Of a DNA stretch of 64,000 bases, positions 1-64,000 are shown one piece after another. How positions within the stretch are numbered: the stretch's first letter is position 1; each line of letters opens with the position of its first letter. Origin of the DNA: a virus; the IMG/VR virus record IMGVR_UViG_3300042469_000981; one strand, written 5' to 3'. A program made the translations under genes and the position numbers. The notes beneath the pieces are model-generated. The model saw only the letters and a list, made by a program, of their open reading frames with translations. It did no database searches and was not told the origin of the DNA.

Positions 1-1820
1 TGATCCATCAATGCTGTGTTATCAGTCATCTCAATTACTTTGGATAAATCTACTTGATGTAATGATTTTACTGCCTCATTAAATTGTTCCTCAGTAATTG
101 TTTCATAAGGAGCTTGCTTATAAGTACCTAAATCTTCAGGTAAGAATGAAAGTGCGGTAAAGTATTCTTTGTTTTCATAAAGCCATTCTCCAACAGTACC
201 CCATTCATCTTGTTTAATAGTTACTGTAGCTGATACGTTGTGCATATTAGCACCTTTTCTATGACCTGGTTTGATCCAATTTTTATTAATTGTTTTAATG
301 CGTTCTAACATATCCATAGCTGATTCTTTACGTGTGATTGAACCTTCTGGAGCACGTTGAGGAACAGAAACAATTGATTGTAATGTTGGTTTAAAGAAAT
401 CATCTTCCAACATTTCAGGATGGTACATACTTAAGTAAGCATAAAGTGCTTCATTTTTACCTAAACGAATACGGCGAATATAATAATCATCATGCCAAGC
501 GTGAATGCCTGAACTTGTACCTAGTACTAATGAAGTGGTACCTGAAGGTTTAACTGTAGTGACACGAGCTGCTTTATTAATACCTAATACTTTAGCTAAA
601 CGTTCATTTTCATCACATGCTACCTTAGCTGCTTCTTTCATATTTAATTTAAATACAGCCCCTGAAGCAATACCTGTCATTCCAATACCTAACAATGCTT
701 CTTTTTCAGTTGTTTTTCTCCAAACATCTCTCAAATAATGAAAGTCAGTATATGAGGCTTGTAGTGTACCAATAAATGCTGCTGCTTTAGCTCTTGAGTT
801 ATATTCTTCTTGTGTTTCAATATCTGAAGCATTAATTTCGCACAAGTTACAGAATTGATTAGCTTTCAAGTTAATTTCAGCGCATGGGTTAGTACCAGCA
901 TCTTTATCATTTGTAAATAAGAAACCTGGTTCACCACTGTTAGATGCTTCAATTTTACCCCACAAGTTCATAAATGTTTCTTTATCAATCATGTTACGAA
1001 GTAATACTGCTGAGTTATTAGCACGGCCACGTTGTGGATTATTTTCCCACCAGTTACCAAACTTACAAGTTAACATATTCTCATCATGTAGGTTAAATAA
1101 AGCAATTAAAGCAGCCCTACGAATACCTCCGGATAACACAGCATCAGCTAAGTGACAAATAATGTCATGACATTCTACTGTTGTTAATTTTTCACCATCT
1201 TGTTTACGGTCTAAAATAGCTTGCATATGAATTAAAGCAATTTTCAATGGTTCAGGACCTGGTGCTTTACCACCTACTGTAATCAATGAAGCACCTTTAG
1301 CTCTAATGTCTCTAAAGTCAAATAGAGGAGCAGTTGATGTGTAACCAAAATAAGCTTTAGTCAACATACGAACAGCATCAGCCCATCCTTCAATAGAATC
1401 ACCTACTAGATAACGCTTTGATTTCAAAGGTTTTCTAATTTCAGGTAATTGTTCTACATGGTGGGTTTGAACTGAGTATCCAACTCCACAACCTGAAAGT
1501 AACAAAAACATAATTTCAGAAAATGCTCTGTAATCATCAATTGGTAAATATGAACAGTTAAAAATACGAGCGTTGTTTATTTCAATAGGCTTACCAGCAA
1601 ATTGCATTGAACGCATAGATGGTAGTACTTTTTTGTCATAAACAAACTTGTAAGCGGCTTCAATTTCTTCAGCCAATTCAGGAAATTTCTTCAAGTGCAT
1701 TTCCTTGTTTCGAGTTACTAGCTCGTCCCATGTCTCTCTCCTGTTTTTGTCAGGTACGAATTTCGCGTATTTGAGGTGGGTAGTGATTTCAGACAAAATT
1801 TGTGATTCTGTAGTTAACAT
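1..1820 (-). CDS. nrdJ: Class II (adenosylcobalamin-dependent, monomeric RTPR-type) ribonucleotide reductase; 3' end runs off the window
   Basis: Missing from the ORF track; translated by hand from ATG 1820: MLTTESQILSEITTHLKYAKFVPDKNRRETWDELVTRN...KKVLPSMRSMQFAG...IFNCSYLP...LLLSGCGVGYSV...TNPCAEI...TTVKPSGTSS. The frame stays open to position 3. The RETW, PSMR, NPCAE and KPSGT motifs are RNR hallmarks. Confidence 0.93.
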   Translation of the reverse strand, partial: MLTTESQILSEITTHLKYAKFVPDKNRRETWDELVTRNKEMHLKKFPELAEEIEAAYKFVYDKKVLPSMRSMQFAGKPIEINNARIFNCSYLPIDDYRAFSEIMFLLLSGCGVGYSVQTHHVEQLPEIRKPLKSKRYLVGDSIEGWADAVRMLTKAYFGYTSTAPLFDFRDIRAKGASLITVGGKAPGPEPLKIALIHMQAILDRKQDGEKLTTVECHDIICHLADAVLSGGIRRAALIALFNLHDENMLTCKFGNWWENNPQRGRANNSAVLLRNMIDKETFMNLWGKIEASNSGEPGFLFTNDKDAGTNPCAEINLKANQFCNLCEINASDIETQEEYNSRAKAAAFIGTLQASYTDFHYLRDVWRKTTEKEALLGIGMTGIASGAVFKLNMKEAAKVACDENERLAKVLGINKAARVTTVKPSGTTSLVLGTSSGIHAWHDDYYIRRIRLGKNEALYAYLSMYHPEMLEDDFFKPTLQSIVSVPQRAPEGSITRKESAMDMLERIKTINKNWIKPGHRKGANMHNVSATVTIKQDEWGTVGEWLYENKEYFTALSFLPEDLGTYKQAPYETITEEQFNEAVKSLHQVDLSKVIEMTDNTALMD

Positions 1821-1838
1821 TGTTTTTTTAATAATTTT

Positions 1839-3200
1839 TTAGTTAGATAGTTCGAAAAATCTTTGTTTAATAAGTGCCTTGTCTGATGAATCTATACCTC
1901 CAAAAGTATTAGATTTTTGTGGTGAAGATGATTCTTCGTCTTCTTCTAAATAGGATGATACCTCAAAATGCCCTGTTGAGGTATCTACTTTGACAGAATA
2001 GGTCATACCGTCCATTCCGTATCGATTTTTCATAATGTGAAATCTTCCTGTCCCATTTACTTTATCTTGACGTTTCCTTGATAAGGATATAGCAACATCA
2101 GTAACCATCATTTTATCATAGCTACCTGCTGCTTTATCACCCTCAATAATATCATCTTTTGCACCAGCGCGGTTTACTTGAGATACACTCCAAATAGGTA
2201 GATTTAATTCTCTAGCAAGACCCTTAGTACTAATATAAATATCATCTATTTCATCCTTACGCTCACGATTATTTTTCTTTGAACGAAGAAGATCTACATA
2301 GTCAATAATAATTAGGTCTGGTTTAAAATCTAGATCAATACATTTTTTAATATGTGATTCAATAGTTGATATAGATGCTTTGCCGGTTGGATATTCTTTA
2401 ATAATCAATTGACCTTCCAACTGATTGACTACATCTTCAATTTTAGTTTTATATTTTGTAATATCTTGAACTGATATGTTAGTGAAGAAAGCGTCATATC
2501 TTCGTCCTACATAATCAGCTCCTAATTCTAAAGTATAATGTAAAACATTATAACCTAACTTAACAGCATAACCACCTAAAGCAACTAGTGACCAAGATTT
2601 ACCACCACCTGGACTACCAAATATTAATCCGAAGTCACCATTACCTAAGCCACCTTGAAGTAGTTCATTAAATGATTCCCAAGGTGTAGGAACAATTTTT
2701 CTATGGTCTTCTCTATATCTTGATTCAACATCTTTATTATATTCATGACCCATATTTTTGTCTCCACCTGCTTTAAGTGCATTGTCAATCATTGATCTAA
2801 TTGAATCATAATCTCCAGCATTAAGAAAATCTACACTTGTTAACAATGCTTTTTTAAGCTGTTGGTTTTTACAAAAATTAGAAAATTCTTCCTCAACATA
2901 CTTAAGATCTTCATCTGATGCTTTATATGCTTCTCTTAATTGTTCTTTAATAGATACTTGTAAAACTTCATTATCAATTTTTTTAAGTTCTACTTTAAGA
3001 ACATCCATACTTGGAGTAGTATGATATTTTTGATAATATTTTAGGATTTCTTTAATAATCCAACGGTGTGCTGTGTTGTCAAAGTATTCTTCACTTAACA
3101 CATCTTGAATGTTCAATAGAAATTCTTTATGTGTTAAAAGTGAAGACAGTACTTTAACCTGGAATCCTATTCCGTATTGTGAAAGATTTTGTAATGTCAT
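1839..3200 (-). CDS. DnaB/gp41-like replicative helicase
   Basis: Walker A GSPGGGKS, HYTLE, Walker B region IIIDYVDLL, SQVNR and MKNRYG motifs of SF4 helicases. Confidence 0.92.
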   Translation of the reverse strand: MTLQNLSQYGIGFQVKVLSSLLTHKEFLLNIQDVLSEEYFDNTAHRWIIKEILKYYQKYHTTPSMDVLKVELKKIDNEVLQVSIKEQLREAYKASDEDLKYVEEEFSNFCKNQQLKKALLTSVDFLNAGDYDSIRSMIDNALKAGGDKNMGHEYNKDVESRYREDHRKIVPTPWESFNELLQGGLGNGDFGLIFGSPGGGKSWSLVALGGYAVKLGYNVLHYTLELGADYVGRRYDAFFTNISVQDITKYKTKIEDVVNQLEGQLIIKEYPTGKASISTIESHIKKCIDLDFKPDLIIIDYVDLLRSKKNNRERKDEIDDIYISTKGLARELNLPIWSVSQVNRAGAKDDIIEGDKAAGSYDKMMVTDVAISLSRKRQDKVNGTGRFHIMKNRYGMDGMTYSVKVDTSTGHFEVSSYLEEDEESSSPQKSNTFGGIDSSDKALIKQRFFELSN

Positions 3201-3205
3201 ATAAC

Positions 3206-4243
3206 TTATTTTTTAAAACTGTTTATTACTTTAAATGTATTGGTAATTGTTAATTCAGGATCTTTCATTAGTTTATTTAATCCATCTTCATTATAAAGTA
3301 ACATAAATGCTTTGGTATTCAAAGCTGGAGGTAATTCTTCTGAGAATTCTTCTAGGTATTGTTTTTCTACTTCATCAACTAGTGGTTTTCCTAAATCCAT
3401 AATTTTATAATTATTTCTTAATCGATCCTCATCTTGAAGTACTCGAGCGTAAATAACATGCTCTTTTAATTTTGATTCGGCAATGCCCATTAAGTCATCA
3501 AAAGACAGAGGGCGTTCAAGTAATTCAGGAAACTTTTTAGTAACACCTTTTTTACCTAAACCTTTAATACCCTCTACTTTATCTGAATTATCACCTAACA
3601 GTGTTTTGTATAAAATAAAATTTTCAGCTAATACACCATAATTGCTCTTAATCATTTCTTTGGTATAAAATTCTTTTTCAGCTGGTCTATATACTGTTAT
3701 TTTATTGTTTACTAATTGAATAAAATCTTGGTCATTAGATACAATGAATACCTTAGAACCATGTTTAGTAGACAATATATCACTTAAATAGGCGATAATA
3801 TCATCAGCTTCTACCTTATTCATACTAACTGTTTTAACAGGTAAGCATTTTAAATAATGAATTAACCTAACAGTTTGGTTAACCTTAGAATCATGTTCCT
3901 CTTCTAGTGAATCAAAAACGTCCCAGTTAGTGATTCGAACTAAGTTCCTACCTGATTTGTACTCAGGTAATAGATTCTTTCTGTTTATAGAAGAACCAGC
4001 TCCATCAAATACAACATATACAGAAGTTGGTTGTAATTGATTTACTAAGTAATTTAATGAGCGTAAAAAACCTCCTAGGCCACCAACATGCGCTCCATCT
4101 TGGTTAACCATCTTCATCATAGCAAAATTTCTAAAAAACAAATTCAACCCATCAATAAGCAATACTCGCTCATGAGGGTTTGTTAGTACTTCATCTTCTT
4201 TGGTTACTTTGCCTAGAAGGTTTATCAAGTCGCTCTTTTTCAT
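3206..4243 (-). CDS. Stand-alone 5'-3' exonuclease / T4 RNase H-like flap endonuclease
   Basis: LLIDGLNLFFR, VFDG, YKSGR, EADD, SNDQDF and GDNSDKVEGIKGLGKK motifs. The start is placed at ATG 4243 (MKKSDL) because the track start at 4261 falls inside a promoter. Confidence 0.9.
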   Translation of the reverse strand: MKKSDLINLLGKVTKEDEVLTNPHERVLLIDGLNLFFRNFAMMKMVNQDGAHVGGLGGFLRSLNYLVNQLQPTSVYVVFDGAGSSINRKNLLPEYKSGRNLVRITNWDVFDSLEEEHDSKVNQTVRLIHYLKCLPVKTVSMNKVEADDIIAYLSDILSTKHGSKVFIVSNDQDFIQLVNNKITVYRPAEKEFYTKEMIKSNYGVLAENFILYKTLLGDNSDKVEGIKGLGKKGVTKKFPELLERPLSFDDLMGIAESKLKEHVIYARVLQDEDRLRNNYKIMDLGKPLVDEVEKQYLEEFSEELPPALNTKAFMLLYNEDGLNKLMKDPELTITNTFKVINSFKK

Positions 4244-4251
4244 GTTATTTA

Positions 4252-4281
4252 AATATAACAAATTTTCTTAAATAGGCCAAA
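4252..4281 (-). promoter_or_regulatory. Bipartite promoter TTTGG-N19-TATATT upstream of the exonuclease gene
   Basis: Minus strand GTTTGG cctatttaagaaaatttgt TATATTT; the same 19-nt spacer occurs at five sites. Confidence 0.65.
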
Positions 4282-4282
4282 C

Positions 4283-5377
4283 TTATTCCCCATCCATTAA
4301 GTCTAGAGGAATATCTCTGGTTGATTCATTCCAATCTGATGAATCTTCGATTACTTCAAACTTTCCATCTCCTAGAATGTCTTTCCATTCCATAGAATGT
4401 GCTTTCTTGTAAGTATCAATTTCTTTTTTATCGTCCTGAATAAAACCATGAATAGTAGCGATTACAACACTTTTTGTTTGTAATCCTGTAACGTGGTTCT
4501 TATCACATGACACTTTAGTTCTTACAGCAAATTCTACTTCTTTACCGTCTTTAGTTGCTTTAATTTTACTTGTACCACTATTAGTAATGTTACCAAAAGT
4601 TAATACAATAGAAGCATCCAAAAACATAGTCTCACCATTTTTCATCTTCATTTTAGGTTGTGCCATAATATTTTCAGCTGGTGCAACCCAGATCTTATTA
4701 ATAGCTACCATTGAATTAGTGAATGGTGCGTTTTCTTTTCTAGATAAAGGGAAACGTTGATTAATAAAGTTACCAAATTGTTGAGACATAGCTCCTGCGT
4801 TCCACATAGGATTGTTTTTATTTGCTTCAACACTCATTTTACAAGGTATTGAACCAATTGAATCCCAGAAGAAACACAAGTCATAAGGCAAATTACCTTT
4901 TTTCTGTTCATCCAACAAATCAGCAATAAATTCAGCTACGTCTTCAATAGTACCTAACGATGATCTATCTTTATAAATAAAGAATCCATCATGGTCAACT
5001 ACTTCTCCTGTAGTTTCATCAACTACATCATTAAGTTGGAAACCCATTGTACGAGCGTGTTCCCAGGACCATTTCATTTCAGTAATAATAAAAACAGGTA
5101 AGATACCCATTTTTTGAGCGCTAATTGCTAACTCAAGTAATGCTGTAGTCTTACCTGTATTACTGTGTCCTCTTAATAATGTGATGTGACCTACTGGAGC
5201 ACCAGCTACAGAAATTGAATCTTGTAGTGCTTTTGAGAATGGGATCCATTTTTGTTCTTTAAACTTAACAGTTCCATTCAATAATTTCTTCTCCTTGAAT
5301 TTCTCAAGGTTGAAGTTTGATTTAATCTCTGTAGAGATTGCTTCCGTTAGCGATTCGCTTTTTTTAGGTCTTGGCAT
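4283..5377 (-). CDS. recA: RecA/UvsX-like recombinase
   Basis: Walker A GHSNTGKT, FFWDSIG, and the NKI(W)...KTK/DKNH C-terminal pattern. Confidence 0.85.
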   Translation of the reverse strand: MPRPKKSESLTEAISTEIKSNFNLEKFKEKKLLNGTVKFKEQKWIPFSKALQDSISVAGAPVGHITLLRGHSNTGKTTALLELAISAQKMGILPVFIITEMKWSWEHARTMGFQLNDVVDETTGEVVDHDGFFIYKDRSSLGTIEDVAEFIADLLDEQKKGNLPYDLCFFWDSIGSIPCKMSVEANKNNPMWNAGAMSQQFGNFINQRFPLSRKENAPFTNSMVAINKIWVAPAENIMAQPKMKMKNGETMFLDASIVLTFGNITNSGTSKIKATKDGKEVEFAVRTKVSCDKNHVTGLQTKSVVIATIHGFIQDDKKEIDTYKKAHSMEWKDILGDGKFEVIEDSSDWNESTRDIPLDLMDGE

Positions 5378-5395
5378 AAAATAACTTTAATTTAA

Positions 5396-6235
5396 TTAGA
5401 ACGGCAAATCATTACTTTCATCTTCGTCTTCAAACAAAGAATCAAATTGATCAGCTTTGTTGGCTTTAGGAGCCATAGGTGTTTTTAAAGCATAAGCTTT
5501 AACTGGAGCTACTTCTACTACTGCTTCTTCTTCATCCTCATCTACATCTCCAGAAGCATCTTCAGGTGACAACCAATTTTGCAATACTTCTTTTAAAGCA
5601 TCAAATTCCATTTTTCTTTGAATTTCTAACAATACGGGTTGTTCTTTAAGGAATGTCTGGATTAATGAAGCATCAGAACTTAATGCAGTTGTTTTAGGTT
5701 TAATACGAATTGATGATTTAAGACCTTGACGACCACCAATGTCACCTTTAACTACATCAACGGTAAAGTCTCTACCATCATTGATGTCTGTGTAGTCTCC
5801 ATAATCTTCATCTTCAGCAATACCTAAAAGTTGCATGTAAATTTCTTTACCAAATTCCCAAAGGCGTACTCCTTTTTCTTCCTCACCACGTACAATTACA
5901 GGAGCAAAAACTCTCATTTTTGGGTCTAATTTCTTAGCCAATACCCAGTTTTCACGATCATTGGTTTTACGAAGTTGAGCAGCAAATTCTACAATCGGGT
6001 CTTTTTCATCCCAGTTAGTTAAGGCGTAGATAGGAAATTTTGAAAATCCATAGTGAACAAAAACCTCTTGAAATGGGTTTTTAGGATTCAATTTAGAAGG
6101 AACAATACGAATTTGGTACTTTCCTTCTTCTTTTGGTTTCCAGTAAACTTTTGAGTAATCAATTTTTTCTTTCTTGCCTGTGTTGTTCGTCGACTGTAAT
6201 GAATTTAGTCGTTGTTTGATTGATGCAATATCCAT
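5396..6235 (-). CDS. gp32-like single-stranded DNA-binding protein
   Basis: YWKP...IRIVP...HYGF...VRLWEFGK...GRDF pattern, acidic C-terminal tail ending DLPF, and location in the replication module. Confidence 0.85.
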   Translation of the reverse strand: MDIASIKQRLNSLQSTNNTGKKEKIDYSKVYWKPKEEGKYQIRIVPSKLNPKNPFQEVFVHYGFSKFPIYALTNWDEKDPIVEFAAQLRKTNDRENWVLAKKLDPKMRVFAPVIVRGEEEKGVRLWEFGKEIYMQLLGIAEDEDYGDYTDINDGRDFTVDVVKGDIGGRQGLKSSIRIKPKTTALSSDASLIQTFLKEQPVLLEIQRKMEFDALKEVLQNWLSPEDASGDVDEDEEEAVVEVAPVKAYALKTPMAPKANKADQFDSLFEDEDESNDLPF

Positions 6236-6263
6236 GATTTTTATTTATTAGTTTAATATCGGA

Positions 6264-6293
6264 AATATATGAACGAGGTATTGTATAACCAAG
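6264..6293 (-). promoter_or_regulatory. Bipartite promoter CTTGG-N19-TATATT upstream of ssb
   Basis: Minus strand CTTGG ttatacaatacctcgttca TATATT. Confidence 0.6.
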
Positions 6294-6300
6294 TTAAGGT

Positions 6301-6321
6301 GGGCCCTCTTTTGAAGGGCCC
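6301..6321. terminator. GC-rich hairpin, probable terminator
   Basis: GGGCCCT...AGGGCCC inverted repeat in the intergenic gap; the U-tract on the minus strand is weak. Confidence 0.5.
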
Positions 6322-6339
6322 GTATTTTATTTTTATTTA

Positions 6340-6618
6340 TTAATCTTCATCCTCTTCATCATTGTGTAGGAATGCTTCAATAGCATCTCCTAATAATCCA
6401 CCTTCTGTACCTAAATAATCGTCTATAATATCATCATCCGTAATATTTGCTTGATATAAATCTTTCATTACTTTAGCTACAGCATCATAAAACATGTCTC
6501 TAGCTTCCTGAGATACAGCACTATCCGGATCTTTAGCTTCTTTAGTTAAGCGAGATTGAGTGGTAATTTTATTTTCTACTAACCACTGTTTAGCGTTAAA
6601 ATTGTCTGCTTTTTTCAT
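6340..6618 (-). CDS. Small acidic hypothetical protein
   Basis: ATG at 6618 (MKKADNFNAKQWLVEN); has its own upstream motif and a downstream hairpin. Confidence 0.7.
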   Translation of the reverse strand: MKKADNFNAKQWLVENKITTQSRLTKEAKDPDSAVSQEARDMFYDAVAKVMKDLYQANITDDDIIDDYLGTEGGLLGDAIEAFLHNDEEDED

Positions 6619-6636
6619 GTTTATCAATATGTTATA

Positions 6637-6666
6637 AATATAACAAAGAAATCCTAAATTGCCAAA
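6637..6666 (-). promoter_or_regulatory. Bipartite promoter TTTGG-N19-TATATT
   Basis: Minus strand TTTGG caatttaggatttctttgt TATATTTATA. Confidence 0.65.
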
Positions 6667-6674
6667 CCGGTTTT

Positions 6675-7133
6675 TTACAATTCAACAATCTTATAAACTT
6701 TTGTATTCAATTGTTTCAACTCATTATGGTTGGTTAACAAAATACAGTTTTTATAGTGCTGCCAGTTTACACGGTAAGATGGGTCAACCACTCCTCCGTT
6801 TAACTTTTTTATCAAATCATTCAACGCATTAATAGTATAAAGCGTATTGGTTTCTTTTTTTCTATGTACTAAAATAGTATTCAATGGAATACCTTCTACA
6901 TTACCCTGCTCTACATTATAAGTAATAACATATTCATCTGTACTTTTAACATACAAAACAAACATCTTATTATACATAATAGAATAAGCTCTTGTCAGAT
7001 CATTAATTAAATCATCTAAGCTTTCTAAAGTAGTAAATGTACAAAATAACTTATTATTCACGTCGCGTATGGTGGTTAAATCAAAATCGTATCCACTATA
7101 CATATGTTTATCCTCTTGTAAAATCATAGTCAT
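6675..7133 (-). CDS. Hypothetical protein overlapping the polymerase stop
   Basis: 152-aa ORF with globular composition; overlaps the polA ORF by 26 nt. Confidence 0.75.
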   Translation of the reverse strand: MTMILQEDKHMYSGYDFDLTTIRDVNNKLFCTFTTLESLDDLINDLTRAYSIMYNKMFVLYVKSTDEYVITYNVEQGNVEGIPLNTILVHRKKETNTLYTINALNDLIKKLNGGVVDPSYRVNWQHYKNCILLTNHNELKQLNTKVYKIVEL

Positions 7134-8397
7134 AACCTTTTTTAGTTTTTGTAATTAATTTATATTTTTCAAATACTTTATTTATCTCAAGTTCAATACC
7201 TTCTTCCTTATCTCCTAGTTCAAACAAAAAACTATCATAAGTATATAACACTATCTTAGTTTTCTTACCCCTTAATAACTTATGTATATCCATTAATATC
7301 CTAGTATTAATAGCTGTTTCTATGTTTTGCAACATATAGTTAAAAAGTTTTTGTGGATTCATATTTTCCAGCTTATCCTTTTCAAAGCAATAACCTGAAA
7401 TTGGTACAGTAACTTGACCGGAGTTATTAAACGCCTCCCAATTTATTGCTACAAATTCTTTTACTTTCTTAAAAAATTCCAGATGCTCATACTCTTTAAA
7501 TACACCACCATAGAGTTGTTTAAAAGTGATTTCTTTTGCTTCTTGATAACTGGTTTGGTAGAGGTCTGCAAACGCCTGGTGGACATCTGAAACGCCAAAA
7601 TCATAGGTAAGTAAGCGACCGACAATAGTAGGATGATATGCGCTAATATCGAACTCAACAAATCCATGACTCGATATGTAGCTTCTCCTTGAGCCATCTT
7701 CTTTATTTATTGCTGCGAAATTAACACCATTAAAAGAGTTACTTGGTCTACGGGTTGTTGTAGCCAAATTGTAACTTGTGTAGATCCTATCATCTTGGAT
7801 AGAATAAAATTCTTGATTGAGTTCATAGTGTTTATCAAATTCATATTTATCTATTTTTAATCCGTTTTTTTCAATACCAAAGAATGCTAATACTACCTTG
7901 CTGTTATAAAAATCAAACCAATCGGGTAGTTCCTTAGGTAAAACACTACGAACGTGACTATAAATATGTTCACACTTCTCATAGTGCTTAGTTACCGGTA
8001 TTAGTTTATTGGTTTCTTTATATGTAGGATATTTGGAGTAAAAGTAATTATATACTTTAGGTGGATCTTGTATATACGGAGGAGTGAGTTGGGATAGGTC
8101 GCACAAGCATTTTAATGGAAAATAATATAATGCCTGTTTTTTATCTTGTACCCATACTCGTTCTATTTTTTGTAGTATAGCGTTTATTAACGTTTTATTA
8201 AGCGAGGCTGTTTCGCTATGCGAAACACATAACATATAGCCTTTAGTGTCGTTAAACGGCCTAATATAAACTAATGATATATTATTTAAGGCAGGATGAA
8301 CATTATCATGGTAAGGAATAATTTCAACAAAAGCTTCCTTAATTACTTTTTGTTGTAATACCTCTAAATCTTTATCTGTCTCAATTAGCCAAAACAT
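7108..8397 (-). CDS. polA: Compact family A DNA polymerase with divergent motifs
   Basis: TGR-like TTRRPSN, motif A FVEFDISAYHP, motif B EAKEITFKQLYGG, motif C LYTYDSFLFE; only 429 aa. Confidence 0.82.
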   Translation of the reverse strand: MFWLIETDKDLEVLQQKVIKEAFVEIIPYHDNVHPALNNISLVYIRPFNDTKGYMLCVSHSETASLNKTLINAILQKIERVWVQDKKQALYYFPLKCLCDLSQLTPPYIQDPPKVYNYFYSKYPTYKETNKLIPVTKHYEKCEHIYSHVRSVLPKELPDWFDFYNSKVVLAFFGIEKNGLKIDKYEFDKHYELNQEFYSIQDDRIYTSYNLATTTRRPSNSFNGVNFAAINKEDGSRRSYISSHGFVEFDISAYHPTIVGRLLTYDFGVSDVHQAFADLYQTSYQEAKEITFKQLYGGVFKEYEHLEFFKKVKEFVAINWEAFNNSGQVTVPISGYCFEKDKLENMNPQKLFNYMLQNIETAINTRILMDIHKLLRGKKTKIVLYTYDSFLFELGDKEEGIELEINKVFEKYKLITKTKKGYDYDFTRG

Positions 8398-8413
8398 AAC
8401 CTTTATTGATATT

Positions 8414-8443
8414 AATATAACATCAATATATTATACAACCAAA
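8414..8443 (-). promoter_or_regulatory. Bipartite promoter TTTGG-N19-TATATT upstream of polA
   Basis: Minus strand TTTGG ttgtataatatattgatgt TATATT. Confidence 0.65.
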
Positions 8444-9076
8444 TTATTGGTAGTATTTTGTCCAATCAAATTTTAAGTATTGATCTAAGGCAGGTAATTT
8501 TAAAGTAGTGGAAGTTAATAAAGTATTATCTCTATTTACTTTAGCTGCTTGTTCTTTAGTTCCTGTTAGTTGCCAATCTAAATAGAAAGGAATGTATAAA
8601 GTAAATTGTATTCTAGGATCTTTAGCTACTAATTGATCAAATATATTTTGATTTATTTCAATATATTTATTTTCATTTGTTTTTTTACAAAAATATCTTT
8701 TAAATTCTCCAATTTGATAATCTTGTTGAGATGGTAAAACAGGATTATAATAAGGTAAAATTCTATTTATAGGTAAATATTTAGGATAATCTCTATAATT
8801 AAAATCATTAGGGTATGGAAAGTTTAAAAACCCACCATTAGTACTAATTGAATATTCTGGAGGAGAATTGAATGAATTAACAGAAGGATAAAGTGTTGGT
8901 GGATTTTCAATTAATTCAAAGCTAGGTAGATCTTGAGGTGTTTTGCCTGAAAAATATTTTCCGCTAGATAGTTGATAGTAATATCCTATGTATGTCTCAA
9001 AAGTAGTAGCATTATACAACTCATTACCATTAGTATATAAGTTAAGAGTTATTTGGGACAGAGGATAATAAGACAT
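8444..9076 (-). CDS. Hypothetical protein, probably baseplate-associated
   Basis: 210-aa Tyr-rich ORF directly after the baseplate hub gene. Confidence 0.6.
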   Translation of the reverse strand: MSYYPLSQITLNLYTNGNELYNATTFETYIGYYYQLSSGKYFSGKTPQDLPSFELIENPPTLYPSVNSFNSPPEYSISTNGGFLNFPYPNDFNYRDYPKYLPINRILPYYNPVLPSQQDYQIGEFKRYFCKKTNENKYIEINQNIFDQLVAKDPRIQFTLYIPFYLDWQLTGTKEQAAKVNRDNTLLTSTTLKLPALDQYLKFDWTKYYQ

Positions 9077-9088
9077 ATTTGTTTATAA

Positions 9089-12010
9089 TTATTCAGGTAC
9101 TCTAATTATTCCTCTAATACCACCATGATATTTTTCAATATATTTATTTGTTCTTAATGCTTGGTAATTAACTTTACCATTTCCTTCATTTCCATAGTTA
9201 CCATCAATAGATTCAAATCCATTTTTAGAAACAGCGCCTGCTATAGAAATATGACTTTGCTTATAAAAAATCATATCCCCTGGTTTAATTACTGTTCTTC
9301 CTGGGATGTATTCTTCAGCGTATCCTTTTGCTTTCATATTTTGAAAAGTGGTCTCACATGATCCTGCTAATGGCATTCTTCCAGGAGTAAAACTATTAAA
9401 CAAACCTAAATAAAATTCTTTAATTTTAGCATCTTTACTTCCTACTTCTTGATAAGCTTCTTTCCAAACTAAATCAGCAAAGAAGTTACACCAAGCGTTT
9501 CCTCTACTCCAACCAACAGATTTCATTTTATTTTCAAAATCAGTACTTACAAATTTTTCATTAGTACCTATTTCTCTTTGTCCTATATATCCTCTGGCTA
9601 TTCGTACTATAGTATTCCTAATATCAGATAATTTAGGATCATTAGTATAAGGTAAAGGAGATTGATTTGGACTTGACCGTTGAGTTTTAATAGGAGATGT
9701 TTGTTTTCCAGGTTTAGTCCCTACAGGGTCTAAAGGTATAGCAGCTGAGGTTATATTAGTGGTCCAAGCATTATTTTGAATAGTATGTGATATATTCATA
9801 ATAACAAACTCCATGGCTTCAGGATAATTTTTAGGTAAAAATCTAGAATCAATATTAAATTTATTAAATATTTTCATACCAGATAATCCATCCATAGTTA
9901 AAGTTAAATTAAAAGGTAAAAATCCACTGTTTGGTGATGATGAATATGGGTTAGTAGTTTTAACTGCTAGTGTTGATTGTTTTTGATCATACTCTAAAAG
10001 TTGTTTTTGAGTATTTGTAAAGTTAGCAAATGAATCTTCATTCCATTGATGTACAATTAATGATGATATAAATGAATCAAAAATACGAAGTGTTTCTTGA
10101 TAAGTATCATTTGTATCTTTATTATCATTTTCACTTTGTATTTTAGTATTTGATGGACTAAATATTTCTTTTTTAATTCTGTCTTCTGTTCCTTTATTTA
10201 AATTAGATATAGCAATAGCATCTTGTCCAGTCACATAACCCCTTGCTGTAGCACCAATAGTAATCATAGTAGCTAAATCAGGTGTAATTTCTGTTTTAAG
10301 TTGTAAGTCTCTAACAAAACTACCACCTACAATAGACCCAGATTCATTAGTTTCTAATCCATATACATTAAACTGTGTTGTTTTTTTATTTGTTATAATA
10401 GTACTTCTATCAGGCAATGATGTTTTATCTATAAAAATAATAGTGTTAGTATCATAATCTATTTTAGGAGTTATACTATTAAAATTACCTGTTGCCTTAC
10501 AAAACCCAGACATTATACTATTTAATAAAGAAACAAGAGATATATTCCCATCTGTATCTTTTGAATCTTCTAATAGTTTTAAAATAAAAACCATATTAAA
10601 ATAACAAAACATTAGTTTACCATAGGAGTTATTACCTTTACTAATTACAAAATCGTCAATATCAGGATATAAAGTTTGTTCAGGTGTTGTAGAAGTAAAA
10701 CCAGTAGCTCCAGGTATATTATACTCTACTTCAATAGCAGGTAATGTTTTTTTAAAAGCACATATCCTAGGATCTGAAGGGATTTGTTTTGGAGGAGTGT
10801 ATATTAATATTTTATCACTATCAGTATCTCCAACATTTAAAATTTTCTCACTAGTATCATTTATTGTTGGGATGATACTATTTTTTATTAGTTGTAAAAA
10901 AGTACCAAATCGAACAAAGTATTGGGTTTGACCTGTTGTGTATGATTGAGAGAAATAATCAACAGATTTTGATCCATCAAGAGAATAAGTATTAGTCCCT
11001 ATAGTATTTGTTTTTGGAATCAATTTTTGAATTTCAGCAAACACAGCTCCTATAGTACTGCTTTGAGCAAAAGATACTATTGTGTCTTCAGAAGTGTTAG
11101 GTAATCCTGCTGATAGGGCTTCACTTAGATTAAAAGTAGTAGGTCTAGTTGGTCCTTCTGTTTGGAGAAAAGTAGGTTTTCCAGGAAGTAAAAGGTTAGT
11201 TTTAAGTGCTTCTATAACATCACCTGCGCTTCTTAAAATAATAGTTATGTCATAAGAACCATCTCTATTAAATGTCCAACTATAATTTACTACTCTGCCT
11301 ATTAAAGCATCATAGTTACCATCAGTATATTCTCGTTGGATTGCTACAGCTTTAAGTAAGTTATTATAAGTTACAACATCTGTACCTAGTTCATCCTTTA
11401 TATAACCGAAATTATATTTTTTAATTAAAAATGAGTCAGCTAAACTAGTTATATTATCAGAAACATAGTTTCCTATATTATTAAAATAAGATGTATTACC
11501 CCATTCTAATAACATAGTATAACCTACTCTTAAATATAATGTACTAATTATATCAAATTGAGTTTTATTGTTAGCTTTAATTTGAACTGTACCTGTTCTA
11601 AGAGAGCCCATAGTCTCACTTTTTATATTAGCAGATACAATACCGGGCATAGGCTGAATTCCCCATTCTGTTCCTCCTAAACCATATGCTCCCATATTAT
11701 CATAAACTCTACTTGAGTCAATTCCTGCTCTTTGAAAGTTTTCAATACCAGGATTAGTTCTAGGAATTTCATCAGTAACACCATTAAATAAAACATATTT
11801 AATAGCTAACTCATCAGATTTAGCAAATCCACCACCTAACATATTTAAGTCAGTTATGTTAGCTGATGATACTAATTTAACAAAACTAGTTTTACTATTA
11901 GCCCAAAGGATTTGTTCTGTTGTTCTATTAATTGATCCTAAGATTTCTTGTCTTTTATTAACTTGTTCATCAACAAATGATTCAAAACCTTCCCCTATTA
12001 TATTTGACAT
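9089..12010 (-). CDS. Baseplate hub-like protein with C-terminal CHAP-type peptidoglycan hydrolase
   Basis: The N-terminal PMPGIVS...LYLRVGYTMLLEWG segment resembles a hub. The C-terminus has AWCNFF...KPGDMIF...HISI...ESIDGN, the CHAP Cys/His pattern. Confidence 0.7.
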   Translation of the reverse strand: MSNIIGEGFESFVDEQVNKRQEILGSINRTTEQILWANSKTSFVKLVSSANITDLNMLGGGFAKSDELAIKYVLFNGVTDEIPRTNPGIENFQRAGIDSSRVYDNMGAYGLGGTEWGIQPMPGIVSANIKSETMGSLRTGTVQIKANNKTQFDIISTLYLRVGYTMLLEWGNTSYFNNIGNYVSDNITSLADSFLIKKYNFGYIKDELGTDVVTYNNLLKAVAIQREYTDGNYDALIGRVVNYSWTFNRDGSYDITIILRSAGDVIEALKTNLLLPGKPTFLQTEGPTRPTTFNLSEALSAGLPNTSEDTIVSFAQSSTIGAVFAEIQKLIPKTNTIGTNTYSLDGSKSVDYFSQSYTTGQTQYFVRFGTFLQLIKNSIIPTINDTSEKILNVGDTDSDKILIYTPPKQIPSDPRICAFKKTLPAIEVEYNIPGATGFTSTTPEQTLYPDIDDFVISKGNNSYGKLMFCYFNMVFILKLLEDSKDTDGNISLVSLLNSIMSGFCKATGNFNSITPKIDYDTNTIIFIDKTSLPDRSTIITNKKTTQFNVYGLETNESGSIVGGSFVRDLQLKTEITPDLATMITIGATARGYVTGQDAIAISNLNKGTEDRIKKEIFSPSNTKIQSENDNKDTNDTYQETLRIFDSFISSLIVHQWNEDSFANFTNTQKQLLEYDQKQSTLAVKTTNPYSSSPNSGFLPFNLTLTMDGLSGMKIFNKFNIDSRFLPKNYPEAMEFVIMNISHTIQNNAWTTNITSAAIPLDPVGTKPGKQTSPIKTQRSSPNQSPLPYTNDPKLSDIRNTIVRIARGYIGQREIGTNEKFVSTDFENKMKSVGWSRGNAWCNFFADLVWKEAYQEVGSKDAKIKEFYLGLFNSFTPGRMPLAGSCETTFQNMKAKGYAEEYIPGRTVIKPGDMIFYKQSHISIAGAVSKNGFESIDGNYGNEGNGKVNYQALRTNKYIEKYHGGIRGIIRVPE

Positions 12011-12012
12011 AA

Positions 12013-12312
12013 TTAAGAATTTATTGTATTAAAAGCACTTACTACTCCAGCATAAAAAGCAGGTATTCTAATTTGCAATCCTTCAGGAATAACTAATGAA
12101 TTTTGAGGTAATTTATCTGTATTAGCTATGGATATAACCCACCATAAAGAACTATTTTTATAATATTGTAATGCTAAAACATCAAACCTGTCACCTTGAA
12201 CAGTATAAACATAGATATCATCAGAAGTAACTGGTACTTCTGGATAGCGAGAAGTGACATATACTAATTTTTTATCTATTTTAGTTTTTGGTATGTTTTG
12301 ATATCTATTCAT
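12013..12312 (-). CDS. LysM/TailX-like baseplate wedge protein
   Basis: YTVQGDRFDVLALQYYKNSSLWWVISIAN...GLQIRIP pattern. Confidence 0.8.
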   Translation of the reverse strand: MNRYQNIPKTKIDKKLVYVTSRYPEVPVTSDDIYVYTVQGDRFDVLALQYYKNSSLWWVISIANTDKLPQNSLVIPEGLQIRIPAFYAGVVSAFNTINS

Positions 12313-12316
12313 ATTA

Positions 12317-14176
12317 TTAGAATACTAATTCAGGATTGTCACTAATAGGAGCATTTCCTGTAAAGTTAGTTGGACCGCCAGTAGGCTCAGGTGTTTTAAT
12401 TGTTTTTATAGGATAATCATTACCACTACTATTAGCTAAAGATATAAATTGTTGGTCACCATAAGCATTAGCAAATCCTACAGAATTATCAGTGCTGAAA
12501 TCTTCAGTTGCTCTATTTGAAAAAGTTAATGATTGTTTAGATGGAATAAAGTTTTGAATAGGTATAAAGTTAAAAGATGAAACTCGTATAATATGAGGCA
12601 TTTGTTTAACACTATCATCTACACCTCCATTTGTATCAATTCCTATTTCCCATGGTGAATCATCCTGAATATCATAAGTTAAACTAGTTATAATGCCGGG
12701 TTGTTCATAAACATATCCTCCAACAGTTAATTGGACTATATTTCCTCTCATATACCCCTGAGGACTATAATCAGGAGCAGTTGTTGAAGCTAAATAGTTT
12801 AATTTTTTATACATGGGTATAAGCTCTTGTTTTGATTGAGCTGCTACTGTCCAAGATAATGTAATAGTTCTAGTAAACCCATTGTAGGTGTAAAAATTTT
12901 CTCCTCTTCCTAAATATCTAAACGGTGACCATTCTGCTTGGTATGAATCAGACATCCCACCTAAAAATGCTCTAAAGTGTAAAAAAGTTTTAAACGTTGG
13001 TTCATTATTATCAATAACCGCTATTCTAAAATTAACTAAATCATCTAAATTAGAATCTGTACTTGCTTCTTGACTTCGATAAATAGGAACAGAATTAATT
13101 TTATCTAATCCAGGTTGAAAAGATCCAAGATTGGTTGCTCCGGGTGATGTAATACTTACTCCAGTGTATGATAAACCATCAGTATAATTAGCATAGCTTT
13201 TACCGGATCGTCGACCTGGTTGGCCTAAGTTAGTTCTTAGGTCATAATTTTGGGTTTGATAATCAGGAGCTAAAGGAGTGGCTCCACTTTCTGTAGATGT
13301 TCTACCATTTTGTTTTAAATCTCCTATTTGATTTCTTAAAATTTTTCTAAAATCTTGAATTTCTGGAGATGATTTGCTGCCGTTAGGTGTACTTAAAGAA
13401 TTAGGTTGGGGTCCAGTTTGTAAAAGAGGAAAAGGAACAGTTGAAGGAGCAAAAGGTTTACTAATTAATGTAGAATTATAAACCCAAGTATCATTATTAA
13501 AATAGGAATTTTTACTAGGTTGAGATAAAAAGGTTTTAGATGTTTTAGAATATCTTATGTTTGTATTTCCTATTCCTAAATTTGAACCTGGTCCTCCAGT
13601 GTAAGTCATTACATCTGGTCCATTATTAAGGATTATATTATTATTGGTTTTTGATGATTGTAAGATATTAGCATCTAATAAATTAATTAATCTATTAGTA
13701 TTTGTTTTTGGATTTGCTACTGTTGGAGTTACTCTAACATCATATAAATTTTCATTGTTAGCAAAAGCACCAGTTCCAGCAGACGGATTTCTACCTTGTT
13801 TATTTAAATGTCCACCAAAAGCAACAACACCTGTTTGTGCTAATGTATTTAGCGGTGAATAAGCACCTTCATTTAATATACTGCTTGTTTGTGTACGAAC
13901 AGCAGTACGAGATAATAATTGTTGTTTAGCTGTAAATAAGATACCGTTTGGTGATTTGGTATCTCTAAACATTTTAGTTAAACGTTCAACATCCGCGGCT
14001 GTATCTCTAACAGCATTAATACCACCTCTTAATAAGAAATCAGTTGTACCTATATAAGGACCAATCCTATCAGGAATGGGAGTGGTAATATATGGTTGCC
14101 CACTATTACCTCCATTGACCCTGTCATTCCCATACCGTAGGGACTTAAGATCCGTTTTTAGGTTTATTAATCCCAT
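12317..14176 (-). CDS. Baseplate / tail-tube initiator-like protein
   Basis: C-terminal tube-like fold signature FRAFL...SDSYQAEW...GRGENFYTY...R.ITLSW...PGIITSL; located between tape measure and LysM wedge. Confidence 0.65.
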   Translation of the reverse strand: MGLINLKTDLKSLRYGNDRVNGGNSGQPYITTPIPDRIGPYIGTTDFLLRGGINAVRDTAADVERLTKMFRDTKSPNGILFTAKQQLLSRTAVRTQTSSILNEGAYSPLNTLAQTGVVAFGGHLNKQGRNPSAGTGAFANNENLYDVRVTPTVANPKTNTNRLINLLDANILQSSKTNNNIILNNGPDVMTYTGGPGSNLGIGNTNIRYSKTSKTFLSQPSKNSYFNNDTWVYNSTLISKPFAPSTVPFPLLQTGPQPNSLSTPNGSKSSPEIQDFRKILRNQIGDLKQNGRTSTESGATPLAPDYQTQNYDLRTNLGQPGRRSGKSYANYTDGLSYTGVSITSPGATNLGSFQPGLDKINSVPIYRSQEASTDSNLDDLVNFRIAVIDNNEPTFKTFLHFRAFLGGMSDSYQAEWSPFRYLGRGENFYTYNGFTRTITLSWTVAAQSKQELIPMYKKLNYLASTTAPDYSPQGYMRGNIVQLTVGGYVYEQPGIITSLTYDIQDDSPWEIGIDTNGGVDDSVKQMPHIIRVSSFNFIPIQNFIPSKQSLTFSNRATEDFSTDNSVGFANAYGDQQFISLANSSGNDYPIKTIKTPEPTGGPTNFTGNAPISDNPELVF

Positions 14177-14421
14177 TAACGAGGAGGATTATCTAAATAT
14201 TTGTTAGGGGTTCTACCGTCTAAATCTAATTGAGATTTAGCTAAACTTTCTTGATATTTAGAGGATCTATCATAAGCTAAAGGTTTTTTACCATCTAAAT
14301 CTAATTGAGATGCAGCTAAACCTTTTGGGTAATTAGAAGCCCCACTAAATTTTTCAGGAGTACCTCCGTCTAAATTTGTTAGGTTTGATCCTTGAGTTTG
14401 TAGTTTGTTTAAGAGATCCAT
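14176..14421 (-). CDS. Small tail-region protein with three S-x-L-x-x-LDG-x-x-P repeats
   Basis: SNLTNLDGGTP, SQLDLDGKKP, SQLDLDGRTP; its stop overlaps the next start. Confidence 0.65.
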   Translation of the reverse strand: MDLLNKLQTQGSNLTNLDGGTPEKFSGASNYPKGLAASQLDLDGKKPLAYDRSSKYQESLAKSQLDLDGRTPNKYLDNPPR

Positions 14422-14442
14422 AGTTTTATTTTATTATACATA

Positions 14443-16812
14443 TTAACTTGTAACACCTTCATTTAAAGCATAAGTACCCATAGATGTTGCTGTGTTTAAT
14501 TCTGTTGTTCCTAAGTATATTTTAGGCATTGATTGTTTTGAAGATATAGCTATAAGCTCTTTAAGTAGGGTAACCATTTCATCTGTTCTGCCTAATTTAG
14601 TACCACCAGCTCCTACTACTGTGTCTTCAGGAAGAGATTTAATAACATAATCTTTAACAGGAATAACACCTTCCTTAATAGCTTGTTTATCAATAATATC
14701 TCCCAGAAAACCACTCATTGCAAAATTACCACCTGAAAGAGCAGTGTTTATAGCTGTTCTTTTTTCGGTTGGTTTATAATTTTTATTATAATTTTCATCA
14801 GCTGCTTTTTTTCTTTTAAAATAATTTTCTGCTTCTTCTAATTTAGTTAATTCTTGAGGAGATAAATCCGCTTTTTTAACACCTTCTGTTTTTACTCTTT
14901 CATTGAACATTGCTATAGTTTGTTTAGCTTCTTGTTCTTTTCTTTTTTCTAGAGCTTTTGAAAATCGTTCAGGTAGTGAAAAAATAGACCCACCTTCAGA
15001 TAAAGCATCTGCTAAAGCTTTTAAAGCAGTTATTAATTTATCTAAAGTACCACCAGTGACTAAATCAGTAAATACTTCTTTAGCTTGATCTAAAGCTAAA
15101 TTAAATTTTTCTTGAGCATCTAATCGTGTATTAGCAGCTTTAATATCATCTTGCGTTAGTTTACCTTCAGCTAATTTTTGGGCTAGTCTTTCTTGTCCTG
15201 CTTCTATAAACCTATCATATTGTTCTTTTTGATTTTGTTCTATTAATTTTTCTTGTATAAGAACATCAGCTAATTCATCACCAGTCATACCAACAGCTTT
15301 AGCTAAAGCTCTTTGTTGTATAGGTAATAACTTTTGAAATTCAGCTAATCCACCTACATTTTCAAGAGCGGCTTTAGTAGCACCTACATAATCTCCTTGT
15401 AAAGCTAAAGCTCTAGCTCTATCTAAATTTAAATCCTTGCCAGTTAATAATTCTGCTTCTAATTCAGCTGAAATTGATTCTTCAAAATTAAGTAATGAAT
15501 CTGTTACTCCTTTAGTTTTTTCTAAAGAAGTGCCTAATTTATTAGCTTCTAATGTTGCTTGAAATAATGCTTTAGAACTTCCTTTAAAAGATACTAATAA
15601 TTGACCACTAACTTTTGAAGCTTGACTTAATATTTTTTGAGCACTAAATAAATATTTATTTTGATTAGCATATTGAGCTACTGTGTTATAAGCAGTATCT
15701 AAAGCATCTGTGTTTTTCTCATTATTTACTTCAAAAATTTTATTTAAACTAGTAGCTTCATCAACTGATAATTTTAGTTCTTTGGTTAAAATAATTTGAG
15801 CATCTATTGCTTCTTTAGAATAAAAACTAGATAAAGCAGATAATTCTGAAAGTTCAGCTTGGGCTTGGTATATTTCTTTAGTAAGTTTAAATTGGGTTTC
15901 AAGGCTACTTTTTATAGACTTAAAATAAGTATCAACACCTTGAGCTTCTTCTTTAGTTATTTGAAGATTTCTTGATAAAGAAGTAATTCGTTTATCAGCA
16001 TCAAACATAACCCCAACAAGCATTTGAATTGCTTTAGCTATTCCTGCTATAATTGCTAATGGACCTAATCCACTAAAAGCAGACGATAATCCTTTCCCTA
16101 ATATTTCAAAACTACCTTTACCTTGTTTAGCAAGGTCTCTCATATCTTCTTTAGCATCATCAATGTTTAATATATCTCCTAAAATAGGAATTTTCTTTAA
16201 ACCATCTAATGCTTTACCAGCTAAACCAATTTGTTTTTCAATCTTTTTTTCTTCAATTAATCTTTCTTTAGTTTTATTATTTATCCTATCAATAATTCCA
16301 AATTGATCTAAATAACCTCTTAAAATAGCTGCTTCTTCTTCAGATAAATCTTGAGTATTTTTTATTGCTTCTTCTGTTAAATCAGTAATTTTATATTTTA
16401 TTTGGATTGATTTAGCAGCATCTACTAATTCTTCTTTATTGATTTTAAGTTTTTTCTGAAGTCTTTCAAGATCTTTTTTAGATAATTCACTTAATCCTTT
16501 TTCATCATACTTTAATCTGTTTGTAATATCAGCTATATTTTTAAAGGCTTTATTTGCTTTACTAGTAGTTGAACCCCAGTTACCCATTTCTTTTACAATA
16601 CCTTCAAGTTCACCCTGTAAGTTTCCAAAAGTATTATCTAATTTAGCTGCTTCATCTTTAAGATCTTTTACAGCTCTACCTATTACTCTAATTTGTGACT
16701 CAACTTGTTTTAAATTAGATGTATCAATATTAAATTCATACTTAGTTTTACTAAGTTTTTCATACTCAGCTATTAACTTTTCTAATTGTTTTATCTTTTT
16801 GTCGTCAGTCAT
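14443..16812 (-). CDS. Tape measure protein
   Basis: Helical, Ala/Leu/Lys/Glu-rich sequence; SAELEAELLTGKDLNLDRARALAL motif; follows tube and chaperone genes. Confidence 0.75.
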   Translation of the reverse strand: MTDDKKIKQLEKLIAEYEKLSKTKYEFNIDTSNLKQVESQIRVIGRAVKDLKDEAAKLDNTFGNLQGELEGIVKEMGNWGSTTSKANKAFKNIADITNRLKYDEKGLSELSKKDLERLQKKLKINKEELVDAAKSIQIKYKITDLTEEAIKNTQDLSEEEAAILRGYLDQFGIIDRINNKTKERLIEEKKIEKQIGLAGKALDGLKKIPILGDILNIDDAKEDMRDLAKQGKGSFEILGKGLSSAFSGLGPLAIIAGIAKAIQMLVGVMFDADKRITSLSRNLQITKEEAQGVDTYFKSIKSSLETQFKLTKEIYQAQAELSELSALSSFYSKEAIDAQIILTKELKLSVDEATSLNKIFEVNNEKNTDALDTAYNTVAQYANQNKYLFSAQKILSQASKVSGQLLVSFKGSSKALFQATLEANKLGTSLEKTKGVTDSLLNFEESISAELEAELLTGKDLNLDRARALALQGDYVGATKAALENVGGLAEFQKLLPIQQRALAKAVGMTGDELADVLIQEKLIEQNQKEQYDRFIEAGQERLAQKLAEGKLTQDDIKAANTRLDAQEKFNLALDQAKEVFTDLVTGGTLDKLITALKALADALSEGGSIFSLPERFSKALEKRKEQEAKQTIAMFNERVKTEGVKKADLSPQELTKLEEAENYFKRKKAADENYNKNYKPTEKRTAINTALSGGNFAMSGFLGDIIDKQAIKEGVIPVKDYVIKSLPEDTVVGAGGTKLGRTDEMVTLLKELIAISSKQSMPKIYLGTTELNTATSMGTYALNEGVTS

Positions 16813-16836
16813 TTAAAATAGTTTATTATAAATATG

Positions 16837-16863
16837 AAAAGGCATCATTTTTTAGATGCCTTT
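16837..16863 (-). terminator. Intrinsic terminator overlapping the stop of the chaperone segment
   Basis: Minus strand AAAGGCATC-taaaaaat-GATGCCTTTT. Confidence 0.55.
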
Positions 16864-17123
16864 GTTACATATGTAGGTACTTGTACTTGTTTATTTTTAG
16901 ATGCTTCTTCTTTTACACTACCTTGAGTCCAACTATCTTCATTTTTAGTATTAGTTGATTGGTGATAATATTCTTTTAATCTATTAAATGTATAATTACG
17001 TAACCAAATGGGCATGTTATAAATAACATCATAACTATAGCCACCTTGACCATGGAATACTATTTCATGAATTTGATTAAAAATAGTTAATCTAAATTCA
17101 GCAGTATTGTTAAATGTCAGGCC
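16845..17123 (-). CDS. gp51/gpT-like second tail-assembly chaperone segment, probably expressed by frameshift from the upstream gene
   Basis: The segment GLTFNNTAEFRLTIFNQIHEIVFHGQGGYSYDVIYNMPIWLRNY follows a T7 run. No in-frame ATG lies between the overlap and MPIWLR. Confidence 0.6.
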   Translation of the reverse strand, partial: GLTFNNTAEFRLTIFNQIHEIVFHGQGGYSYDVIYNMPIWLRNYTFNRLKEYYHQSTNTKNEDSWTQGSVKEEASKNKQVQVPTYVTKASKK

Positions 17124-17841
17124 AAAAAAAGTTAAGATTAATAGGAATGTCGATGTCCTCCTCAACACCATCAATCATTACTTTAGCTATTAAATCAACA
17201 TCAGGAGATATCATTTTTATATATGCTCTTAAGGCACGTGAGTCTGAGGCTAGTAAATAATTATCAACAAAATCTTTAATAGCTGTTTTATCCTCACTAC
17301 CATCAACAGAAATAATTTGGTATTTTAATCTTGTTGTAACATCTGTTGAAGATTCTCTATTAATCTTTTTTAAACCTTCAATTTCTTGTTTAATTTTTTC
17401 CTCGTCTTTTTCATTTAAAAGTTTAAACTCTAACTTAGTTCCTGATGTAGGGAGAGTAAATGTAAAAGTGCCTTTACTAGATACTAAGGAATCATTAAAT
17501 AATTTATTTTCTAAAGTAGATAAATCAACAGTATGTTCTTTTCCACCATAAGTAAATGAATATTCTTTACCATAACCTAAAACACGAGAAGCTACTAAGA
17601 TAGCATTTTTATCACCAGTGATTAGGTCTTTAATATCAAATTTACCTAGTGTTAGTGATTCTAATAATTTATCTAACACAATACCTTTTGAAATAAAGTT
17701 TTGGTTTGATAAAATATCTTCTTCTTTTGCGGTCATGTACTTCATTTCTACTTTACCGCTTCTTAAAATGTGGCCTTCCGGGTAAACTAATCCTTTGGAG
17801 GGCAATTCTACAACTTCTGTTGGAAACTTAAATTCGCTCAT
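17110..17841 (-). CDS. gp26-like tail/baseplate assembly chaperone
   Basis: PTEVVELPSKGLVYP...MKYMTAKEEDIL...ends FFWPDI; directly after the tube gene. Confidence 0.72.
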   Translation of the reverse strand: MSEFKFPTEVVELPSKGLVYPEGHILRSGKVEMKYMTAKEEDILSNQNFISKGIVLDKLLESLTLGKFDIKDLITGDKNAILVASRVLGYGKEYSFTYGGKEHTVDLSTLENKLFNDSLVSSKGTFTFTLPTSGTKLEFKLLNEKDEEKIKQEIEGLKKINRESSTDVTTRLKYQIISVDGSEDKTAIKDFVDNYLLASDSRALRAYIKMISPDVDLIAKVMIDGVEEDIDIPINLNFFWPDI

Positions 17842-17867
17842 AAACTTATTTTGTTATAAATATTAAT

Positions 17868-17898
17868 AAAAAAAAGAAGCTCGCAAAAAATGCGAGCT
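17868..17898 (-). terminator. Intrinsic terminator after the tail tube gene
   Basis: Minus strand AGCTCGCA-ttttt-TGCGAGCT followed by TCTTTTTTTT. Confidence 0.8.
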
Positions 17899-17922
17899 CT
17901 TTTAATCTTATTTTTACTATTA

Positions 17923-18411
17923 TTAGAAATTTAACACACAGTAATCAGGTTGAACAGTCATTGTAATGTTAACAGCAGTATCAACAGTATCCCAACTGTA
18001 ATCACCGAAGTTAGCATCTGTGATTAAAGCACCTTTAATAATCCATTCTGATACGATATCGCCTACAGGTCCTAATACATCGAAAGTTAAGTCTTTCTTG
18101 TAGAAATCACTATAACCATCACGACCAGTTACTGATTCGTGGTGTAAACGTACCCATTCCATTACAGCCTGAGCTCCTGAAGGAGTAATAGGATCGAATA
18201 ATGTAAATTGGATAGTACCCCAAGTGGTTTTACCTTTTACAAAGCGTTGAACGTTTATATGGTTTAAAGGAACAGTACCTTGAGTTAATGTGACTGCACC
18301 AACACCTTTAATCTCATACGCTGGTATACCGTCAATATACATAATGAATCGGTTTGCCTGTTTGGGTTCAAAGGCTGTGAAAAATATTTCGTTTGGATCT
18401 AATACTGCCAT
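17923..18411 (-). CDS. Tail tube protein (gp19-like)
   Basis: FEPKQANRF...KGKTTW..I..TLFDPI...EW.R...ESVTGRDGY..FYKKD; follows the sheath gene. Confidence 0.88.
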   Translation of the reverse strand: MAVLDPNEIFFTAFEPKQANRFIMYIDGIPAYEIKGVGAVTLTQGTVPLNHINVQRFVKGKTTWGTIQFTLFDPITPSGAQAVMEWVRLHHESVTGRDGYSDFYKKDLTFDVLGPVGDIVSEWIIKGALITDANFGDYSWDTVDTAVNITMTVQPDYCVLNF

Positions 18412-18457
18412 TTTATTTATTTATTTGTTTTGTTATAAATATTCTGTTTTTAAAAAA

Positions 18458-20215
18458 TTACGCTGGGAAAGTTGCTCCAGTAGGTAAGATGTTGAAATCC
18501 AAGTAAATGAATTCAGCTGTCTTAGTCGGCTGTAAGTAAATTTGACCAACCAATTGGTTTCTATCAATTACATCAGGAGTGTTATTGCTATCATCCATTA
18601 CTACTTTAAAAGCATACAAACCTTGACGTTGTTGAACTGATTCCAAATATGGGTTAACTTGGTTCAAGAAACTAGTACGAGTAGCAATTGTGTTCTGTTC
18701 AAATACCAAGTTTTGAGCAACTTGAGAAATGTAAGATTTAAGAGCAATTAACAAACGACGAACGTTTACACGATCCAAAGCGCTAGCTTTAGTTTGTAAT
18801 GTTTTTTGTCCGTAAACTACAACTCCAGTTCCGGGGAAAGTAGCAATTGGGTTAACTTTATTTTGATATAAAGTGTCGCGTTGTGATTGAGTCAATTTCT
18901 TTTCAGCTCTTACCACTGTGCTTAAACCACCTCTGTTAATACCTGCAGGTGCAAACCAAGGCTCTGATACTGTATCATTGTAAGCATAAACACCACCAAC
19001 CATAGTTGAAGCTGGTACCCAAACCAATTGAGCAGAATCTGGATCAACTGTTTGAACCCAAGGCCAGTATGAAGCAGCGTATGAAGTATTTTTAGCGTTA
19101 GCAGCTGAGGTAGCATCATTAACACTTGAACTAAAAGGTACTAAATCAGTTACATAAATAGCATCTCCACGATTTTGAGTGTTACTAATGATTGATGTTA
19201 CTTGGGAAGCACCAATAGTAGCTGTATTAGCAAATAAACCAGGAGTTAACAATACATTGTATCTGTAGTCATCAGCATTAGCCATCAAACTAATCATATC
19301 ACTGTAATCGCTGCCTGTTAAACCTTGAGTGTTAGTTGAAGCAACATCAATGTTATTATAATAATCAGCGCCTGAACCGAATAAATCACCAACAGCACCT
19401 ATGAATGATCCACTTGCGTTAGCTGGAAGAGATCCGGTTAATGTTGATTTAGCTATACCGTTATTATCAAAATAGAATGGTGTAGGAGTTTTAACACTTT
19501 GTACATACACGTATCTTGAATTGTTAGGATAGTCTCCAGTGATTGAAATTTGGTTATCTACAGAATTGTAAGATTTTACTTGGTTACCAATTATTCTAGA
19601 TACGAAATTAGGAGCGGTTGGGTCCATTGATAAGTTAGTCCAACTTTCTAATACAGTAATGTTATTTGTAGTGTCATCACCTTGACGAATAAACAAACTA
19701 AAAGTACCGTTAGCGGTATCTTGGTTTGCAATTTGCCATCTGATATTATCAGCTGAACCTGAAGCTGTTAATGATCCACTAGCATCTAATGAGCAAGAAC
19801 TGTTCATTAATTTACCTTGTGAAATAGTATTTAATACTAAAGCTTCAGCTGCTGAGGCTGAGTTTAAAATAGATACTCCACCACCTGATCCACCAGTTAC
19901 TGAACCTGTAGCGGTTGTAGCTGAAGTGAATGAACCACTCACTACTCGTGATACCAACAATGTCTCTCCACCGTTATTAAAATAGTTGAAAGCAGCAATT
20001 GAGGTGAAATAAGTGTAAACTTGGCTAGCACTTAAAAAAGTAGTACCAAATTTATTCTGATAATCACTGTATGAAGTAACGATTGTAGGAATTTCTACAG
20101 GGCCTTTAACAGTAGGACCAATAAGAGCGGCTCCTACAGTTACTGGCTGTTGGGTGATAAATGACTGATCGTTTTCAAGTGCGAGTACGCCAGGGGATAT
20201 TAAAGTTTCTGCCAT
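18458..20215 (-). CDS. Contractile tail sheath protein (gp18-like)
   Basis: SPGV...GPTVKGP N-terminus; YWPW, WFAPAGINRG, NPIATFPG, GQKTL, DRVNVRRLL, PTKTAEFI. Confidence 0.95.
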   Translation of the reverse strand: MAETLISPGVLALENDQSFITQQPVTVGAALIGPTVKGPVEIPTIVTSYSDYQNKFGTTFLSASQVYTYFTSIAAFNYFNNGGETLLVSRVVSGSFTSATTATGSVTGGSGGGVSILNSASAAEALVLNTISQGKLMNSSCSLDASGSLTASGSADNIRWQIANQDTANGTFSLFIRQGDDTTNNITVLESWTNLSMDPTAPNFVSRIIGNQVKSYNSVDNQISITGDYPNNSRYVYVQSVKTPTPFYFDNNGIAKSTLTGSLPANASGSFIGAVGDLFGSGADYYNNIDVASTNTQGLTGSDYSDMISLMANADDYRYNVLLTPGLFANTATIGASQVTSIISNTQNRGDAIYVTDLVPFSSSVNDATSAANAKNTSYAASYWPWVQTVDPDSAQLVWVPASTMVGGVYAYNDTVSEPWFAPAGINRGGLSTVVRAEKKLTQSQRDTLYQNKVNPIATFPGTGVVVYGQKTLQTKASALDRVNVRRLLIALKSYISQVAQNLVFEQNTIATRTSFLNQVNPYLESVQQRQGLYAFKVVMDDSNNTPDVIDRNQLVGQIYLQPTKTAEFIYLDFNILPTGATFPA

Positions 20216-20270
20216 GTTTTAAAAATTAATGATTTTTATTCTATGATAAATATCATAGAAAAAATCAAAA

Positions 20271-20522
20271 TTAACCCACTACAGTAATTTCTCCCTTGTC
20301 CAAATCTATACTTCCGTTACCGTACTTAGATTGAAGAGTATTGTTTAATGTAGCTTCTGAGTTCATAACTTCTACTAAAAGATTAGTTAATGTTTCTTTT
20401 TGTAAAGTTAATTCTTGGATTCTTATTTCAATAAAACCAAAATCAGCCATTAACTGTTCTCTTTTCACTTTTAAATCCTTAATTGCTTGGATTTCTTCTT
20501 GTTCTAAAACTTTTGTTTCCAT
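20271..20522 (-). CDS. Small coiled-coil protein, paralogue of 41639..41917
   Basis: Heptad pattern plus C-terminal LQSKYGNGSIDLDKGEI. Confidence 0.75.
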   Translation of the reverse strand: METKVLEQEEIQAIKDLKVKREQLMADFGFIEIRIQELTLQKETLTNLLVEVMNSEATLNNTLQSKYGNGSIDLDKGEITVVG

Positions 20523-20532
20523 ATGTTATTTT

Positions 20533-21309
20533 TTAAATATAAGTTCCAATAAATGTAAAATCAACACCACCAGGAGCAGCACTTTCAAAAGTAATTGATG
20601 TATTATTACTTGTAAGAGCGGTCACCACTTGATTAGATTGAGATACTGCTAATCCTAAAAATAAATTTTGATTTAATGTTTTGCCAGTTAAATCAACTGG
20701 GCTTACAGTTACTACAGCCTGATATGGAGGGGTTGTTGATGTTTTACCAGCTCCAGCAAACATTTTTAATATACCAGCTACTGCTACTACTGAACCACTA
20801 GGTACATAATAACTTGTATTACCTAAAGTTGAAGTAGATGTATCTGAAGTAGCAGCTGATACAGCATTAGAGGCTGAAACAGCATAAGAAGCAGTTCCTG
20901 CTACACTACCAGATAATGAACCTGTAATAGAGGTAAATTTACCTACTGAGCCTGAAACTGTCATTCCGCCTAGTCCACCTAGCACATTAAGAGAAGGATT
21001 GTAGTAAGGACCGTTAGTACCATCCGCTGCTAATTGATAATAATCATCTAAAGCAGCTGTTGAGTTTTTAAATACTAATGTATATTCATTGTTTGTAGAA
21101 GCATTACTAGCTACAAATATTTTACTAGAAGAAACAGCATTAGTAAAAAAACCACTACCTGTAGTCGCTCCAGAGAATGCAAATGAACCAGATAATGTTA
21201 TGGCGTATCCCTCAGTACCAGTAAATGCGTCAACTGATTGAGTTACTTGTCCGGGTAATATAACATTACCGTTAGATATACCTGATGTAGAGAGGGTTTT
21301 TAATGCCAT
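20533..21309 (-). CDS. Putative virion structural/fibre protein
   Basis: Ser/Thr/Gly-rich with SGS/TGS tracts; upstream ATATTTAT motif. Confidence 0.6.
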   Translation of the reverse strand: MALKTLSTSGISNGNVILPGQVTQSVDAFTGTEGYAITLSGSFAFSGATTGSGFFTNAVSSSKIFVASNASTNNEYTLVFKNSTAALDDYYQLAADGTNGPYYNPSLNVLGGLGGMTVSGSVGKFTSITGSLSGSVAGTASYAVSASNAVSAATSDTSTSTLGNTSYYVPSGSVVAVAGILKMFAGAGKTSTTPPYQAVVTVSPVDLTGKTLNQNLFLGLAVSQSNQVVTALTSNNTSITFESAAPGGVDFTFIGTYI

Positions 21310-21346
21310 ATGTTAATAAATATATGTTTTTTAGTTAAGTTTTAAA

Positions 21347-23716
21347 TTATAGTCCGAATCTTCCTTTGGTTGCATTATAGTTTTGAGCTATTTCGGTTGC
21401 AGATAATGCTCTGTTGTATATTCTAAAAGCAGCCATCTTATTAGGAGCTTTATCATAAGAGGGTGTTGTAACTGCAGAAAGCTGGTAAGCGTTTCCGGTC
21501 ATTAATTCAAATGTAGAAGCTATATTCATAGTACTTGCTTGTTGAACTCCGTTAACAAACATTTTTACAGTAGTGCCGTCATAAGTCATACTGTATAGTT
21601 TAAAAGTTGCTGAAGGATTTAGTAAGTCTGAAGTAATTTCTGAATAACCAGCTCCGGGATTAATAGCTATCCTAAATCTAGCAGAAGACGTGTTCCCTAC
21701 AAGGCCTATAAACGTGTTTCCACTCATTACCAAATGTGGATATCCTCCAGTTGAATTACCTGTTAATTTACAGTAGTATTCTAAAGTTACAGCACTGAGA
21801 ACTGGTTTATTACCAGTAACGGAGTCATCAATTCCATCAAAGTCGATACAACCACCGCTATCAATGTTAAAGCTAGGTCCATTAATTAAAGTACCGTTAT
21901 TAGCATTTCCGCTTAAATCAGTCCATGTTGTTCCTGTTCCGGGGTATGAATCTTTATTAGCTGAATCTAAATTAATTATTAATCCGTTTGTTACTATTTG
22001 TTGGCCTTGGAATTTGTCTTTAGTTGCTTGATAGTTTTGTTGGACTTCTGATGCTGTGAGTGCTTTACTATATATTCTAGTGTTTGCAATTTTTCCATTA
22101 AATTCATATCCTCCTGCTCCCGTAAATCTTGCAATATACAGAGGTACATTAGGTGTAGTGCCAGAAGATGTACCTGTTGTATTTTCCAGTACTCCATTTA
22201 CATAAACTTTAGCTTGGTAATTTACACTAGCATCTACTGTTACAATAACATGAAACCAGGTATTAGGAGCTATTTGAGTAGTTGAAGGTAAATTAGTGTA
22301 AATCCATCCACTTCCATCTCCAAAATGTGAGTTAAAAAAACCATTTGATATTTCAAATCTAATTCCTAAATTCACATCTAGGATTACTTTTTGAGCTGTA
22401 GTATAAACATTAGGATTTAACCACATTTCTGTACTCCAATTAGATAATGATGGGAAATTAGATGTTACAGCATAATCATCTACTCCATCAAAATTAATAA
22501 TACCACCGTTTATATTATTAAAAGTAGGTCCGTTAGTCAATGTAGCACTAGCTACACTACCTGTTAAGTTATACCATGCTGTTCCTGATTTAGGATATGA
22601 TACTAAATTATTAGCATCTACCATGAATACTAATCCATCTTGAACAATATTACTTTGGAAATAGTTTTGTTTAACTTCTGAAAGTGATAATGCTTTAGAA
22701 TATATTTTAGAATTATTTATATTACCCTGTCTATAAGAATTATAAATATCACTTCCTATATAAGCTTTGGTAGCATTAGATGCTGTATAAGTTGTAATAG
22801 CAGAATTTGATGAGGCGATAGAAGTTCCGTTAACATATAAAGTCCCTGTGTACGATGCACCATTTTTACTCCATGTACCCACAACATGGAAAAATTTTCC
22901 TGTAGCTATATTTGTTGAAGTATAAGTAGTAGAAGAATCAATTAAGTAACTTTGAACAGTGGTATCTATCTGCCAATAAAAACTACCATTTTGTAATCCG
23001 TTTCTCCATTGACCTAAAGTTATATGAGCATAATTGCCTGATGGATAGTTTATGTCATTTACAGACATTAATGTATGATAAGCATTATCATTAGTTGTTG
23101 TACTACATAACATTTCGAATGTAATATCCTGATTATTAAAGGTAGTAGGAGCTATATTAGTTATACTACACGTAACAAAATCATCAACACCATCTAAAAA
23201 AATAGTTCCTAAGGAAGAATTAAAAGTAGGACCGTTAATTAAAGAGCCGTTATTTCCAAAACCACTTGCGTCATACCAACTAGTTCCTGTTTGTGGATAT
23301 GATGTAGGTTGATTAGCATCAACATACAAAACTAACTCATCAGCATCAATCCTAGGAATAGGATTATCCGAGTTATTAATAAAGAAATTATTTGTTACAA
23401 CCCAGTTATAAGCACTACCTGTTGTAGTAAAGTTTCTAGGAGAACCCGGTAATGTATTAGCGGCATAAACAATATTTGCCGAACTGTTATTATAAGCCGG
23501 ATAAAATAAAGGTTTACCTGCCGGTCCTCTACCTAAACTAGTTGAATTACCTATAAAGATAACATTGTTTTCTGCCGGTACTTCACTCATCCAAGATAGT
23601 CCTCCAAAACCTCCTCTGTAGTTACGCTGTTGTCCATCAACAACATATGAGATACTGTTTTCTTGTATACTACCTGATACTGGTGTTCCGGGGTTATATG
23701 ATACTGGTTGTGGCAT
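21347..23716 (-). CDS. Fibre/adhesin with three LamG (concanavalin A-like) domains
   Basis: Three repeats of GL...DA....SYP.TGT.W.D.SG..N.GTL.NGP.F...FDG.DD...YxRALSxxEVxQNY. Confidence 0.8.
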   Translation of the reverse strand: MPQPVSYNPGTPVSGSIQENSISYVVDGQQRNYRGGFGGLSWMSEVPAENNVIFIGNSTSLGRGPAGKPLFYPAYNNSSANIVYAANTLPGSPRNFTTTGSAYNWVVTNNFFINNSDNPIPRIDADELVLYVDANQPTSYPQTGTSWYDASGFGNNGSLINGPTFNSSLGTIFLDGVDDFVTCSITNIAPTTFNNQDITFEMLCSTTTNDNAYHTLMSVNDINYPSGNYAHITLGQWRNGLQNGSFYWQIDTTVQSYLIDSSTTYTSTNIATGKFFHVVGTWSKNGASYTGTLYVNGTSIASSNSAITTYTASNATKAYIGSDIYNSYRQGNINNSKIYSKALSLSEVKQNYFQSNIVQDGLVFMVDANNLVSYPKSGTAWYNLTGSVASATLTNGPTFNNINGGIINFDGVDDYAVTSNFPSLSNWSTEMWLNPNVYTTAQKVILDVNLGIRFEISNGFFNSHFGDGSGWIYTNLPSTTQIAPNTWFHVIVTVDASVNYQAKVYVNGVLENTTGTSSGTTPNVPLYIARFTGAGGYEFNGKIANTRIYSKALTASEVQQNYQATKDKFQGQQIVTNGLIINLDSANKDSYPGTGTTWTDLSGNANNGTLINGPSFNIDSGGCIDFDGIDDSVTGNKPVLSAVTLEYYCKLTGNSTGGYPHLVMSGNTFIGLVGNTSSARFRIAINPGAGYSEITSDLLNPSATFKLYSMTYDGTTVKMFVNGVQQASTMNIASTFELMTGNAYQLSAVTTPSYDKAPNKMAAFRIYNRALSATEIAQNYNATKGRFGL

Positions 23717-23722
23717 TTAGTT

Positions 23723-23974
23723 TTAGTAATATAAAGATCCAGTTATTATCCATTCTGGTTGAGAAAGAATAACTAAAGCTTCATTATAATTATAAGGACC
23801 TTGTTTGGTATTTAAAGCATTAACTGAAGAGGGTATCTCTCCAAGCCATCTGACTGTTGATAAGGATTCATTTTGAGTTTTTCTAGTAGTAGATGGTGAA
23901 ATTTCTTCTACTTGAGAATAATCAATAGTTCCTATTTCAGAAGTGTTAAATATTATATAAGTTGATTCTTCCAT
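23723..23974 (-). CDS. Small fibre-associated protein, paralogue of 26390..26671
   Basis: YIIFNTSE...IDYSQV.E.S..T.RK...PSSV.AL.TK...Y...E.L.IL..PEW is shared with 26390..26671. Confidence 0.7.
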   Translation of the reverse strand: MEESTYIIFNTSEIGTIDYSQVEEISPSTTRKTQNESLSTVRWLGEIPSSVNALNTKQGPYNYNEALVILSQPEWIITGSLYY

Positions 23975-23976
23975 AA

Positions 23977-26385
23977 TTAAACTCCATATTGAGATTTAAT
24001 AGCATTATAATTTTGAGTTACTTCTGTTGATGATAAAGTTCGATTATATAACCGACATATTCCCATCTTTCCAGCCCAAGCTGGCCTATCATCTGTGATT
24101 ACTCCTCCTCCAATATCTAATCTTCCAGAACTGTATAATGTAATATTTGGAGTTGGAGAAACAGTAACATTAACTATTAAATTATTATTTAAATAACATC
24201 TTAAATTACTTGATGAAGGATTGTAAGTTTCAACATAATGAAAATTATTTCCAAATCCTACATTGCTTGAAAAATTAGGAACCATTACATAATCATTACC
24301 AAAATAATATTTATATAAACCATCAGCTCCAACATTATAATATATACCGTTAGATTGATTGGGATTTTGTTGGCCATAAGCAAATAAATGCCAGTTATTG
24401 CCATTGTTTAGCATATTAGCTACAATCTCAATACTATAATTAGGATTTCCTGTAGGTAAGCTTGTAGTAGTATCTGTTCTAAAGAAGTAGTCAGTATCAC
24501 TATTTGTAGGATTCCAATTAAACATACCTCCACCGGGTACTTGGTTCCAATTTATTTGTGAATTACCATTAGTTCCACCGACAGGATTTTGTAACCATGC
24601 TACATTATTTCCATTTCCTGAAATATCATACCATGTTGTTCCTGTTCCTGGGTATGAATCTAAATTGTCTGCTTCTAAATTAAGTACTAATCCGTTTGTT
24701 ACTGGGCCAGCTGGTGTTTCAAATCTGTATTGTTCAGCTTGATAGTTTTGGAGGATTTCGGATGCGGAGAGTGCTTTATTGTATATTTTAGTATTGGCTA
24801 CAGTACCATCAAAATATCTTCCTGAGATATTTATTCTTCCAATATCTAATTGGACTGTAGTGTTACTATTTGTATTTGCTCCAGCACCAGAGGATACTAA
24901 AACCCCATCAACATATATTTCAGCAGTTGTTGCTCCTGTTCTTTGACATGATATATGCCTCCAGGCTCCATTATTTACAGATGTTGTAGATATTAAAAAC
25001 GCACCTCCATCCCAGCCAAAACCAACATATCTATTTGTAGGACTTAATTGAATCCATAATCCTGTACCAGCTGCATCATCATATTTAGAAACAACTCCCA
25101 TATAGTCACTTGAACTTTGATTAGAAGTTTTTATCCAACAAGAAACATTAAAGTTTCCTGTTCCAAAATCTAAACCTGTAGAACCAAAATTAACATAGTC
25201 ATCTGTACCATCAAATACAATTGAACCACCATTGTTTATGTTAAAAGTAGGTCCATTAGTTAATGCACCATTACCTACACTACCTGTTAAATTATACCAC
25301 GCTGTTCCTGATTTAGGGTATGATACTATATTATTAGCATCTACAGCAAATACTAGACCGTCTGTGACTATTGGTGCTCCAAAATAGTTTTGTTTGACTT
25401 GAGCTTCTGTTAAAGCTCTAGGATAAACTTGAGTGTTTGCTATACTTCCATTAAAGTGATATCCTGTAGTTGAACCATTATACCAACTACCAATTCTTTC
25501 ACCGTTATTATTGACTTGGATTGTGGCATTATATGTTGTTGATAAAACATTAGTACCGTTGATATACATTTTTGCAACACTACCATCATAAGTAACAATA
25601 GTGTTATACCATCTATTTGCTATAAAATAAGTTGAACTACCAACTTGGAAATCTTGCATTCCAATCCCATTAAACATAAACCTTAATTTAAAAGTAGGAT
25701 TTTCAAAAAATAAAGCATATTGAGTATTCACATATCCTTTTTCAAATAAAAATCCATTTTGTGATGCTAATGCTGGAGAAAAAGTACTACTAACTGTAAT
25801 ACTGTCACTATTTAATGCTGTGTCATTAGGGAAGTTTACATAATCATCAGTACCGTCAAAAGCAAAATATCCATTTGAATTCCATGTAGGACTATTAGTT
25901 AAAGTTCCATTTGTGCCTTTCCCACTTAAATCTCTCCAGTTAGTCCCTGTTTGTGGATATGAAGACATTTTAGAAGCATCTACATCAAATGCTAAACTAT
26001 CAGCATCTACTCCCTCAAATGGATCATTTGACTCTAAAATAAAATAACCTCTAGCATTTATTAAATCGTTTAATGCAACATTGGCATCAGAATAATTACC
26101 CGGTGAACCAGGTATACGATTAGCCGTATATAAAATAGCTGCCGAACCTGTTCCATTACAAGAATAAAACAATGGTACTGCTAGACTAGGATTACCTTCA
26201 AACCCTTGAGTATAAGTGTCTGTTACAAAAACAATTGGGGCAGCACCGTCTGCCGAAGGTACCCATTTTTTAGAAGCAAAGGTAGTATAGTCCCTATTAC
26301 CACTGTCTACAGTGTAATTAACATTACCTCCCCTGATGCTTCCTGATAAAGGACCAGAAGCATTATATGCTATAGGTCTAGACAT
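23977..26385 (-). CDS. Fibre/adhesin with three LamG domains
   Basis: Same architecture and N-terminal domain as 21347..23716. Confidence 0.8.
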   Translation of the reverse strand: MSRPIAYNASGPLSGSIRGGNVNYTVDSGNRDYTTFASKKWVPSADGAAPIVFVTDTYTQGFEGNPSLAVPLFYSCNGTGSAAILYTANRIPGSPGNYSDANVALNDLINARGYFILESNDPFEGVDADSLAFDVDASKMSSYPQTGTNWRDLSGKGTNGTLTNSPTWNSNGYFAFDGTDDYVNFPNDTALNSDSITVSSTFSPALASQNGFLFEKGYVNTQYALFFENPTFKLRFMFNGIGMQDFQVGSSTYFIANRWYNTIVTYDGSVAKMYINGTNVLSTTYNATIQVNNNGERIGSWYNGSTTGYHFNGSIANTQVYPRALTEAQVKQNYFGAPIVTDGLVFAVDANNIVSYPKSGTAWYNLTGSVGNGALTNGPTFNINNGGSIVFDGTDDYVNFGSTGLDFGTGNFNVSCWIKTSNQSSSDYMGVVSKYDDAAGTGLWIQLSPTNRYVGFGWDGGAFLISTTSVNNGAWRHISCQRTGATTAEIYVDGVLVSSGAGANTNSNTTVQLDIGRINISGRYFDGTVANTKIYNKALSASEILQNYQAEQYRFETPAGPVTNGLVLNLEADNLDSYPGTGTTWYDISGNGNNVAWLQNPVGGTNGNSQINWNQVPGGGMFNWNPTNSDTDYFFRTDTTTSLPTGNPNYSIEIVANMLNNGNNWHLFAYGQQNPNQSNGIYYNVGADGLYKYYFGNDYVMVPNFSSNVGFGNNFHYVETYNPSSSNLRCYLNNNLIVNVTVSPTPNITLYSSGRLDIGGGVITDDRPAWAGKMGICRLYNRTLSSTEVTQNYNAIKSQYGV

Positions 26386-26389
26386 TTAA

Positions 26390-26671
26390 TTAAGCTGCTG
26401 AACCTGAAGGGAATGGATTAGGATCTGTCCATTCTGGAGTTGCTAAAATAGTTAAAATCTCATCGTATGTGTATTCGATTGATTTTGTAGTTAAAGCAGC
26501 AACTGATGAAGGTTGAGGCATATCGTATTTAACGAATGTTTGAGTTTTATCAACTGATTTACGAACTGTATCAATTGAGGTTTCATAGACTTGATTAAAG
26601 TCGATTAAAGGAAGTTCTGTAACGTTAAAAATTACAAAGCGTCTGTTTGCGTATTCTTCTTGTGTTGTCAT
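26390..26671 (-). CDS. Small fibre-associated protein
   Basis: Paralogue of 23723..23974; each precedes a LamG gene in transcription order. Confidence 0.7.
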   Translation of the reverse strand: MTTQEEYANRRFVIFNVTELPLIDFNQVYETSIDTVRKSVDKTQTFVKYDMPQPSSVAALTTKSIEYTYDEILTILATPEWTDPNPFPSGSAA

Positions 26672-26696
26672 TTTATTATTTTGTTATAAATATTAA

Positions 26697-28181
26697 TTAT
26701 AAACCAAATCTTGCTTTTTGTGCATTGTAGTTTTGAAGAACCTCAGCAGCTGATAGACCTCTACTATAGACTCTTAAAGTAGATAAATTCCCTGGAAAGG
26801 CATAAGATGAATTTGAGCTAAACCCAGGACCATCAAAACTTGAATTTGTAGATGTTGCTGATGTTGAAGTTATTAGTTGTCCATTAATATATAATGAAGC
26901 TGTGCCTCCGGTTAGATTACCGGTGTATGATAATAAAAGTTGCCTCCAGGTACTGTCCCCAAGATTAATTGTATGAGTTAAACTTACAAATGTTCTTGTC
27001 CCATTAATAAAGTTCAAACAACGTAGTGTGTTAGGTGTATAATAAACAGCGTGACATCCTGGGGTGTCAATAGTACCTGTTCCATATTTTAGTAATTCAA
27101 CTTGTTTATTGGTTGTTTGTTTGAACCACATTTCTAAAGTGCTTCCATTATTTAAAGTTCCCCCAGCTATTGTAACAAAATCATCACTACCATCAAATGT
27201 TAAAGTACCCCCATTTTGATAAGAATTAAACCCTATTCCATTAACTAACGTTCCATTATTACTATTCCCACTTACATCATTCCACAAATATGGTGTAAAC
27301 GTTCCACTAGTGGTAAATGTATGGATTGTGTATCCGTTTAGGTATGTAATTGTACCTCCGGTTGCTGCTGGGAGACCTGGGTAACGTACTATAACTATGC
27401 CTGAGCCACCGTTACCACCACTTCCACCACCACCACCAGAGTTTCCTCCTCCGCCACCACCAGTATTGGCAGTAGCAGCAAACCCATTTACATTAATTCC
27501 ACCAGCACCATTACCTCCACCACCAAGTCCTCCTGTGCCTCCTGGTGGGTTTGGGTATGTTCCACCACCTCCACCCCCTGCGTAATAAGTAGAGGTTCCT
27601 GAAATAGAATATGCATTTCCATTCCCACCATTACCAGCTGTACTCCCATTGGCATTTTGACCAGTTTGTCCAGCTCCACCACCACCACCAGCACCACCAC
27701 TAGTAGTATTTGGGTCTCCTATACCACCGTTAAATCCTTGCCCAGCCGTTCCTAAACCGAAGATTGTACGTTCACTACTAACCCAACCTCCAGCTCCTCC
27801 TCCTGAGCCACCATTCTTTACAGGACCATAAACATAAGCTCCGGATCCATTAGCTCCTCCTCCACCTCCAATAGCAGTGAGTGAACCAAATACAGAATTA
27901 TTTCCACTTGTACTTTGACCAGCAGGAGGTCCACCAGATCCACCAGCACCAACAGTTACAGTAATAGCAGCGGCATTAGTTAATTGATAAGCACTGTTAT
28001 ATATTAAACCACCAGCACCTCCGCCACCACCAAAGTCAAATCCACCTCCACCACCACCAGCAACAACTAATACCTCAACATATGGAGGTTGTGAGCGAGT
28101 GTATGAATCCGGATCGCCTGCATCTAGGTTTAATACTAAACCATTTGTTACTATACCTTGTGGACCTTCAAATCTACTCAT
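26697..28181 (-). CDS. LamG domain interrupted by a glycine-rich domain
   Basis: GLVLNLDAGDPDSY / [VEVLVVAGGGGGG...GGSGIVIVRY...IHTFTTSGTFTP] / WNDVSGNSNNGTL...YSRGLSAAEVLQNY. Confidence 0.75.
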   Translation of the reverse strand: MSRFEGPQGIVTNGLVLNLDAGDPDSYTRSQPPYVEVLVVAGGGGGGFDFGGGGGAGGLIYNSAYQLTNAAAITVTVGAGGSGGPPAGQSTSGNNSVFGSLTAIGGGGGANGSGAYVYGPVKNGGSGGGAGGWVSSERTIFGLGTAGQGFNGGIGDPNTTSGGAGGGGGAGQTGQNANGSTAGNGGNGNAYSISGTSTYYAGGGGGGTYPNPPGGTGGLGGGGNGAGGINVNGFAATANTGGGGGGNSGGGGGSGGNGGSGIVIVRYPGLPAATGGTITYLNGYTIHTFTTSGTFTPYLWNDVSGNSNNGTLVNGIGFNSYQNGGTLTFDGSDDFVTIAGGTLNNGSTLEMWFKQTTNKQVELLKYGTGTIDTPGCHAVYYTPNTLRCLNFINGTRTFVSLTHTINLGDSTWRQLLLSYTGNLTGGTASLYINGQLITSTSATSTNSSFDGPGFSSNSSYAFPGNLSTLRVYSRGLSAAEVLQNYNAQKARFGL

Positions 28182-29917
28182 TATTTTGTTGCGTTATAGT
28201 TTTGTAAGACTTCGTCTGCTGTTAATCCTCTGTTATATAAGTTAACACTAGCTATGTTACCATTAAAAAATCCACCAACAGCTCCCCCAACATAAGCTCC
28301 TATTTGAACAGGAACTGTTGTTGATGTTACGGCTGTATTGAAGCTTGAATTAGTTTGTTTTAATACACCATTGATATATACCTTACCATTACCTGCACCA
28401 TCTGATGTGGCAACAACATGATTCCATTGGTTATATTGTATATTTGTAAGTGCAGGATTATTTACGTAAGTCCAATTTGAATTGAACACTCCAAACCAAA
28501 TATATGGAGTTCCTGTATCATTAGCAATGTACAATTCAAAACTTCTTTCATTAGCACCATAAGTTGCTCTAGTACATATAATTTCGTAGGTTCCATTAGG
28601 TACAATATTAGCATAAAACCATGCTTCTATTGAAAAATTAGCATTAGCAAAATCATATGCTGAATTGTATGTAGTATTTATATAATCATCAGTTCCATCA
28701 AATACAATAACACCTCCATCTTTAGGACTAAACGTAGGTCCATTAGTTAAAGTACCATTAACACTTCCTGTTAAATTGTACCATGCGGTTCCTGATTTAG
28801 GATATGATACTAAATTACCAGCATCTAAAGCAAATACTAATCCACTTGTTACTATTGGACCACCGTAGTAGTTTTGAGCTACTTCTGCTGCTGTGAGTGC
28901 TTTAGGATAAACTAAAGCTTGAGCTATATCCCCAGTTAATATTTCACTAGCTGCTGAAGGAGTATAGGAACTTAAAACATGTACTCCGTTAGTTCCTCCA
29001 TTACTTCCAATATTAACTCCCGTTTGAGTTGCTACTCCATTTAAATAAGCAGTTGCTGTTGAACCATTGTAAGTCATTGTTAAATGATAAAAACGTCCTG
29101 TAGCTATAGTGCCTCCGTTGGTGTAAAGTAATCCACCCCCACCTCCATTTCTACCATACATGAAAGCATTATTACTGTAAAATCCAATCTGAGAAAGTAA
29201 TCCTCCTGTACCTAATACTGTTTGGTAAGTACCACCACCACTAGTTCTAGCTACAGCAGTTAATGTAAAAGAAGAAGTAGTATTACTTGGTAAAGTTGTG
29301 TTAACAGCTACAGCATAATCATCTGATCCGTCAAAATTAATCCATCCGTTTGAGTTATAAGTAGGCCCGTTAATTAAATTAAATCTATTATTTTGACCAC
29401 TTATATCATACCAAGTAGATCCTGTTGTAGGGTATGAAATAATTTGATTACCATGAATATATAACCCTAAATTATCAGCATCAATTTGCTCATAATAATC
29501 AGGCCCAACAGCAAAATAATTACTAGAAGAGGCAATCCAATTCAACGCTTGTGAACCAGAGTTAAATGGAGTTTGACCTATTCTATCCGGTAAACCATTT
29601 ACAATTGTTATAACATCTAAAGAAGATGTACCTACTGTTACCCAAAACACAGGAGCTGAATATTCATCTACTGCAGGTAAACCGCCTTCAACATAAGCAC
29701 CTCCCGCGTTTGAGCGAGATACATAGTAGTTAGCTGTATAATTATCTGAAATAATTGTATAGAATTGTCCGTTATTTGGAATATCGGAATACCAATTAGT
29801 ACTGTTGTAGTTTTGCCCGTAATTTTTTCCGGCAGTTTCTACCCCGTAACTAACTCTGGATGTCTGTAAGCTTCCTGAAATTGGGGATAGGTCATTAACA
29901 GCTACTGGGTTTGGCAT
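28181..29917 (-). CDS. Fibre/adhesin with two LamG domains
   Basis: Same N-terminal domain family (MPNPVAV...SPISGS) plus two LamG repeats. Confidence 0.8.
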   Translation of the reverse strand: MPNPVAVNDLSPISGSLQTSRVSYGVETAGKNYGQNYNSTNWYSDIPNNGQFYTIISDNYTANYYVSRSNAGGAYVEGGLPAVDEYSAPVFWVTVGTSSLDVITIVNGLPDRIGQTPFNSGSQALNWIASSSNYFAVGPDYYEQIDADNLGLYIHGNQIISYPTTGSTWYDISGQNNRFNLINGPTYNSNGWINFDGSDDYAVAVNTTLPSNTTSSFTLTAVARTSGGGTYQTVLGTGGLLSQIGFYSNNAFMYGRNGGGGGLLYTNGGTIATGRFYHLTMTYNGSTATAYLNGVATQTGVNIGSNGGTNGVHVLSSYTPSAASEILTGDIAQALVYPKALTAAEVAQNYYGGPIVTSGLVFALDAGNLVSYPKSGTAWYNLTGSVNGTLTNGPTFSPKDGGVIVFDGTDDYINTTYNSAYDFANANFSIEAWFYANIVPNGTYEIICTRATYGANERSFELYIANDTGTPYIWFGVFNSNWTYVNNPALTNIQYNQWNHVVATSDGAGNGKVYINGVLKQTNSSFNTAVTSTTVPVQIGAYVGGAVGGFFNGNIASVNLYNRGLTADEVLQNYNATK

Positions 29918-29926
29918 AGTGTATGA

Positions 29927-30310
29927 TTATAAATATGGAGAACCGGTAGGTGCTGAACCTGTAGGACATTCAAATCGTTCGCAATAATCTTTTTGGTAAA
30001 TAGGCATTGCATTACCAAATGTGGTTAACTCTGTACCAGGAAAAGGCCATACCTCACTTGAACTGAAATTAGGTAATGGTTCTTGATTCCATAAAATATC
30101 TACTGCTGATGCTGTAGACCAAAGTGAGCAAGACATAATAGGCATTCCCATAGGAGAGCTTGCGCTTACATACTGTTCACAAATTGGACCCATAACATAA
30201 ACTGTTTGGGTATATTGCCAAGTTGTTTCACCACCAGGTGTTGTAATGCTTTGTGTTATCTCATTTAATAGAGATAAATCATTCATTAAATATTTTCTGT
30301 ATTGATACAT
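29927..30310 (-). CDS. Hypothetical protein
   Basis: 127-aa ORF tightly packed within the fibre cluster. Confidence 0.6.
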   Translation of the reverse strand: MYQYRKYLMNDLSLLNEITQSITTPGGETTWQYTQTVYVMGPICEQYVSASSPMGMPIMSCSLWSTASAVDILWNQEPLPNFSSSEVWPFPGTELTTFGNAMPIYQKDYCERFECPTGSAPTGSPYL

Positions 30311-30311
30311 A

Positions 30312-30650
30312 TTAAATTGATCCAGTTGGCATACAAGGTACTTCTACCCAATTAATAATTGATTCATCCCAAACGTAACACTTACCATCATTTGGATAAG
30401 GCACAGGAGCTACCCAATCATAATTTGAGTCTAAAACCCAAGACGGGTAAGGTTGGGGACATATAAATACATTTGCTTCAGCATCGTAGGTATAACCTAT
30501 ACCCGCGTATTGTTTGCGGAATGAACCGTCTATTGATGTCTCTATCCAATTAGTAGGATCGCCTTCGGCGCCTGTATTGATAAATTCTTGAGTGGCTACT
30601 ATAACAGTAGTAACAACACTGTATTGGTTTATGTGTGCGAAGTATCCCAT
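30312..30650 (-). CDS. Fibre-associated small protein
   Basis: MGYFAHI...WIETS...FRKQYAGIGYTYD...FI.PQPYPSW.L...W.APVPYP.DG..Y.WDE; by recollection, a family often found next to Gly-rich fibres. Confidence 0.7.
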   Translation of the reverse strand: MGYFAHINQYSVVTTVIVATQEFINTGAEGDPTNWIETSIDGSFRKQYAGIGYTYDAEANVFICPQPYPSWVLDSNYDWVAPVPYPNDGKCYVWDESIINWVEVPCMPTGSI

Positions 30651-30829
30651 TGTGTTTTATCTTTTTCTATTTGTTCGTTTATTTCTTCCCAAGTAGGAGG
30701 TTGTGTTCCTGTAGGATCATTCCACTTGGTAAATGTTGTATTATATAATTCAAATTGAGCATGTGGACGTAATTTTTTAACTGCTACATCTACACCCCAT
30801 AACCCTAAATATTGTTCAAAAATATCCAT
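30629..30829 (-). CDS. XkdW-like small tail protein
   Basis: LRPHAQFEL...W.DP.G..PPTWEEI pattern. Confidence 0.55.
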   Translation of the reverse strand: MDIFEQYLGLWGVDVAVKKLRPHAQFELYNTTFTKWNDPTGTQPPTWEEINEQIEKDKTQWDTSHT

Positions 30830-30830
30830 A

Positions 30831-33407
30831 TTAAGTTAAATAACGTACTATTACTATACCTGAGCCACCATTTCCAGCTGTAGTAGCATTAGCACCACCA
30901 CCACCTCCTCCACCTGTATTTGAAACACCTGAAGTATTAGGGGTTAAAACTCCATTAATTAATCCAACACTATTACCTCCTCCTCCAAGTCCACCAAGAC
31001 CTGAATTAGGAATAGTTCCTGAGAAGTTATGACTACCTCCACCTCCACCTCCACCTGAGTAATAGGTAGAAAATCCAGTAATTGAATATGCTAAACCATC
31101 TCCACCGGCTGTTCCATCTAGAACACCTGAGGTATCTGTAGAGTTTTCACCAGCTTCACCAGCACCACCACCTCCACCTGCAGATCTTGAACTATTAAGA
31201 TCATCTCCTCCTTTATTACCTTGACCAGTAATACCTGCAGCACCTGCTACTCCTGAGTCACCACCAGCTCCACCACCAGATCCTCCTATACTAGGTACAT
31301 TTGGATTTTGATCAGCACCTCCTCTACCACCACCAATAGCAGTTAATCCGCCAAATACAGAATTTGACCCGTTAGTAGCATTGTTTTGATCAATAGTACC
31401 TCCACTACCACCGGCACCAATAGTTACAGTAATACCACTACCTGCGGAAACACCATAAGAAGATACATAAAGTAATCCTCCGGCACCTCCGCCTCCTCCT
31501 CCTCCACCATTAACATTAGATTCAGCTCCTCCACCTCCACCACCTCCAGCAACAACAAGTACTTCTACTTGACCTGTAAATGAAGGAGTAAAGGTTGCTG
31601 AACCTGTAAATGTATGAATAGTAAATGGTCCTGAATATGAAATTGTACCACCTGAACCTGAATTGAAATTAGTCCAAGCTTGAACTTGGGCTTGACTTAT
31701 TGAAGTATCAGGAATAGAAGCTAATGTATTTACAGCAAAATTATTACCAGGGACAGCATAAGTTTGCATATTTGTAAAATAAAGAGCATCAAAATATGTT
31801 CCTGTATATAGTAAAGATCCATTTACATACCAATATGAATTGGTATTGGTAAAATACCAAGCAGATCTATTTTTACCTTGTTTAGGAGTAAAACTCCCAG
31901 CATAAAAATATCCACCACTATTGTTTCCATCCCAATATATTTGTCCTGATCCTCCTAAATTAGCAAAATAAAAATAATCTGATCCTGCAGACGGGTTATT
32001 ATATAAAAATGTGTCGTAACGATTTCCACTTTCAAAATTATAAAAATCAAAATCATATAATATAACTCCAGGTTTAGAAGCAAATGCTTTTGTAGGACCA
32101 GGTGAATTGAAAACAACATCATTAGCAGCTCTAGTTACTGTTGCTGAAGTTGTTGGGATGTATGATGTTGCAAAATTTCCTTCTTCGCTTTGGGCTCCCC
32201 AAATATAAACATAATCCCCAACTGCGTAACCACCGGCAAAATAAGGATTAATAGATCGGTTAGCATCCATTTTAACTCCTATGCGATACCATCCATCTTT
32301 ATAAGGTTCAATTGTACCTGTTCCACTTATTATAGTTCCGTTATATAAATTAAATTCTGTACCAAAAGATGTATTTCCTCTATATAAACTTAATCTACCA
32401 ACATTTCCTGCTTTAGCGAATATAGTTGTATATCCGTCACTTACAGGAGCTGATGTTCCTATTTCTCCACTAGTAGCTGTTAATACTAGTTTAGATGCGT
32501 TCATAGTACCGTCAGGAGAGATAGCAGCACTTCCTGTTACAGTAACACTATATTTACCCCAAACAGCATTAGTAAAATCTTGACTATAAGTGTTTACATT
32601 TGTTCTTTGTGGTTCTTGTAATAATTTACCTTTACCATTTTTATAATCAATTCGAGGATAACCTAAACGGTCTGTTGTTGGTTGGTATGGTTTTACACCA
32701 CCTGTATTAAACATAGCACCCCACACAAATACACTTGTACCTGTGCCAACGTAACCGGCAGATGTAAATGTTGATTGGTTTAATAACATACATAAAAAGT
32801 ATAAGTTACCTCCAATCAATGAAGTTGCATATGTAAAAGTTCCAGTTACATAATACCAACCACCACCTACATTTGTTATTGTAGAAGTTAGAGTATCACC
32901 CCCTGTGTTTACAAAATTTTGAGTAATTGTACCATTTACTAAATCAACAACTACTTGACTTCTGTAGACACTATCATCTGTAAGACCAAAACTAAAATAT
33001 TGGTGATTATTGTATTTTACATAAAGAGAAAAAGACATTGTTTGTGGGCTTCCATACCCTGTAAATGCTCCTTGATATACTCTATGGGCGGCATTATTAC
33101 TATTATTAGCTATAGTATCTGCAGTTGTTGTTCCGTTAGGTGCTATAGTACTGTTTGCTGTTACAGATGTATCATTTAATATCCACGGACTAGATCCAAT
33201 TGCCTCACTTTGATTTATTAAATTAGCCGGTACTGTTTCAATATAACCTTGTTGGTTAACTCGAGTACCACCTCCACTATTTCCACCAACAGCACCATCA
33301 ACAGTACCATCATTAGGTAAAACAGAATATACCTTATCTTCTTGATAAGAAATTATACTACCCGCAGGATTAAAAATAAAAGAGGAATTATTGAGTATAC
33401 TCGCCAT
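30831..33407 (-). CDS. Fibre/spike protein with two beta-sandwich repeats and a C-terminal glycine-rich domain
   Basis: Two N....S..(I/F)....W...TAPxGT repeats ending VWGA; C-terminal VEVLVVAGGGGGG...GGSGIVIVRY. Confidence 0.72.
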   Translation of the reverse strand: MASILNNSSFIFNPAGSIISYQEDKVYSVLPNDGTVDGAVGGNSGGGTRVNQQGYIETVPANLINQSEAIGSSPWILNDTSVTANSTIAPNGTTTADTIANNSNNAAHRVYQGAFTGYGSPQTMSFSLYVKYNNHQYFSFGLTDDSVYRSQVVVDLVNGTITQNFVNTGGDTLTSTITNVGGGWYYVTGTFTYATSLIGGNLYFLCMLLNQSTFTSAGYVGTGTSVFVWGAMFNTGGVKPYQPTTDRLGYPRIDYKNGKGKLLQEPQRTNVNTYSQDFTNAVWGKYSVTVTGSAAISPDGTMNASKLVLTATSGEIGTSAPVSDGYTTIFAKAGNVGRLSLYRGNTSFGTEFNLYNGTIISGTGTIEPYKDGWYRIGVKMDANRSINPYFAGGYAVGDYVYIWGAQSEEGNFATSYIPTTSATVTRAANDVVFNSPGPTKAFASKPGVILYDFDFYNFESGNRYDTFLYNNPSAGSDYFYFANLGGSGQIYWDGNNSGGYFYAGSFTPKQGKNRSAWYFTNTNSYWYVNGSLLYTGTYFDALYFTNMQTYAVPGNNFAVNTLASIPDTSISQAQVQAWTNFNSGSGGTISYSGPFTIHTFTGSATFTPSFTGQVEVLVVAGGGGGGGAESNVNGGGGGGGGAGGLLYVSSYGVSAGSGITVTIGAGGSGGTIDQNNATNGSNSVFGGLTAIGGGRGGADQNPNVPSIGGSGGGAGGDSGVAGAAGITGQGNKGGDDLNSSRSAGGGGGAGEAGENSTDTSGVLDGTAGGDGLAYSITGFSTYYSGGGGGGGSHNFSGTIPNSGLGGLGGGGNSVGLINGVLTPNTSGVSNTGGGGGGGANATTAGNGGSGIVIVRYLT

Positions 33408-33441
33408 TTAGTAACAGTTATATGTTATAAATATTGTATCT

Positions 33442-34557
33442 TTATAAAGCAGTAATGAAGTAAGTTTCATATCCTCCATGACACCAACCGTAACCAAGTG
33501 GGAATTTCTCACTCATTAAATCATGAATAGAATTTTCCGGAATGTTACTACGTTCATCAAACTTTAGTTTAATGTGGATGCCTGGATTAGTTTGTTTTAG
33601 TTTATCTATAATGTTAGTTAGACTACTGAATGTTTGTTCGTTAAGGCAAACTATAACTTCGTCAAATTTCATATCTGAAGTACTATCAAAGTACAAATCA
33701 TGATCAAAGAATAATTCCTTTAGTAGCTGACGTTCATATACCTTAATATCTTCTTTTACATAAAGTATACTCTGTCTTGAAGATGCTGTATTAAAATCAC
33801 CCATAGCAAAATCTCTAGATTGATACTTGATAGGTAGGTAGTATAATGAGGTTGTTAGTTTGTCTGGATTGTTTAAGTAAGGGAACTTGCTTTCAATAAA
33901 TAATCTTTCTGCTTCAATCTCAGCATAAGTTTCACCTGATCTTCCTGGTTCTCTTGAAAATGTGTCTATTGAGTAGTTATACTCATATAAGGTTCTAGGA
34001 ATATACAACCATTTTCCTTTAGTTTCAACATATCTAACTATGTTAGTATCGTTTTGATACCACTTTAATTGACCCTCGTCAAAACTAGGTATAATATTTC
34101 TCCAAGCCCGTCCCATTGGGGTATAGTTAAAAGTAGATATTTCTTCATAATCATAGTGGCCTCCTCCTTGAATTTCTACAAATTCACCTTTTTCATTTAT
34201 ATTTTTTGAATAACAGCTTATACCCGCTACATCAGGATGTTTTAAAAATAAGTGATTGTAAACCTCTAAAATGCGAGGATAAGCATAATCATCACTATCA
34301 AACTGAATTACTATTTCTCCGGTTGTTCCAGATTGTGGATTATAAAAGCATTCTTTTTTTCTAGACTGCTGATAGTACTTTACTCTAGAATCTTTTTTAC
34401 AAATTTCCTTTAGTAATTCTTCAGCATTGTTATAGTCTGAAAAGTCATCAGTAACAATCCATTCCCAATCTTGATGGGTTTGGTCTAGAATTTGTTTGTA
34501 TAGTTTTTCAACTAAATGGCTTCTTCTATAGAATGATGTGCTTATACTAAATTTCAT
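33442..34557 (-). CDS. GT-A (family 2-like) glycosyltransferase
   Basis: FSISTSFY...WEWIVTDDFS...QFDSDDY (DxD); start at ATG 34557 overlapping the upstream stop (ATGA). Confidence 0.85.
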   Translation of the reverse strand: MKFSISTSFYRRSHLVEKLYKQILDQTHQDWEWIVTDDFSDYNNAEELLKEICKKDSRVKYYQQSRKKECFYNPQSGTTGEIVIQFDSDDYAYPRILEVYNHLFLKHPDVAGISCYSKNINEKGEFVEIQGGGHYDYEEISTFNYTPMGRAWRNIIPSFDEGQLKWYQNDTNIVRYVETKGKWLYIPRTLYEYNYSIDTFSREPGRSGETYAEIEAERLFIESKFPYLNNPDKLTTSLYYLPIKYQSRDFAMGDFNTASSRQSILYVKEDIKVYERQLLKELFFDHDLYFDSTSDMKFDEVIVCLNEQTFSSLTNIIDKLKQTNPGIHIKLKFDERSNIPENSIHDLMSEKFPLGYGWCHGGYETYFITAL

Positions 34558-35168
34558 GGTTTCCAGATTCCTATCCCACCGAAGTGTTCTTTTTGTCCAA
34601 AACAAGTTGTTTTACCTGATGATTTTATAGTAACTATGTTAGTTTTAGAACCATAAGATAGGTCCTGCCAAAATTTATATACCTGTCCACCAGCACCATC
34701 TCTAAAGATATGGTCAGGATCAATATCATGAAACACAATATACCCTCTAGGTGACAATAATTCTTGATATAATTCAAAATCACGTCTTACACCTTCATAT
34801 GAATGATCTCCATCAATAAAAATTAGATCATATTCAGGGCAGAACTCTTTAACTTTATCTCTTGTTTCTTCAGTTTGTGAATCAGCTATAAATAACTTAA
34901 AGTCTTCTCCATACATCATATAGTGAGACCAAATTGTTCTACCTTTATCCTCATAATCAACAGCTGCTTTTTTACCTGTTGATAATTGAGACATAATATG
35001 AAATGAACTTCCTTTAAATCCAATTTCTAGGATATTGTTAGCTTGAAATCCTTTAAGCCAGTAACCAAATGTAGTTATCTCCTCATAAACCTGCTGGAAT
35101 AAAGTAGGTTCGATAAGGAAATCCTTAACATGATAGTCAATTAATTCCTGTATACTTATGTCTTTCAT
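34554..35168 (-). CDS. Class I SAM methyltransferase (Methyltransf_24-like)
   Basis: ILEIGFKGS, YDLIFIDGDHSYEGV..DF, GGY-like PRGYIVFHD. Confidence 0.85.
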   Translation of the reverse strand: MKDISIQELIDYHVKDFLIEPTLFQQVYEEITTFGYWLKGFQANNILEIGFKGSSFHIMSQLSTGKKAAVDYEDKGRTIWSHYMMYGEDFKLFIADSQTEETRDKVKEFCPEYDLIFIDGDHSYEGVRRDFELYQELLSPRGYIVFHDIDPDHIFRDGAGGQVYKFWQDLSYGSKTNIVTIKSSGKTTCFGQKEHFGGIGIWKP

Positions 35169-36118
35169 TAGCTAAAAAAGAATACTGTTCCGTTTTCACT
35201 TTCAATATTACATCCATCTTCAAATTGGCATTTAAATCCTAATGAATTAAAACGTTCAACTATAGAATTTAAACGTCCTTGTGAATTGTGGTATTCTAAA
35301 AGAATTTTATCTGTTATTTCGAATATAGCATTTGATGTACTATCAATAACATTCCATTCTTCACCTTCAATATCTAATTTTAAAAGATTAATTTTATTCC
35401 AACCTAAAGTATTTACTACATTCTGCAGGGTTGTTGTTTGTACTATTTTAGTATTAGGATTATCGAAAGTAGAAAATTCACTGTGCTGAATATCTAAAGT
35501 TGAGATTAAAGGATTATCTTCCTTCCAGTATAAAGCGGTTTGTTCTTCTCGGTCAGATAGTGCTTCACCGATAATAGTTATATTAATATTATCTAAAAAA
35601 TTACTAATTAAAGCCTTGATGCTTCTATCATCACATTCTATAGCAGCTACAAGCTTGGCTCCTTTATTTAAAATGTATTGAGTAAATAAACCGACACTGG
35701 CCCCAGCGTCAATTACCTTCTCACAATTACTCAAATCAAAGTCTTTATATTTGTCATCAACAAAAAACTCTCGGTAATTAACAAATGATGGATGGTAGTA
35801 ATCGTTTATATTCTGTTTATGCTTGTATAGATTAGTGTATCTAAACCTCAAAATGATTCTGTCTAAGACTACACCTTCATCAATTAATTCTAAGGTAAAA
35901 CCTCCAAAATCCTCTCTACTAAAATCAAATCCGTGTTTAGGGGTTGGTTGGAAGAATACATAAAGACCGGGTTGTACGTCCCATATCTTCATTTTGTATA
36001 TAGTAGCATCTAAATCAATGTCTTTAGCTACTATGTAACCATTCTTAACAGGGTGATAAACACGAAGATCAATTCGCTGTTCATCAAAATTGTAATTTAT
36101 TAATTCAAAACTTTTCAT
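35168..36118 (-). CDS. FkbM-family methyltransferase
   Basis: VIDAGASVGLFT...AIECD...LLKLDIEGEE. Confidence 0.88.
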   Translation of the reverse strand: MKSFELINYNFDEQRIDLRVYHPVKNGYIVAKDIDLDATIYKMKIWDVQPGLYVFFQPTPKHGFDFSREDFGGFTLELIDEGVVLDRIILRFRYTNLYKHKQNINDYYHPSFVNYREFFVDDKYKDFDLSNCEKVIDAGASVGLFTQYILNKGAKLVAAIECDDRSIKALISNFLDNINITIIGEALSDREEQTALYWKEDNPLISTLDIQHSEFSTFDNPNTKIVQTTTLQNVVNTLGWNKINLLKLDIEGEEWNVIDSTSNAIFEITDKILLEYHNSQGRLNSIVERFNSLGFKCQFEDGCNIESENGTVFFFS

Positions 36119-36143
36119 TATTTATAAAACTTTTTATTTTCTT

Positions 36144-36890
36144 TTACCCTAGTAACGGGACTATCCCGGCGTAGAGTGGTTCTCCAGTTATGCTAAATGG
36201 AGTTGTGTCTCCTCCAAGTACAACTGCTCCTTTAACTAAGTTACCGGCACTCAAACCAAGTGTATTCTGTATTGTATAACTGTTTTCTGTGTAAGCTAAA
36301 ATATTTGCTACAATCCTAGCTTTGTCTCCAGGTGTAGCTAAGTTAAAGCTAAATGGTGGTTGTGTCCAAGAAATATTATTTATCAAACTTACCCAAGTTC
36401 CTTCTGATGCTAGTGGGTTAGATGAATTAGGTAATCCTCTTTGTGATTTCCATCCATTCTGAAATAAATCATCTTCGTCGGTGAAAGCGTACTGTACTAT
36501 GTGAGATCCAGCGGCGAATGTAGAATCATTCAACGAAGGTGTTACTATGTAGTAAGCATTACCTGCAGGTTCATTAAGTGAAGTAAAGGTTACTCCTGGT
36601 GCTGCTGTAGCAATAGAGGCAGAGTCTATAGTATAAGCCGATAATTGAACGAAGTATAATTTACCTCTAGTTGTTCCTACAGGATAGGGAGTATACATTT
36701 GAAAGTCTTTTAATGCATTATTTCCTCTACTTCCAGTAGGCCATGTAAATTTATTATTTGGAGTAGAGGGAGGTGTGATGCCTAAGTAAGCATAGTTGTA
36801 GTTACTAGAAGCCATTTGGCCATTCCAAAAAGTATCTAATGATCCTGTGTTATTAGCACCTACGCCGGTTGCCATCCAAATTCCTGCCAT
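36144..36890 (-). CDS. Hypothetical protein inside the glycosylation cluster
   Basis: 248-aa ORF with its own upstream ATATTTAT motif. Confidence 0.65.
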   Translation of the reverse strand: MAGIWMATGVGANNTGSLDTFWNGQMASSNYNYAYLGITPPSTPNNKFTWPTGSRGNNALKDFQMYTPYPVGTTRGKLYFVQLSAYTIDSASIATAAPGVTFTSLNEPAGNAYYIVTPSLNDSTFAAGSHIVQYAFTDEDDLFQNGWKSQRGLPNSSNPLASEGTWVSLINNISWTQPPFSFNLATPGDKARIVANILAYTENSYTIQNTLGLSAGNLVKGAVVLGGDTTPFSITGEPLYAGIVPLLG

Positions 36891-36893
36891 ATA

Positions 36894-38087
36894 TTAATAA
36901 ATATCCAAAAGTTTATTAACTGACATAATTACTTGATCTGGAGTAATAGTTTTAGTACATTCAAATTGGCGAGGGGTATCTTTATGGTCTGGACACCATT
37001 CCCAGTCGCCTGGATCTAACCATTTGCGGTTAAAACATCCTTTACATGTTTTAGGATCTTCAGGATAAACACGTTCACATTCCTGGAATTCAGTATATGG
37101 ATGGCTAAATCCTGAAATCATAATTGTAGGTGTGTTTAAAGACCAGGATAACCAACTTAATCCACTACCTACACCAATAAACATTTTAGCATCCCTAATA
37201 TCAACCATTCTGTCTTGTAATGGTAAATCTCCAGTTTTATTAATTACACCTGTTAAAGTACCTCCTAGTTTAGAGTCATGCCATTCATCACCTAAAGGCT
37301 CTTGAGTAAGCATTACTACTTTATAACCTTTATCATTTAAATAATCAATAACAGTTTGCCATCCTCCTTTATAATTCCAATACTTAGCATGGGCTGAAGC
37401 ATGAGGAGCAATAACAACATAATCACCTTTAATATCTGTTTTTGTTTTAGGTGAGTTTATAATAGGTTTAACTTCAGAGTATTTTAACCCTAAAATTTCA
37501 CTTGCTGTTTGTTGTAAAGGATATTTTTTAAAGTCAATTGGTATCTTATCAAATATAACTTTTTTATCATCATAAAACCAACCAAGATTATACATTGCAT
37601 AAAGGTTATCTACTTGAGAACCAGGTTTTACAAACTCAATATGTGGGTAATTTCCTTCAAACCATTCATTGTGGAATGTAGAACAAATTACATCACACAT
37701 AAATGTTTTTCTAAATTCTTCAATGTAAGGGAACCATGCTAAAGTATCACCCATAGCCCCAGAATCAATGTGTATATAAACGCGTTTATCTTTTACACAC
37801 CAATCATGATCAAATACTAAATTGTTGTTACTATAAACTTCTATACGCCAATTAACACAATATTTAATGTTGGTACGAGTCCACATATTGTTATTAATTG
37901 TACTTTCATGTAATACACGATTTGTTTTTTTATTAATAAATTTAACTTTATATTCTTGTTCTGATGGTCCTAAAACTTCTAAGAAAGCACCATTAACAAA
38001 ATTAACATTAAAAGTGTTTTGTGGTTTTTTGTTTTTAATATTTAATATTTTAGTATTACTATATTCTTTAACCAATATGTCTTTCAT
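36894..38087 (-). CDS. Aah/TibC-like (autotransporter strand-loop-strand) O-heptosyltransferase homologue
   Basis: HIDSGAMGDTLAWFPY, PLQQTASEILGL, FIGVGSGLSWLSW, ISGFS, and a C-terminal four-Cys motif CKGC...WCP.H..T.RQFEC matching the TibC iron-finger. Confidence 0.8.
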   Translation of the reverse strand: MKDILVKEYSNTKILNIKNKKPQNTFNVNFVNGAFLEVLGPSEQEYKVKFINKKTNRVLHESTINNNMWTRTNIKYCVNWRIEVYSNNNLVFDHDWCVKDKRVYIHIDSGAMGDTLAWFPYIEEFRKTFMCDVICSTFHNEWFEGNYPHIEFVKPGSQVDNLYAMYNLGWFYDDKKVIFDKIPIDFKKYPLQQTASEILGLKYSEVKPIINSPKTKTDIKGDYVVIAPHASAHAKYWNYKGGWQTVIDYLNDKGYKVVMLTQEPLGDEWHDSKLGGTLTGVINKTGDLPLQDRMVDIRDAKMFIGVGSGLSWLSWSLNTPTIMISGFSHPYTEFQECERVYPEDPKTCKGCFNRKWLDPGDWEWCPDHKDTPRQFECTKTITPDQVIMSVNKLLDIY

Positions 38088-39015
38088 ATAAATTTATTAA
38101 TTCAGCAGAACGATTTAACCAGGACAATTTTTCAGCGGTTTGTAAAGATAATTTCCTGTAGTCATTATATTCATTTATGATTGTATCTAACCCACGTAAC
38201 ATTTCTTGTAAATCACGAGGTGATCTCCATAACCCATGGAATGTAGTTTCTTCTTCAATCCATCCAAGTATAGGTAAACCACAAGCTGCTGCCTCTAATA
38301 TAGTTAAATTAGGATGACCTGCTTCTAATTCTGATGGGTGTAAAAAGATTGTATGTGAGTTATAAAGTTGTCTTAATTGTTCATTAGACGGCTCAGTTAA
38401 AATACTTAACTTAGGATAACCAAATATCCAAGGATTGTCATTAAACCAATTTTCATTATTTTTTGGACCAGCTATTGTGATAGGTAAATTAGAAGCCATA
38501 GCTACTTTAATACCTAATTCAAATCCTTTTCTATCATAAGAACCATATCCACCTAAACCATTATTTGCTAACATTAATAAACTATGATAAACAGGTGTTG
38601 TATCATTTGGTTTAAATGTATCTGTATTTACTCCATGAGAAAAATAATGCACATTAGGCAATTCAAAATAATCAACTAAATAACGAGCAGGTACTAAAGA
38701 AAAAATAGATTTTTCCATAGCCTTTCGATTTTGTTTATAAACATCTGAGTCTTTACCGTAATGGTAAGCATGGTGGTCATGATGCTGGAAGATATAAGGT
38801 ATGCCTTTGTCTGCTAATTCTAGGGCTAAGTTAGCAACATGAACCATTACTAAATCATAATCTCCTTTTTTAATTTCATTAGCCCATTTTATATCTACTT
38901 CATGACCTAATTCTTTTAAATTGCATGTAAATTCCCATACAATTTTTTCTATTGCTCCCCATGTGGGTGGAGGAATTGGTATTCCACATCCTGGATTTAC
39001 TTGGCAGATTTTCAT
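38068..39015 (-). CDS. GT-B (family 4-like) glycosyltransferase
   Basis: IPP..WGAIE, HGVNT..FKP, RKG, PSELEAGHPNLTILEAAACGLP. Confidence 0.88.
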   Translation of the reverse strand: MKICQVNPGCGIPIPPPTWGAIEKIVWEFTCNLKELGHEVDIKWANEIKKGDYDLVMVHVANLALELADKGIPYIFQHHDHHAYHYGKDSDVYKQNRKAMEKSIFSLVPARYLVDYFELPNVHYFSHGVNTDTFKPNDTTPVYHSLLMLANNGLGGYGSYDRKGFELGIKVAMASNLPITIAGPKNNENWFNDNPWIFGYPKLSILTEPSNEQLRQLYNSHTIFLHPSELEAGHPNLTILEAAACGLPILGWIEEETTFHGLWRSPRDLQEMLRGLDTIINEYNDYRKLSLQTAEKLSWLNRSAELINLYERHIG

Positions 39016-39017
39016 TT

Positions 39018-39626
39018 TTAATTATGTACAAATAAACACTTATCTATAAAATATGGAATTAACTCATGTTTCATATTTTCTACTAATATTCCATCAGCTG
39101 CTGCTTCATGTTTATCTATTGAATATTTTTTTATAACTTCACTTTTTGTAGTAAATTGACCAAAATCAATATAACTATGTTGGATTTTAGGAATAAAATG
39201 TCCATAATCTTTTTTATTATGACTATGAATATTACTATATTTTCCTAAAATCATTTCCCAATATACAAAATTTACTTCAGGATTCCTAGTAATTGCTAGA
39301 TTAATTTCTTCAAGCAAAATAGGCATAAAGTAATTATCATCATTAGTATGGATAATCCAATCACCGGTTGCTAATTGGGTACCTACTTCTCTGCTATGAT
39401 GACCCCAATGGCCGTGTCTTATTTCTGTATTTGTATATTTAAATCTAGGATCTTTAAGATAATCTTCTAATTGATTTTTATGATTATTATTAAAACCATC
39501 ATGCACTAAAATAACTTCCCAATTACTATAAGTTTGACAAACAATACTTTGAAGATTACATTTAAGCAAGTGTGTTTGTTCCCAACATGGAATAATAAAA
39601 CTAAATTTTGTTTTTTCTATTTTCAT
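39018..39626 (-). CDS. GT-A (family 2-like) glycosyltransferase
   Basis: FSFIIPCW...WEVILVHDG...GH..R..G...ATGDWIIHTNDDNY. Confidence 0.85.
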   Translation of the reverse strand: MKIEKTKFSFIIPCWEQTHLLKCNLQSIVCQTYSNWEVILVHDGFNNNHKNQLEDYLKDPRFKYTNTEIRHGHWGHHSREVGTQLATGDWIIHTNDDNYFMPILLEEINLAITRNPEVNFVYWEMILGKYSNIHSHNKKDYGHFIPKIQHSYIDFGQFTTKSEVIKKYSIDKHEAAADGILVENMKHELIPYFIDKCLFVHN

Positions 39627-39628
39627 AG

Positions 39629-41620
39629 TTAATATAAAGTTAAGACTCCGTTTTTAGGTAATTGATTTTCAATATAATATTCATCAACTATTATTTTTTT
39701 ATTTTCTATTTGAGTTTGATCATGTATATCATAAGATGAATAAACTATAATGTATGTTTTTTTAGGATCAAACATAACTTGTCTAAACCAAGCTATTTTA
39801 TGTAAAACATTTACTGTTTCTTCAAAAAGCATATTCTCATCTTCGTAAACTGTAATGTTAATATTTCTACTATCAGTTGAATTAGCGATATTTAAAAACA
39901 CGGCAAATTGGTCTGGATGTTCTTTAATAGGTAGTACTGAAAAATATTCTACTCGGGAGTAATCTTTATGGGTAAAATTATCTTTTACTAATTTAGTAAA
40001 TTCAGATTCTTCTTCCCAATATATTTTATCAGCATCTTGATTAAAAGTATGGTATGTTAAATTTTCTAATCCGTTAGATTCACTACCCCATTTTACCATT
40101 AATGAATCATATTCTTTAGATGTTTTAATAGGTAAAAAATGATCTAAATAAAATTGAGGTTTAGTAGCTAAAAAATAAGTAATAACTGTATTGCCTTCTA
40201 GTTCTTTTCTTAAACCAACATATGCTTGTTTATTATTTAATATTAAAGATACATTGTCGATATAAGAAGCATTTTCTAAAATATAATCATAATTTAAAAA
40301 GAATATTTTTTTAATACCTAAACTATTAGCTAATGAAGCTGCATTGTAATAATTAGTATACACAGATGGTCCATGATAAACATCATTGTTTTCTCCAGAT
40401 AACATCAAATCTACTCTCCAACTACTATAATCAAACCAAGTATAACTATAGAATGTATGTTTAGTTAAAAGATTATTATTATCATAGATACAATAATCAA
40501 CTATTTCTTGCAGTTCTTTAGGAATTGGTAAGTGTGATGTTAATATAATTTTTCTACCTGTTTTCTTTAAAGACTCAATACATTCTTTAGTTGTTTCAAC
40601 TATAGAGTTTAAAATTGGGTAGGTTGAAACTACTATTGCTTCTTCTTCAGTTTTAGGTAAATTAGAATAATATAAAGTAGATTCAATTAAACTTAAATTA
40701 TAACTAAAATCAGTAAAGTCTAAGTAATTTACATTATAATCATCCCAATAATTAAGATATACAGGTAGGTTATATATTAAAACAGGTATTTGATATGAAA
40801 CTGCTTCTCTAATTACTAGAGGCATTGTTTCTTTATCATTGTTTGTGCCCCTGGATGTAAATAGGAATAGATCCATTGCTTGATAAAAAGCATCTACATC
40901 TGTTCTTTCATTCCACCAAGTTAAATTATTGGGTTTGTTTTTCATTAACGGTTCCCAATAATGTCTAAAGTTGTCGGCTTGATTACCTACACAATGGAAC
41001 TCATATTGAGGTAACGCTTTAGCATATTCAAAAAACTCAGCTTGGTTTTTACGGGGAGTAAATAATCCAATATGAAGAATATGTTTTTTATTAGGATCTA
41101 ATCCTAATTTTTGTAGTGCCCCTGTTCTATCCGGTCTTTCAATATATTCAATAGGATATTCAACTAATACTTTAGGAATGTCTATATCTTTATATTGATT
41201 AATCTGCCATTGTGATACAAACATAAACTTATCCGGGAAAAATTTCTTCTGAGTTGTGTCATAAGATGAGTCATGAGATGTTTCTACAATTTTATACTTT
41301 CTGTCTTGAGTATAAATTTGCTCAGCTATCTTACTATCCATAAAAAACTCAGGTATTTCCTCTAAATGAATAATATCGGGTTGGATATTATTAATAATAT
41401 TGATTAATTGCTGTTTATTATCGTCTAATGTGTAGAACTTTTCAGGGGCAACTAACTGCGTTATCTTATTGCGAGTCACTACTAATATACCACCAGTACA
41501 ATCAACCCATTCAACTAAATAAATATCATAACTATTTTTTAATAGTTCAATTTTTTTAGCTAAATATTGAGGTAATCCTCCTGTCGATAAATGAGGCGCT
41601 ACATATAGTAGTTTCTCCAT
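39629..41620 (-). CDS. GT-B (family 4-like) glycosyltransferase fused to an additional C-terminal domain
   Basis: APHLSTGG.PQY, GLFTPRKNQ, DLFLFTSR...E.MPLVIREA. The second half (IVVSTYP...IILTSHLP...LNYDY) may be a further GT-A-like domain. Confidence 0.82.
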   Translation of the reverse strand: MEKLLYVAPHLSTGGLPQYLAKKIELLKNSYDIYLVEWVDCTGGILVVTRNKITQLVAPEKFYTLDDNKQQLINIINNIQPDIIHLEEIPEFFMDSKIAEQIYTQDRKYKIVETSHDSSYDTTQKKFFPDKFMFVSQWQINQYKDIDIPKVLVEYPIEYIERPDRTGALQKLGLDPNKKHILHIGLFTPRKNQAEFFEYAKALPQYEFHCVGNQADNFRHYWEPLMKNKPNNLTWWNERTDVDAFYQAMDLFLFTSRGTNNDKETMPLVIREAVSYQIPVLIYNLPVYLNYWDDYNVNYLDFTDFSYNLSLIESTLYYSNLPKTEEEAIVVSTYPILNSIVETTKECIESLKKTGRKIILTSHLPIPKELQEIVDYCIYDNNNLLTKHTFYSYTWFDYSSWRVDLMLSGENNDVYHGPSVYTNYYNAASLANSLGIKKIFFLNYDYILENASYIDNVSLILNNKQAYVGLRKELEGNTVITYFLATKPQFYLDHFLPIKTSKEYDSLMVKWGSESNGLENLTYHTFNQDADKIYWEEESEFTKLVKDNFTHKDYSRVEYFSVLPIKEHPDQFAVFLNIANSTDSRNINITVYEDENMLFEETVNVLHKIAWFRQVMFDPKKTYIIVYSSYDIHDQTQIENKKIIVDEYYIENQLPKNGVLTLY

Positions 41621-41638
41621 AACCTTTGTTAAATAAAA

Positions 41639-41917
41639 TTAGAATGAAGCTACTTTGGTATTTTCAACTTCAGTAGGGATAAATTCACCACTTTCAATGT
41701 TGATAGTACCAGCACCATACTTGTCAGAAAGAGTTTTACCCATTTCAGATTCTTCTTCTTTTAAATCATTAAAGAATTTAACAAGTTCAGTTTCTCTAGC
41801 TTCAAGTTGCAATTTAGCAATTCTAAGATTACCAAATTCATTTACAAGAGCAGTGTTTTTTTGTTGGATTTCTTTAAGAGCGTCAATCTCTTTTTTAGTT
41901 AATTTTTTTGTAGCCAT
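41639..41917 (-). CDS. Small coiled-coil protein, paralogue of 20271..20522
   Basis: KKLTKKEI...FGNL...LSDKYGAGTINIESGEF. Confidence 0.75.
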   Translation of the reverse strand: MATKKLTKKEIDALKEIQQKNTALVNEFGNLRIAKLQLEARETELVKFFNDLKEEESEMGKTLSDKYGAGTINIESGEFIPTEVENTKVASF

Positions 41918-41948
41918 AAATTTATTTTAATAACAGTTTATATCAATA

Positions 41949-41978
41949 AATATATGAAAAATAATTTAAATATCCAAA
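41949..41978 (-). promoter_or_regulatory. Bipartite promoter TTTGG-N19-TATATT at the head of the glycosylation cluster
   Basis: Minus strand TTTGG atatttaaattatttttca TATATT. Confidence 0.65.
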
Positions 41979-41983
41979 CTATC

Positions 41984-44900
41984 TTAGAAAACACCAGTAA
42001 TTATTCCTCCTACAACATTTATGTTTTGAGTTCCTGGAGGGTTCATTGGGATGTTTATAACTCCAGTATATCCAGGAGCTGCTCCTATAGAATATCCAGT
42101 TGAAGCATTAATTTGACCAGAAACATCTAGAGGATATCCGGGAGATGCTGTACCAATTCCTAATCTACTATTTGTAACATCAGCATATAGGAAAGATACA
42201 CTTTGTATTTGAGTTGTACTTGTAGTTCTAACTAGATAATCAGGTTGATTAGTAAACGTACCACCACTAATACCAGAAGTACCATTAAATGATAAACCTG
42301 AAGTACCAGCTGAACCGCTTGTACCTGAAGTACCGCTTACTGCAGATAAACCAGCAGCCCCTGCTATACCTGAAGTACCAGAGCTACCGGATGTGCCTGA
42401 TGTGCCTGAAGTTTGAGACGCTCCTGAAGCTCCTGCCGCTCCAGAAGTACCATTTGATCCATTCGTACCTGAAGTTCCTGAAGTGTTAGAAGATCCTGAG
42501 GCTCCTGCTGTTCCGTTTGAACCTGCTGAACCTGAAGTGCCAGAAGTATTTGATAAACCACTTGCTCCTGCTAGTCCTGAAGTACCACTTGAGCCTGAAG
42601 AACCACTTGAGCCTGAAGTACCAGAAGTGTTTGAGGATCCAGAAGGACCGGCTGTACCATTTGATCCTGTTGAACCACTAGAACCAGCAGTACCTGATGT
42701 GTTTGAAGATCCTGAAGGGCCAGCGGTTCCATTAGAACCTGTTGAACCTGAAGAACCACTAGTTCCTGATGTACTTGATACACCTGAACCACCATCTACT
42801 CCTGATGTACCTGTACTTCCAGACGAACCACTTGAGCCAGATGTTCCTGAAGTATTAGATGAACCTGAAGGGCCTGCGGTTCCATTTGAACCTGTAGATC
42901 CGCTTGAACCTGAAGTGCCAGAAGTGTTAGATGAACCTGATGGACCTGCTGTACCATTTGATCCTGTTGATCCAGAAGAACCAGATGTTCCTGATGAACT
43001 TGAAGAACCAGAAGCGCCTGCTGTACCGTTAGATCCTGATGAACCTGAAGTACCAGAAGTGGCACTTACTGCTGAAAGACCAGCAGCACCTGCTATACCA
43101 GAAGTACCTGAAGAACCGGATGTACCACTTGTTCCTGAGGTTGTTGAACTTCCAGAGGCACCTGCTGTTCCATTAGAACCAGTTGAGCCAGAAGTTCCAG
43201 AAGTATTAGAAGAGCCTGAAGCTCCAGCCGTTCCATTAGAACCAGTAGAACCACTAGTACCTGATGTGTTAGATAAACCTGAGTTCCCTGCTGTACCACT
43301 TGAGCCTGTAGAACCACTAGTTCCAGAAGTGCCGGAAGTATTGGAGGATCCAGATGGACCTGCTGTACCATTAGAACCGGTTGATCCTGAAGTACCGCTT
43401 GTACCTGAAGTAGATGATGCTCCTGAATTACCTGCTGCACCTGATGATCCATTTGAACCAGCTGAACCTGAAGTTCCAGATGTATTAGATATACCACTAG
43501 CTCCTGCTAATCCGGATGTTCCGCTTGAACCAGATGATCCACTAGAACCTGAAGTGCCAGAAGTGTTAGATGAACCTGATGGACCTGCTGTACCATTTGA
43601 TCCTGTTGATCCAGAAGAACCAGATGTTCCTGATGTATTAGAAGATCCAGAAGGACCTGCAGTTCCATTAGAACCTGTTGATCCACTTGAACCTGAAGTA
43701 CCGGAAGTAAAGGATGTACCTGAAGGGCCTGCTGTTCCATTTGAACCTGTTGACCCTGATGATCCACTAGTACCAGAAGTACTTGAAACGCCTGAACCTC
43801 CATCAACACCAGAAGTACCTGTTGAACCAGAAGATCCAGAAGAACCAGATGAGCCGCTTGTTTGTGATGCTCCACTAGCTCCTGCACTACCATTTGATCC
43901 TGTAGAACCAGAAGTACCAGAAGTGCCTGAAGAATTTGATTGCCCTGAATTACCTGCTGTACCTGAACTCCCTGTTGAACCAGATGATCCGCTTGAACCT
44001 GAAGTAAAAGATTCTCCAGATGCTCCTGCGTTTCCTGAAGTACCATTTGATCCTGAAGAACCGCTTGATCCTGAAGTACCAGAAGTGCCTGAAGAAGAAG
44101 ATGATCCAGAAGCACCAGCAGTACCATTAGAACCTGAACTTCCTGAGGTACCAGAAGTAGCACTTACTGCTGAAAGACCAGCAGCGCCTGCTATACCTGA
44201 AGTACCAGATGAACCGCTTGTTCCTGAAGTACCTGAAGTATTGCTACTACCTGATACTCCTGCACTACCATTTGATCCTGTTGATCCTGAAGTTCCTGAG
44301 GTACCTGAAGTGTTGCCTGTGCCTGAAGCACCTGCTGAACCATTTGATCCAGCTGAACCAGATGTACCTGAAGTTCCACTAGTACCTGAAGAACCACTAT
44401 TTTGTGATAAACCTGAAGTACCTGTTGATCCAGAAGAACCAGAAGTACCTGAGGTTGAACTTTGTCCTGAATTACCTGCCACTCCAGAAGAACCATTTGA
44501 TCCACTTGAACCTGATGTTCCAGAACTAGCTGATTGTCCTGATGATCCATCAACACCTGATGAACCACTTGAACCTGATGAACCACTTGATCCAGAAGTA
44601 CTAGACACTCCTGAAGAACCATTTGATCCTGATGATCCAGATGAACCACTAGATCCACTTGTACCAGAAGTAGAAGAACTTCCTGAGGCACCGGCTGAAC
44701 CATTTGATCCAGCTGAACCACTAGTACCTGATGTATTTGATATACCACTAGCTCCTGCTAATCCTGATGTACCAGAAGAGCCAGAGCTACCTGACGATCC
44801 AGAAGATCCGCTTGAACCAGATGTCCCAGATGTGTTACTTTGTCCTGAAGAACCATTTGACCCTGATGAACCACTTGTTCCTGATGTACCACTAGAACTA

Positions 44901-46939
44901 CTTTCTCCTGAAGAACCATTTGACCCTGATGAACCAGAAGTACCACTAGTACCAGAAGTTCCAGCACTTCCACTTGCCTGAGAAAGACCTGAGGTACCTG
45001 TTGATCCAGAACTACCTGAAGTTCCAGAAGTTGAAGATTGTCCACTATTACCCGCTGCTCCAGAAGAACCATTTGATCCACTAGATCCAGATGTACCTGA
45101 AGTACCGCTTGTACCAGAAGAATTAGATTGTCCACTACTACCTGCTAATCCAGAAGAACCGTTTGATCCAGAGGAACCACTAGTGCCTGAAGTTGAAGAT
45201 TGACCTGATGATCCATCTAACCCGCTTGAACCAGATGAACCGCTTGAGCCAGAAGATCCGCTTGTTCCACTAGTACCTGATGATTGAGATAGACCAGAAG
45301 TACCAGTTGATCCACTTGAACCTGAAGTACCAGAAGTACTTGATTGACCACTATTGCCTGCTACTCCAGATGAACCATTTGATCCAGAACTACCTGAAGT
45401 ACCTGAAGTTGAGGATTGACCTGATGAACCATCTGCTCCTGTTGAACCTGAAGATCCAGAAGAGCCACTGGTTCCTGAAGTTGAAGATTGTCCTGATGAG
45501 CCATTAATACCTGAAGAACCATTTGATCCACTAGATCCAGATGAGCCGCTTGAACCTGATGTTCCACTTGTTGAAGATATTCCTGAGCCTCCATCAACAC
45601 CAGAAGTACCTGAGCTGCCTGAGCTGCCTGAACTACCGCTTGTACCTGATGTACCGCTTGTTTGAGATAAACCATCAGTTCCGGCTGAACCATTTGAACC
45701 TGAAGAACCACTAGTTCCACTAGTACCAGAAGATTGTGATAGACCAGAAGTACCTGTACTACCGCTTGATCCAGAAGTACCTGATGTGCTTGATTGGCCG
45801 CTATTTCCAGCTACACCTGAAGATCCATTTGAACCTGAACTGCCTGAGGTACCAGAGGTAGATGATTGTCCTGATGAGCCATCTAATCCACTTGAACCTG
45901 AAGATCCAGATGAACCACTGGTTCCACTTGAACCTGATATTCCTGATGATCCATCTACTCCGCTTGAACCAGATGAGCCATTTGAGCCTGAAGAACCACT
46001 AGTTCCACTAGTGCCTGATGATTGAGATAAACCTGAAGTGCCTGTTGATCCACTTGATCCAGAAGTACCAGAAGTAGAAGATTGACCTGAGTTACCTGCT
46101 AAACCTGAGGAACCGCTTGAACCTGAACTACCTGATGAACCTGACGTTCCAGAAGAACCATCTTGTCCACTAGAACCAGATGAACCACTTGAGCCAGAAG
46201 ATCCTGAACTACCTGATGATCCACTTGTACCACTACTGCCATCATTACCACTTGAACCAGCAGAACCACTAGATCCAGAAGATCCACTTGTACCACTGAT
46301 TCCTGAAGATTGTGATAGACCAGAAGTACCAGTTGATCCACTTGAACCTGAAGTTCCTGAAGTAGATGATTGTCCACTATTACCTCCTGCTCCTGAAGAA
46401 CCATTTGATCCTGATGAACCAGAAGTTCCACTAGTACCTGAACTTCCTGAAGAACCACTTGAGCCGGATGTACCACTAGTTCCTCCACTTGTTCCTGAAG
46501 AACCTTCTACACCACTAGTTCCTGATGAACCTGTTGAGCCTGATGATCCACTTGTGCCTGCTGTTCCACTTGTACCTGAAGAGCCAGATATTCCTGAGGT
46601 ACCAGATGAACCTCCTGAAGTACCTGAACTTCCGCTTACACCAGAAGTACCATTTGACCCTGATAAACCACTTGAACCTGCTAATCCAGAAGAACCATTT
46701 GATCCAGATGTACCTGAAGTACCTGAGGTGCCTGATGTGCCTGCTGTTCCACTTCCGCCTCCGCCTCCTTGAACTAAAGATACAACACCATCATCGTTTA
46801 TAGTTAAAACGTAACCTTCCCAACCTTCAGTTACAATAGGTAAATTAAATTTATTAAAAGCTAATGACCTATCAAAAAAACCTCTACCTTGGTTTGGGTT
46901 GTCTAAACGATTATTACCTCTGTATCTGTTTTCGGCCAT
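41984..46939 (-). CDS. Giant Gly-Ser/Thr repeat fibre protein (1651 aa, about 1500 aa in Gly-X-Y register)
   Basis: Unique N-terminus of about 60 aa, a long GTS/GSS/GSN tract, and a C-terminal RLGIGTASP fibre module. Confidence 0.85.
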   Translation of the reverse strand: MAENRYRGNNRLDNPNQGRGFFDRSLAFNKFNLPIVTEGWEGYVLTINDDGVVSLVQGGGGGSGTAGTSGTSGTSGTSGSNGSSGLAGSSGLSGSNGTSGVSGSSGTSGGSSGTSGISGSSGTSGTAGTSGSSGSTGSSGTSGVEGSSGTSGGTSGTSGSSGSSGSSGTSGTSGSSGSNGSSGAGGNSGQSSTSGTSGSSGSTGTSGLSQSSGISGTSGSSGSSGSAGSSGNDGSSGTSGSSGSSGSSGSSGSSGSSGQDGSSGTSGSSGSSGSSGSSGLAGNSGQSSTSGTSGSSGSTGTSGLSQSSGTSGTSGSSGSNGSSGSSGVDGSSGISGSSGTSGSSGSSGSSGLDGSSGQSSTSGTSGSSGSNGSSGVAGNSGQSSTSGTSGSSGSTGTSGLSQSSGTSGTSGSSGSNGSAGTDGLSQTSGTSGTSGSSGSSGSSGTSGVDGGSGISSTSGTSGSSGSSGSSGSNGSSGINGSSGQSSTSGTSGSSGSSGSTGADGSSGQSSTSGTSGSSGSNGSSGVAGNSGQSSTSGTSGSSGSTGTSGLSQSSGTSGTSGSSGSSGSSGSSGLDGSSGQSSTSGTSGSSGSNGSSGLAGSSGQSNSSGTSGTSGTSGSSGSNGSSGAAGNSGQSSTSGTSGSSGSTGTSGLSQASGSAGTSGTSGTSGSSGSNGSSGESSSSGTSGTSGSSGSNGSSGQSNTSGTSGSSGSSGSSGSSGSSGTSGLAGASGISNTSGTSGSAGSNGSAGASGSSSTSGTSGSSGSSGSSGSNGSSGVSSTSGSSGSSGSSGSSGVDGSSGQSASSGTSGSSGSNGSSGVAGNSGQSSTSGTSGSSGSTGTSGLSQNSGSSGTSGTSGTSGSAGSNGSAGASGTGNTSGTSGTSGSTGSNGSAGVSGSSNTSGTSGTSGSSGTSGIAGAAGLSAVSATSGTSGSSGSNGTAGASGSSSSSGTSGTSGSSGSSGSNGTSGNAGASGESFTSGSSGSSGSTGSSGTAGNSGQSNSSGTSGTSGSTGSNGSAGASGASQTSGSSGSSGSSGSTGTSGVDGGSGVSSTSGTSGSSGSTGSNGTAGPSGTSFTSGTSGSSGSTGSNGTAGPSGSSNTSGTSGSSGSTGSNGTAGPSGSSNTSGTSGSSGSSGSSGTSGLAGASGISNTSGTSGSAGSNGSSGAAGNSGASSTSGTSGTSGSTGSNGTAGPSGSSNTSGTSGTSGSTGSSGTAGNSGLSNTSGTSGSTGSNGTAGASGSSNTSGTSGSTGSNGTAGASGSSTTSGTSGTSGSSGTSGIAGAAGLSAVSATSGTSGSSGSNGTAGASGSSSSSGTSGSSGSTGSNGTAGPSGSSNTSGTSGSSGSTGSNGTAGPSGSSNTSGTSGSSGSSGSTGTSGVDGGSGVSSTSGTSGSSGSTGSNGTAGPSGSSNTSGTAGSSGSTGSNGTAGPSGSSNTSGTSGSSGSSGSSGTSGLAGASGLSNTSGTSGSAGSNGTAGASGSSNTSGTSGTNGSNGTSGAAGASGASQTSGTSGTSGSSGTSGIAGAAGLSAVSGTSGTSGSAGTSGLSFNGTSGISGGTFTNQPDYLVRTTSTTQIQSVSFLYADVTNSRLGIGTASPGYPLDVSGQINASTGYSIGAAPGYTGVINIPMNPPGTQNINVVGGIITGVF
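42906..43635. repeat. Exact 91-bp direct repeat (42906-42996 and 43545-43635) inside the giant Gly-Ser gene
   Basis: Identical gaacctgaagtgccagaagtg...ccagatgttcctgatg copies 639 nt (213 codons) apart. Confidence 0.85.
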
Positions 46940-46987
46940 TCCTGTGTTTACGTATAAATATTAAAACTCTAGAGTTAATTTTTAACT

Positions 46988-47860
46988 TTAGTTAGTACTT
47001 GGTAGGTTTGAAGGAGGAATAGTAGTTTCTGTAGAGATAAATATTTGAGTTTTATTTGAAAATTTCTGTAATGCAGTTATATCTTTTTGTAATAGTTCTG
47101 GGATTATATATCCATTAATTTTAATACTAAATGTACTTCTTACTATACGTTCATCATCTTGAGATAATTCGGTTTGGAAGCCAAACGAATCAATCATTGC
47201 TTTAAATTGATAACGTTGAGGATCACCCCAGTAAGCATCTGAGGCATATTCCATTGATTCAACTATTTTATTTAGTTGTTCCACATAATAAGTAAATACA
47301 GCACATTCATATGTTACTGTTAAATAATCAGGCATTACAACAGCATAATATTCTTTTTGAGGAACACGATTGTTTAATACCTTAAAATTATCATAAGCAT
47401 TTTGTTGACTGTAACGTTTAGTAAACACACCAAAGTTATTTGGATTGTTAGCATCTAACTTATTAGCAATAGCTCTATTTTTAGTTATGTCTGTTCTTTT
47501 AAACATAATCAAAGGAGCCATAATTTTACCTTTTTGATCCCTGTAGTAACCATCTTTTTGATATGATTTCCACTTTTCAGGTGAACCATAGATTACAGGA
47601 ACAGGCAAACGAGAACCATTTTGTGTTACTGATGGTTGGATTACATTTTCAAAGTAATAGAATATAGCCTCATCAATATCTTGAATTCCAACACTAAATG
47701 GTTTAGTTGTATCACCTTTAAAAGTTGTATTTAAAGCTCTATTGTTAGTAGGGGTTGGGTTAAAATCATTAGGATTACCTGACTGTGAATAGGTAGGCAC
47801 ATGCTGCTCTTTTGAAAGCTGCTTTTGAGTTTTTGGTATGGGTTTTCTAACTTGAGCCAT
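46988..47860 (-). CDS. Tail terminator / sheath stabiliser (gp15-like)
   Basis: DIDEAI..YF...VPVIYGSPEKW...PDY....Y...WGD...F; last of three neck-type genes. Confidence 0.7.
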   Translation of the reverse strand: MAQVRKPIPKTQKQLSKEQHVPTYSQSGNPNDFNPTPTNNRALNTTFKGDTTKPFSVGIQDIDEAIFYYFENVIQPSVTQNGSRLPVPVIYGSPEKWKSYQKDGYYRDQKGKIMAPLIMFKRTDITKNRAIANKLDANNPNNFGVFTKRYSQQNAYDNFKVLNNRVPQKEYYAVVMPDYLTVTYECAVFTYYVEQLNKIVESMEYASDAYWGDPQRYQFKAMIDSFGFQTELSQDDERIVRSTFSIKINGYIIPELLQKDITALQKFSNKTQIFISTETTIPPSNLPSTN

Positions 47861-48381
47861 TATAATCTTGATAATTCAATGTTAACTTTATCAGACGGAG
47901 TGTAGTGGGCGTTACATATAACAGAAACACTATAACCAAATTCGTTTAAGTCTGTTTCATATGGATTATTTCCATTACCATCTGTATAAGGATATTCAGG
48001 GTCTTTACCTACAAAGAATTGAGCTGTACTAACATTATCTATTTCCCAATATCCATTTTGGAACATAATAATATCTCCTATGTCTGGATAAACATTAGCG
48101 TCAACTAAATCATCTCGTAAAAATTTATAAGTAACATTCCATTTAAAATCAGCTCCAAAATCACTTACAGGATATTCAAACTGACTTGTAGCGATTAAAG
48201 CATATAATAAAACAGGGTCAGCGAAATTTCTTCCAGTAGATGCTTCACCATACATGTTTACTTTAGTAGTAGTACTATTGTATTTATAGAATACACACTG
48301 TTGTGAAATAATGTTCTGCATCAACTCTCGGTTGATGTATCTAAACATTGAAATATCTCTAGCCTGTCCAAATAATGCCAT
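47860..48381 (-). CDS. Head closure / neck protein (gp14-like)
   Basis: NMYGEA...DANVYPDIGDII......YWEID pattern; position after the gp13-like gene. Confidence 0.7.
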   Translation of the reverse strand: MALFGQARDISMFRYINRELMQNIISQQCVFYKYNSTTTKVNMYGEASTGRNFADPVLLYALIATSQFEYPVSDFGADFKWNVTYKFLRDDLVDANVYPDIGDIIMFQNGYWEIDNVSTAQFFVGKDPEYPYTDGNGNNPYETDLNEFGYSVSVICNAHYTPSDKVNIELSRL

Positions 48382-49571
48382 TATCCTATAAAAATTGTCA
48401 TTGGTACATTACTAATTTCAGCTACTCGAGCTACTGATTCTGCTTGCCTTCTTTCAAGCAATGCTTGACGAGATGTTGAATCAAAGTATTCTCTTAACCG
48501 TGTTACTAAATTATCTTTTTCTGAAGTAGCAGCTGCTACTAAGGTATCACCATTTAATGTTACTTCAGCTCCTGGAATAGGGATTTGTGAGTATTTGTTA
48601 CGAGTATAGCCTAACATTTCTTTAGATAATGCTAAAGTATATTCAAATATCCAACTTCTACCTACAGAGTTAATATCATTATAGTTAGGGTTAGTATATG
48701 GTACATTTGAGGAATTAGAAATTTTACCAATACCATTTGTTACCGCTGAATCTAGCCTATCTTTTAACTTAATAAACTTAAATACTAAGTATTGACCATA
48801 GTATAAATCATCTTCACCACTAAATTCTCCACTAAAACCAGTACCAGGTACTGGGAATACCGAGATAATATTGTTTACAATATTAAAGCTATAGTTAGAT
48901 AAAGTTACAGTGTTTTGCATTTCAATTGCTTGAATGTTCTGTATAGTGTAACTTGTAGGCATCATTAAGTAGTTAGCATATCCATATCCAAACCCATAAA
49001 CACCAGCTGCTGGTACACCACCTAAACCTGCTCCACCCTGTCCAGACATGTATGGAGAGTACAATTGACTAATTGCTGGAGGTGATTCATAAAATACTTC
49101 TTTAATTTCAATACCACCTGTGATACTTTGAGATATAGCCCAATCTGCTAAATCATAAGATTGAACTCCTGGAATTAAGTCTAATCGGCCTTTAAACCAA
49201 GTTACATTACCGCCAGCTCCTGCTTCTTCACCATATTGTTGAGACAATCTAACAATATTAGCCATTGAAGGAGTAATAATACTATCGTTAATATCAATAG
49301 CTTGTGTCACACCTTCTAAAGATAAATAGTTATCTCTTAATTGGTATGCATATAATTCGTTACCATAAACTGTAGTTGCTTCTTCAAAAGCAGTGTAAAA
49401 GTTTATAGCTTGTAATTCTACGTTTTCGATAGGATAACCTAAACGAATAGCGCAAAACTTAGCTACTTTATCAGCATCAACTTGGAAATCATATTGATTA
49501 TCGTAAAAGCCAAAAGGTGTATCTCCAGGGAAAAATGATGATGAACCAGGCCAAATAGGAACGTTTGCCAT
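48381..49571 (-). CDS. Neck adaptor protein (gp13-like)
   Basis: RLGYPIENVEL...WIFEYTLALSKEMLG..R.KY..IPIPG..VTLNG..L...A..E...L. Confidence 0.78.
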   Translation of the reverse strand: MANVPIWPGSSSFFPGDTPFGFYDNQYDFQVDADKVAKFCAIRLGYPIENVELQAINFYTAFEEATTVYGNELYAYQLRDNYLSLEGVTQAIDINDSIITPSMANIVRLSQQYGEEAGAGGNVTWFKGRLDLIPGVQSYDLADWAISQSITGGIEIKEVFYESPPAISQLYSPYMSGQGGAGLGGVPAAGVYGFGYGYANYLMMPTSYTIQNIQAIEMQNTVTLSNYSFNIVNNIISVFPVPGTGFSGEFSGEDDLYYGQYLVFKFIKLKDRLDSAVTNGIGKISNSSNVPYTNPNYNDINSVGRSWIFEYTLALSKEMLGYTRNKYSQIPIPGAEVTLNGDTLVAAATSEKDNLVTRLREYFDSTSRQALLERRQAESVARVAEISNVPMTIFIG

Positions 49572-49610
49572 ATTTTTTATTTATAAATATTAAAAAAGAA
49601 AGCAATAATT

Positions 49611-49790
49611 CTATCCTATCTGTTCTACTTTGTATTGTCTTCCTGTTGGGTCGTTTAATTGTAATTCAGCGGCTTTTAATTCTGCTTCTTTTAGATTATC
49701 ATAATCATAAATTGGATCGTCTGATTCTAGTTGGGCAACCCAGATATCATCTAGTCCAGGGATAAATTGCATAAATATTCTATAGATCAT
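49611..49790 (-). CDS. Small hypothetical protein (59 aa) missed by the ORF track
   Basis: Hand translation MIYRIFMQFIPGLDDIWVAQLESDDPIYDYDNLKEAELKAAELQLNDPTGRQYKVEQIG*. It fills the gap, and its ATG lies 2 nt after the upstream stop. Confidence 0.7.
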   Translation of the reverse strand: MIYRIFMQFIPGLDDIWVAQLESDDPIYDYDNLKEAELKAAELQLNDPTGRQYKVEQIG

Positions 49791-49792
49791 AA

Positions 49793-50347
49793 TTAAACTT
49801 GATATGTTATATATCCTGAGAGTATACCACCTGTTGTGTTATTGTATAAAGATCTACCATTTAACCCAAAACCATTAGCACCTGAATTATAGTAATCTAA
49901 AGTAATTCTATCTTCACTACTAGCTACATACCCTTTAACTTGGGTACCTGCCGCACCTACACCTAATAAACTTCCTTCAGTAATTACTAAAGAAGAAAAT
50001 ACAGCAATACCGTTACTTGATGTATAAGGTAAATCATCAACAGTTCCTGTACCTGTGTTTGCTCCTGGAGTGTAGCCGGTTATTTCAATATCAAACCAAG
50101 CATGAATTACATTACCAACTCGAGTATAAACTCCTGTTTGAGTGATGTAGTTTACAGAGCCTAAATCATTGTTAGTAGTATCAAGGGTAGGAGTCCATGT
50201 ACCTTCTTCATAAAAATTTAAAGTAGTTTGTCCAAAATTAATTGATGAACCGGAAATTGCTCCGGATACATGAAGTTTAGTTCCGGGAGTTGCTGTACCA
50301 ACCCCTAAATTTCCTTTTCTGATTATAAAATCGTAATCTGTTGCCAT
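49793..50347 (-). CDS. Short tail-fibre tip protein
   Basis: GNLGVGTATP module plus YEEGTWTPTL...YTRVGNVIH fibre C-terminal motif. Confidence 0.72.
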   Translation of the reverse strand: MATDYDFIIRKGNLGVGTATPGTKLHVSGAISGSSINFGQTTLNFYEEGTWTPTLDTTNNDLGSVNYITQTGVYTRVGNVIHAWFDIEITGYTPGANTGTGTVDDLPYTSSNGIAVFSSLVITEGSLLGVGAAGTQVKGYVASSEDRITLDYYNSGANGFGLNGRSLYNNTTGGILSGYITYQV

Positions 50348-50359
50348 AACTGTGTTTTA

Positions 50360-53300
50360 TTATAATGCTCTATATGCTGTTTTAATTTCCCAAGTTCCAC
50401 TTGCGATGTTTGCTGTTAATACTAAATTACCCCCTACAACAGAAGTTGAAAAATCTACGGGGGCTGTATTACCGATGTCAGCTGTGCTGGTGTCTGTATA
50501 TCGTGAGGTTGAATTATTTTGAACCGCCATTATTGTTCCCGCTCTCATACTTATTGACCCTGAGGCTACATAGTAATCAAAGAATGCTGCCTTAAATGAA
50601 CCTGTAGGTACAAAAGCAATGTTTGTATTTCCAGTAAGTGAACCTGAGAATGTTGTTGATTCAATGGTTGTTGTACCTTGGTTCTCTATTGCAATTGATC
50701 CTGAAACTTGAAGGTTATAGGATGGTGATGTAGTACCAATACCTATGTTACCTGCTGAGGTAATACGCATTCTTTCGGTCATTGCTCCTCCATTAGGTCT
50801 GGTATCTAAGGCCAAATAACTTGCAAAGTTCCCTGAGGTATTATTTTCTTTACCGCTTCTAACTCTTGCACCTGTAGCTGTTGTAGTACCACTATATGCT
50901 TGACCAAGAACTAATGCTGCTCCTGTATCTTGAGCAAAAGATGAATTTCCATATAAAGACAAAGTACCACCATCTCCATCAGTATTAGATACAGATGTTT
51001 GCACCACTTCTAGTTTTGGAACTACTCCTCCGTACCCTGCTTGAGATGTTGTATTTATTAATAATGACCCACCACTAGTAATACGCATTCTTTCGGTATT
51101 AGAAGTTTCAAATGACATATTTCCAGCAGCTGTATTAACTACAGATATGGAATTAGCAAGCGTTGTATTTCTGTTTAATAATATTTTGAAATCAGCTAAA
51201 GCACCATCTGTAGCTCTAAATATTTCAGCAATATTACTAGCCGCTGATGGTATATCTAAATGTAGTTTAGCAGCTGGAGTATTAGTACCAATACCTACAT
51301 TACCTCCATTGATAATATACATTGATCCGGTAAAATTACCTCCAGAATTAGATGAGAAACTATCACCAACTCCAAAAGCTAAGGTTCTGTTACCTGATGT
51401 AATAACGTTAGGACCCGCTATTCCTGCGCTATCATTATTTCCCATAATGATATATGAAGGACAACCACCACCAGCTGCTGGTGCTGCTAAAGATAAAGCT
51501 CCACTACTTCCAGGACCACAAACTCCATTAATATGAAGATTTGTTACAGGAGAAGCAATACCAATACCTACTCTACCTGATCCAGAAACAACTAAGTGGG
51601 CTGCTCCTTCAGAAGCACCGTTTGCTAAAATTTCAACTCCAACACCACTAGATCCCCTAACAATTAAATTATTACCGCTAGTGTCTGTAAATATATCAGA
51701 AACAATTGTTCCACTTTGTCTAAATCTAAGATATGGGTCTGAAGGATTATTAATGGCAATTCCACCACCTTCTACTTCTAATTTATCATCTGGACTAGTA
51801 GTACCAATACCTACGTTTCCTGAGTTAGTAACATAAAATAAACTACTAAAATTTTTATATACTGCAAAGGGAACACCTGTTGAACTTGCTCCGATATTAA
51901 CATACATACCATTTGCATTGGTAGTACCTAAATTATCTACACTAACTGCCCAATCTGAATTTAATGTGCCGCCTAAAATAGAAGCCCCATTGACTTGTAA
52001 TTTAGCACTAGGATTAGTAGTACCAATACCTACGTTACCTACATCGGTAATGCGCATACGTTCGGTAGCAGTTGAATTATTGTAAAACCGTAAAGCACCG
52101 CTTTCCCATAAAATAGTTGGATTAGCACTCCATAATTGAATATCATCCGTTAAACGAATTTTGCCTGCAACTTCAAGTTTTTGTGTTGGACTAGTAGTTC
52201 CAATACCTACGTTACCATTAGATCTAGCTACATATAATGAAGCTGAATTAGCTGTGTCAAAGTTAGGAGCAACTACAAAACCGGATTGTGTAGATGATGT
52301 AACGTGACCAAACCACATTAAATCATTAAAGCTTGGATCCTGTGCTCTAAAGCCCCAATACCCGTTGCTTCCGTCTCCAGCAGCTGGGGCTACTAAATTT
52401 ACAATAGCATAGTCACTACCTTTAAAGGTAGACATACCTTGTCCTGATACGTGAGAACCAGAAACAACTAATTTAGTAGATGGGGTAGTAGTACCAATAC
52501 CTACGTTACCGTTACCTAAAACTATAAATCTGGTTGTTCCACTATCTGTTGCAAATCCAGAGGATAAAGTTACTTCTGATCTAACTTGGAATGCTGTACC
52601 ATCGCCTCTAGTAGTTCCTACGGTAACACCAGAATTTGCACTTGAACCCCAACCATTAATAATACTAGTATAACTTGCATCTTGTTGGTCTGTAACTATT
52701 CTTAAACTTGGATTACCATTAATATCAGGCATCCATATACCAGGACTAGTTCCTGGATCAGAGTCAATTAAAAGAGTACCATTTCTTAAATGTAATTTTT
52801 CAGTTGGACTATCTGTTCCTATACCAACTCTTTGACTATTATCAATAGTCATAGCTGTTGTAGCACCATTGGTTTTAACTTGGAATTTTAAACCTCCAAT
52901 TGTAGGCCCTACACCACTTTGGTTCCAAAAATATGCGGCAGAAGCGTCTGCTGTAACTGAAGGATTTGAAGTTAATTTTAAAGCTCCGTCTACTTCAAGT
53001 TTTTGAGATGGACTAGTAGTACCAATACCTACACTACCGTTAGCATTGACTACAAATGCAGGGGTTGAATATGTTGTTCCTCCTATTGTTGTTGAAGGAG
53101 TAATTTCAAAAGTATTTGCTACATTGTACTGAGCTCCTAAAAGCCAGTTATAGAAAGTACCAGTACTAACATAGTATTCTAATCCAGCGTTTGAATTAGA
53201 ACTGTTATCCATTCTAATTCCTATATTAGATGATTTTACAGTTAGTGGTCTTGTTGGGCTAGTAGTACCAATACCTACGTTCCCACTAGCACTAATATAT

Positions 53301-56300
53301 AATGGATATGAAGAAGCTACATCGCTGTATAATCCAAAATCACCAGAAACATATCCAATGTATCTGTACTTATTAGTACCATTTAAATTAAATGATTGAT
53401 ATGTATAGTTTCCAACAGAAGCAGCGAAATCTAATATTAACTGTTCATTTGTTGAACCTGATACTCTTAAGTTACCGTTCCATACATCTAGTTTGGTAGA
53501 TGGACTAGTAGTCCCAATCCCGACATTCCCTAACAAATAATGTGAACTACCAGTTGCCTGAATTGAACCAGTAAATGTCTGTGTATTAGCTAAACTATTA
53601 CCAAATATATTTGAACCTGAAGAATAAATAACAGATGAGGTAATTTGTTGTACGTTTAGCTTTTGTGCTGTGATTGTACCTGCTACTGTTAAGCTGCCGG
53701 AAATGTATCCGCTGCCTGAAACCTCGAGGTTGTAGGTTGGGTTAGATACACCAATACCTACGTTACCTCCAGAGGTAATACGCATACGTTCAGTAAATCC
53801 GGCTTGTGTACCTGGATTTGTTGATGTACCAATTACTAATGGTGAATTAGAATCATAACTAATTGAAGTTTGTGAATCTGATTCAACATTTATATTAAAT
53901 TGTTTAGAGTTTGAAGCGTTAGTTCTAGTTATTGTAAATTGGGTATTTCCGTCACTAGCTATATTTAATGATGCTGATGGACTAGTAGTACCTATACCAA
54001 CTCTACTTAAAAAATAACTAGGTGTTCCTGAATATCCGGATAGTTTTGAAATAATATCATTATTACCTGTTCTAACTTCTAAATACCCGTCTGCACCCGA
54101 CTCGTATATTCTAACTAGTTTAGCTGAGTTTGCGTTTCGTTCTAATACAAATCCATCACCGTAACTACTAACCTCACCCGGAGATTTTACTGTTAATTTA
54201 CCTGCAGGACTTGTAGTACCAATACCTACATTACCACCTCCGGTAATACGCATGCGTTCAGTAGGTGTAAAAGCATCTCCTGCGGTTTTAGAAGCAGCAT
54301 CATCAGCAAAGAATTTAAGTACTCCATTTAATCCACCACCAGTACCACTAACAGAGATACCAGCTGCACCATAAGTAGCTGTTATAGATGTTTTATATCC
54401 ACTTGAACCGGAAACACCATAAAAATTAGACGATAACCATAAATCACCACTGCTATATTCACTAAATATATTACTGTAATCTTCCCATGTTATTCTTTGT
54501 CCTTGTGAAGCTGCACCTAAACTTAATCTAGCAGATGGACTAGTAGTACCAATACCTACGTTACCGGAAGTATTAATATACATTCTATTTGTATTATTAG
54601 TATAAAATCCTAAAGGCGTAGCGTTGGTTGATCCTATGTAACCTTCGTTAGAAACAAGACCTGCATACATTAAATATGTACCTGAGTTCTCAATCTTTAT
54701 AATTTGGTCACCGGTACCGTATATGTGAAGATTATTAGCAGGACTAGTAGTACCAATACCAACCCTACTTCCACTATACACCAATCCACTATCGGCTGCT
54801 AATGCACCACCGCTATTGTATACAATTTGTGTTGTTGAACCTGGAGCTGATACTGAACCTGAGAATGAACCTGTGAATGAGGTTGCTGTTACACCACCTG
54901 CTACTTGAAGTGTGTTAGATGGGGTGGTAGTCCCTATTCCGACATTGCCGTTAGCAGCCAATCTCATTGTTGTCAACAAAGTAGCTGCAGTACCTGCAGC
55001 GCCCGTTGCAACCCTATTGAAATCTATTGTCCCATCCTGCATATACATTTGCGTAGCAAATCCAGTATTCCTTAGTCGCCAGGTTGCTCCGTTAAAGTAT
55101 AAGTTCTCTGCATACCAGCCATTATTGACCGCGTAAGATTGCATCTCTAGTCCACCTGTCCTAATTGATGAATTACTTGGAGATGATTCTACTTCTAATT
55201 TAGTAGATGGACTAGTTATGCCAATACCTACGTTACCTGCGTAGGTAACGGTTAATCGGTCTGCATTTGCTGTGCCAAGTTTTAGTGAACCCGTTGGGTT
55301 AGATGCATCACCATATATGTAGGTAGTTCCATCACCATAACCCCATTGAAGGAGCGTAGTGTTATCAATAAGAATATTTCCACCACGCACGTTCAGTTTT
55401 GCTCCTGGACTGCTAGTCCCGATACCTACACTACCTCCAGCAGCGATTCTAACTCTTTCGCTTGCTCCTTCGTGGAATTCAAAAGATGAATTGTTTGTAT
55501 AAACAATTTGGTTTCTTGTTGTACTATTATAATAAGTGTGGACGGTTGTTGCTCCAGAAACTCCTACACTAATATCACCTTGAACGTCTAGTTTTTGTGA
55601 TGGCGTAGTAGTACCAATACCTATGTTACCTGAAGATGATATAAATAATCTAGTAGTACTAGCACCAGTTAAAAACGATAAATTCTCATTAGTTTGAGAA
55701 ATAGCTGCTATAGTACCGTTAGTTGTATCACCTAATGTTAATTGGTTTGTATTAGCAACTGTAGCAAAATAACCTTGTCCTCTTACATCAAATTTGTAGA
55801 CAGGACTTGTAGTACCAATACCTACATTACTCCCGCTAAATACAAAATTAGAAGCGGCTGCTAATGCACCGCCACTATTAAAGAGTACCTGAGTAGTAGA
55901 ACCAGGTGCTGCAATACTACCGGAAAATGAACCTGTGAATGAGGTTGCAGTTATATTTCCTTTTACCTGGAAGGTAGCTCCGTCATCATTAGATCCTCCA
56001 ACAATAACATTACCTCCCTGTAAGTAAGAAACTCCGTTTGTATTTAATACTATATTTACAGTACCAGAGGCATTTGCCCCATATATAGATGGGTGGTTAT
56101 TAGAATCTTGATAAATACTAATAGCACCTGAACCGGCACTTGGAGTAAATGATGTAAAGAATGAGTTACTTGCTCCCGATTTTACTTCTAGTCTATAGCC
56201 TGGTGTAGTGGTCCCGATCCCCACGTTACCTGAACCGGAAATATAAATTCTTGATAAGCCGGCGCTTCCATCGTAAATATTTAACGCGTCTGATGTACCT

Positions 56301-57115
56301 ATTAATTCAAATAATCTACCGTTAGAAATTTGAAGTTTAGTTCTTGTAAGGATATAGCTGTCTACATCTAAACCACTAGCAAATCTACCAGTGCCGTTAA
56401 CATCTAATTTATAAGCAGGTGTAGTAGTACCAATACCAACCAACCCACCAAACGAGGCCGTTGAAGCATTTTGTGTAATTGAACCTGTAAATACTGCAGG
56501 TCCGATGTTTGTGAATGTCGAAGAACCGGAAACAGTAAGTGAACCTGAGATAAGAACGCTACCGCTGACGTCAAGTTTAGCGTTAGGAGAGGTTGTACCA
56601 ATACCTACATTATCAGAACTATTTATAGTTAAAGTTGCAGCTGAACTTGCTCCTAAGTGTAAATAGTTAGCTGCTCTTAAAGCAGTACTATCGGTTTGAG
56701 CATTTTGAAATATATTTCCAGCGTTACCATACCCTAAGATAGTTCTGAATGTAGTATTTTCATTAATAACTAAACCACCATATTGAGTTGTAGAATCTAT
56801 TCTAATGTTAGCAGCATCAGAACTAGCAGCTCCTGATATATGTAGATTGTTTTGAGGACTAGCAGTACCAATACCTACGTTACTTCCGCTAAATACAAAA
56901 TTGGATGCTGCACCGAATGCACCTCCGTTATTATAAATGATTTGAGTATCTGAACCCGGTACTGTGACAGTAACCGAGGAGGTGGACATGTAGTATACCT
57001 GTTTAGTACTGTCGTCAAATGAAAGAATATATCCTTTTGAAGCTGATGTAGCTGAAGGTAAATATGTACTTCCTGAAACTATTAAACCTGTTCTTGTTAC
57101 AAACTCGTTAGCCAT
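50360..57115 (-). CDS. Long fibre protein (2251 aa) with about 25 GNVGIGTTxP modules
   Basis: About 25 (G/S)NVGIGTxxPxxxLxV repeats, each preceded by ERMRI-type segments. Confidence 0.88.
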   Translation of the reverse strand: MANEFVTRTGLIVSGSTYLPSATSASKGYILSFDDSTKQVYYMSTSSVTVTVPGSDTQIIYNNGGAFGAASNFVFSGSNVGIGTASPQNNLHISGAASSDAANIRIDSTTQYGGLVINENTTFRTILGYGNAGNIFQNAQTDSTALRAANYLHLGASSAATLTINSSDNVGIGTTSPNAKLDVSGSVLISGSLTVSGSSTFTNIGPAVFTGSITQNASTASFGGLVGIGTTTPAYKLDVNGTGRFASGLDVDSYILTRTKLQISNGRLFELIGTSDALNIYDGSAGLSRIYISGSGNVGIGTTTPGYRLEVKSGASNSFFTSFTPSAGSGAISIYQDSNNHPSIYGANASGTVNIVLNTNGVSYLQGGNVIVGGSNDDGATFQVKGNITATSFTGSFSGSIAAPGSTTQVLFNSGGALAAASNFVFSGSNVGIGTTSPVYKFDVRGQGYFATVANTNQLTLGDTTNGTIAAISQTNENLSFLTGASTTRLFISSSGNIGIGTTTPSQKLDVQGDISVGVSGATTVHTYYNSTTRNQIVYTNNSSFEFHEGASERVRIAAGGSVGIGTSSPGAKLNVRGGNILIDNTTLLQWGYGDGTTYIYGDASNPTGSLKLGTANADRLTVTYAGNVGIGITSPSTKLEVESSPSNSSIRTGGLEMQSYAVNNGWYAENLYFNGATWRLRNTGFATQMYMQDGTIDFNRVATGAAGTAATLLTTMRLAANGNVGIGTTTPSNTLQVAGGVTATSFTGSFSGSVSAPGSTTQIVYNSGGALAADSGLVYSGSRVGIGTTSPANNLHIYGTGDQIIKIENSGTYLMYAGLVSNEGYIGSTNATPLGFYTNNTNRMYINTSGNVGIGTTSPSARLSLGAASQGQRITWEDYSNIFSEYSSGDLWLSSNFYGVSGSSGYKTSITATYGAAGISVSGTGGGLNGVLKFFADDAASKTAGDAFTPTERMRITGGGNVGIGTTSPAGKLTVKSPGEVSSYGDGFVLERNANSAKLVRIYESGADGYLEVRTGNNDIISKLSGYSGTPSYFLSRVGIGTTSPSASLNIASDGNTQFTITRTNASNSKQFNINVESDSQTSISYDSNSPLVIGTSTNPGTQAGFTERMRITSGGNVGIGVSNPTYNLEVSGSGYISGSLTVAGTITAQKLNVQQITSSVIYSSGSNIFGNSLANTQTFTGSIQATGSSHYLLGNVGIGTTSPSTKLDVWNGNLRVSGSTNEQLILDFAASVGNYTYQSFNLNGTNKYRYIGYVSGDFGLYSDVASSYPLYISASGNVGIGTTSPTRPLTVKSSNIGIRMDNSSNSNAGLEYYVSTGTFYNWLLGAQYNVANTFEITPSTTIGGTTYSTPAFVVNANGSVGIGTTSPSQKLEVDGALKLTSNPSVTADASAAYFWNQSGVGPTIGGLKFQVKTNGATTAMTIDNSQRVGIGTDSPTEKLHLRNGTLLIDSDPGTSPGIWMPDINGNPSLRIVTDQQDASYTSIINGWGSSANSGVTVGTTRGDGTAFQVRSEVTLSSGFATDSGTTRFIVLGNGNVGIGTTTPSTKLVVSGSHVSGQGMSTFKGSDYAIVNLVAPAAGDGSNGYWGFRAQDPSFNDLMWFGHVTSSTQSGFVVAPNFDTANSASLYVARSNGNVGIGTTSPTQKLEVAGKIRLTDDIQLWSANPTILWESGALRFYNNSTATERMRITDVGNVGIGTTNPSAKLQVNGASILGGTLNSDWAVSVDNLGTTNANGMYVNIGASSTGVPFAVYKNFSSLFYVTNSGNVGIGTTSPDDKLEVEGGGIAINNPSDPYLRFRQSGTIVSDIFTDTSGNNLIVRGSSGVGVEILANGASEGAAHLVVSGSGRVGIGIASPVTNLHINGVCGPGSSGALSLAAPAAGGGCPSYIIMGNNDSAGIAGPNVITSGNRTLAFGVGDSFSSNSGGNFTGSMYIINGGNVGIGTNTPAAKLHLDIPSAASNIAEIFRATDGALADFKILLNRNTTLANSISVVNTAAGNMSFETSNTERMRITSGGSLLINTTSQAGYGGVVPKLEVVQTSVSNTDGDGGTLSLYGNSSFAQDTGAALVLGQAYSGTTTATGARVRSGKENNTSGNFASYLALDTRPNGGAMTERMRITSAGNIGIGTTSPSYNLQVSGSIAIENQGTTTIESTTFSGSLTGNTNIAFVPTGSFKAAFFDYYVASGSISMRAGTIMAVQNNSTSRYTDTSTADIGNTAPVDFSTSVVGGNLVLTANIASGTWEIKTAYRAL

Positions 57116-57137
57116 TCTTTATTATTTGTTATAAATA

Positions 57138-60029
57138 TTAAAATATTTTAAGTAGTGCTTTTAATTGCCATCCTGAAGTTGGTGTCTCTAATACAATCAC
57201 AGTATTGCTACCACTATAGTTTGCTGTGAAGTATACATTGTTAGTGTTTCCAATATCGACTGTACTAACATCATAATGGACTGGCGTAATTGAACCGTCC
57301 CACGCAACATAGAAATCTCCTGTACGTACATTAGAGTTAGATCTTACCATATATTCCATATGGGCTGTATAAGCATATCCAAAAGGAATTGTTACAATTA
57401 AATTACTACCTGAACCTATTAAATCATTTTCTACTACATCAAACGTTACTGTGTTAAGTACAAAGTTTGATGAGTACATACCATTTACTAAACTTGAAGT
57501 GATCATAAAATCACTACCAGTTAATTGTAATAATGTGTTGTCGTATGTAAATCCTACACTAGTTACTACTCCATTTGCTGTTCCGTCTGAAACTAAAACA
57601 GCGTATTGTGATGGGTTAGATACAGATAAACTAGTACCTGAAGATCCAGCTGTGCCTGAAGAGCCTGAAGTACCAGCGGTACCCGCTGCTCCTGAACTGC
57701 CTGAGCTACCTGAGGTGCCTGATAAACCAGAGGTACCACTTGTACCTGAGGATCCTGATTCGCCTGAACTACCTGAACTACCTGAACTACCTGCAACTCC
57801 AGAAGTACCACTTGAACCACTAGCTCCGGCTGCGCCTGATGTACCTGAAGTACCTGAACTACCTGAAGATCCAGAACTACCACTAGTTCCTGATGAACCA
57901 GAAGAACCACTTGAACCAGATGAACCAGCTGTACCACTTTCTCCTGAAGTACCTGATGAGCCTGAAGTTCCTGATTGTCCTGAGGAGCCAGCACTGCCTG
58001 AGGTACCTGAGGTACCTGAAGAGCCAGCACTGCCTGATGAACCGCTTAAACCACTTGATCCACTTTCGCCTGAAGTTCCAGATGAGCCTGAAGTTCCAGA
58101 TTCACCAGAACTACCACTTGAACCTGAACTACCGCTTAAACCAGATGAACCTGAGCTACCGCTTAAACCACTAGATCCTGCTGTCCCACTTAAACCAGAA
58201 GAACCACTTGTACCACTTTCGCCTGAAGTACCACTTGAACCGCTTGTACCACTTTCACCTGATGTTCCACTTGAACCTGAAGTACCTGATTGTCCTGAAG
58301 TACCGCTTGAACCTGAAGTACCTGATTCGCCTGATGACCCTGAAGTGCCTGATGAACCAGCAACACCTGAAGTGCCTGAGCTACCAGAAGATCCTGAGCT
58401 ACCGGCTGTACCTGAACTACCGTCTCCACCAGATGCTCCATCTAGGTTTGTAGTCCAAGAAGAATATGTTGCTGTACCCTCAACACTAGATATTTTTATT
58501 GTTAATGATCCTGTGCCTGAATTGTATGAAACTACATCCCCGTGAATTTCTTCACCAACAGCATGAGCTACAATTACGTGTTGAGATACTGTATATGATA
58601 ATCCTGTACTTGTAGTTATGGTTAAATTATTTCCAACTACAAGTGTACTTAAATTAATTGAATCAGTTGATGTACCAATATAGGAAGCACTTTGACCTGA
58701 TGAGCCTGAAGTTCCATTAGCCCCTGAAGTACCGCTTGAGCCTGTCGCACCTGAAGAACCACTAGATCCTGAAGTGCCTGCTTCTCCTGAGGTTCCACTT
58801 GAACCACTTGTTCCTGATAAACCTGAGCTACCTGAAGTGCCAGATTCACCTGAGGTGCCTGAACTGCCTGATGTACCACTTAAACCTGAGCTTCCACTAG
58901 TTCCTGAAGAACCAGAAGAACCACTAGTACCTGTTGTACCAGAAGTACCAGATAAACCTGAACTGCCTGAACTACCACTTGTTCCTGAAGTACCACTTGC
59001 ACCAGAAGTACCTGATGAGCCTGAAGTTCCTGATTGTCCAGAAGATCCAGAAGAACCATCAGCGCCTGAGCTGCCTGAAGTACCATCAACTCCTGAGCTG
59101 CCGCTTGAACCACCAGATCCTGAAGTACCAGATAAGCCTGAAGTACCTGAAGAACCAGAAGTACCTGATTGTCCTGAAGAACCAGAAGAACCATCTATAC
59201 CTGAACTACCAGAACTACCATTTTGTCCTGATGTGCCTGAGCTTCCTGTTAATCCTGAAGAACCTGAAGTGCCTGAAGTGCCTGTTGTACCTGAAGAACC
59301 AGAACTGCCTGAAGTACCAGCGCTACCTGAAGTACCTGCTGACCCTGAAGTACCATTTGAACCAGAAGTACCAGATGAACCATCTATACCGCTTGATCCA
59401 GATGAACCTGAAGTACCATCTATACCTGAAGTACCTGAAGTTCCACTTGAACCAGAAGAACCTGAAGAACCTGAAGTACCACTTGTACCAGAAGATCCAG
59501 ATGTACCAGGAGCACCTGGTAAACCAGATACGCCTGAAGAACCTGAAGTACCATCAGTACCTGATGTACCACTTGTACCTGCTGTACCTGGAGAGCCAGT
59601 ACCTGAAGTACCGGCTGTACCAGCAGTACCTGAAGTACCGGTTGTACCAGAACTACCTGATGAACCTGCTGAACCTGAGCTACCAGATGAACCTGAAGTA
59701 CCAGTTGTACCTGAGGTACCTGAAGCTCCAGATGTACCAGATGAACCTCTAGGTCCTACTTGTCCAACTTCAATTACAGCGGATATAGGTTGAGCTACTT
59801 CTACAACATTATCAGGAAGTTGAGTATTTACTACCGTAACAGTGTTAGGTAGATTATCTAAATTTAATGTTAAAGTTGTTTGTACTACTGTTGTAGGACT
59901 AAAAACAGTACTTTGAGTTGTTACTGAACTGGAGTCAGGGTTTTGAACAACTGTAATAGTATTACCTGTCGGTTCTACAACGACTATAGTATTTTGGCTT
60001 TGTATTACATTAATTGAGTTTGACTCCAT
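57138..60029 (-). CDS. Collagen-like Gly-Ser/Thr protein (963 aa) with a central globular insert
   Basis: Two nearly uninterrupted (G-X-Y)n tracts separated by an insert of about 85 aa (ASYIGTSTDSINL...WTTNLDG). Confidence 0.85.
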   Translation of the reverse strand: MESNSINVIQSQNTIVVVEPTGNTITVVQNPDSSSVTTQSTVFSPTTVVQTTLTLNLDNLPNTVTVVNTQLPDNVVEVAQPISAVIEVGQVGPRGSSGTSGASGTSGTTGTSGSSGSSGSAGSSGSSGTTGTSGTAGTAGTSGTGSPGTAGTSGTSGTDGTSGSSGVSGLPGAPGTSGSSGTSGTSGSSGSSGSSGTSGTSGIDGTSGSSGSSGIDGSSGTSGSNGTSGSAGTSGSAGTSGSSGSSGTTGTSGTSGSSGLTGSSGTSGQNGSSGSSGIDGSSGSSGQSGTSGSSGTSGLSGTSGSGGSSGSSGVDGTSGSSGADGSSGSSGQSGTSGSSGTSGASGTSGTSGSSGSSGLSGTSGTTGTSGSSGSSGTSGSSGLSGTSGSSGTSGESGTSGSSGLSGTSGSSGTSGEAGTSGSSGSSGATGSSGTSGANGTSGSSGQSASYIGTSTDSINLSTLVVGNNLTITTSTGLSYTVSQHVIVAHAVGEEIHGDVVSYNSGTGSLTIKISSVEGTATYSSWTTNLDGASGGDGSSGTAGSSGSSGSSGTSGVAGSSGTSGSSGESGTSGSSGTSGQSGTSGSSGTSGESGTSGSSGTSGESGTSGSSGLSGTAGSSGLSGSSGSSGLSGSSGSSGSSGESGTSGSSGTSGESGSSGLSGSSGSAGSSGTSGTSGSAGSSGQSGTSGSSGTSGESGTAGSSGSSGSSGSSGTSGSSGSSGSSGTSGTSGAAGASGSSGTSGVAGSSGSSGSSGESGSSGTSGTSGLSGTSGSSGSSGAAGTAGTSGSSGTAGSSGTSLSVSNPSQYAVLVSDGTANGVVTSVGFTYDNTLLQLTGSDFMITSSLVNGMYSSNFVLNTVTFDVVENDLIGSGSNLIVTIPFGYAYTAHMEYMVRSNSNVRTGDFYVAWDGSITPVHYDVSTVDIGNTNNVYFTANYSGSNTVIVLETPTSGWQLKALLKIF

Positions 60030-60040
60030 TACAAACTCGT

Positions 60041-60457
60041 TTAGGCAGGATTAACTTCAGTAACTTGTTTGCTTAATTGTACTTGACCTTCGAGCAATCT
60101 AATTTTTTCACTTCCAGAAGTTAGTTCAATATCATAATAAGCGTTACCTGTAAAGACTAAATCTTGTGTTGTTGCCCATCCGGCGTATATTCCTATACTG
60201 CCTGATGTTACAGATGTAGTACCATTACTACCTGAAAAACTTAAAAAAGCACTACTGCTATTAAAATTATAAGTGTCTCCTAAACTAGAAGTTAAAGTTA
60301 AATAGGTTTGACCACTACCGCTATAAGCTGAACGAATTTGCATAGCACCTTCATAACCAGCCAAACTTATAGGTTCACCAACCGAGTCTTTATATTGTAA
60401 TTCTAAATTTAGAGTAGCACCTTGTTCAATGATAAAAGAATATTTTCCAGCAGCCAT
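60041..60457 (-). CDS. BppU-like fibre/baseplate attachment domain protein
   Basis: IEQGAT...YKD..G.PI.L.GY...MQIR...YYDIEL......RLLEG.V..S..VT. Confidence 0.65.
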   Translation of the reverse strand: MAAGKYSFIIEQGATLNLELQYKDSVGEPISLAGYEGAMQIRSAYSGSGQTYLTLTSSLGDTYNFNSSSAFLSFSGSNGTTSVTSGSIGIYAGWATTQDLVFTGNAYYDIELTSGSEKIRLLEGQVQLSKQVTEVNPA

Positions 60458-60498
60458 ATTTTTTATATATAAATATTAAGAAATAATGGAAATATTTA

Positions 60499-61236
60499 TT
60501 ATCTTTTAGAGTTCCCGTTACTTCCTGAGGTGCCTAATGTAATTCCTTTTTCATACGCGTCATTATATAGATTAATTAAATCTTCTACAATAGGATCTCT
60601 ATGGTTTTGTTTTAAAGATATAGCGCAAAGATTTTTTATCTTTTTAGCAGCTGAGTATAAGAATTTAAATCCTGAATCGCGTTTTTGTTTTAAGTCTACT
60701 TGGGCATCATCTCCACAAACAATCATTTTAGATCCTTTACCAATGCGGGTAACGATCATTTCCATTTGTTCATGAGTAACGTTTTGGGCTTCATCTACAA
60801 TTACTACAGAGTTTACAAATGTTCTACCTCTCATAAATGAAACAGGTACAATTTCTATTTTATCTTCCTTAATAAGTTCTTCAATTTTAGTTTTATCATA
60901 AAGTAAGAACATGTTTTGGTAGATTGGTTGTACCCAAGGATCCATTTTTTCTCTTAAATCGCCTGGTAAGAATCCAATTTCTTCTTTAGATACTGTTGGT
61001 CGAGTAATGATTACTTTTTCAACATCTCTCATAAATAATTTTTCTAAACCAATTTGGCAAGCAAGTAATGTTTTGCCTGAACCAGCCGCTCCAGCTAATA
61101 AAGTAATAGTACTTTCTAATATTTTAGCTTTAGCTGACTTTTGTTCCTCGTTTAATTGTAACTTAAACTTAATAGGGTTTTTAGGCTTACGCTTTTCTTT
61201 GAAGATATCATCTTCATGGGTGGGGTGATTATTCAT
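60499..61236 (-). CDS. phoH: PhoH-family ATPase
   Basis: GAAGSGKT, TRP, GFLPGDL.EK, MRGRTF, IVDEAQN, GD..Q.D, NHR.PIV. Confidence 0.95.
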   Translation of the reverse strand: MNNHPTHEDDIFKEKRKPKNPIKFKLQLNEEQKSAKAKILESTITLLAGAAGSGKTLLACQIGLEKLFMRDVEKVIITRPTVSKEEIGFLPGDLREKMDPWVQPIYQNMFLLYDKTKIEELIKEDKIEIVPVSFMRGRTFVNSVVIVDEAQNVTHEQMEMIVTRIGKGSKMIVCGDDAQVDLKQKRDSGFKFLYSAAKKIKNLCAISLKQNHRDPIVEDLINLYNDAYEKGITLGTSGSNGNSKR

Positions 61237-61769
61237 TTTTTGTTAGGGCTTATTCTTCCTTTTAAAGCTTGACTAATAGCTTTTTTATGTTCTTCACTTA
61301 TTGATTTTCCTTTACGATTAGAAGATTTTCCTATTTTGGCTAATCTCATTTTTTCTAGAGTTTCGGGAGAATATTTTCTATTTTTTAATTTTTCAGCAAA
61401 TCCCTCTGGTTTAGGTTTTCCTTTAGTTGATTCGCTTCTTTTATTACATGTTTCTTGGGTTTGTTTAGATCCAGTTTGTCTTTTAATTTGATTATCTATA
61501 AATTCTTTAGTTCTATAAGCAGGACCACCACCTCCTGTATTTTTATTTAGTACAAAAAATCCCCAAACTTTAAATTGTTCTATCCAATAAGATTCTATAG
61601 GAGTCCAATCGTTTTTATTATTACTATTTATTTCATCAATTATAGTATAAGTAATTTGTTTTCCAAATTTTTGCTTGTGGTCATTTTTTCTGCAGTTTTT
61701 GGTTTTACCTATATAAACCCAATTAGGATTATCATAACAATTTTCAACTAAATATATTTTAGTAAACAT
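61233..61769 (-). mobile_element. Free-standing GIY-YIG homing endonuclease with NUMOD3-type repeats
   Basis: KIYLV...VYIGKT...E..WI...LN...GG; C-terminal TQETCNKRSESTKGK, SPETLEKMRLAKIGK and SEEHKKAISQALKGR repeats. Confidence 0.8.
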
Positions 61770-61772
61770 TTA

Positions 61773-62501
61773 TTATAAATATTCATTAAAGTTAATCTTT
61801 ACCAATGCATCTATACCAGCATTCACATGCATGGCATCATCTAAACATAACTCGAAATCATATCTATCATCTAATGGTAACACTAAATCAACTTGTGAAC
61901 CCCATCTTATTAAAGAAAATCTCTCATTTTGAGCAAAAATATCATTTTGATCCATAGTAAATGGAGCAATTACATTCACATCCTCATCAGCTATCTGGAT
62001 TAGATAGTAAGTATAGTTAAGAGAAGGTGAATAGATTTTATTCCACATACGCTCATTATACTTTAAATATTCCATGTTAGCAGGATTAATCTTTTTATTA
62101 AGAATATCCTTTTCTACGGCTAACATAGGCTTATTAGTTGACTGTATCGCGTCTAGTGGTTTATATTGCAACGTACCTCCGTAAGGTATACGATTGATGT
62201 GAACATCATAGAACGACATGAATATACCAATAACTAAAGACGGTCTATTGTACTCATCATCACCTACTACATCTTGTAAGGTGTAATTCATACCCTTAAT
62301 CTCAACTATAGGTTCAGAAGGATCTTTAATAAACTTTTGATATAAAATAGTTCCATCAGCAGGACTATAAAAATGTTCATAGTCTATAAAATTAGGACGG
62401 ATTGGATCTCTAAAGAAAAAAGTATTAGATAATTCACCTACAGGTAATTTTTGTAACTGTTTTACCTCACCATTCAACCACTCTGTTAACGTTTGTGCCA
62501 T
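61773..62501 (-). CDS. psd: Phosphatidylserine decarboxylase-like pyruvoyl enzyme
   Basis: FFFRDP, YSPADG, IFMSFYDVHINRIP and RWGSQVDL (GS autocleavage site). The start is ATG 62499-62501, overlapping the upstream TAA (TAATG). Confidence 0.8.
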   Translation of the reverse strand: MAQTLTEWLNGEVKQLQKLPVGELSNTFFFRDPIRPNFIDYEHFYSPADGTILYQKFIKDPSEPIVEIKGMNYTLQDVVGDDEYNRPSLVIGIFMSFYDVHINRIPYGGTLQYKPLDAIQSTNKPMLAVEKDILNKKINPANMEYLKYNERMWNKIYSPSLNYTYYLIQIADEDVNVIAPFTMDQNDIFAQNERFSLIRWGSQVDLVLPLDDRYDFELCLDDAMHVNAGIDALVKINFNEYL

Positions 62502-63415
62502 TATAGTAACGTTTTTAAATGATCTACTCGGTTTAAATGCATAACCATGCAAGACAACATAGCACCCGATTTCATATACTCAGACAAGTTAAAGATAACA
62601 GGTTCCATACCAGCATCACCACAAATCTTTTCTAATGTTTTAAGTTTATGAACCTCACCTTCATAGTATTCATGTGACTTTTTCATTTCTGAGATATTAG
62701 AGGCACATAAAATCATATTACCATACTTAACTGAATTAGTTAATCCACCTAAAGCATCATCAACATCAATATTAATAATATCAGTATGTTTTTCTAGTTC
62801 AGCAATTTCTTCAGGGTCAAATAGTTCAGTACAAATCAAAGTTTGGTCTTGATTTAAAGCAAAGATAGAACAGTCTAAGTGATACAAGTACTCATCAACC
62901 ATAGCTACTTTAATAATATCCATGTTGTATTGTTCCTCCATCCACTCATAGGCTTTAATGTTTGAACGGATACCATAACCACCAATGTATTTGTTACCAT
63001 AAAGATATTTCAAATCAGCCTCACCTTCCCACTTGTAAGGAGAAATAGCTGTCTTATAACCCATCATGTTAAAGAACTTTTCACCAACTAACTCTTCACC
63101 TTTACGAGGGTCAGAAGTAAAGTTAGATAAAATAATATGGTTCTCATTTTTAATATGAGGTAAAGAAATACCCAAATTAGCTACATAAACTTGGTCCTGG
63201 AATTTGCCTTCTGAAGGCAATAAATGAACTAAAGATCCACCAGCCATAAACTGATATAGATCCATAAATTGTTTATAAGCTTTAGGCTTGTTAACTGTTA
63301 ATTCCTCATCTGTTAATTCTTGCATCCAAATATTATTTGGATCAGATGTTGATAAGGTAAAAGGGAAGTTCATTACATAACTTTGAAATGGCAACTGACT
63401 TGGGGTTTCTTTCAT
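62501..63415 (-). CDS. Pentein / amidinotransferase superfamily enzyme (arginine dihydrolase/deiminase/DDAH-like)
   Basis: QDQVYVAN, SNF....RKGEE, WEGEAD, YHLDC, LSEYMKSGAMLSC; Asp/His/Cys catalytic positions present. Confidence 0.82.
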   Translation of the reverse strand: MKETPSQLPFQSYVMNFPFTLSTSDPNNIWMQELTDEELTVNKPKAYKQFMDLYQFMAGGSLVHLLPSEGKFQDQVYVANLGISLPHIKNENHIILSNFTSDPRKGEELVGEKFFNMMGYKTAISPYKWEGEADLKYLYGNKYIGGYGIRSNIKAYEWMEEQYNMDIIKVAMVDEYLYHLDCSIFALNQDQTLICTELFDPEEIAELEKHTDIINIDVDDALGGLTNSVKYGNMILCASNISEMKKSHEYYEGEVHKLKTLEKICGDAGMEPVIFNLSEYMKSGAMLSCMVMHLNRVDHLKTLL

Positions 63416-63467
63416 AAAATATACTTTATAACTGTTACGTATAAATATTAGCTAGGTGCCTATAAGT

Positions 63468-63494
63468 AAAAAAGGCCTAGAAAACTCTAGGCCT
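63468..63494 (-). terminator. Intrinsic terminator after the partial fibre gene
   Basis: Minus strand AGGCCTAG-agtttt-CTAGGCCT followed by TTTTT. Confidence 0.78.
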
Positions 63495-63514
63495 CTCTTT
63501 AAAGTATTTTATTT

Positions 63515-64000
63515 TTATGCTATTCTTCCTACTGTTAATATAACTGAAGGGACATTTGGTCCTATGACAGCTGATGTATTGTAATGGATTCGGAAATTAG
63601 TTTGAGTAGCTCCATATCTTAATTCATAATAATCCCCAGCAGAGGCAGACACATAAAAATTCCAAGCTGCTACTTGAGCATCGTTTGCTCCTCCTGCTAA
63701 AGTAATTTGTGTATTAGAATCAGGAACATCTTCTCCATTTTTTGCTAACCATATATAACTACTTACTGTAGTACCACTTGTTTTATCTATTTGAGCTGAA
63801 AATTGAATATCATAAACACCAGCATTAGCTATCTGAATTTGATTTCTAATAGGTCCTCCTATAGTTATCCCATTAGAAAAATCGGTTGTGCTAAAAGACA
63901 TTGAATACGGAGTATTCTGAACAGAAGCTGTTAACGATGCTGTATGATAAGCAGATAAGTAATAGGATTGGATTGAACTAGTATAAGTGTTAAAACTAGA
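63515..64000 (-). CDS. C-terminal part of a fibre protein (C1q/TNF-like tip domain); 5' end lies outside the window
   Basis: The frame is open from 64000 (SSFNTYTSSIQSYYLSAYHT...) through the track ORF. NAGVYDIQFSAQ...WLAKNG.DVP.S...AAWNF...GDYYEL pattern. Confidence 0.7.
   Translation of the reverse strand, partial: SSFNTYTSSIQSYYLSAYHTASLTASVQNTPYSMSFSTTDFSNGITIGGPIRNQIQIANAGVYDIQFSAQIDKTSGTTVSSYIWLAKNGEDVPDSNTQITLAGGANDAQVAAWNFYVSASAGDYYELRYGATQTNFRIHYNTSAVIGPNVPSVILTVGRIA

Follow-up and report, generated by a model that had tools for sequence, protein, structure and literature searches.

A candidate phage module for O-glycosylation of collagen-like GSS/GTS fibres, with a TibC/Aah-type glycosyltransferase, in a lake-water myovirus

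A lake-water myovirus carries on its minus strand a gene for a giant collagen-like fibre, followed by a gene for a 92-aa protein and then by eight further genes, in the order GT4, GT2, GT4, TibC/Aah-type GT9, orphan, FkbM methyltransferase, second methyltransferase and GT2. We consider, with moderate confidence, that this block may constitute a phage module that O-glycosylates Ser residues of the phage's own GSS/GTS fibres in the cytoplasm. The core of this reading, namely that an Aah/TibC-type O-glycosyltransferase would target Ser/Thr-rich Gly-X-Y fibres rather than DNA or LPS, is well supported by comparative genomics, and it departs from the published view of such clusters as agents of host LPS modification. 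Besides the gene content itself, four observations point to the fibre as acceptor: the family to which the GT9 belongs and the catalytic residues it retains, the linkage to GSS/GTS genes in phages in varied gene orders, the fusion of domains, and the same pairing in bacteria.

The window, a stretch of 64,000 nucleotides, belongs to a viral record of 135.8 kb in total that is 83% complete. Contigs from another lake metagenome are identical across 33000-42721, which rules out faulty assembly as the origin of the block. All the open reading frames listed by the first-pass annotation are present on the minus strand, and their families were assigned using Pfam and NCBIfam:

57138..60029, minus strand: second GSS/GTS collagen-like protein, 963 aa (translation; Pfam Collagen E=3e-88)
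41984..46939, minus strand: collagen-like fibre, proline-poor, 1651 aa (translation; Pfam Collagen E=2e-151)
41918..41983, no strand: AT-rich spacer of 66 nt between the fibre gene and the 92-aa gene (sequence)
41639..41917, minus strand: charged, helix-prone protein, 92 aa, preceding GT4a (sequence)
39629..41620, minus strand: GT4a, GT1/GT4, 663 aa, conserved TibC partner (Pfam)
39018..39626, minus strand: GT2a, GT-A glycosyltransferase, 202 aa, accessory (Pfam PF00535 E=5e-14)
38068..39015, minus strand: GT4b, GT-B glycosyltransferase, GT1/GT4, 315 aa, conserved partner (Pfam)
36894..38087, minus strand: homologue of TibC/Aah-type protein O-heptosyltransferases, GT9, 397 aa (TIGR04414)
36144..36890, minus strand: orphan, alpha/beta, 248 aa, accessory (47 homologues; AF2 pLDDT 83)
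35168..36118, minus strand: FkbM-family methyltransferase, 316 aa, accessory (PF05050; TIGR01444 70 bits, cut-off 37.7)
34554..35168, minus strand: class I SAM methyltransferase (Methyltransf_24), 204 aa, accessory (Pfam)
33442..34557 (TTG ORF to 34605), minus strand: GT2b, GT-A glycosyltransferase, accessory (Pfam PF00535 E=9e-13)

The GT9 is the element on which the reading turns. Its proposed likeness to Aah and TibC was upheld by the NCBIfam equivalog TIGR04414 (hepto_Aah_TibC), which scores it at 319.8 bits for a cut-off of 200, and by an alignment with TibC from the PDB (4rap) across residues 22-393 (E=9e-57). Compared with the residues described for TibC (PMC4358343), it retains the catalytic Asp110 together with Lys230, Arg286, Trp305, Phe368 and Cys339/342/358/370, leaving the four iron-finger cysteines and the nucleotide-sugar contacts intact. 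We propose this enzyme as the priming enzyme on Ser. Two sets of replacements count against a strict parallel. The hydrophobic thumb tip Phe265/Val266, required for the TibC dodecamer and for activity (PMC4358343), is replaced by Asp/Glu, so that the quaternary structure and mechanism of the phage enzyme may differ from those of TibC; and Pro300, the site of donor stereoselectivity, is changed to Gly and Thr226 to Ser, which makes the donor uncertain. Searches of the 83%-complete record yielded no heptose-pathway gene (no match for SIS_2, PfkB or Epimerase, and only one weak match, for CTP_transf), hence the donor sugar would have to be host-derived.

Aquatic myophages can carry clusters of glycosyltransferase genes within the 'host recognition cluster' of their structural region, and these have been read as modifiers of the host surface (Zaragoza-Solas et al. 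2020, PMC7029224; PMC12801897). The glycosyltransferases found here, along with the methyltransferases, could likewise remodel the O-chain or core of the host's LPS, or its capsule, for example against superinfection. LPS/EPS glycosyltransferases usually belong to GT2, GT4 and GT9; the top-scoring NCBIfam entries for both GT2s and for GT4a are WcaA, PglI, TuaG and lipid-anchor glycosyltransferases, all far below cut-off; and the five accessory genes vary among relatives, as surface-glycan genes often do. We nevertheless regard this explanation as unlikely: the models of LPS heptosyltransferases (RfaC/F/Q) give the GT9 only 20-40 bits for cut-offs of 170-467, the block holds neither a membrane protein, its enzymes being free of any hydrophobic span typical of such proteins, nor a flippase, polymerase or lipid-carrier priming enzyme, and LPS remodelling fails to predict that GSS/GTS genes are followed by TibC and the accompanying GT4 enzymes through rearrangements, fusions and bacterial genomes.

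The 1651-aa fibre, which matches PHROG tail fibre and collagen-like minor tail families, consists of 37.4% Ser, 28.7% Gly, 12.5% Thr and 1% Pro. Its N-terminal head of 57 aa is followed by G-S/T-S triplets over about 1500 aa and then by a globular C-terminal end of about 90 aa. It contains 430 G-X-Y triplets in runs of at least three, with in-register non-Gly interruptions such as NTS and STS, and Ser occupies the Y position in 72% of its triplets. We propose it as the main sugar acceptor. The 963-aa protein, in which two repeat blocks flank a globular insert and Y is Ser in 82% of triplets, is a candidate second acceptor; these two are the only G/S/T-repeat ORFs in the 135.8-kb record. In each of the four proteins analysed for this feature, Ser stands at Y in 69-82% of the triplets, and TibC and AAH act on Ser, not Thr (PMC4358343).

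Genome position was confirmed as initially described, the block lying between neck and tail-sheath genes, inside the late structural operon. A head-tail adaptor-like gene (48381-49571) is found upstream, with TerL, portal and MCP further upstream, beyond the window, and Gly-rich/LamG fibre genes, the sheath (18458-20215) and the tube are found downstream. This placement away from replication genes argues against a third function, in which the glycosyltransferases and methyltransferases would decorate modified phage bases and thereby evade restriction. Phage glycosyltransferases do often act on DNA (PMC12619734), and the Methyltransf_24 protein weakly matches a PHROG named DNA methyltransferase. 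Yet the one gene of the thymidylate-synthase family in the record encodes an ordinary ThyA (NF002496 339.7 bits, cut-off 325), a search performed without positive control gave no Tet/JBP match, and TibC-family enzymes are protein-specific (PMC4358343), making DNA hypermodification highly improbable.

Comparison across phages separates a conserved core from a variable remainder. Across 80 related viral loci (63-90% identity), synteny is kept for the genes of the fibre, GT4a, GT4b and TibC, and a giant G/S/T ORF lies within 2.5 kb in 33 of the 44 related loci having upstream sequence; much of this synteny belongs to a single lineage and is therefore not independent. The 92-aa gene occupies the same spot in relatives or follows the TibC gene. 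Both GT2s, both methyltransferases and the orphan are absent from all 80 loci; their tie to the fibre is thus one of adjacency only, and we class them as accessory in this genome. The claim that the enzymes of the block act on Ser/Thr fibres is accordingly narrowed by these data: GT4a, GT4b and TibC travel with the fibre, and the other five do not.

A giant GSS/GTS ORF is found within 6 kb of TibC in 12 of 18 TibC sequence clusters sharing less than 60% identity, although for 16 of the TibC regions, which were found via the repeat pattern, presence in the record was guaranteed and proximity was not. The G/S/T ORF may be upstream or downstream of TibC on the same strand, or on the opposite strand. 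Among 50,697 deposited phage records, four have TibC matches; GTS/GSS proteins adjoin TibC in Microcystis phage Mel-JY01 and in the huge phage LR756501, and a counter-example is provided by the TibC-bearing huge phage LR756504, which is devoid of the repeat pattern. In the reverse direction, TIGR04414 scores above cut-off in 21 of 77 viral records chosen solely for their GTS/GSS coding pattern, and in 6 of the 9 that are at least 59% complete; three fairly complete GSS/GTS-repeat phages (G003, G048 and G064) lack TibC and also count against the association.

Other phages have Rosetta-stone fusions, in which one polypeptide joins TibC to a GT4b-like or GT4a-like domain, or to a methyltransferase domain of the FkbM or another type. 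GT4b is homologous over its full length (42-50% identity) to the N-terminal part of GT4-TibC fusions in four other phages, and the GT-B domain of GT4a is also found fused to TibC. An FkbM gene or domain lies beside TibC in records L012 and G041.

The pairing recurs in bacteria, where GTS/GSS ORFs lie within 10 kb of 24 of 42 TibC relatives and within 300 nt of 14. In methanotrophs, the neighbours are secreted proteins that bear a signal peptide and combine a (GTS)n tract with a globular domain. These cases bear on a further possibility, that of protein glycosylation with a main acceptor other than the GSS/GTS fibres, whose adjacency would be incidental; the substrate could be the 2251-aa fibre-like protein that lies close to the block and has many PHROG tail-fibre repeats, capsid or tail-tube subunits, or a host protein. 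Known TibC/Aah substrates are indeed beta-helical passenger domains rather than collagen-like repeats (PMC4358343), mycobacteriophage glycans are carried by capsid and tail-tube C-termini (cited in PMC12619734), and some regions with TibC are free of GSS/GTS ORFs out to 10 kb. But the GTS/GSS tract is the sole recurrent feature of TibC neighbours in unrelated phages and bacteria, and the only unusual trait of the small secreted bacterial neighbours. With the dominance of Ser at the triplet Y position, this leads us to view another main acceptor as improbable, about as much so as LPS remodelling.

GT4a comprises an N-terminal GT-B domain (GT1/GT4), a GT-A-fold domain (~335-555) and a beta-sandwich (~558-645); the AF2 model of residues 335-663 (pLDDT 94.8) has GT-A matches at Z 10-11.8, among them the PBCV-1 capsid glycosyltransferase fold (Z 10.2), as well as beta-sandwich matches. 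The Methyltransf_24 protein shows a weak likeness to CmcI/rhamnosyl O-MT. The orphan belongs to no Pfam, NCBIfam or PHROG family, and its AF2 model, though confident, has no match in the PDB (Foldseek E>0.29; best VIA Z 4.7). The 92-aa protein, a putative coiled coil judging from its sequence, has no match in Pfam, NCBIfam or PHROG. The gene overlaps noted previously are real (TAATG at 35170-35166, ATGA at 34557-34554, and 20 nt between GT4b and TibC at 38068-38087), and GT2b probably starts at ATG 34557, within the ATGA overlap, its PF00535 domain beginning at residue 20 of the TTG ORF. By contrast, the promoter proposed after the fibre gene is not supported: the best sigma-70-like candidate in the 66-nt spacer has 9/12 matches, and the regional count of 58 is at chance level (58.7 in shuffles).

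Under fibre O-glycosylation, the soluble TibC-like GT9 would, late in infection, draw on a nucleotide sugar made by the host (most probably ADP-heptose) to attach a sugar to Ser hydroxyls of Gly-Ser/Thr-Ser triplets, chiefly at the Y position, in the 1651-aa fibre and probably also in the 963-aa protein. The conserved partners GT4b and two-domain GT4a would then lengthen the primer, and in this genome the two extra GT2s and two methyltransferases could extend the glycan further and cap it, a methylated product being suggested by the methyltransferase-TibC fusions of other phages. The resulting fibre would be densely glycosylated in the manner of a mucin or bottlebrush and, if triple-helical, would measure about 0.4 um; it is encoded at the usual myovirus site of neck or whisker fibres. 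Our inferences concern which protein is the acceptor and which sugar is donated, the sequence of steps, glycan methylation, and any contribution to stability, shielding or adhesion.

The closest known systems are TibC-TibA and Aah-AIDA-I of E. coli (BAHT; PDB 4rap/4rb4), to which the phage GT9 is an equivalog-level relative with about 40% full-length identity, sharing the N-terminal barrel, GT-B catalytic domain, catalytic Asp, ADP-heptose contacts and iron finger of TibC. Like TibC and Aah, it is predicted to be soluble and cytoplasmic, and its gene adjoins that of a highly repetitive Ser-rich protein. It differs from TibC at the thumb tip (Asp/Glu) and the Pro300 site (Gly), and from both in its presumed acceptor, a viral Gly-X-Y fibre instead of the beta-helical passenger of an autotransporter; a search of the phage record for autotransporter domains gave none. 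It is also invariably accompanied by one or two GT4 enzymes, which are fused to it in other phages, and this constancy hints at an oligosaccharide product as opposed to single heptoses. Hydroxyproline-free Gly-X-Y proteins O-glycosylated at the Y position are found in the BclA spore filaments of Bacillus and Clostridioides and in Riftia cuticle collagen; the BclA glycan ends in a methylated sugar, and the genes for glycosylation are located close to the one encoding the filament protein. Unlike the phage fibre, such filaments are made by cells, involve other glycosyltransferase types, and have Pro-rich GPT repeats with Thr as acceptor, as opposed to 1% Pro and Ser dominance here. Pelagimyophages and cyanomyophages (PMC7029224) share this genomic layout, with glycosyltransferases among fibre genes from neck to baseplate/tail and collagen-repeat proteins nearby, but there the enzymes are described as host O-chain modifiers and neither a TibC-type enzyme nor a link to collagen repeats is mentioned. 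Giant viruses (chlorovirus A064R GT-GT-methyltransferase, Mimivirus fibrils; PMC9614988) also build methylated glycans on virion surface proteins independently of the host, by means of virus-encoded multi-domain proteins joining glycosyltransferases and a methyltransferase; they differ in being viruses of eukaryotes, in their enzyme families, in linkages that are N-linked or of other kinds, and in lacking an enzyme of TibC type. Finally, in mycobacteriophages (Freeman et al. 2023, Cell Host Microbe, as cited in PMC12619734 and PMC12801897), phage glycosyltransferases encoded beside structural genes likewise modify the phage's own virion proteins within the host cell, using other enzyme families and targeting capsid and tail-tube C-termini rather than giant collagen-like fibres, whereas the present system combines a presumed priming enzyme of TibC type with an aquatic phage lineage of Gram-negative type.

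The best-supported reading of this gene block is cytoplasmic O-glycosylation of serine residues in the phage's own collagen-like proteins, which are built from Gly-Ser-Ser and Gly-Thr-Ser (GSS/GTS) repeats. The block belongs to a 135.8-kb record, estimated to be 83% complete, in which the minus strand carries every gene. Lake-water metagenomes spanning 2016 to 2025 contain the window stretch repeatedly, and positions 33000-42721 are matched identically by contigs from a different lake sample, which excludes an assembly artefact as the source of the gene block. An ORF check returned the cluster's genes at the positions of the first-pass annotation, and the junction sequences bore out the overlaps reported there (TAATG, ATGA and 20 nt); the ATGA overlap implies that the last gene, GT2b, starts at ATG 34557 instead of the listed TTG. 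The genes are listed below in transcription order.

Genes of the fibre and modification block, with family assignments from Pfam/NCBIfam
41984-46939, minus strand: collagen-like fibre, 1651 aa, first in transcription order
between the fibre gene and the 92-aa gene: AT-rich spacer, 66 nt
after the spacer, before the 663-aa protein: 92-aa gene
39629-41620, minus strand: GT4a, GT1/GT4 family, 663 aa
39018-39626, minus strand: GT2a, GT2 family, 202 aa
38068-39015, minus strand: GT4b, GT1/GT4 family, 315 aa
36894-38087, minus strand: TibC-like GT9, 397 aa
36144-36890, minus strand: orphan, no family, 248 aa
35168-36118, minus strand: FkbM methyltransferase, 316 aa
34554-35168, minus strand: Methyltransf_24 protein, 204 aa
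33442-34557, minus strand: GT2b, GT2 family, last of the block

The neighbouring genes agree with the earlier placement of this block within a structural operon. Upstream, beyond the window, are the genes for TerL, portal and major capsid protein; after these head genes come a 963-aa GSS/GTS protein, a 2251-aa fibre-like protein, a head-tail adaptor-like gene and then the fibre with its enzymes, and downstream of the enzymes follow Gly-rich/LamG fibre genes, sheath, tube and baseplate hub. The promoter that had been placed in the spacer did not hold up: a sigma-70 scan gave only 9/12 matches there, and promoter-like sites in the region are no more numerous than in shuffled sequence. At the nucleotide level, no deposited phage matched the cluster.

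The most informative enzyme is GT9. It scores 319.8 bits on the NCBI equivalog TIGR04414 (Aah/TibC), against a cut-off of 200, and aligns with the PDB structure of TibC over nearly its full length (residues 22-393 on 21-386, E=9e-57), while the LPS heptosyltransferase models RfaC/RfaF/RfaQ give only 20-40 bits against cut-offs of 170-467. Residues were read from the TibC alignment at the positions defined by Yao et al. (PMC4358343). GT9 keeps Asp110 (catalytic base), Lys230 (phosphate contact), Arg286 (adenine contact), Trp305 (heptose contact) and Phe368 of TibC, and its own D114, K235 and W312 are invariant across 13 diverse phage sequences. A predicted iron finger is likewise present, all four TibC cysteines (339, 342, 358 and 370) being aligned in GT9 and invariant in the phage alignment. 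Two sites are substituted: Thr226, a further sugar-nucleotide contact of TibC, is replaced by Ser, and the donor stereoselectivity residue Pro300 by Gly. The active TibC dodecamer is built through a hydrophobic beta-hairpin thumb tip, where F265D or V266D abolishes both assembly and activity (PMC4358343); the GT9 alignment has no such tip, with Asp/Glu in place of Phe265/Val266 in a stretch that also has a gap of 3 residues and an insertion of 5. By sequence and active site, GT9 thus truly belongs to the Aah/TibC family, but it probably does not form a TibC-like ring. The acceptor residue of TibC and AAH is Ser, to the exclusion of Thr (PMC4358343). The main rival is remodelling of host LPS, the role that published work assigns to such clusters (PMC7029224); it suits the generic GT2/GT4 families of the block but leaves the equivalog identity of GT9 unexplained. 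PHROGs v4 holds no family for this protein, and of 50,697 deposited phage records only 4 gave a tblastn match to it; a 95%-identical TibC relative is carried on a 307-kb contig.

The proposed acceptor is a collagen-like protein of unusual composition (Ser 37%, Gly 29%, Thr 12.5%, Pro 1%) in which charged residues are nearly absent (K+R+D+E, 32 of 1651). It matches Pfam Collagen (PF01391, E=2e-151) with 430 Gly-X-Y triplets in 56 runs; most breaks are complete non-Gly triplets that preserve the register, and long tracts have Gly in every third position. The imino acids or charged X/Y pairs that stabilise collagens were not found in the fibre, given its proline and charge content. Ser occupies the Y position in 69-82% of triplets in the four proteins examined. 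The 963-aa protein (57138-60029, minus strand) has two repeat blocks flanking a globular insert and ends in a C-terminal globular domain; it and the fibre are the sole GSS/GTS ORFs of the 135.8-kb record. Thousands of contigs from lake metagenomes and one marine metatranscriptome match the repeat part of the fibre gene (42063-46832) with a likeness of at least 85%, which indicates that GSS/GTS-coding repeats are very abundant in aquatic communities.

Comparison with 80 related viral loci (63-90% identity) defines a conserved unit of fibre, GT4a, GT4b and TibC. The expectation that the glycosyltransferase cluster accompanies the repeat gene in relatives was thus borne out for GT4a, GT4b and TibC only: GT2a, the orphan, FkbM, Methyltransf_24 and GT2b were present in 0/80. 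A giant G/S/T-rich ORF lies within 2.5 kb in 33 of the 44 loci with enough upstream sequence, and further upstream in several more. Downstream gene order could be read in nine relatives; in these the sheath gene follows TibC almost directly, so that about 16.5 kb of the present genome (20216-36893), missing from all nine, is lineage-specific. This segment holds four accessory enzymes together with Gly-rich and LamG/concanavalin-like fibre genes, and looks like an expansion of the fibre/modification region. Such variability of accessory genes also fits the remodelling of host LPS.

The association of enzyme and repeat protein extends to distant phages that were picked out by their TibC gene only. 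In the cultured Microcystis phage Mel-JY01 (PP395634.1), on which a literature search returned nothing, an 805-aa GTS/GSS protein lies two genes ahead of a 1226-aa protein in which a GT4 domain is joined to a TibC domain at the C-terminus (43% identity). The 805-aa open frame (635-3052, plus strand) is a clear GTS/GSS collagen-like protein, and the deposited record, which has a hypothetical CDS on the other strand (739-2298), probably mis-annotates this gene. In the huge phage LR756501 (42% identity) a GTS/GSS protein is two genes from TibC; LR756504 (TibC at 38% identity) was found to have no GTS/GSS protein. The 735-kb LR756501.1 also has 1401 GSS/GTS coding-pattern matches on one strand, at about 103.5-105 kb and beyond, and so codes for very large GTS/GSS arrays far from TibC besides the smaller adjacent protein. 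A reverse test used 77 viral records chosen solely by the GTS/GSS coding pattern: TIGR04414 exceeded its cut-off in 21 of them, and in 6 of the 9 that were at least 59% complete. A giant G/S/T ORF lay within 5.5 kb in 10 of the 16 TibC regions from these records. Over all data, 12 of 18 TibC clusters with mutual identity below 60% showed linkage, the repeat gene being upstream on the same strand, downstream on the same strand or on the opposite strand, a variety unexpected from inherited synteny alone. Domain fusions involve the same enzymes: in four phages, GT4-TibC fusions have an N-terminal domain to which GT4b is homologous over its full length, five other phages have the GT-B domain of GT4a fused ahead of TibC, and FkbM or other methyltransferase domains occur within the same fusion polypeptides. 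Host-LPS remodelling leaves this recurrent pairing and fusion of GT9 unexplained.

Bacterial genomes present a similar picture, with a GTS/GSS ORF within 10 kb in 24 of 42 TibC relatives and within 300 nt in 14. In Methylomicrobium oryzae RS1 and a gammaproteobacterial MAG, the TibC neighbour is a secreted protein in which a signal peptide is followed by a (GTS)n tract and a globular domain. Proteins of this type adjoin TibC homologues in the genomes of methanotrophs and other proteobacteria, and may form a so far overlooked class of heptosylated secreted proteins among free-living bacteria:

Small secreted (GTS)n proteins adjoining TibC homologues
comparison locus L241, 11214-11924
comparison locus L254, 8752-9759

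A Caballeronia TibC homologue has no adjacent autotransporter, its neighbours being an S41 peptidase, ThiF and PtsI, so that the comparison yields no clean split between an autotransporter branch and a GTS branch. Two loci with 58-60%-identical TibC (L226 and L227), binned in Flavobacteriales MAGs, are short contigs of 33-34% GC with giant G/S/T ORFs upstream of the TibC relatives; they are probably phage contigs, and Flavobacteriales is therefore only a weak hint on the host group. Marine metatranscriptome contigs cover relatives of TibC, GT4b and GT4a, but as they are 85-90% alike and the RNA library may contain DNA, this cover is not counted as expression.

The remaining proteins of the block enlarge its enzymatic content. 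Residues 335-663 of GT4a (39629-40618, minus strand) have no Pfam match, and their confident model (pLDDT 94.8) shows a GT-A nucleotide-sugar transferase domain, matching many GT-A enzymes at Z 10-11.8, and behind it a beta-sandwich; this 'GT4' gene therefore codes for two transferase-type domains. An invariant N-x-D-Y motif in this part may stand in for DxD. The orphan has 47 unnamed metagenome homologues and a confident AF2 model (pLDDT 83); searches of its fold gave nothing convincing (best E 0.29 with Foldseek/PDB, best Z 4.7 with VIA wide, only unnamed clusters in the ESM Atlas), and it may represent a new small alpha/beta fold. A search for membrane-span-like segments was negative in every enzyme of the block. 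In all, the block contains at least six glycosyltransferase-type domains plus two methyltransferases, which would be an expansion of a basic three-enzyme kit and would imply a longer, capped glycan.

The donor is probably host ADP-heptose, judging from the donor-contact residues kept in GT9. Within the 83%-complete record, profiles for the heptose pathway enzymes SIS_2, Epimerase and PfkB had no match, and a weak partial CTP_transf_like match (16.6 bits) in an 832-aa ORF was discarded, being unconfirmed by Pfam at E<=0.001. This ORF (G000:C1:131873-134371 of the full record), weakly cytidylyltransferase-like at its N-terminus, is separated by a 129-aa ORF from a 274-aa Zeta-toxin/AAA_33 kinase-like protein encoded beyond the window (G000:C1:134757-135581). 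Modification of DNA would be another use for the cluster, and an unlikely one: the record's ThyA-family gene proved to be an ordinary thymidylate synthase, and searches of the record with this family and with Tet_JBP gave no sign of hydroxymethyl-pyrimidine chemistry, the Tet_JBP profile being silent on the record and equally so on its controls, which makes that profile uninformative. The Autotransporter profile (PF03797) found no match in the 135.8-kb record; where bacterial autotransporter heptosyltransferases (BAHTs) are expected to have an autotransporter passenger nearby, the neighbour of GT9 is the collagen-like fibre. We infer that the GSS/GTS proteins are the acceptor; a rival reading assigns this role to a different protein.

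Under serine O-glycosylation of the fibres, the TibC-like enzyme would prime a glycan on fibre Ser, its conserved partners GT4a and GT4b would extend the primer, and the accessory GT2s and methyltransferases would elaborate it in this genome. The order of these steps and the methylation of the glycan are put forward as proposals, and the modification might serve helix stability, solubility, shielding or adhesion. More broadly, we propose, with belief and doubt in equal measure, that in aquatic phages and some bacteria a distinct TibC/Aah branch with fused or adjacent GT4s and methyltransferases turns proline-free Gly-Ser/Thr-Ser collagen-like tracts into dense O-glycosylated mucin-like filaments. 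If so, these repeats, which abound in lake and marine viromes, would constitute a new BAHT acceptor class beyond a few virulence autotransporters, and glycosylation would be a candidate answer to how a collagen-like helix is stabilised or solubilised without proline or charge. Many 'LPS-modifying auxiliary genes' in the structural regions of aquatic myophages would then be virion-maturation enzymes, changing the way in which the literature now reads such glycosyltransferase 'auxiliary metabolic genes', as host LPS modifiers.

Protein O-heptosylation by BAHTs is already established, as is virion glycosylation in mycobacteriophages and giant viruses; we found no TibC-type system dedicated to phage collagen-like Ser repeats in the searchable literature. 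Such a system would amount to a self-contained pathway of virion glycosylation, widespread among Gram-negative-type phages, and would give aquatic tailed phages a counterpart to those of giant viruses and mycobacteriophages. The candidate system of this uncultured phage resembles mycobacteriophage virion glycosylation in that the glycosyltransferases likewise adjoin structural genes.
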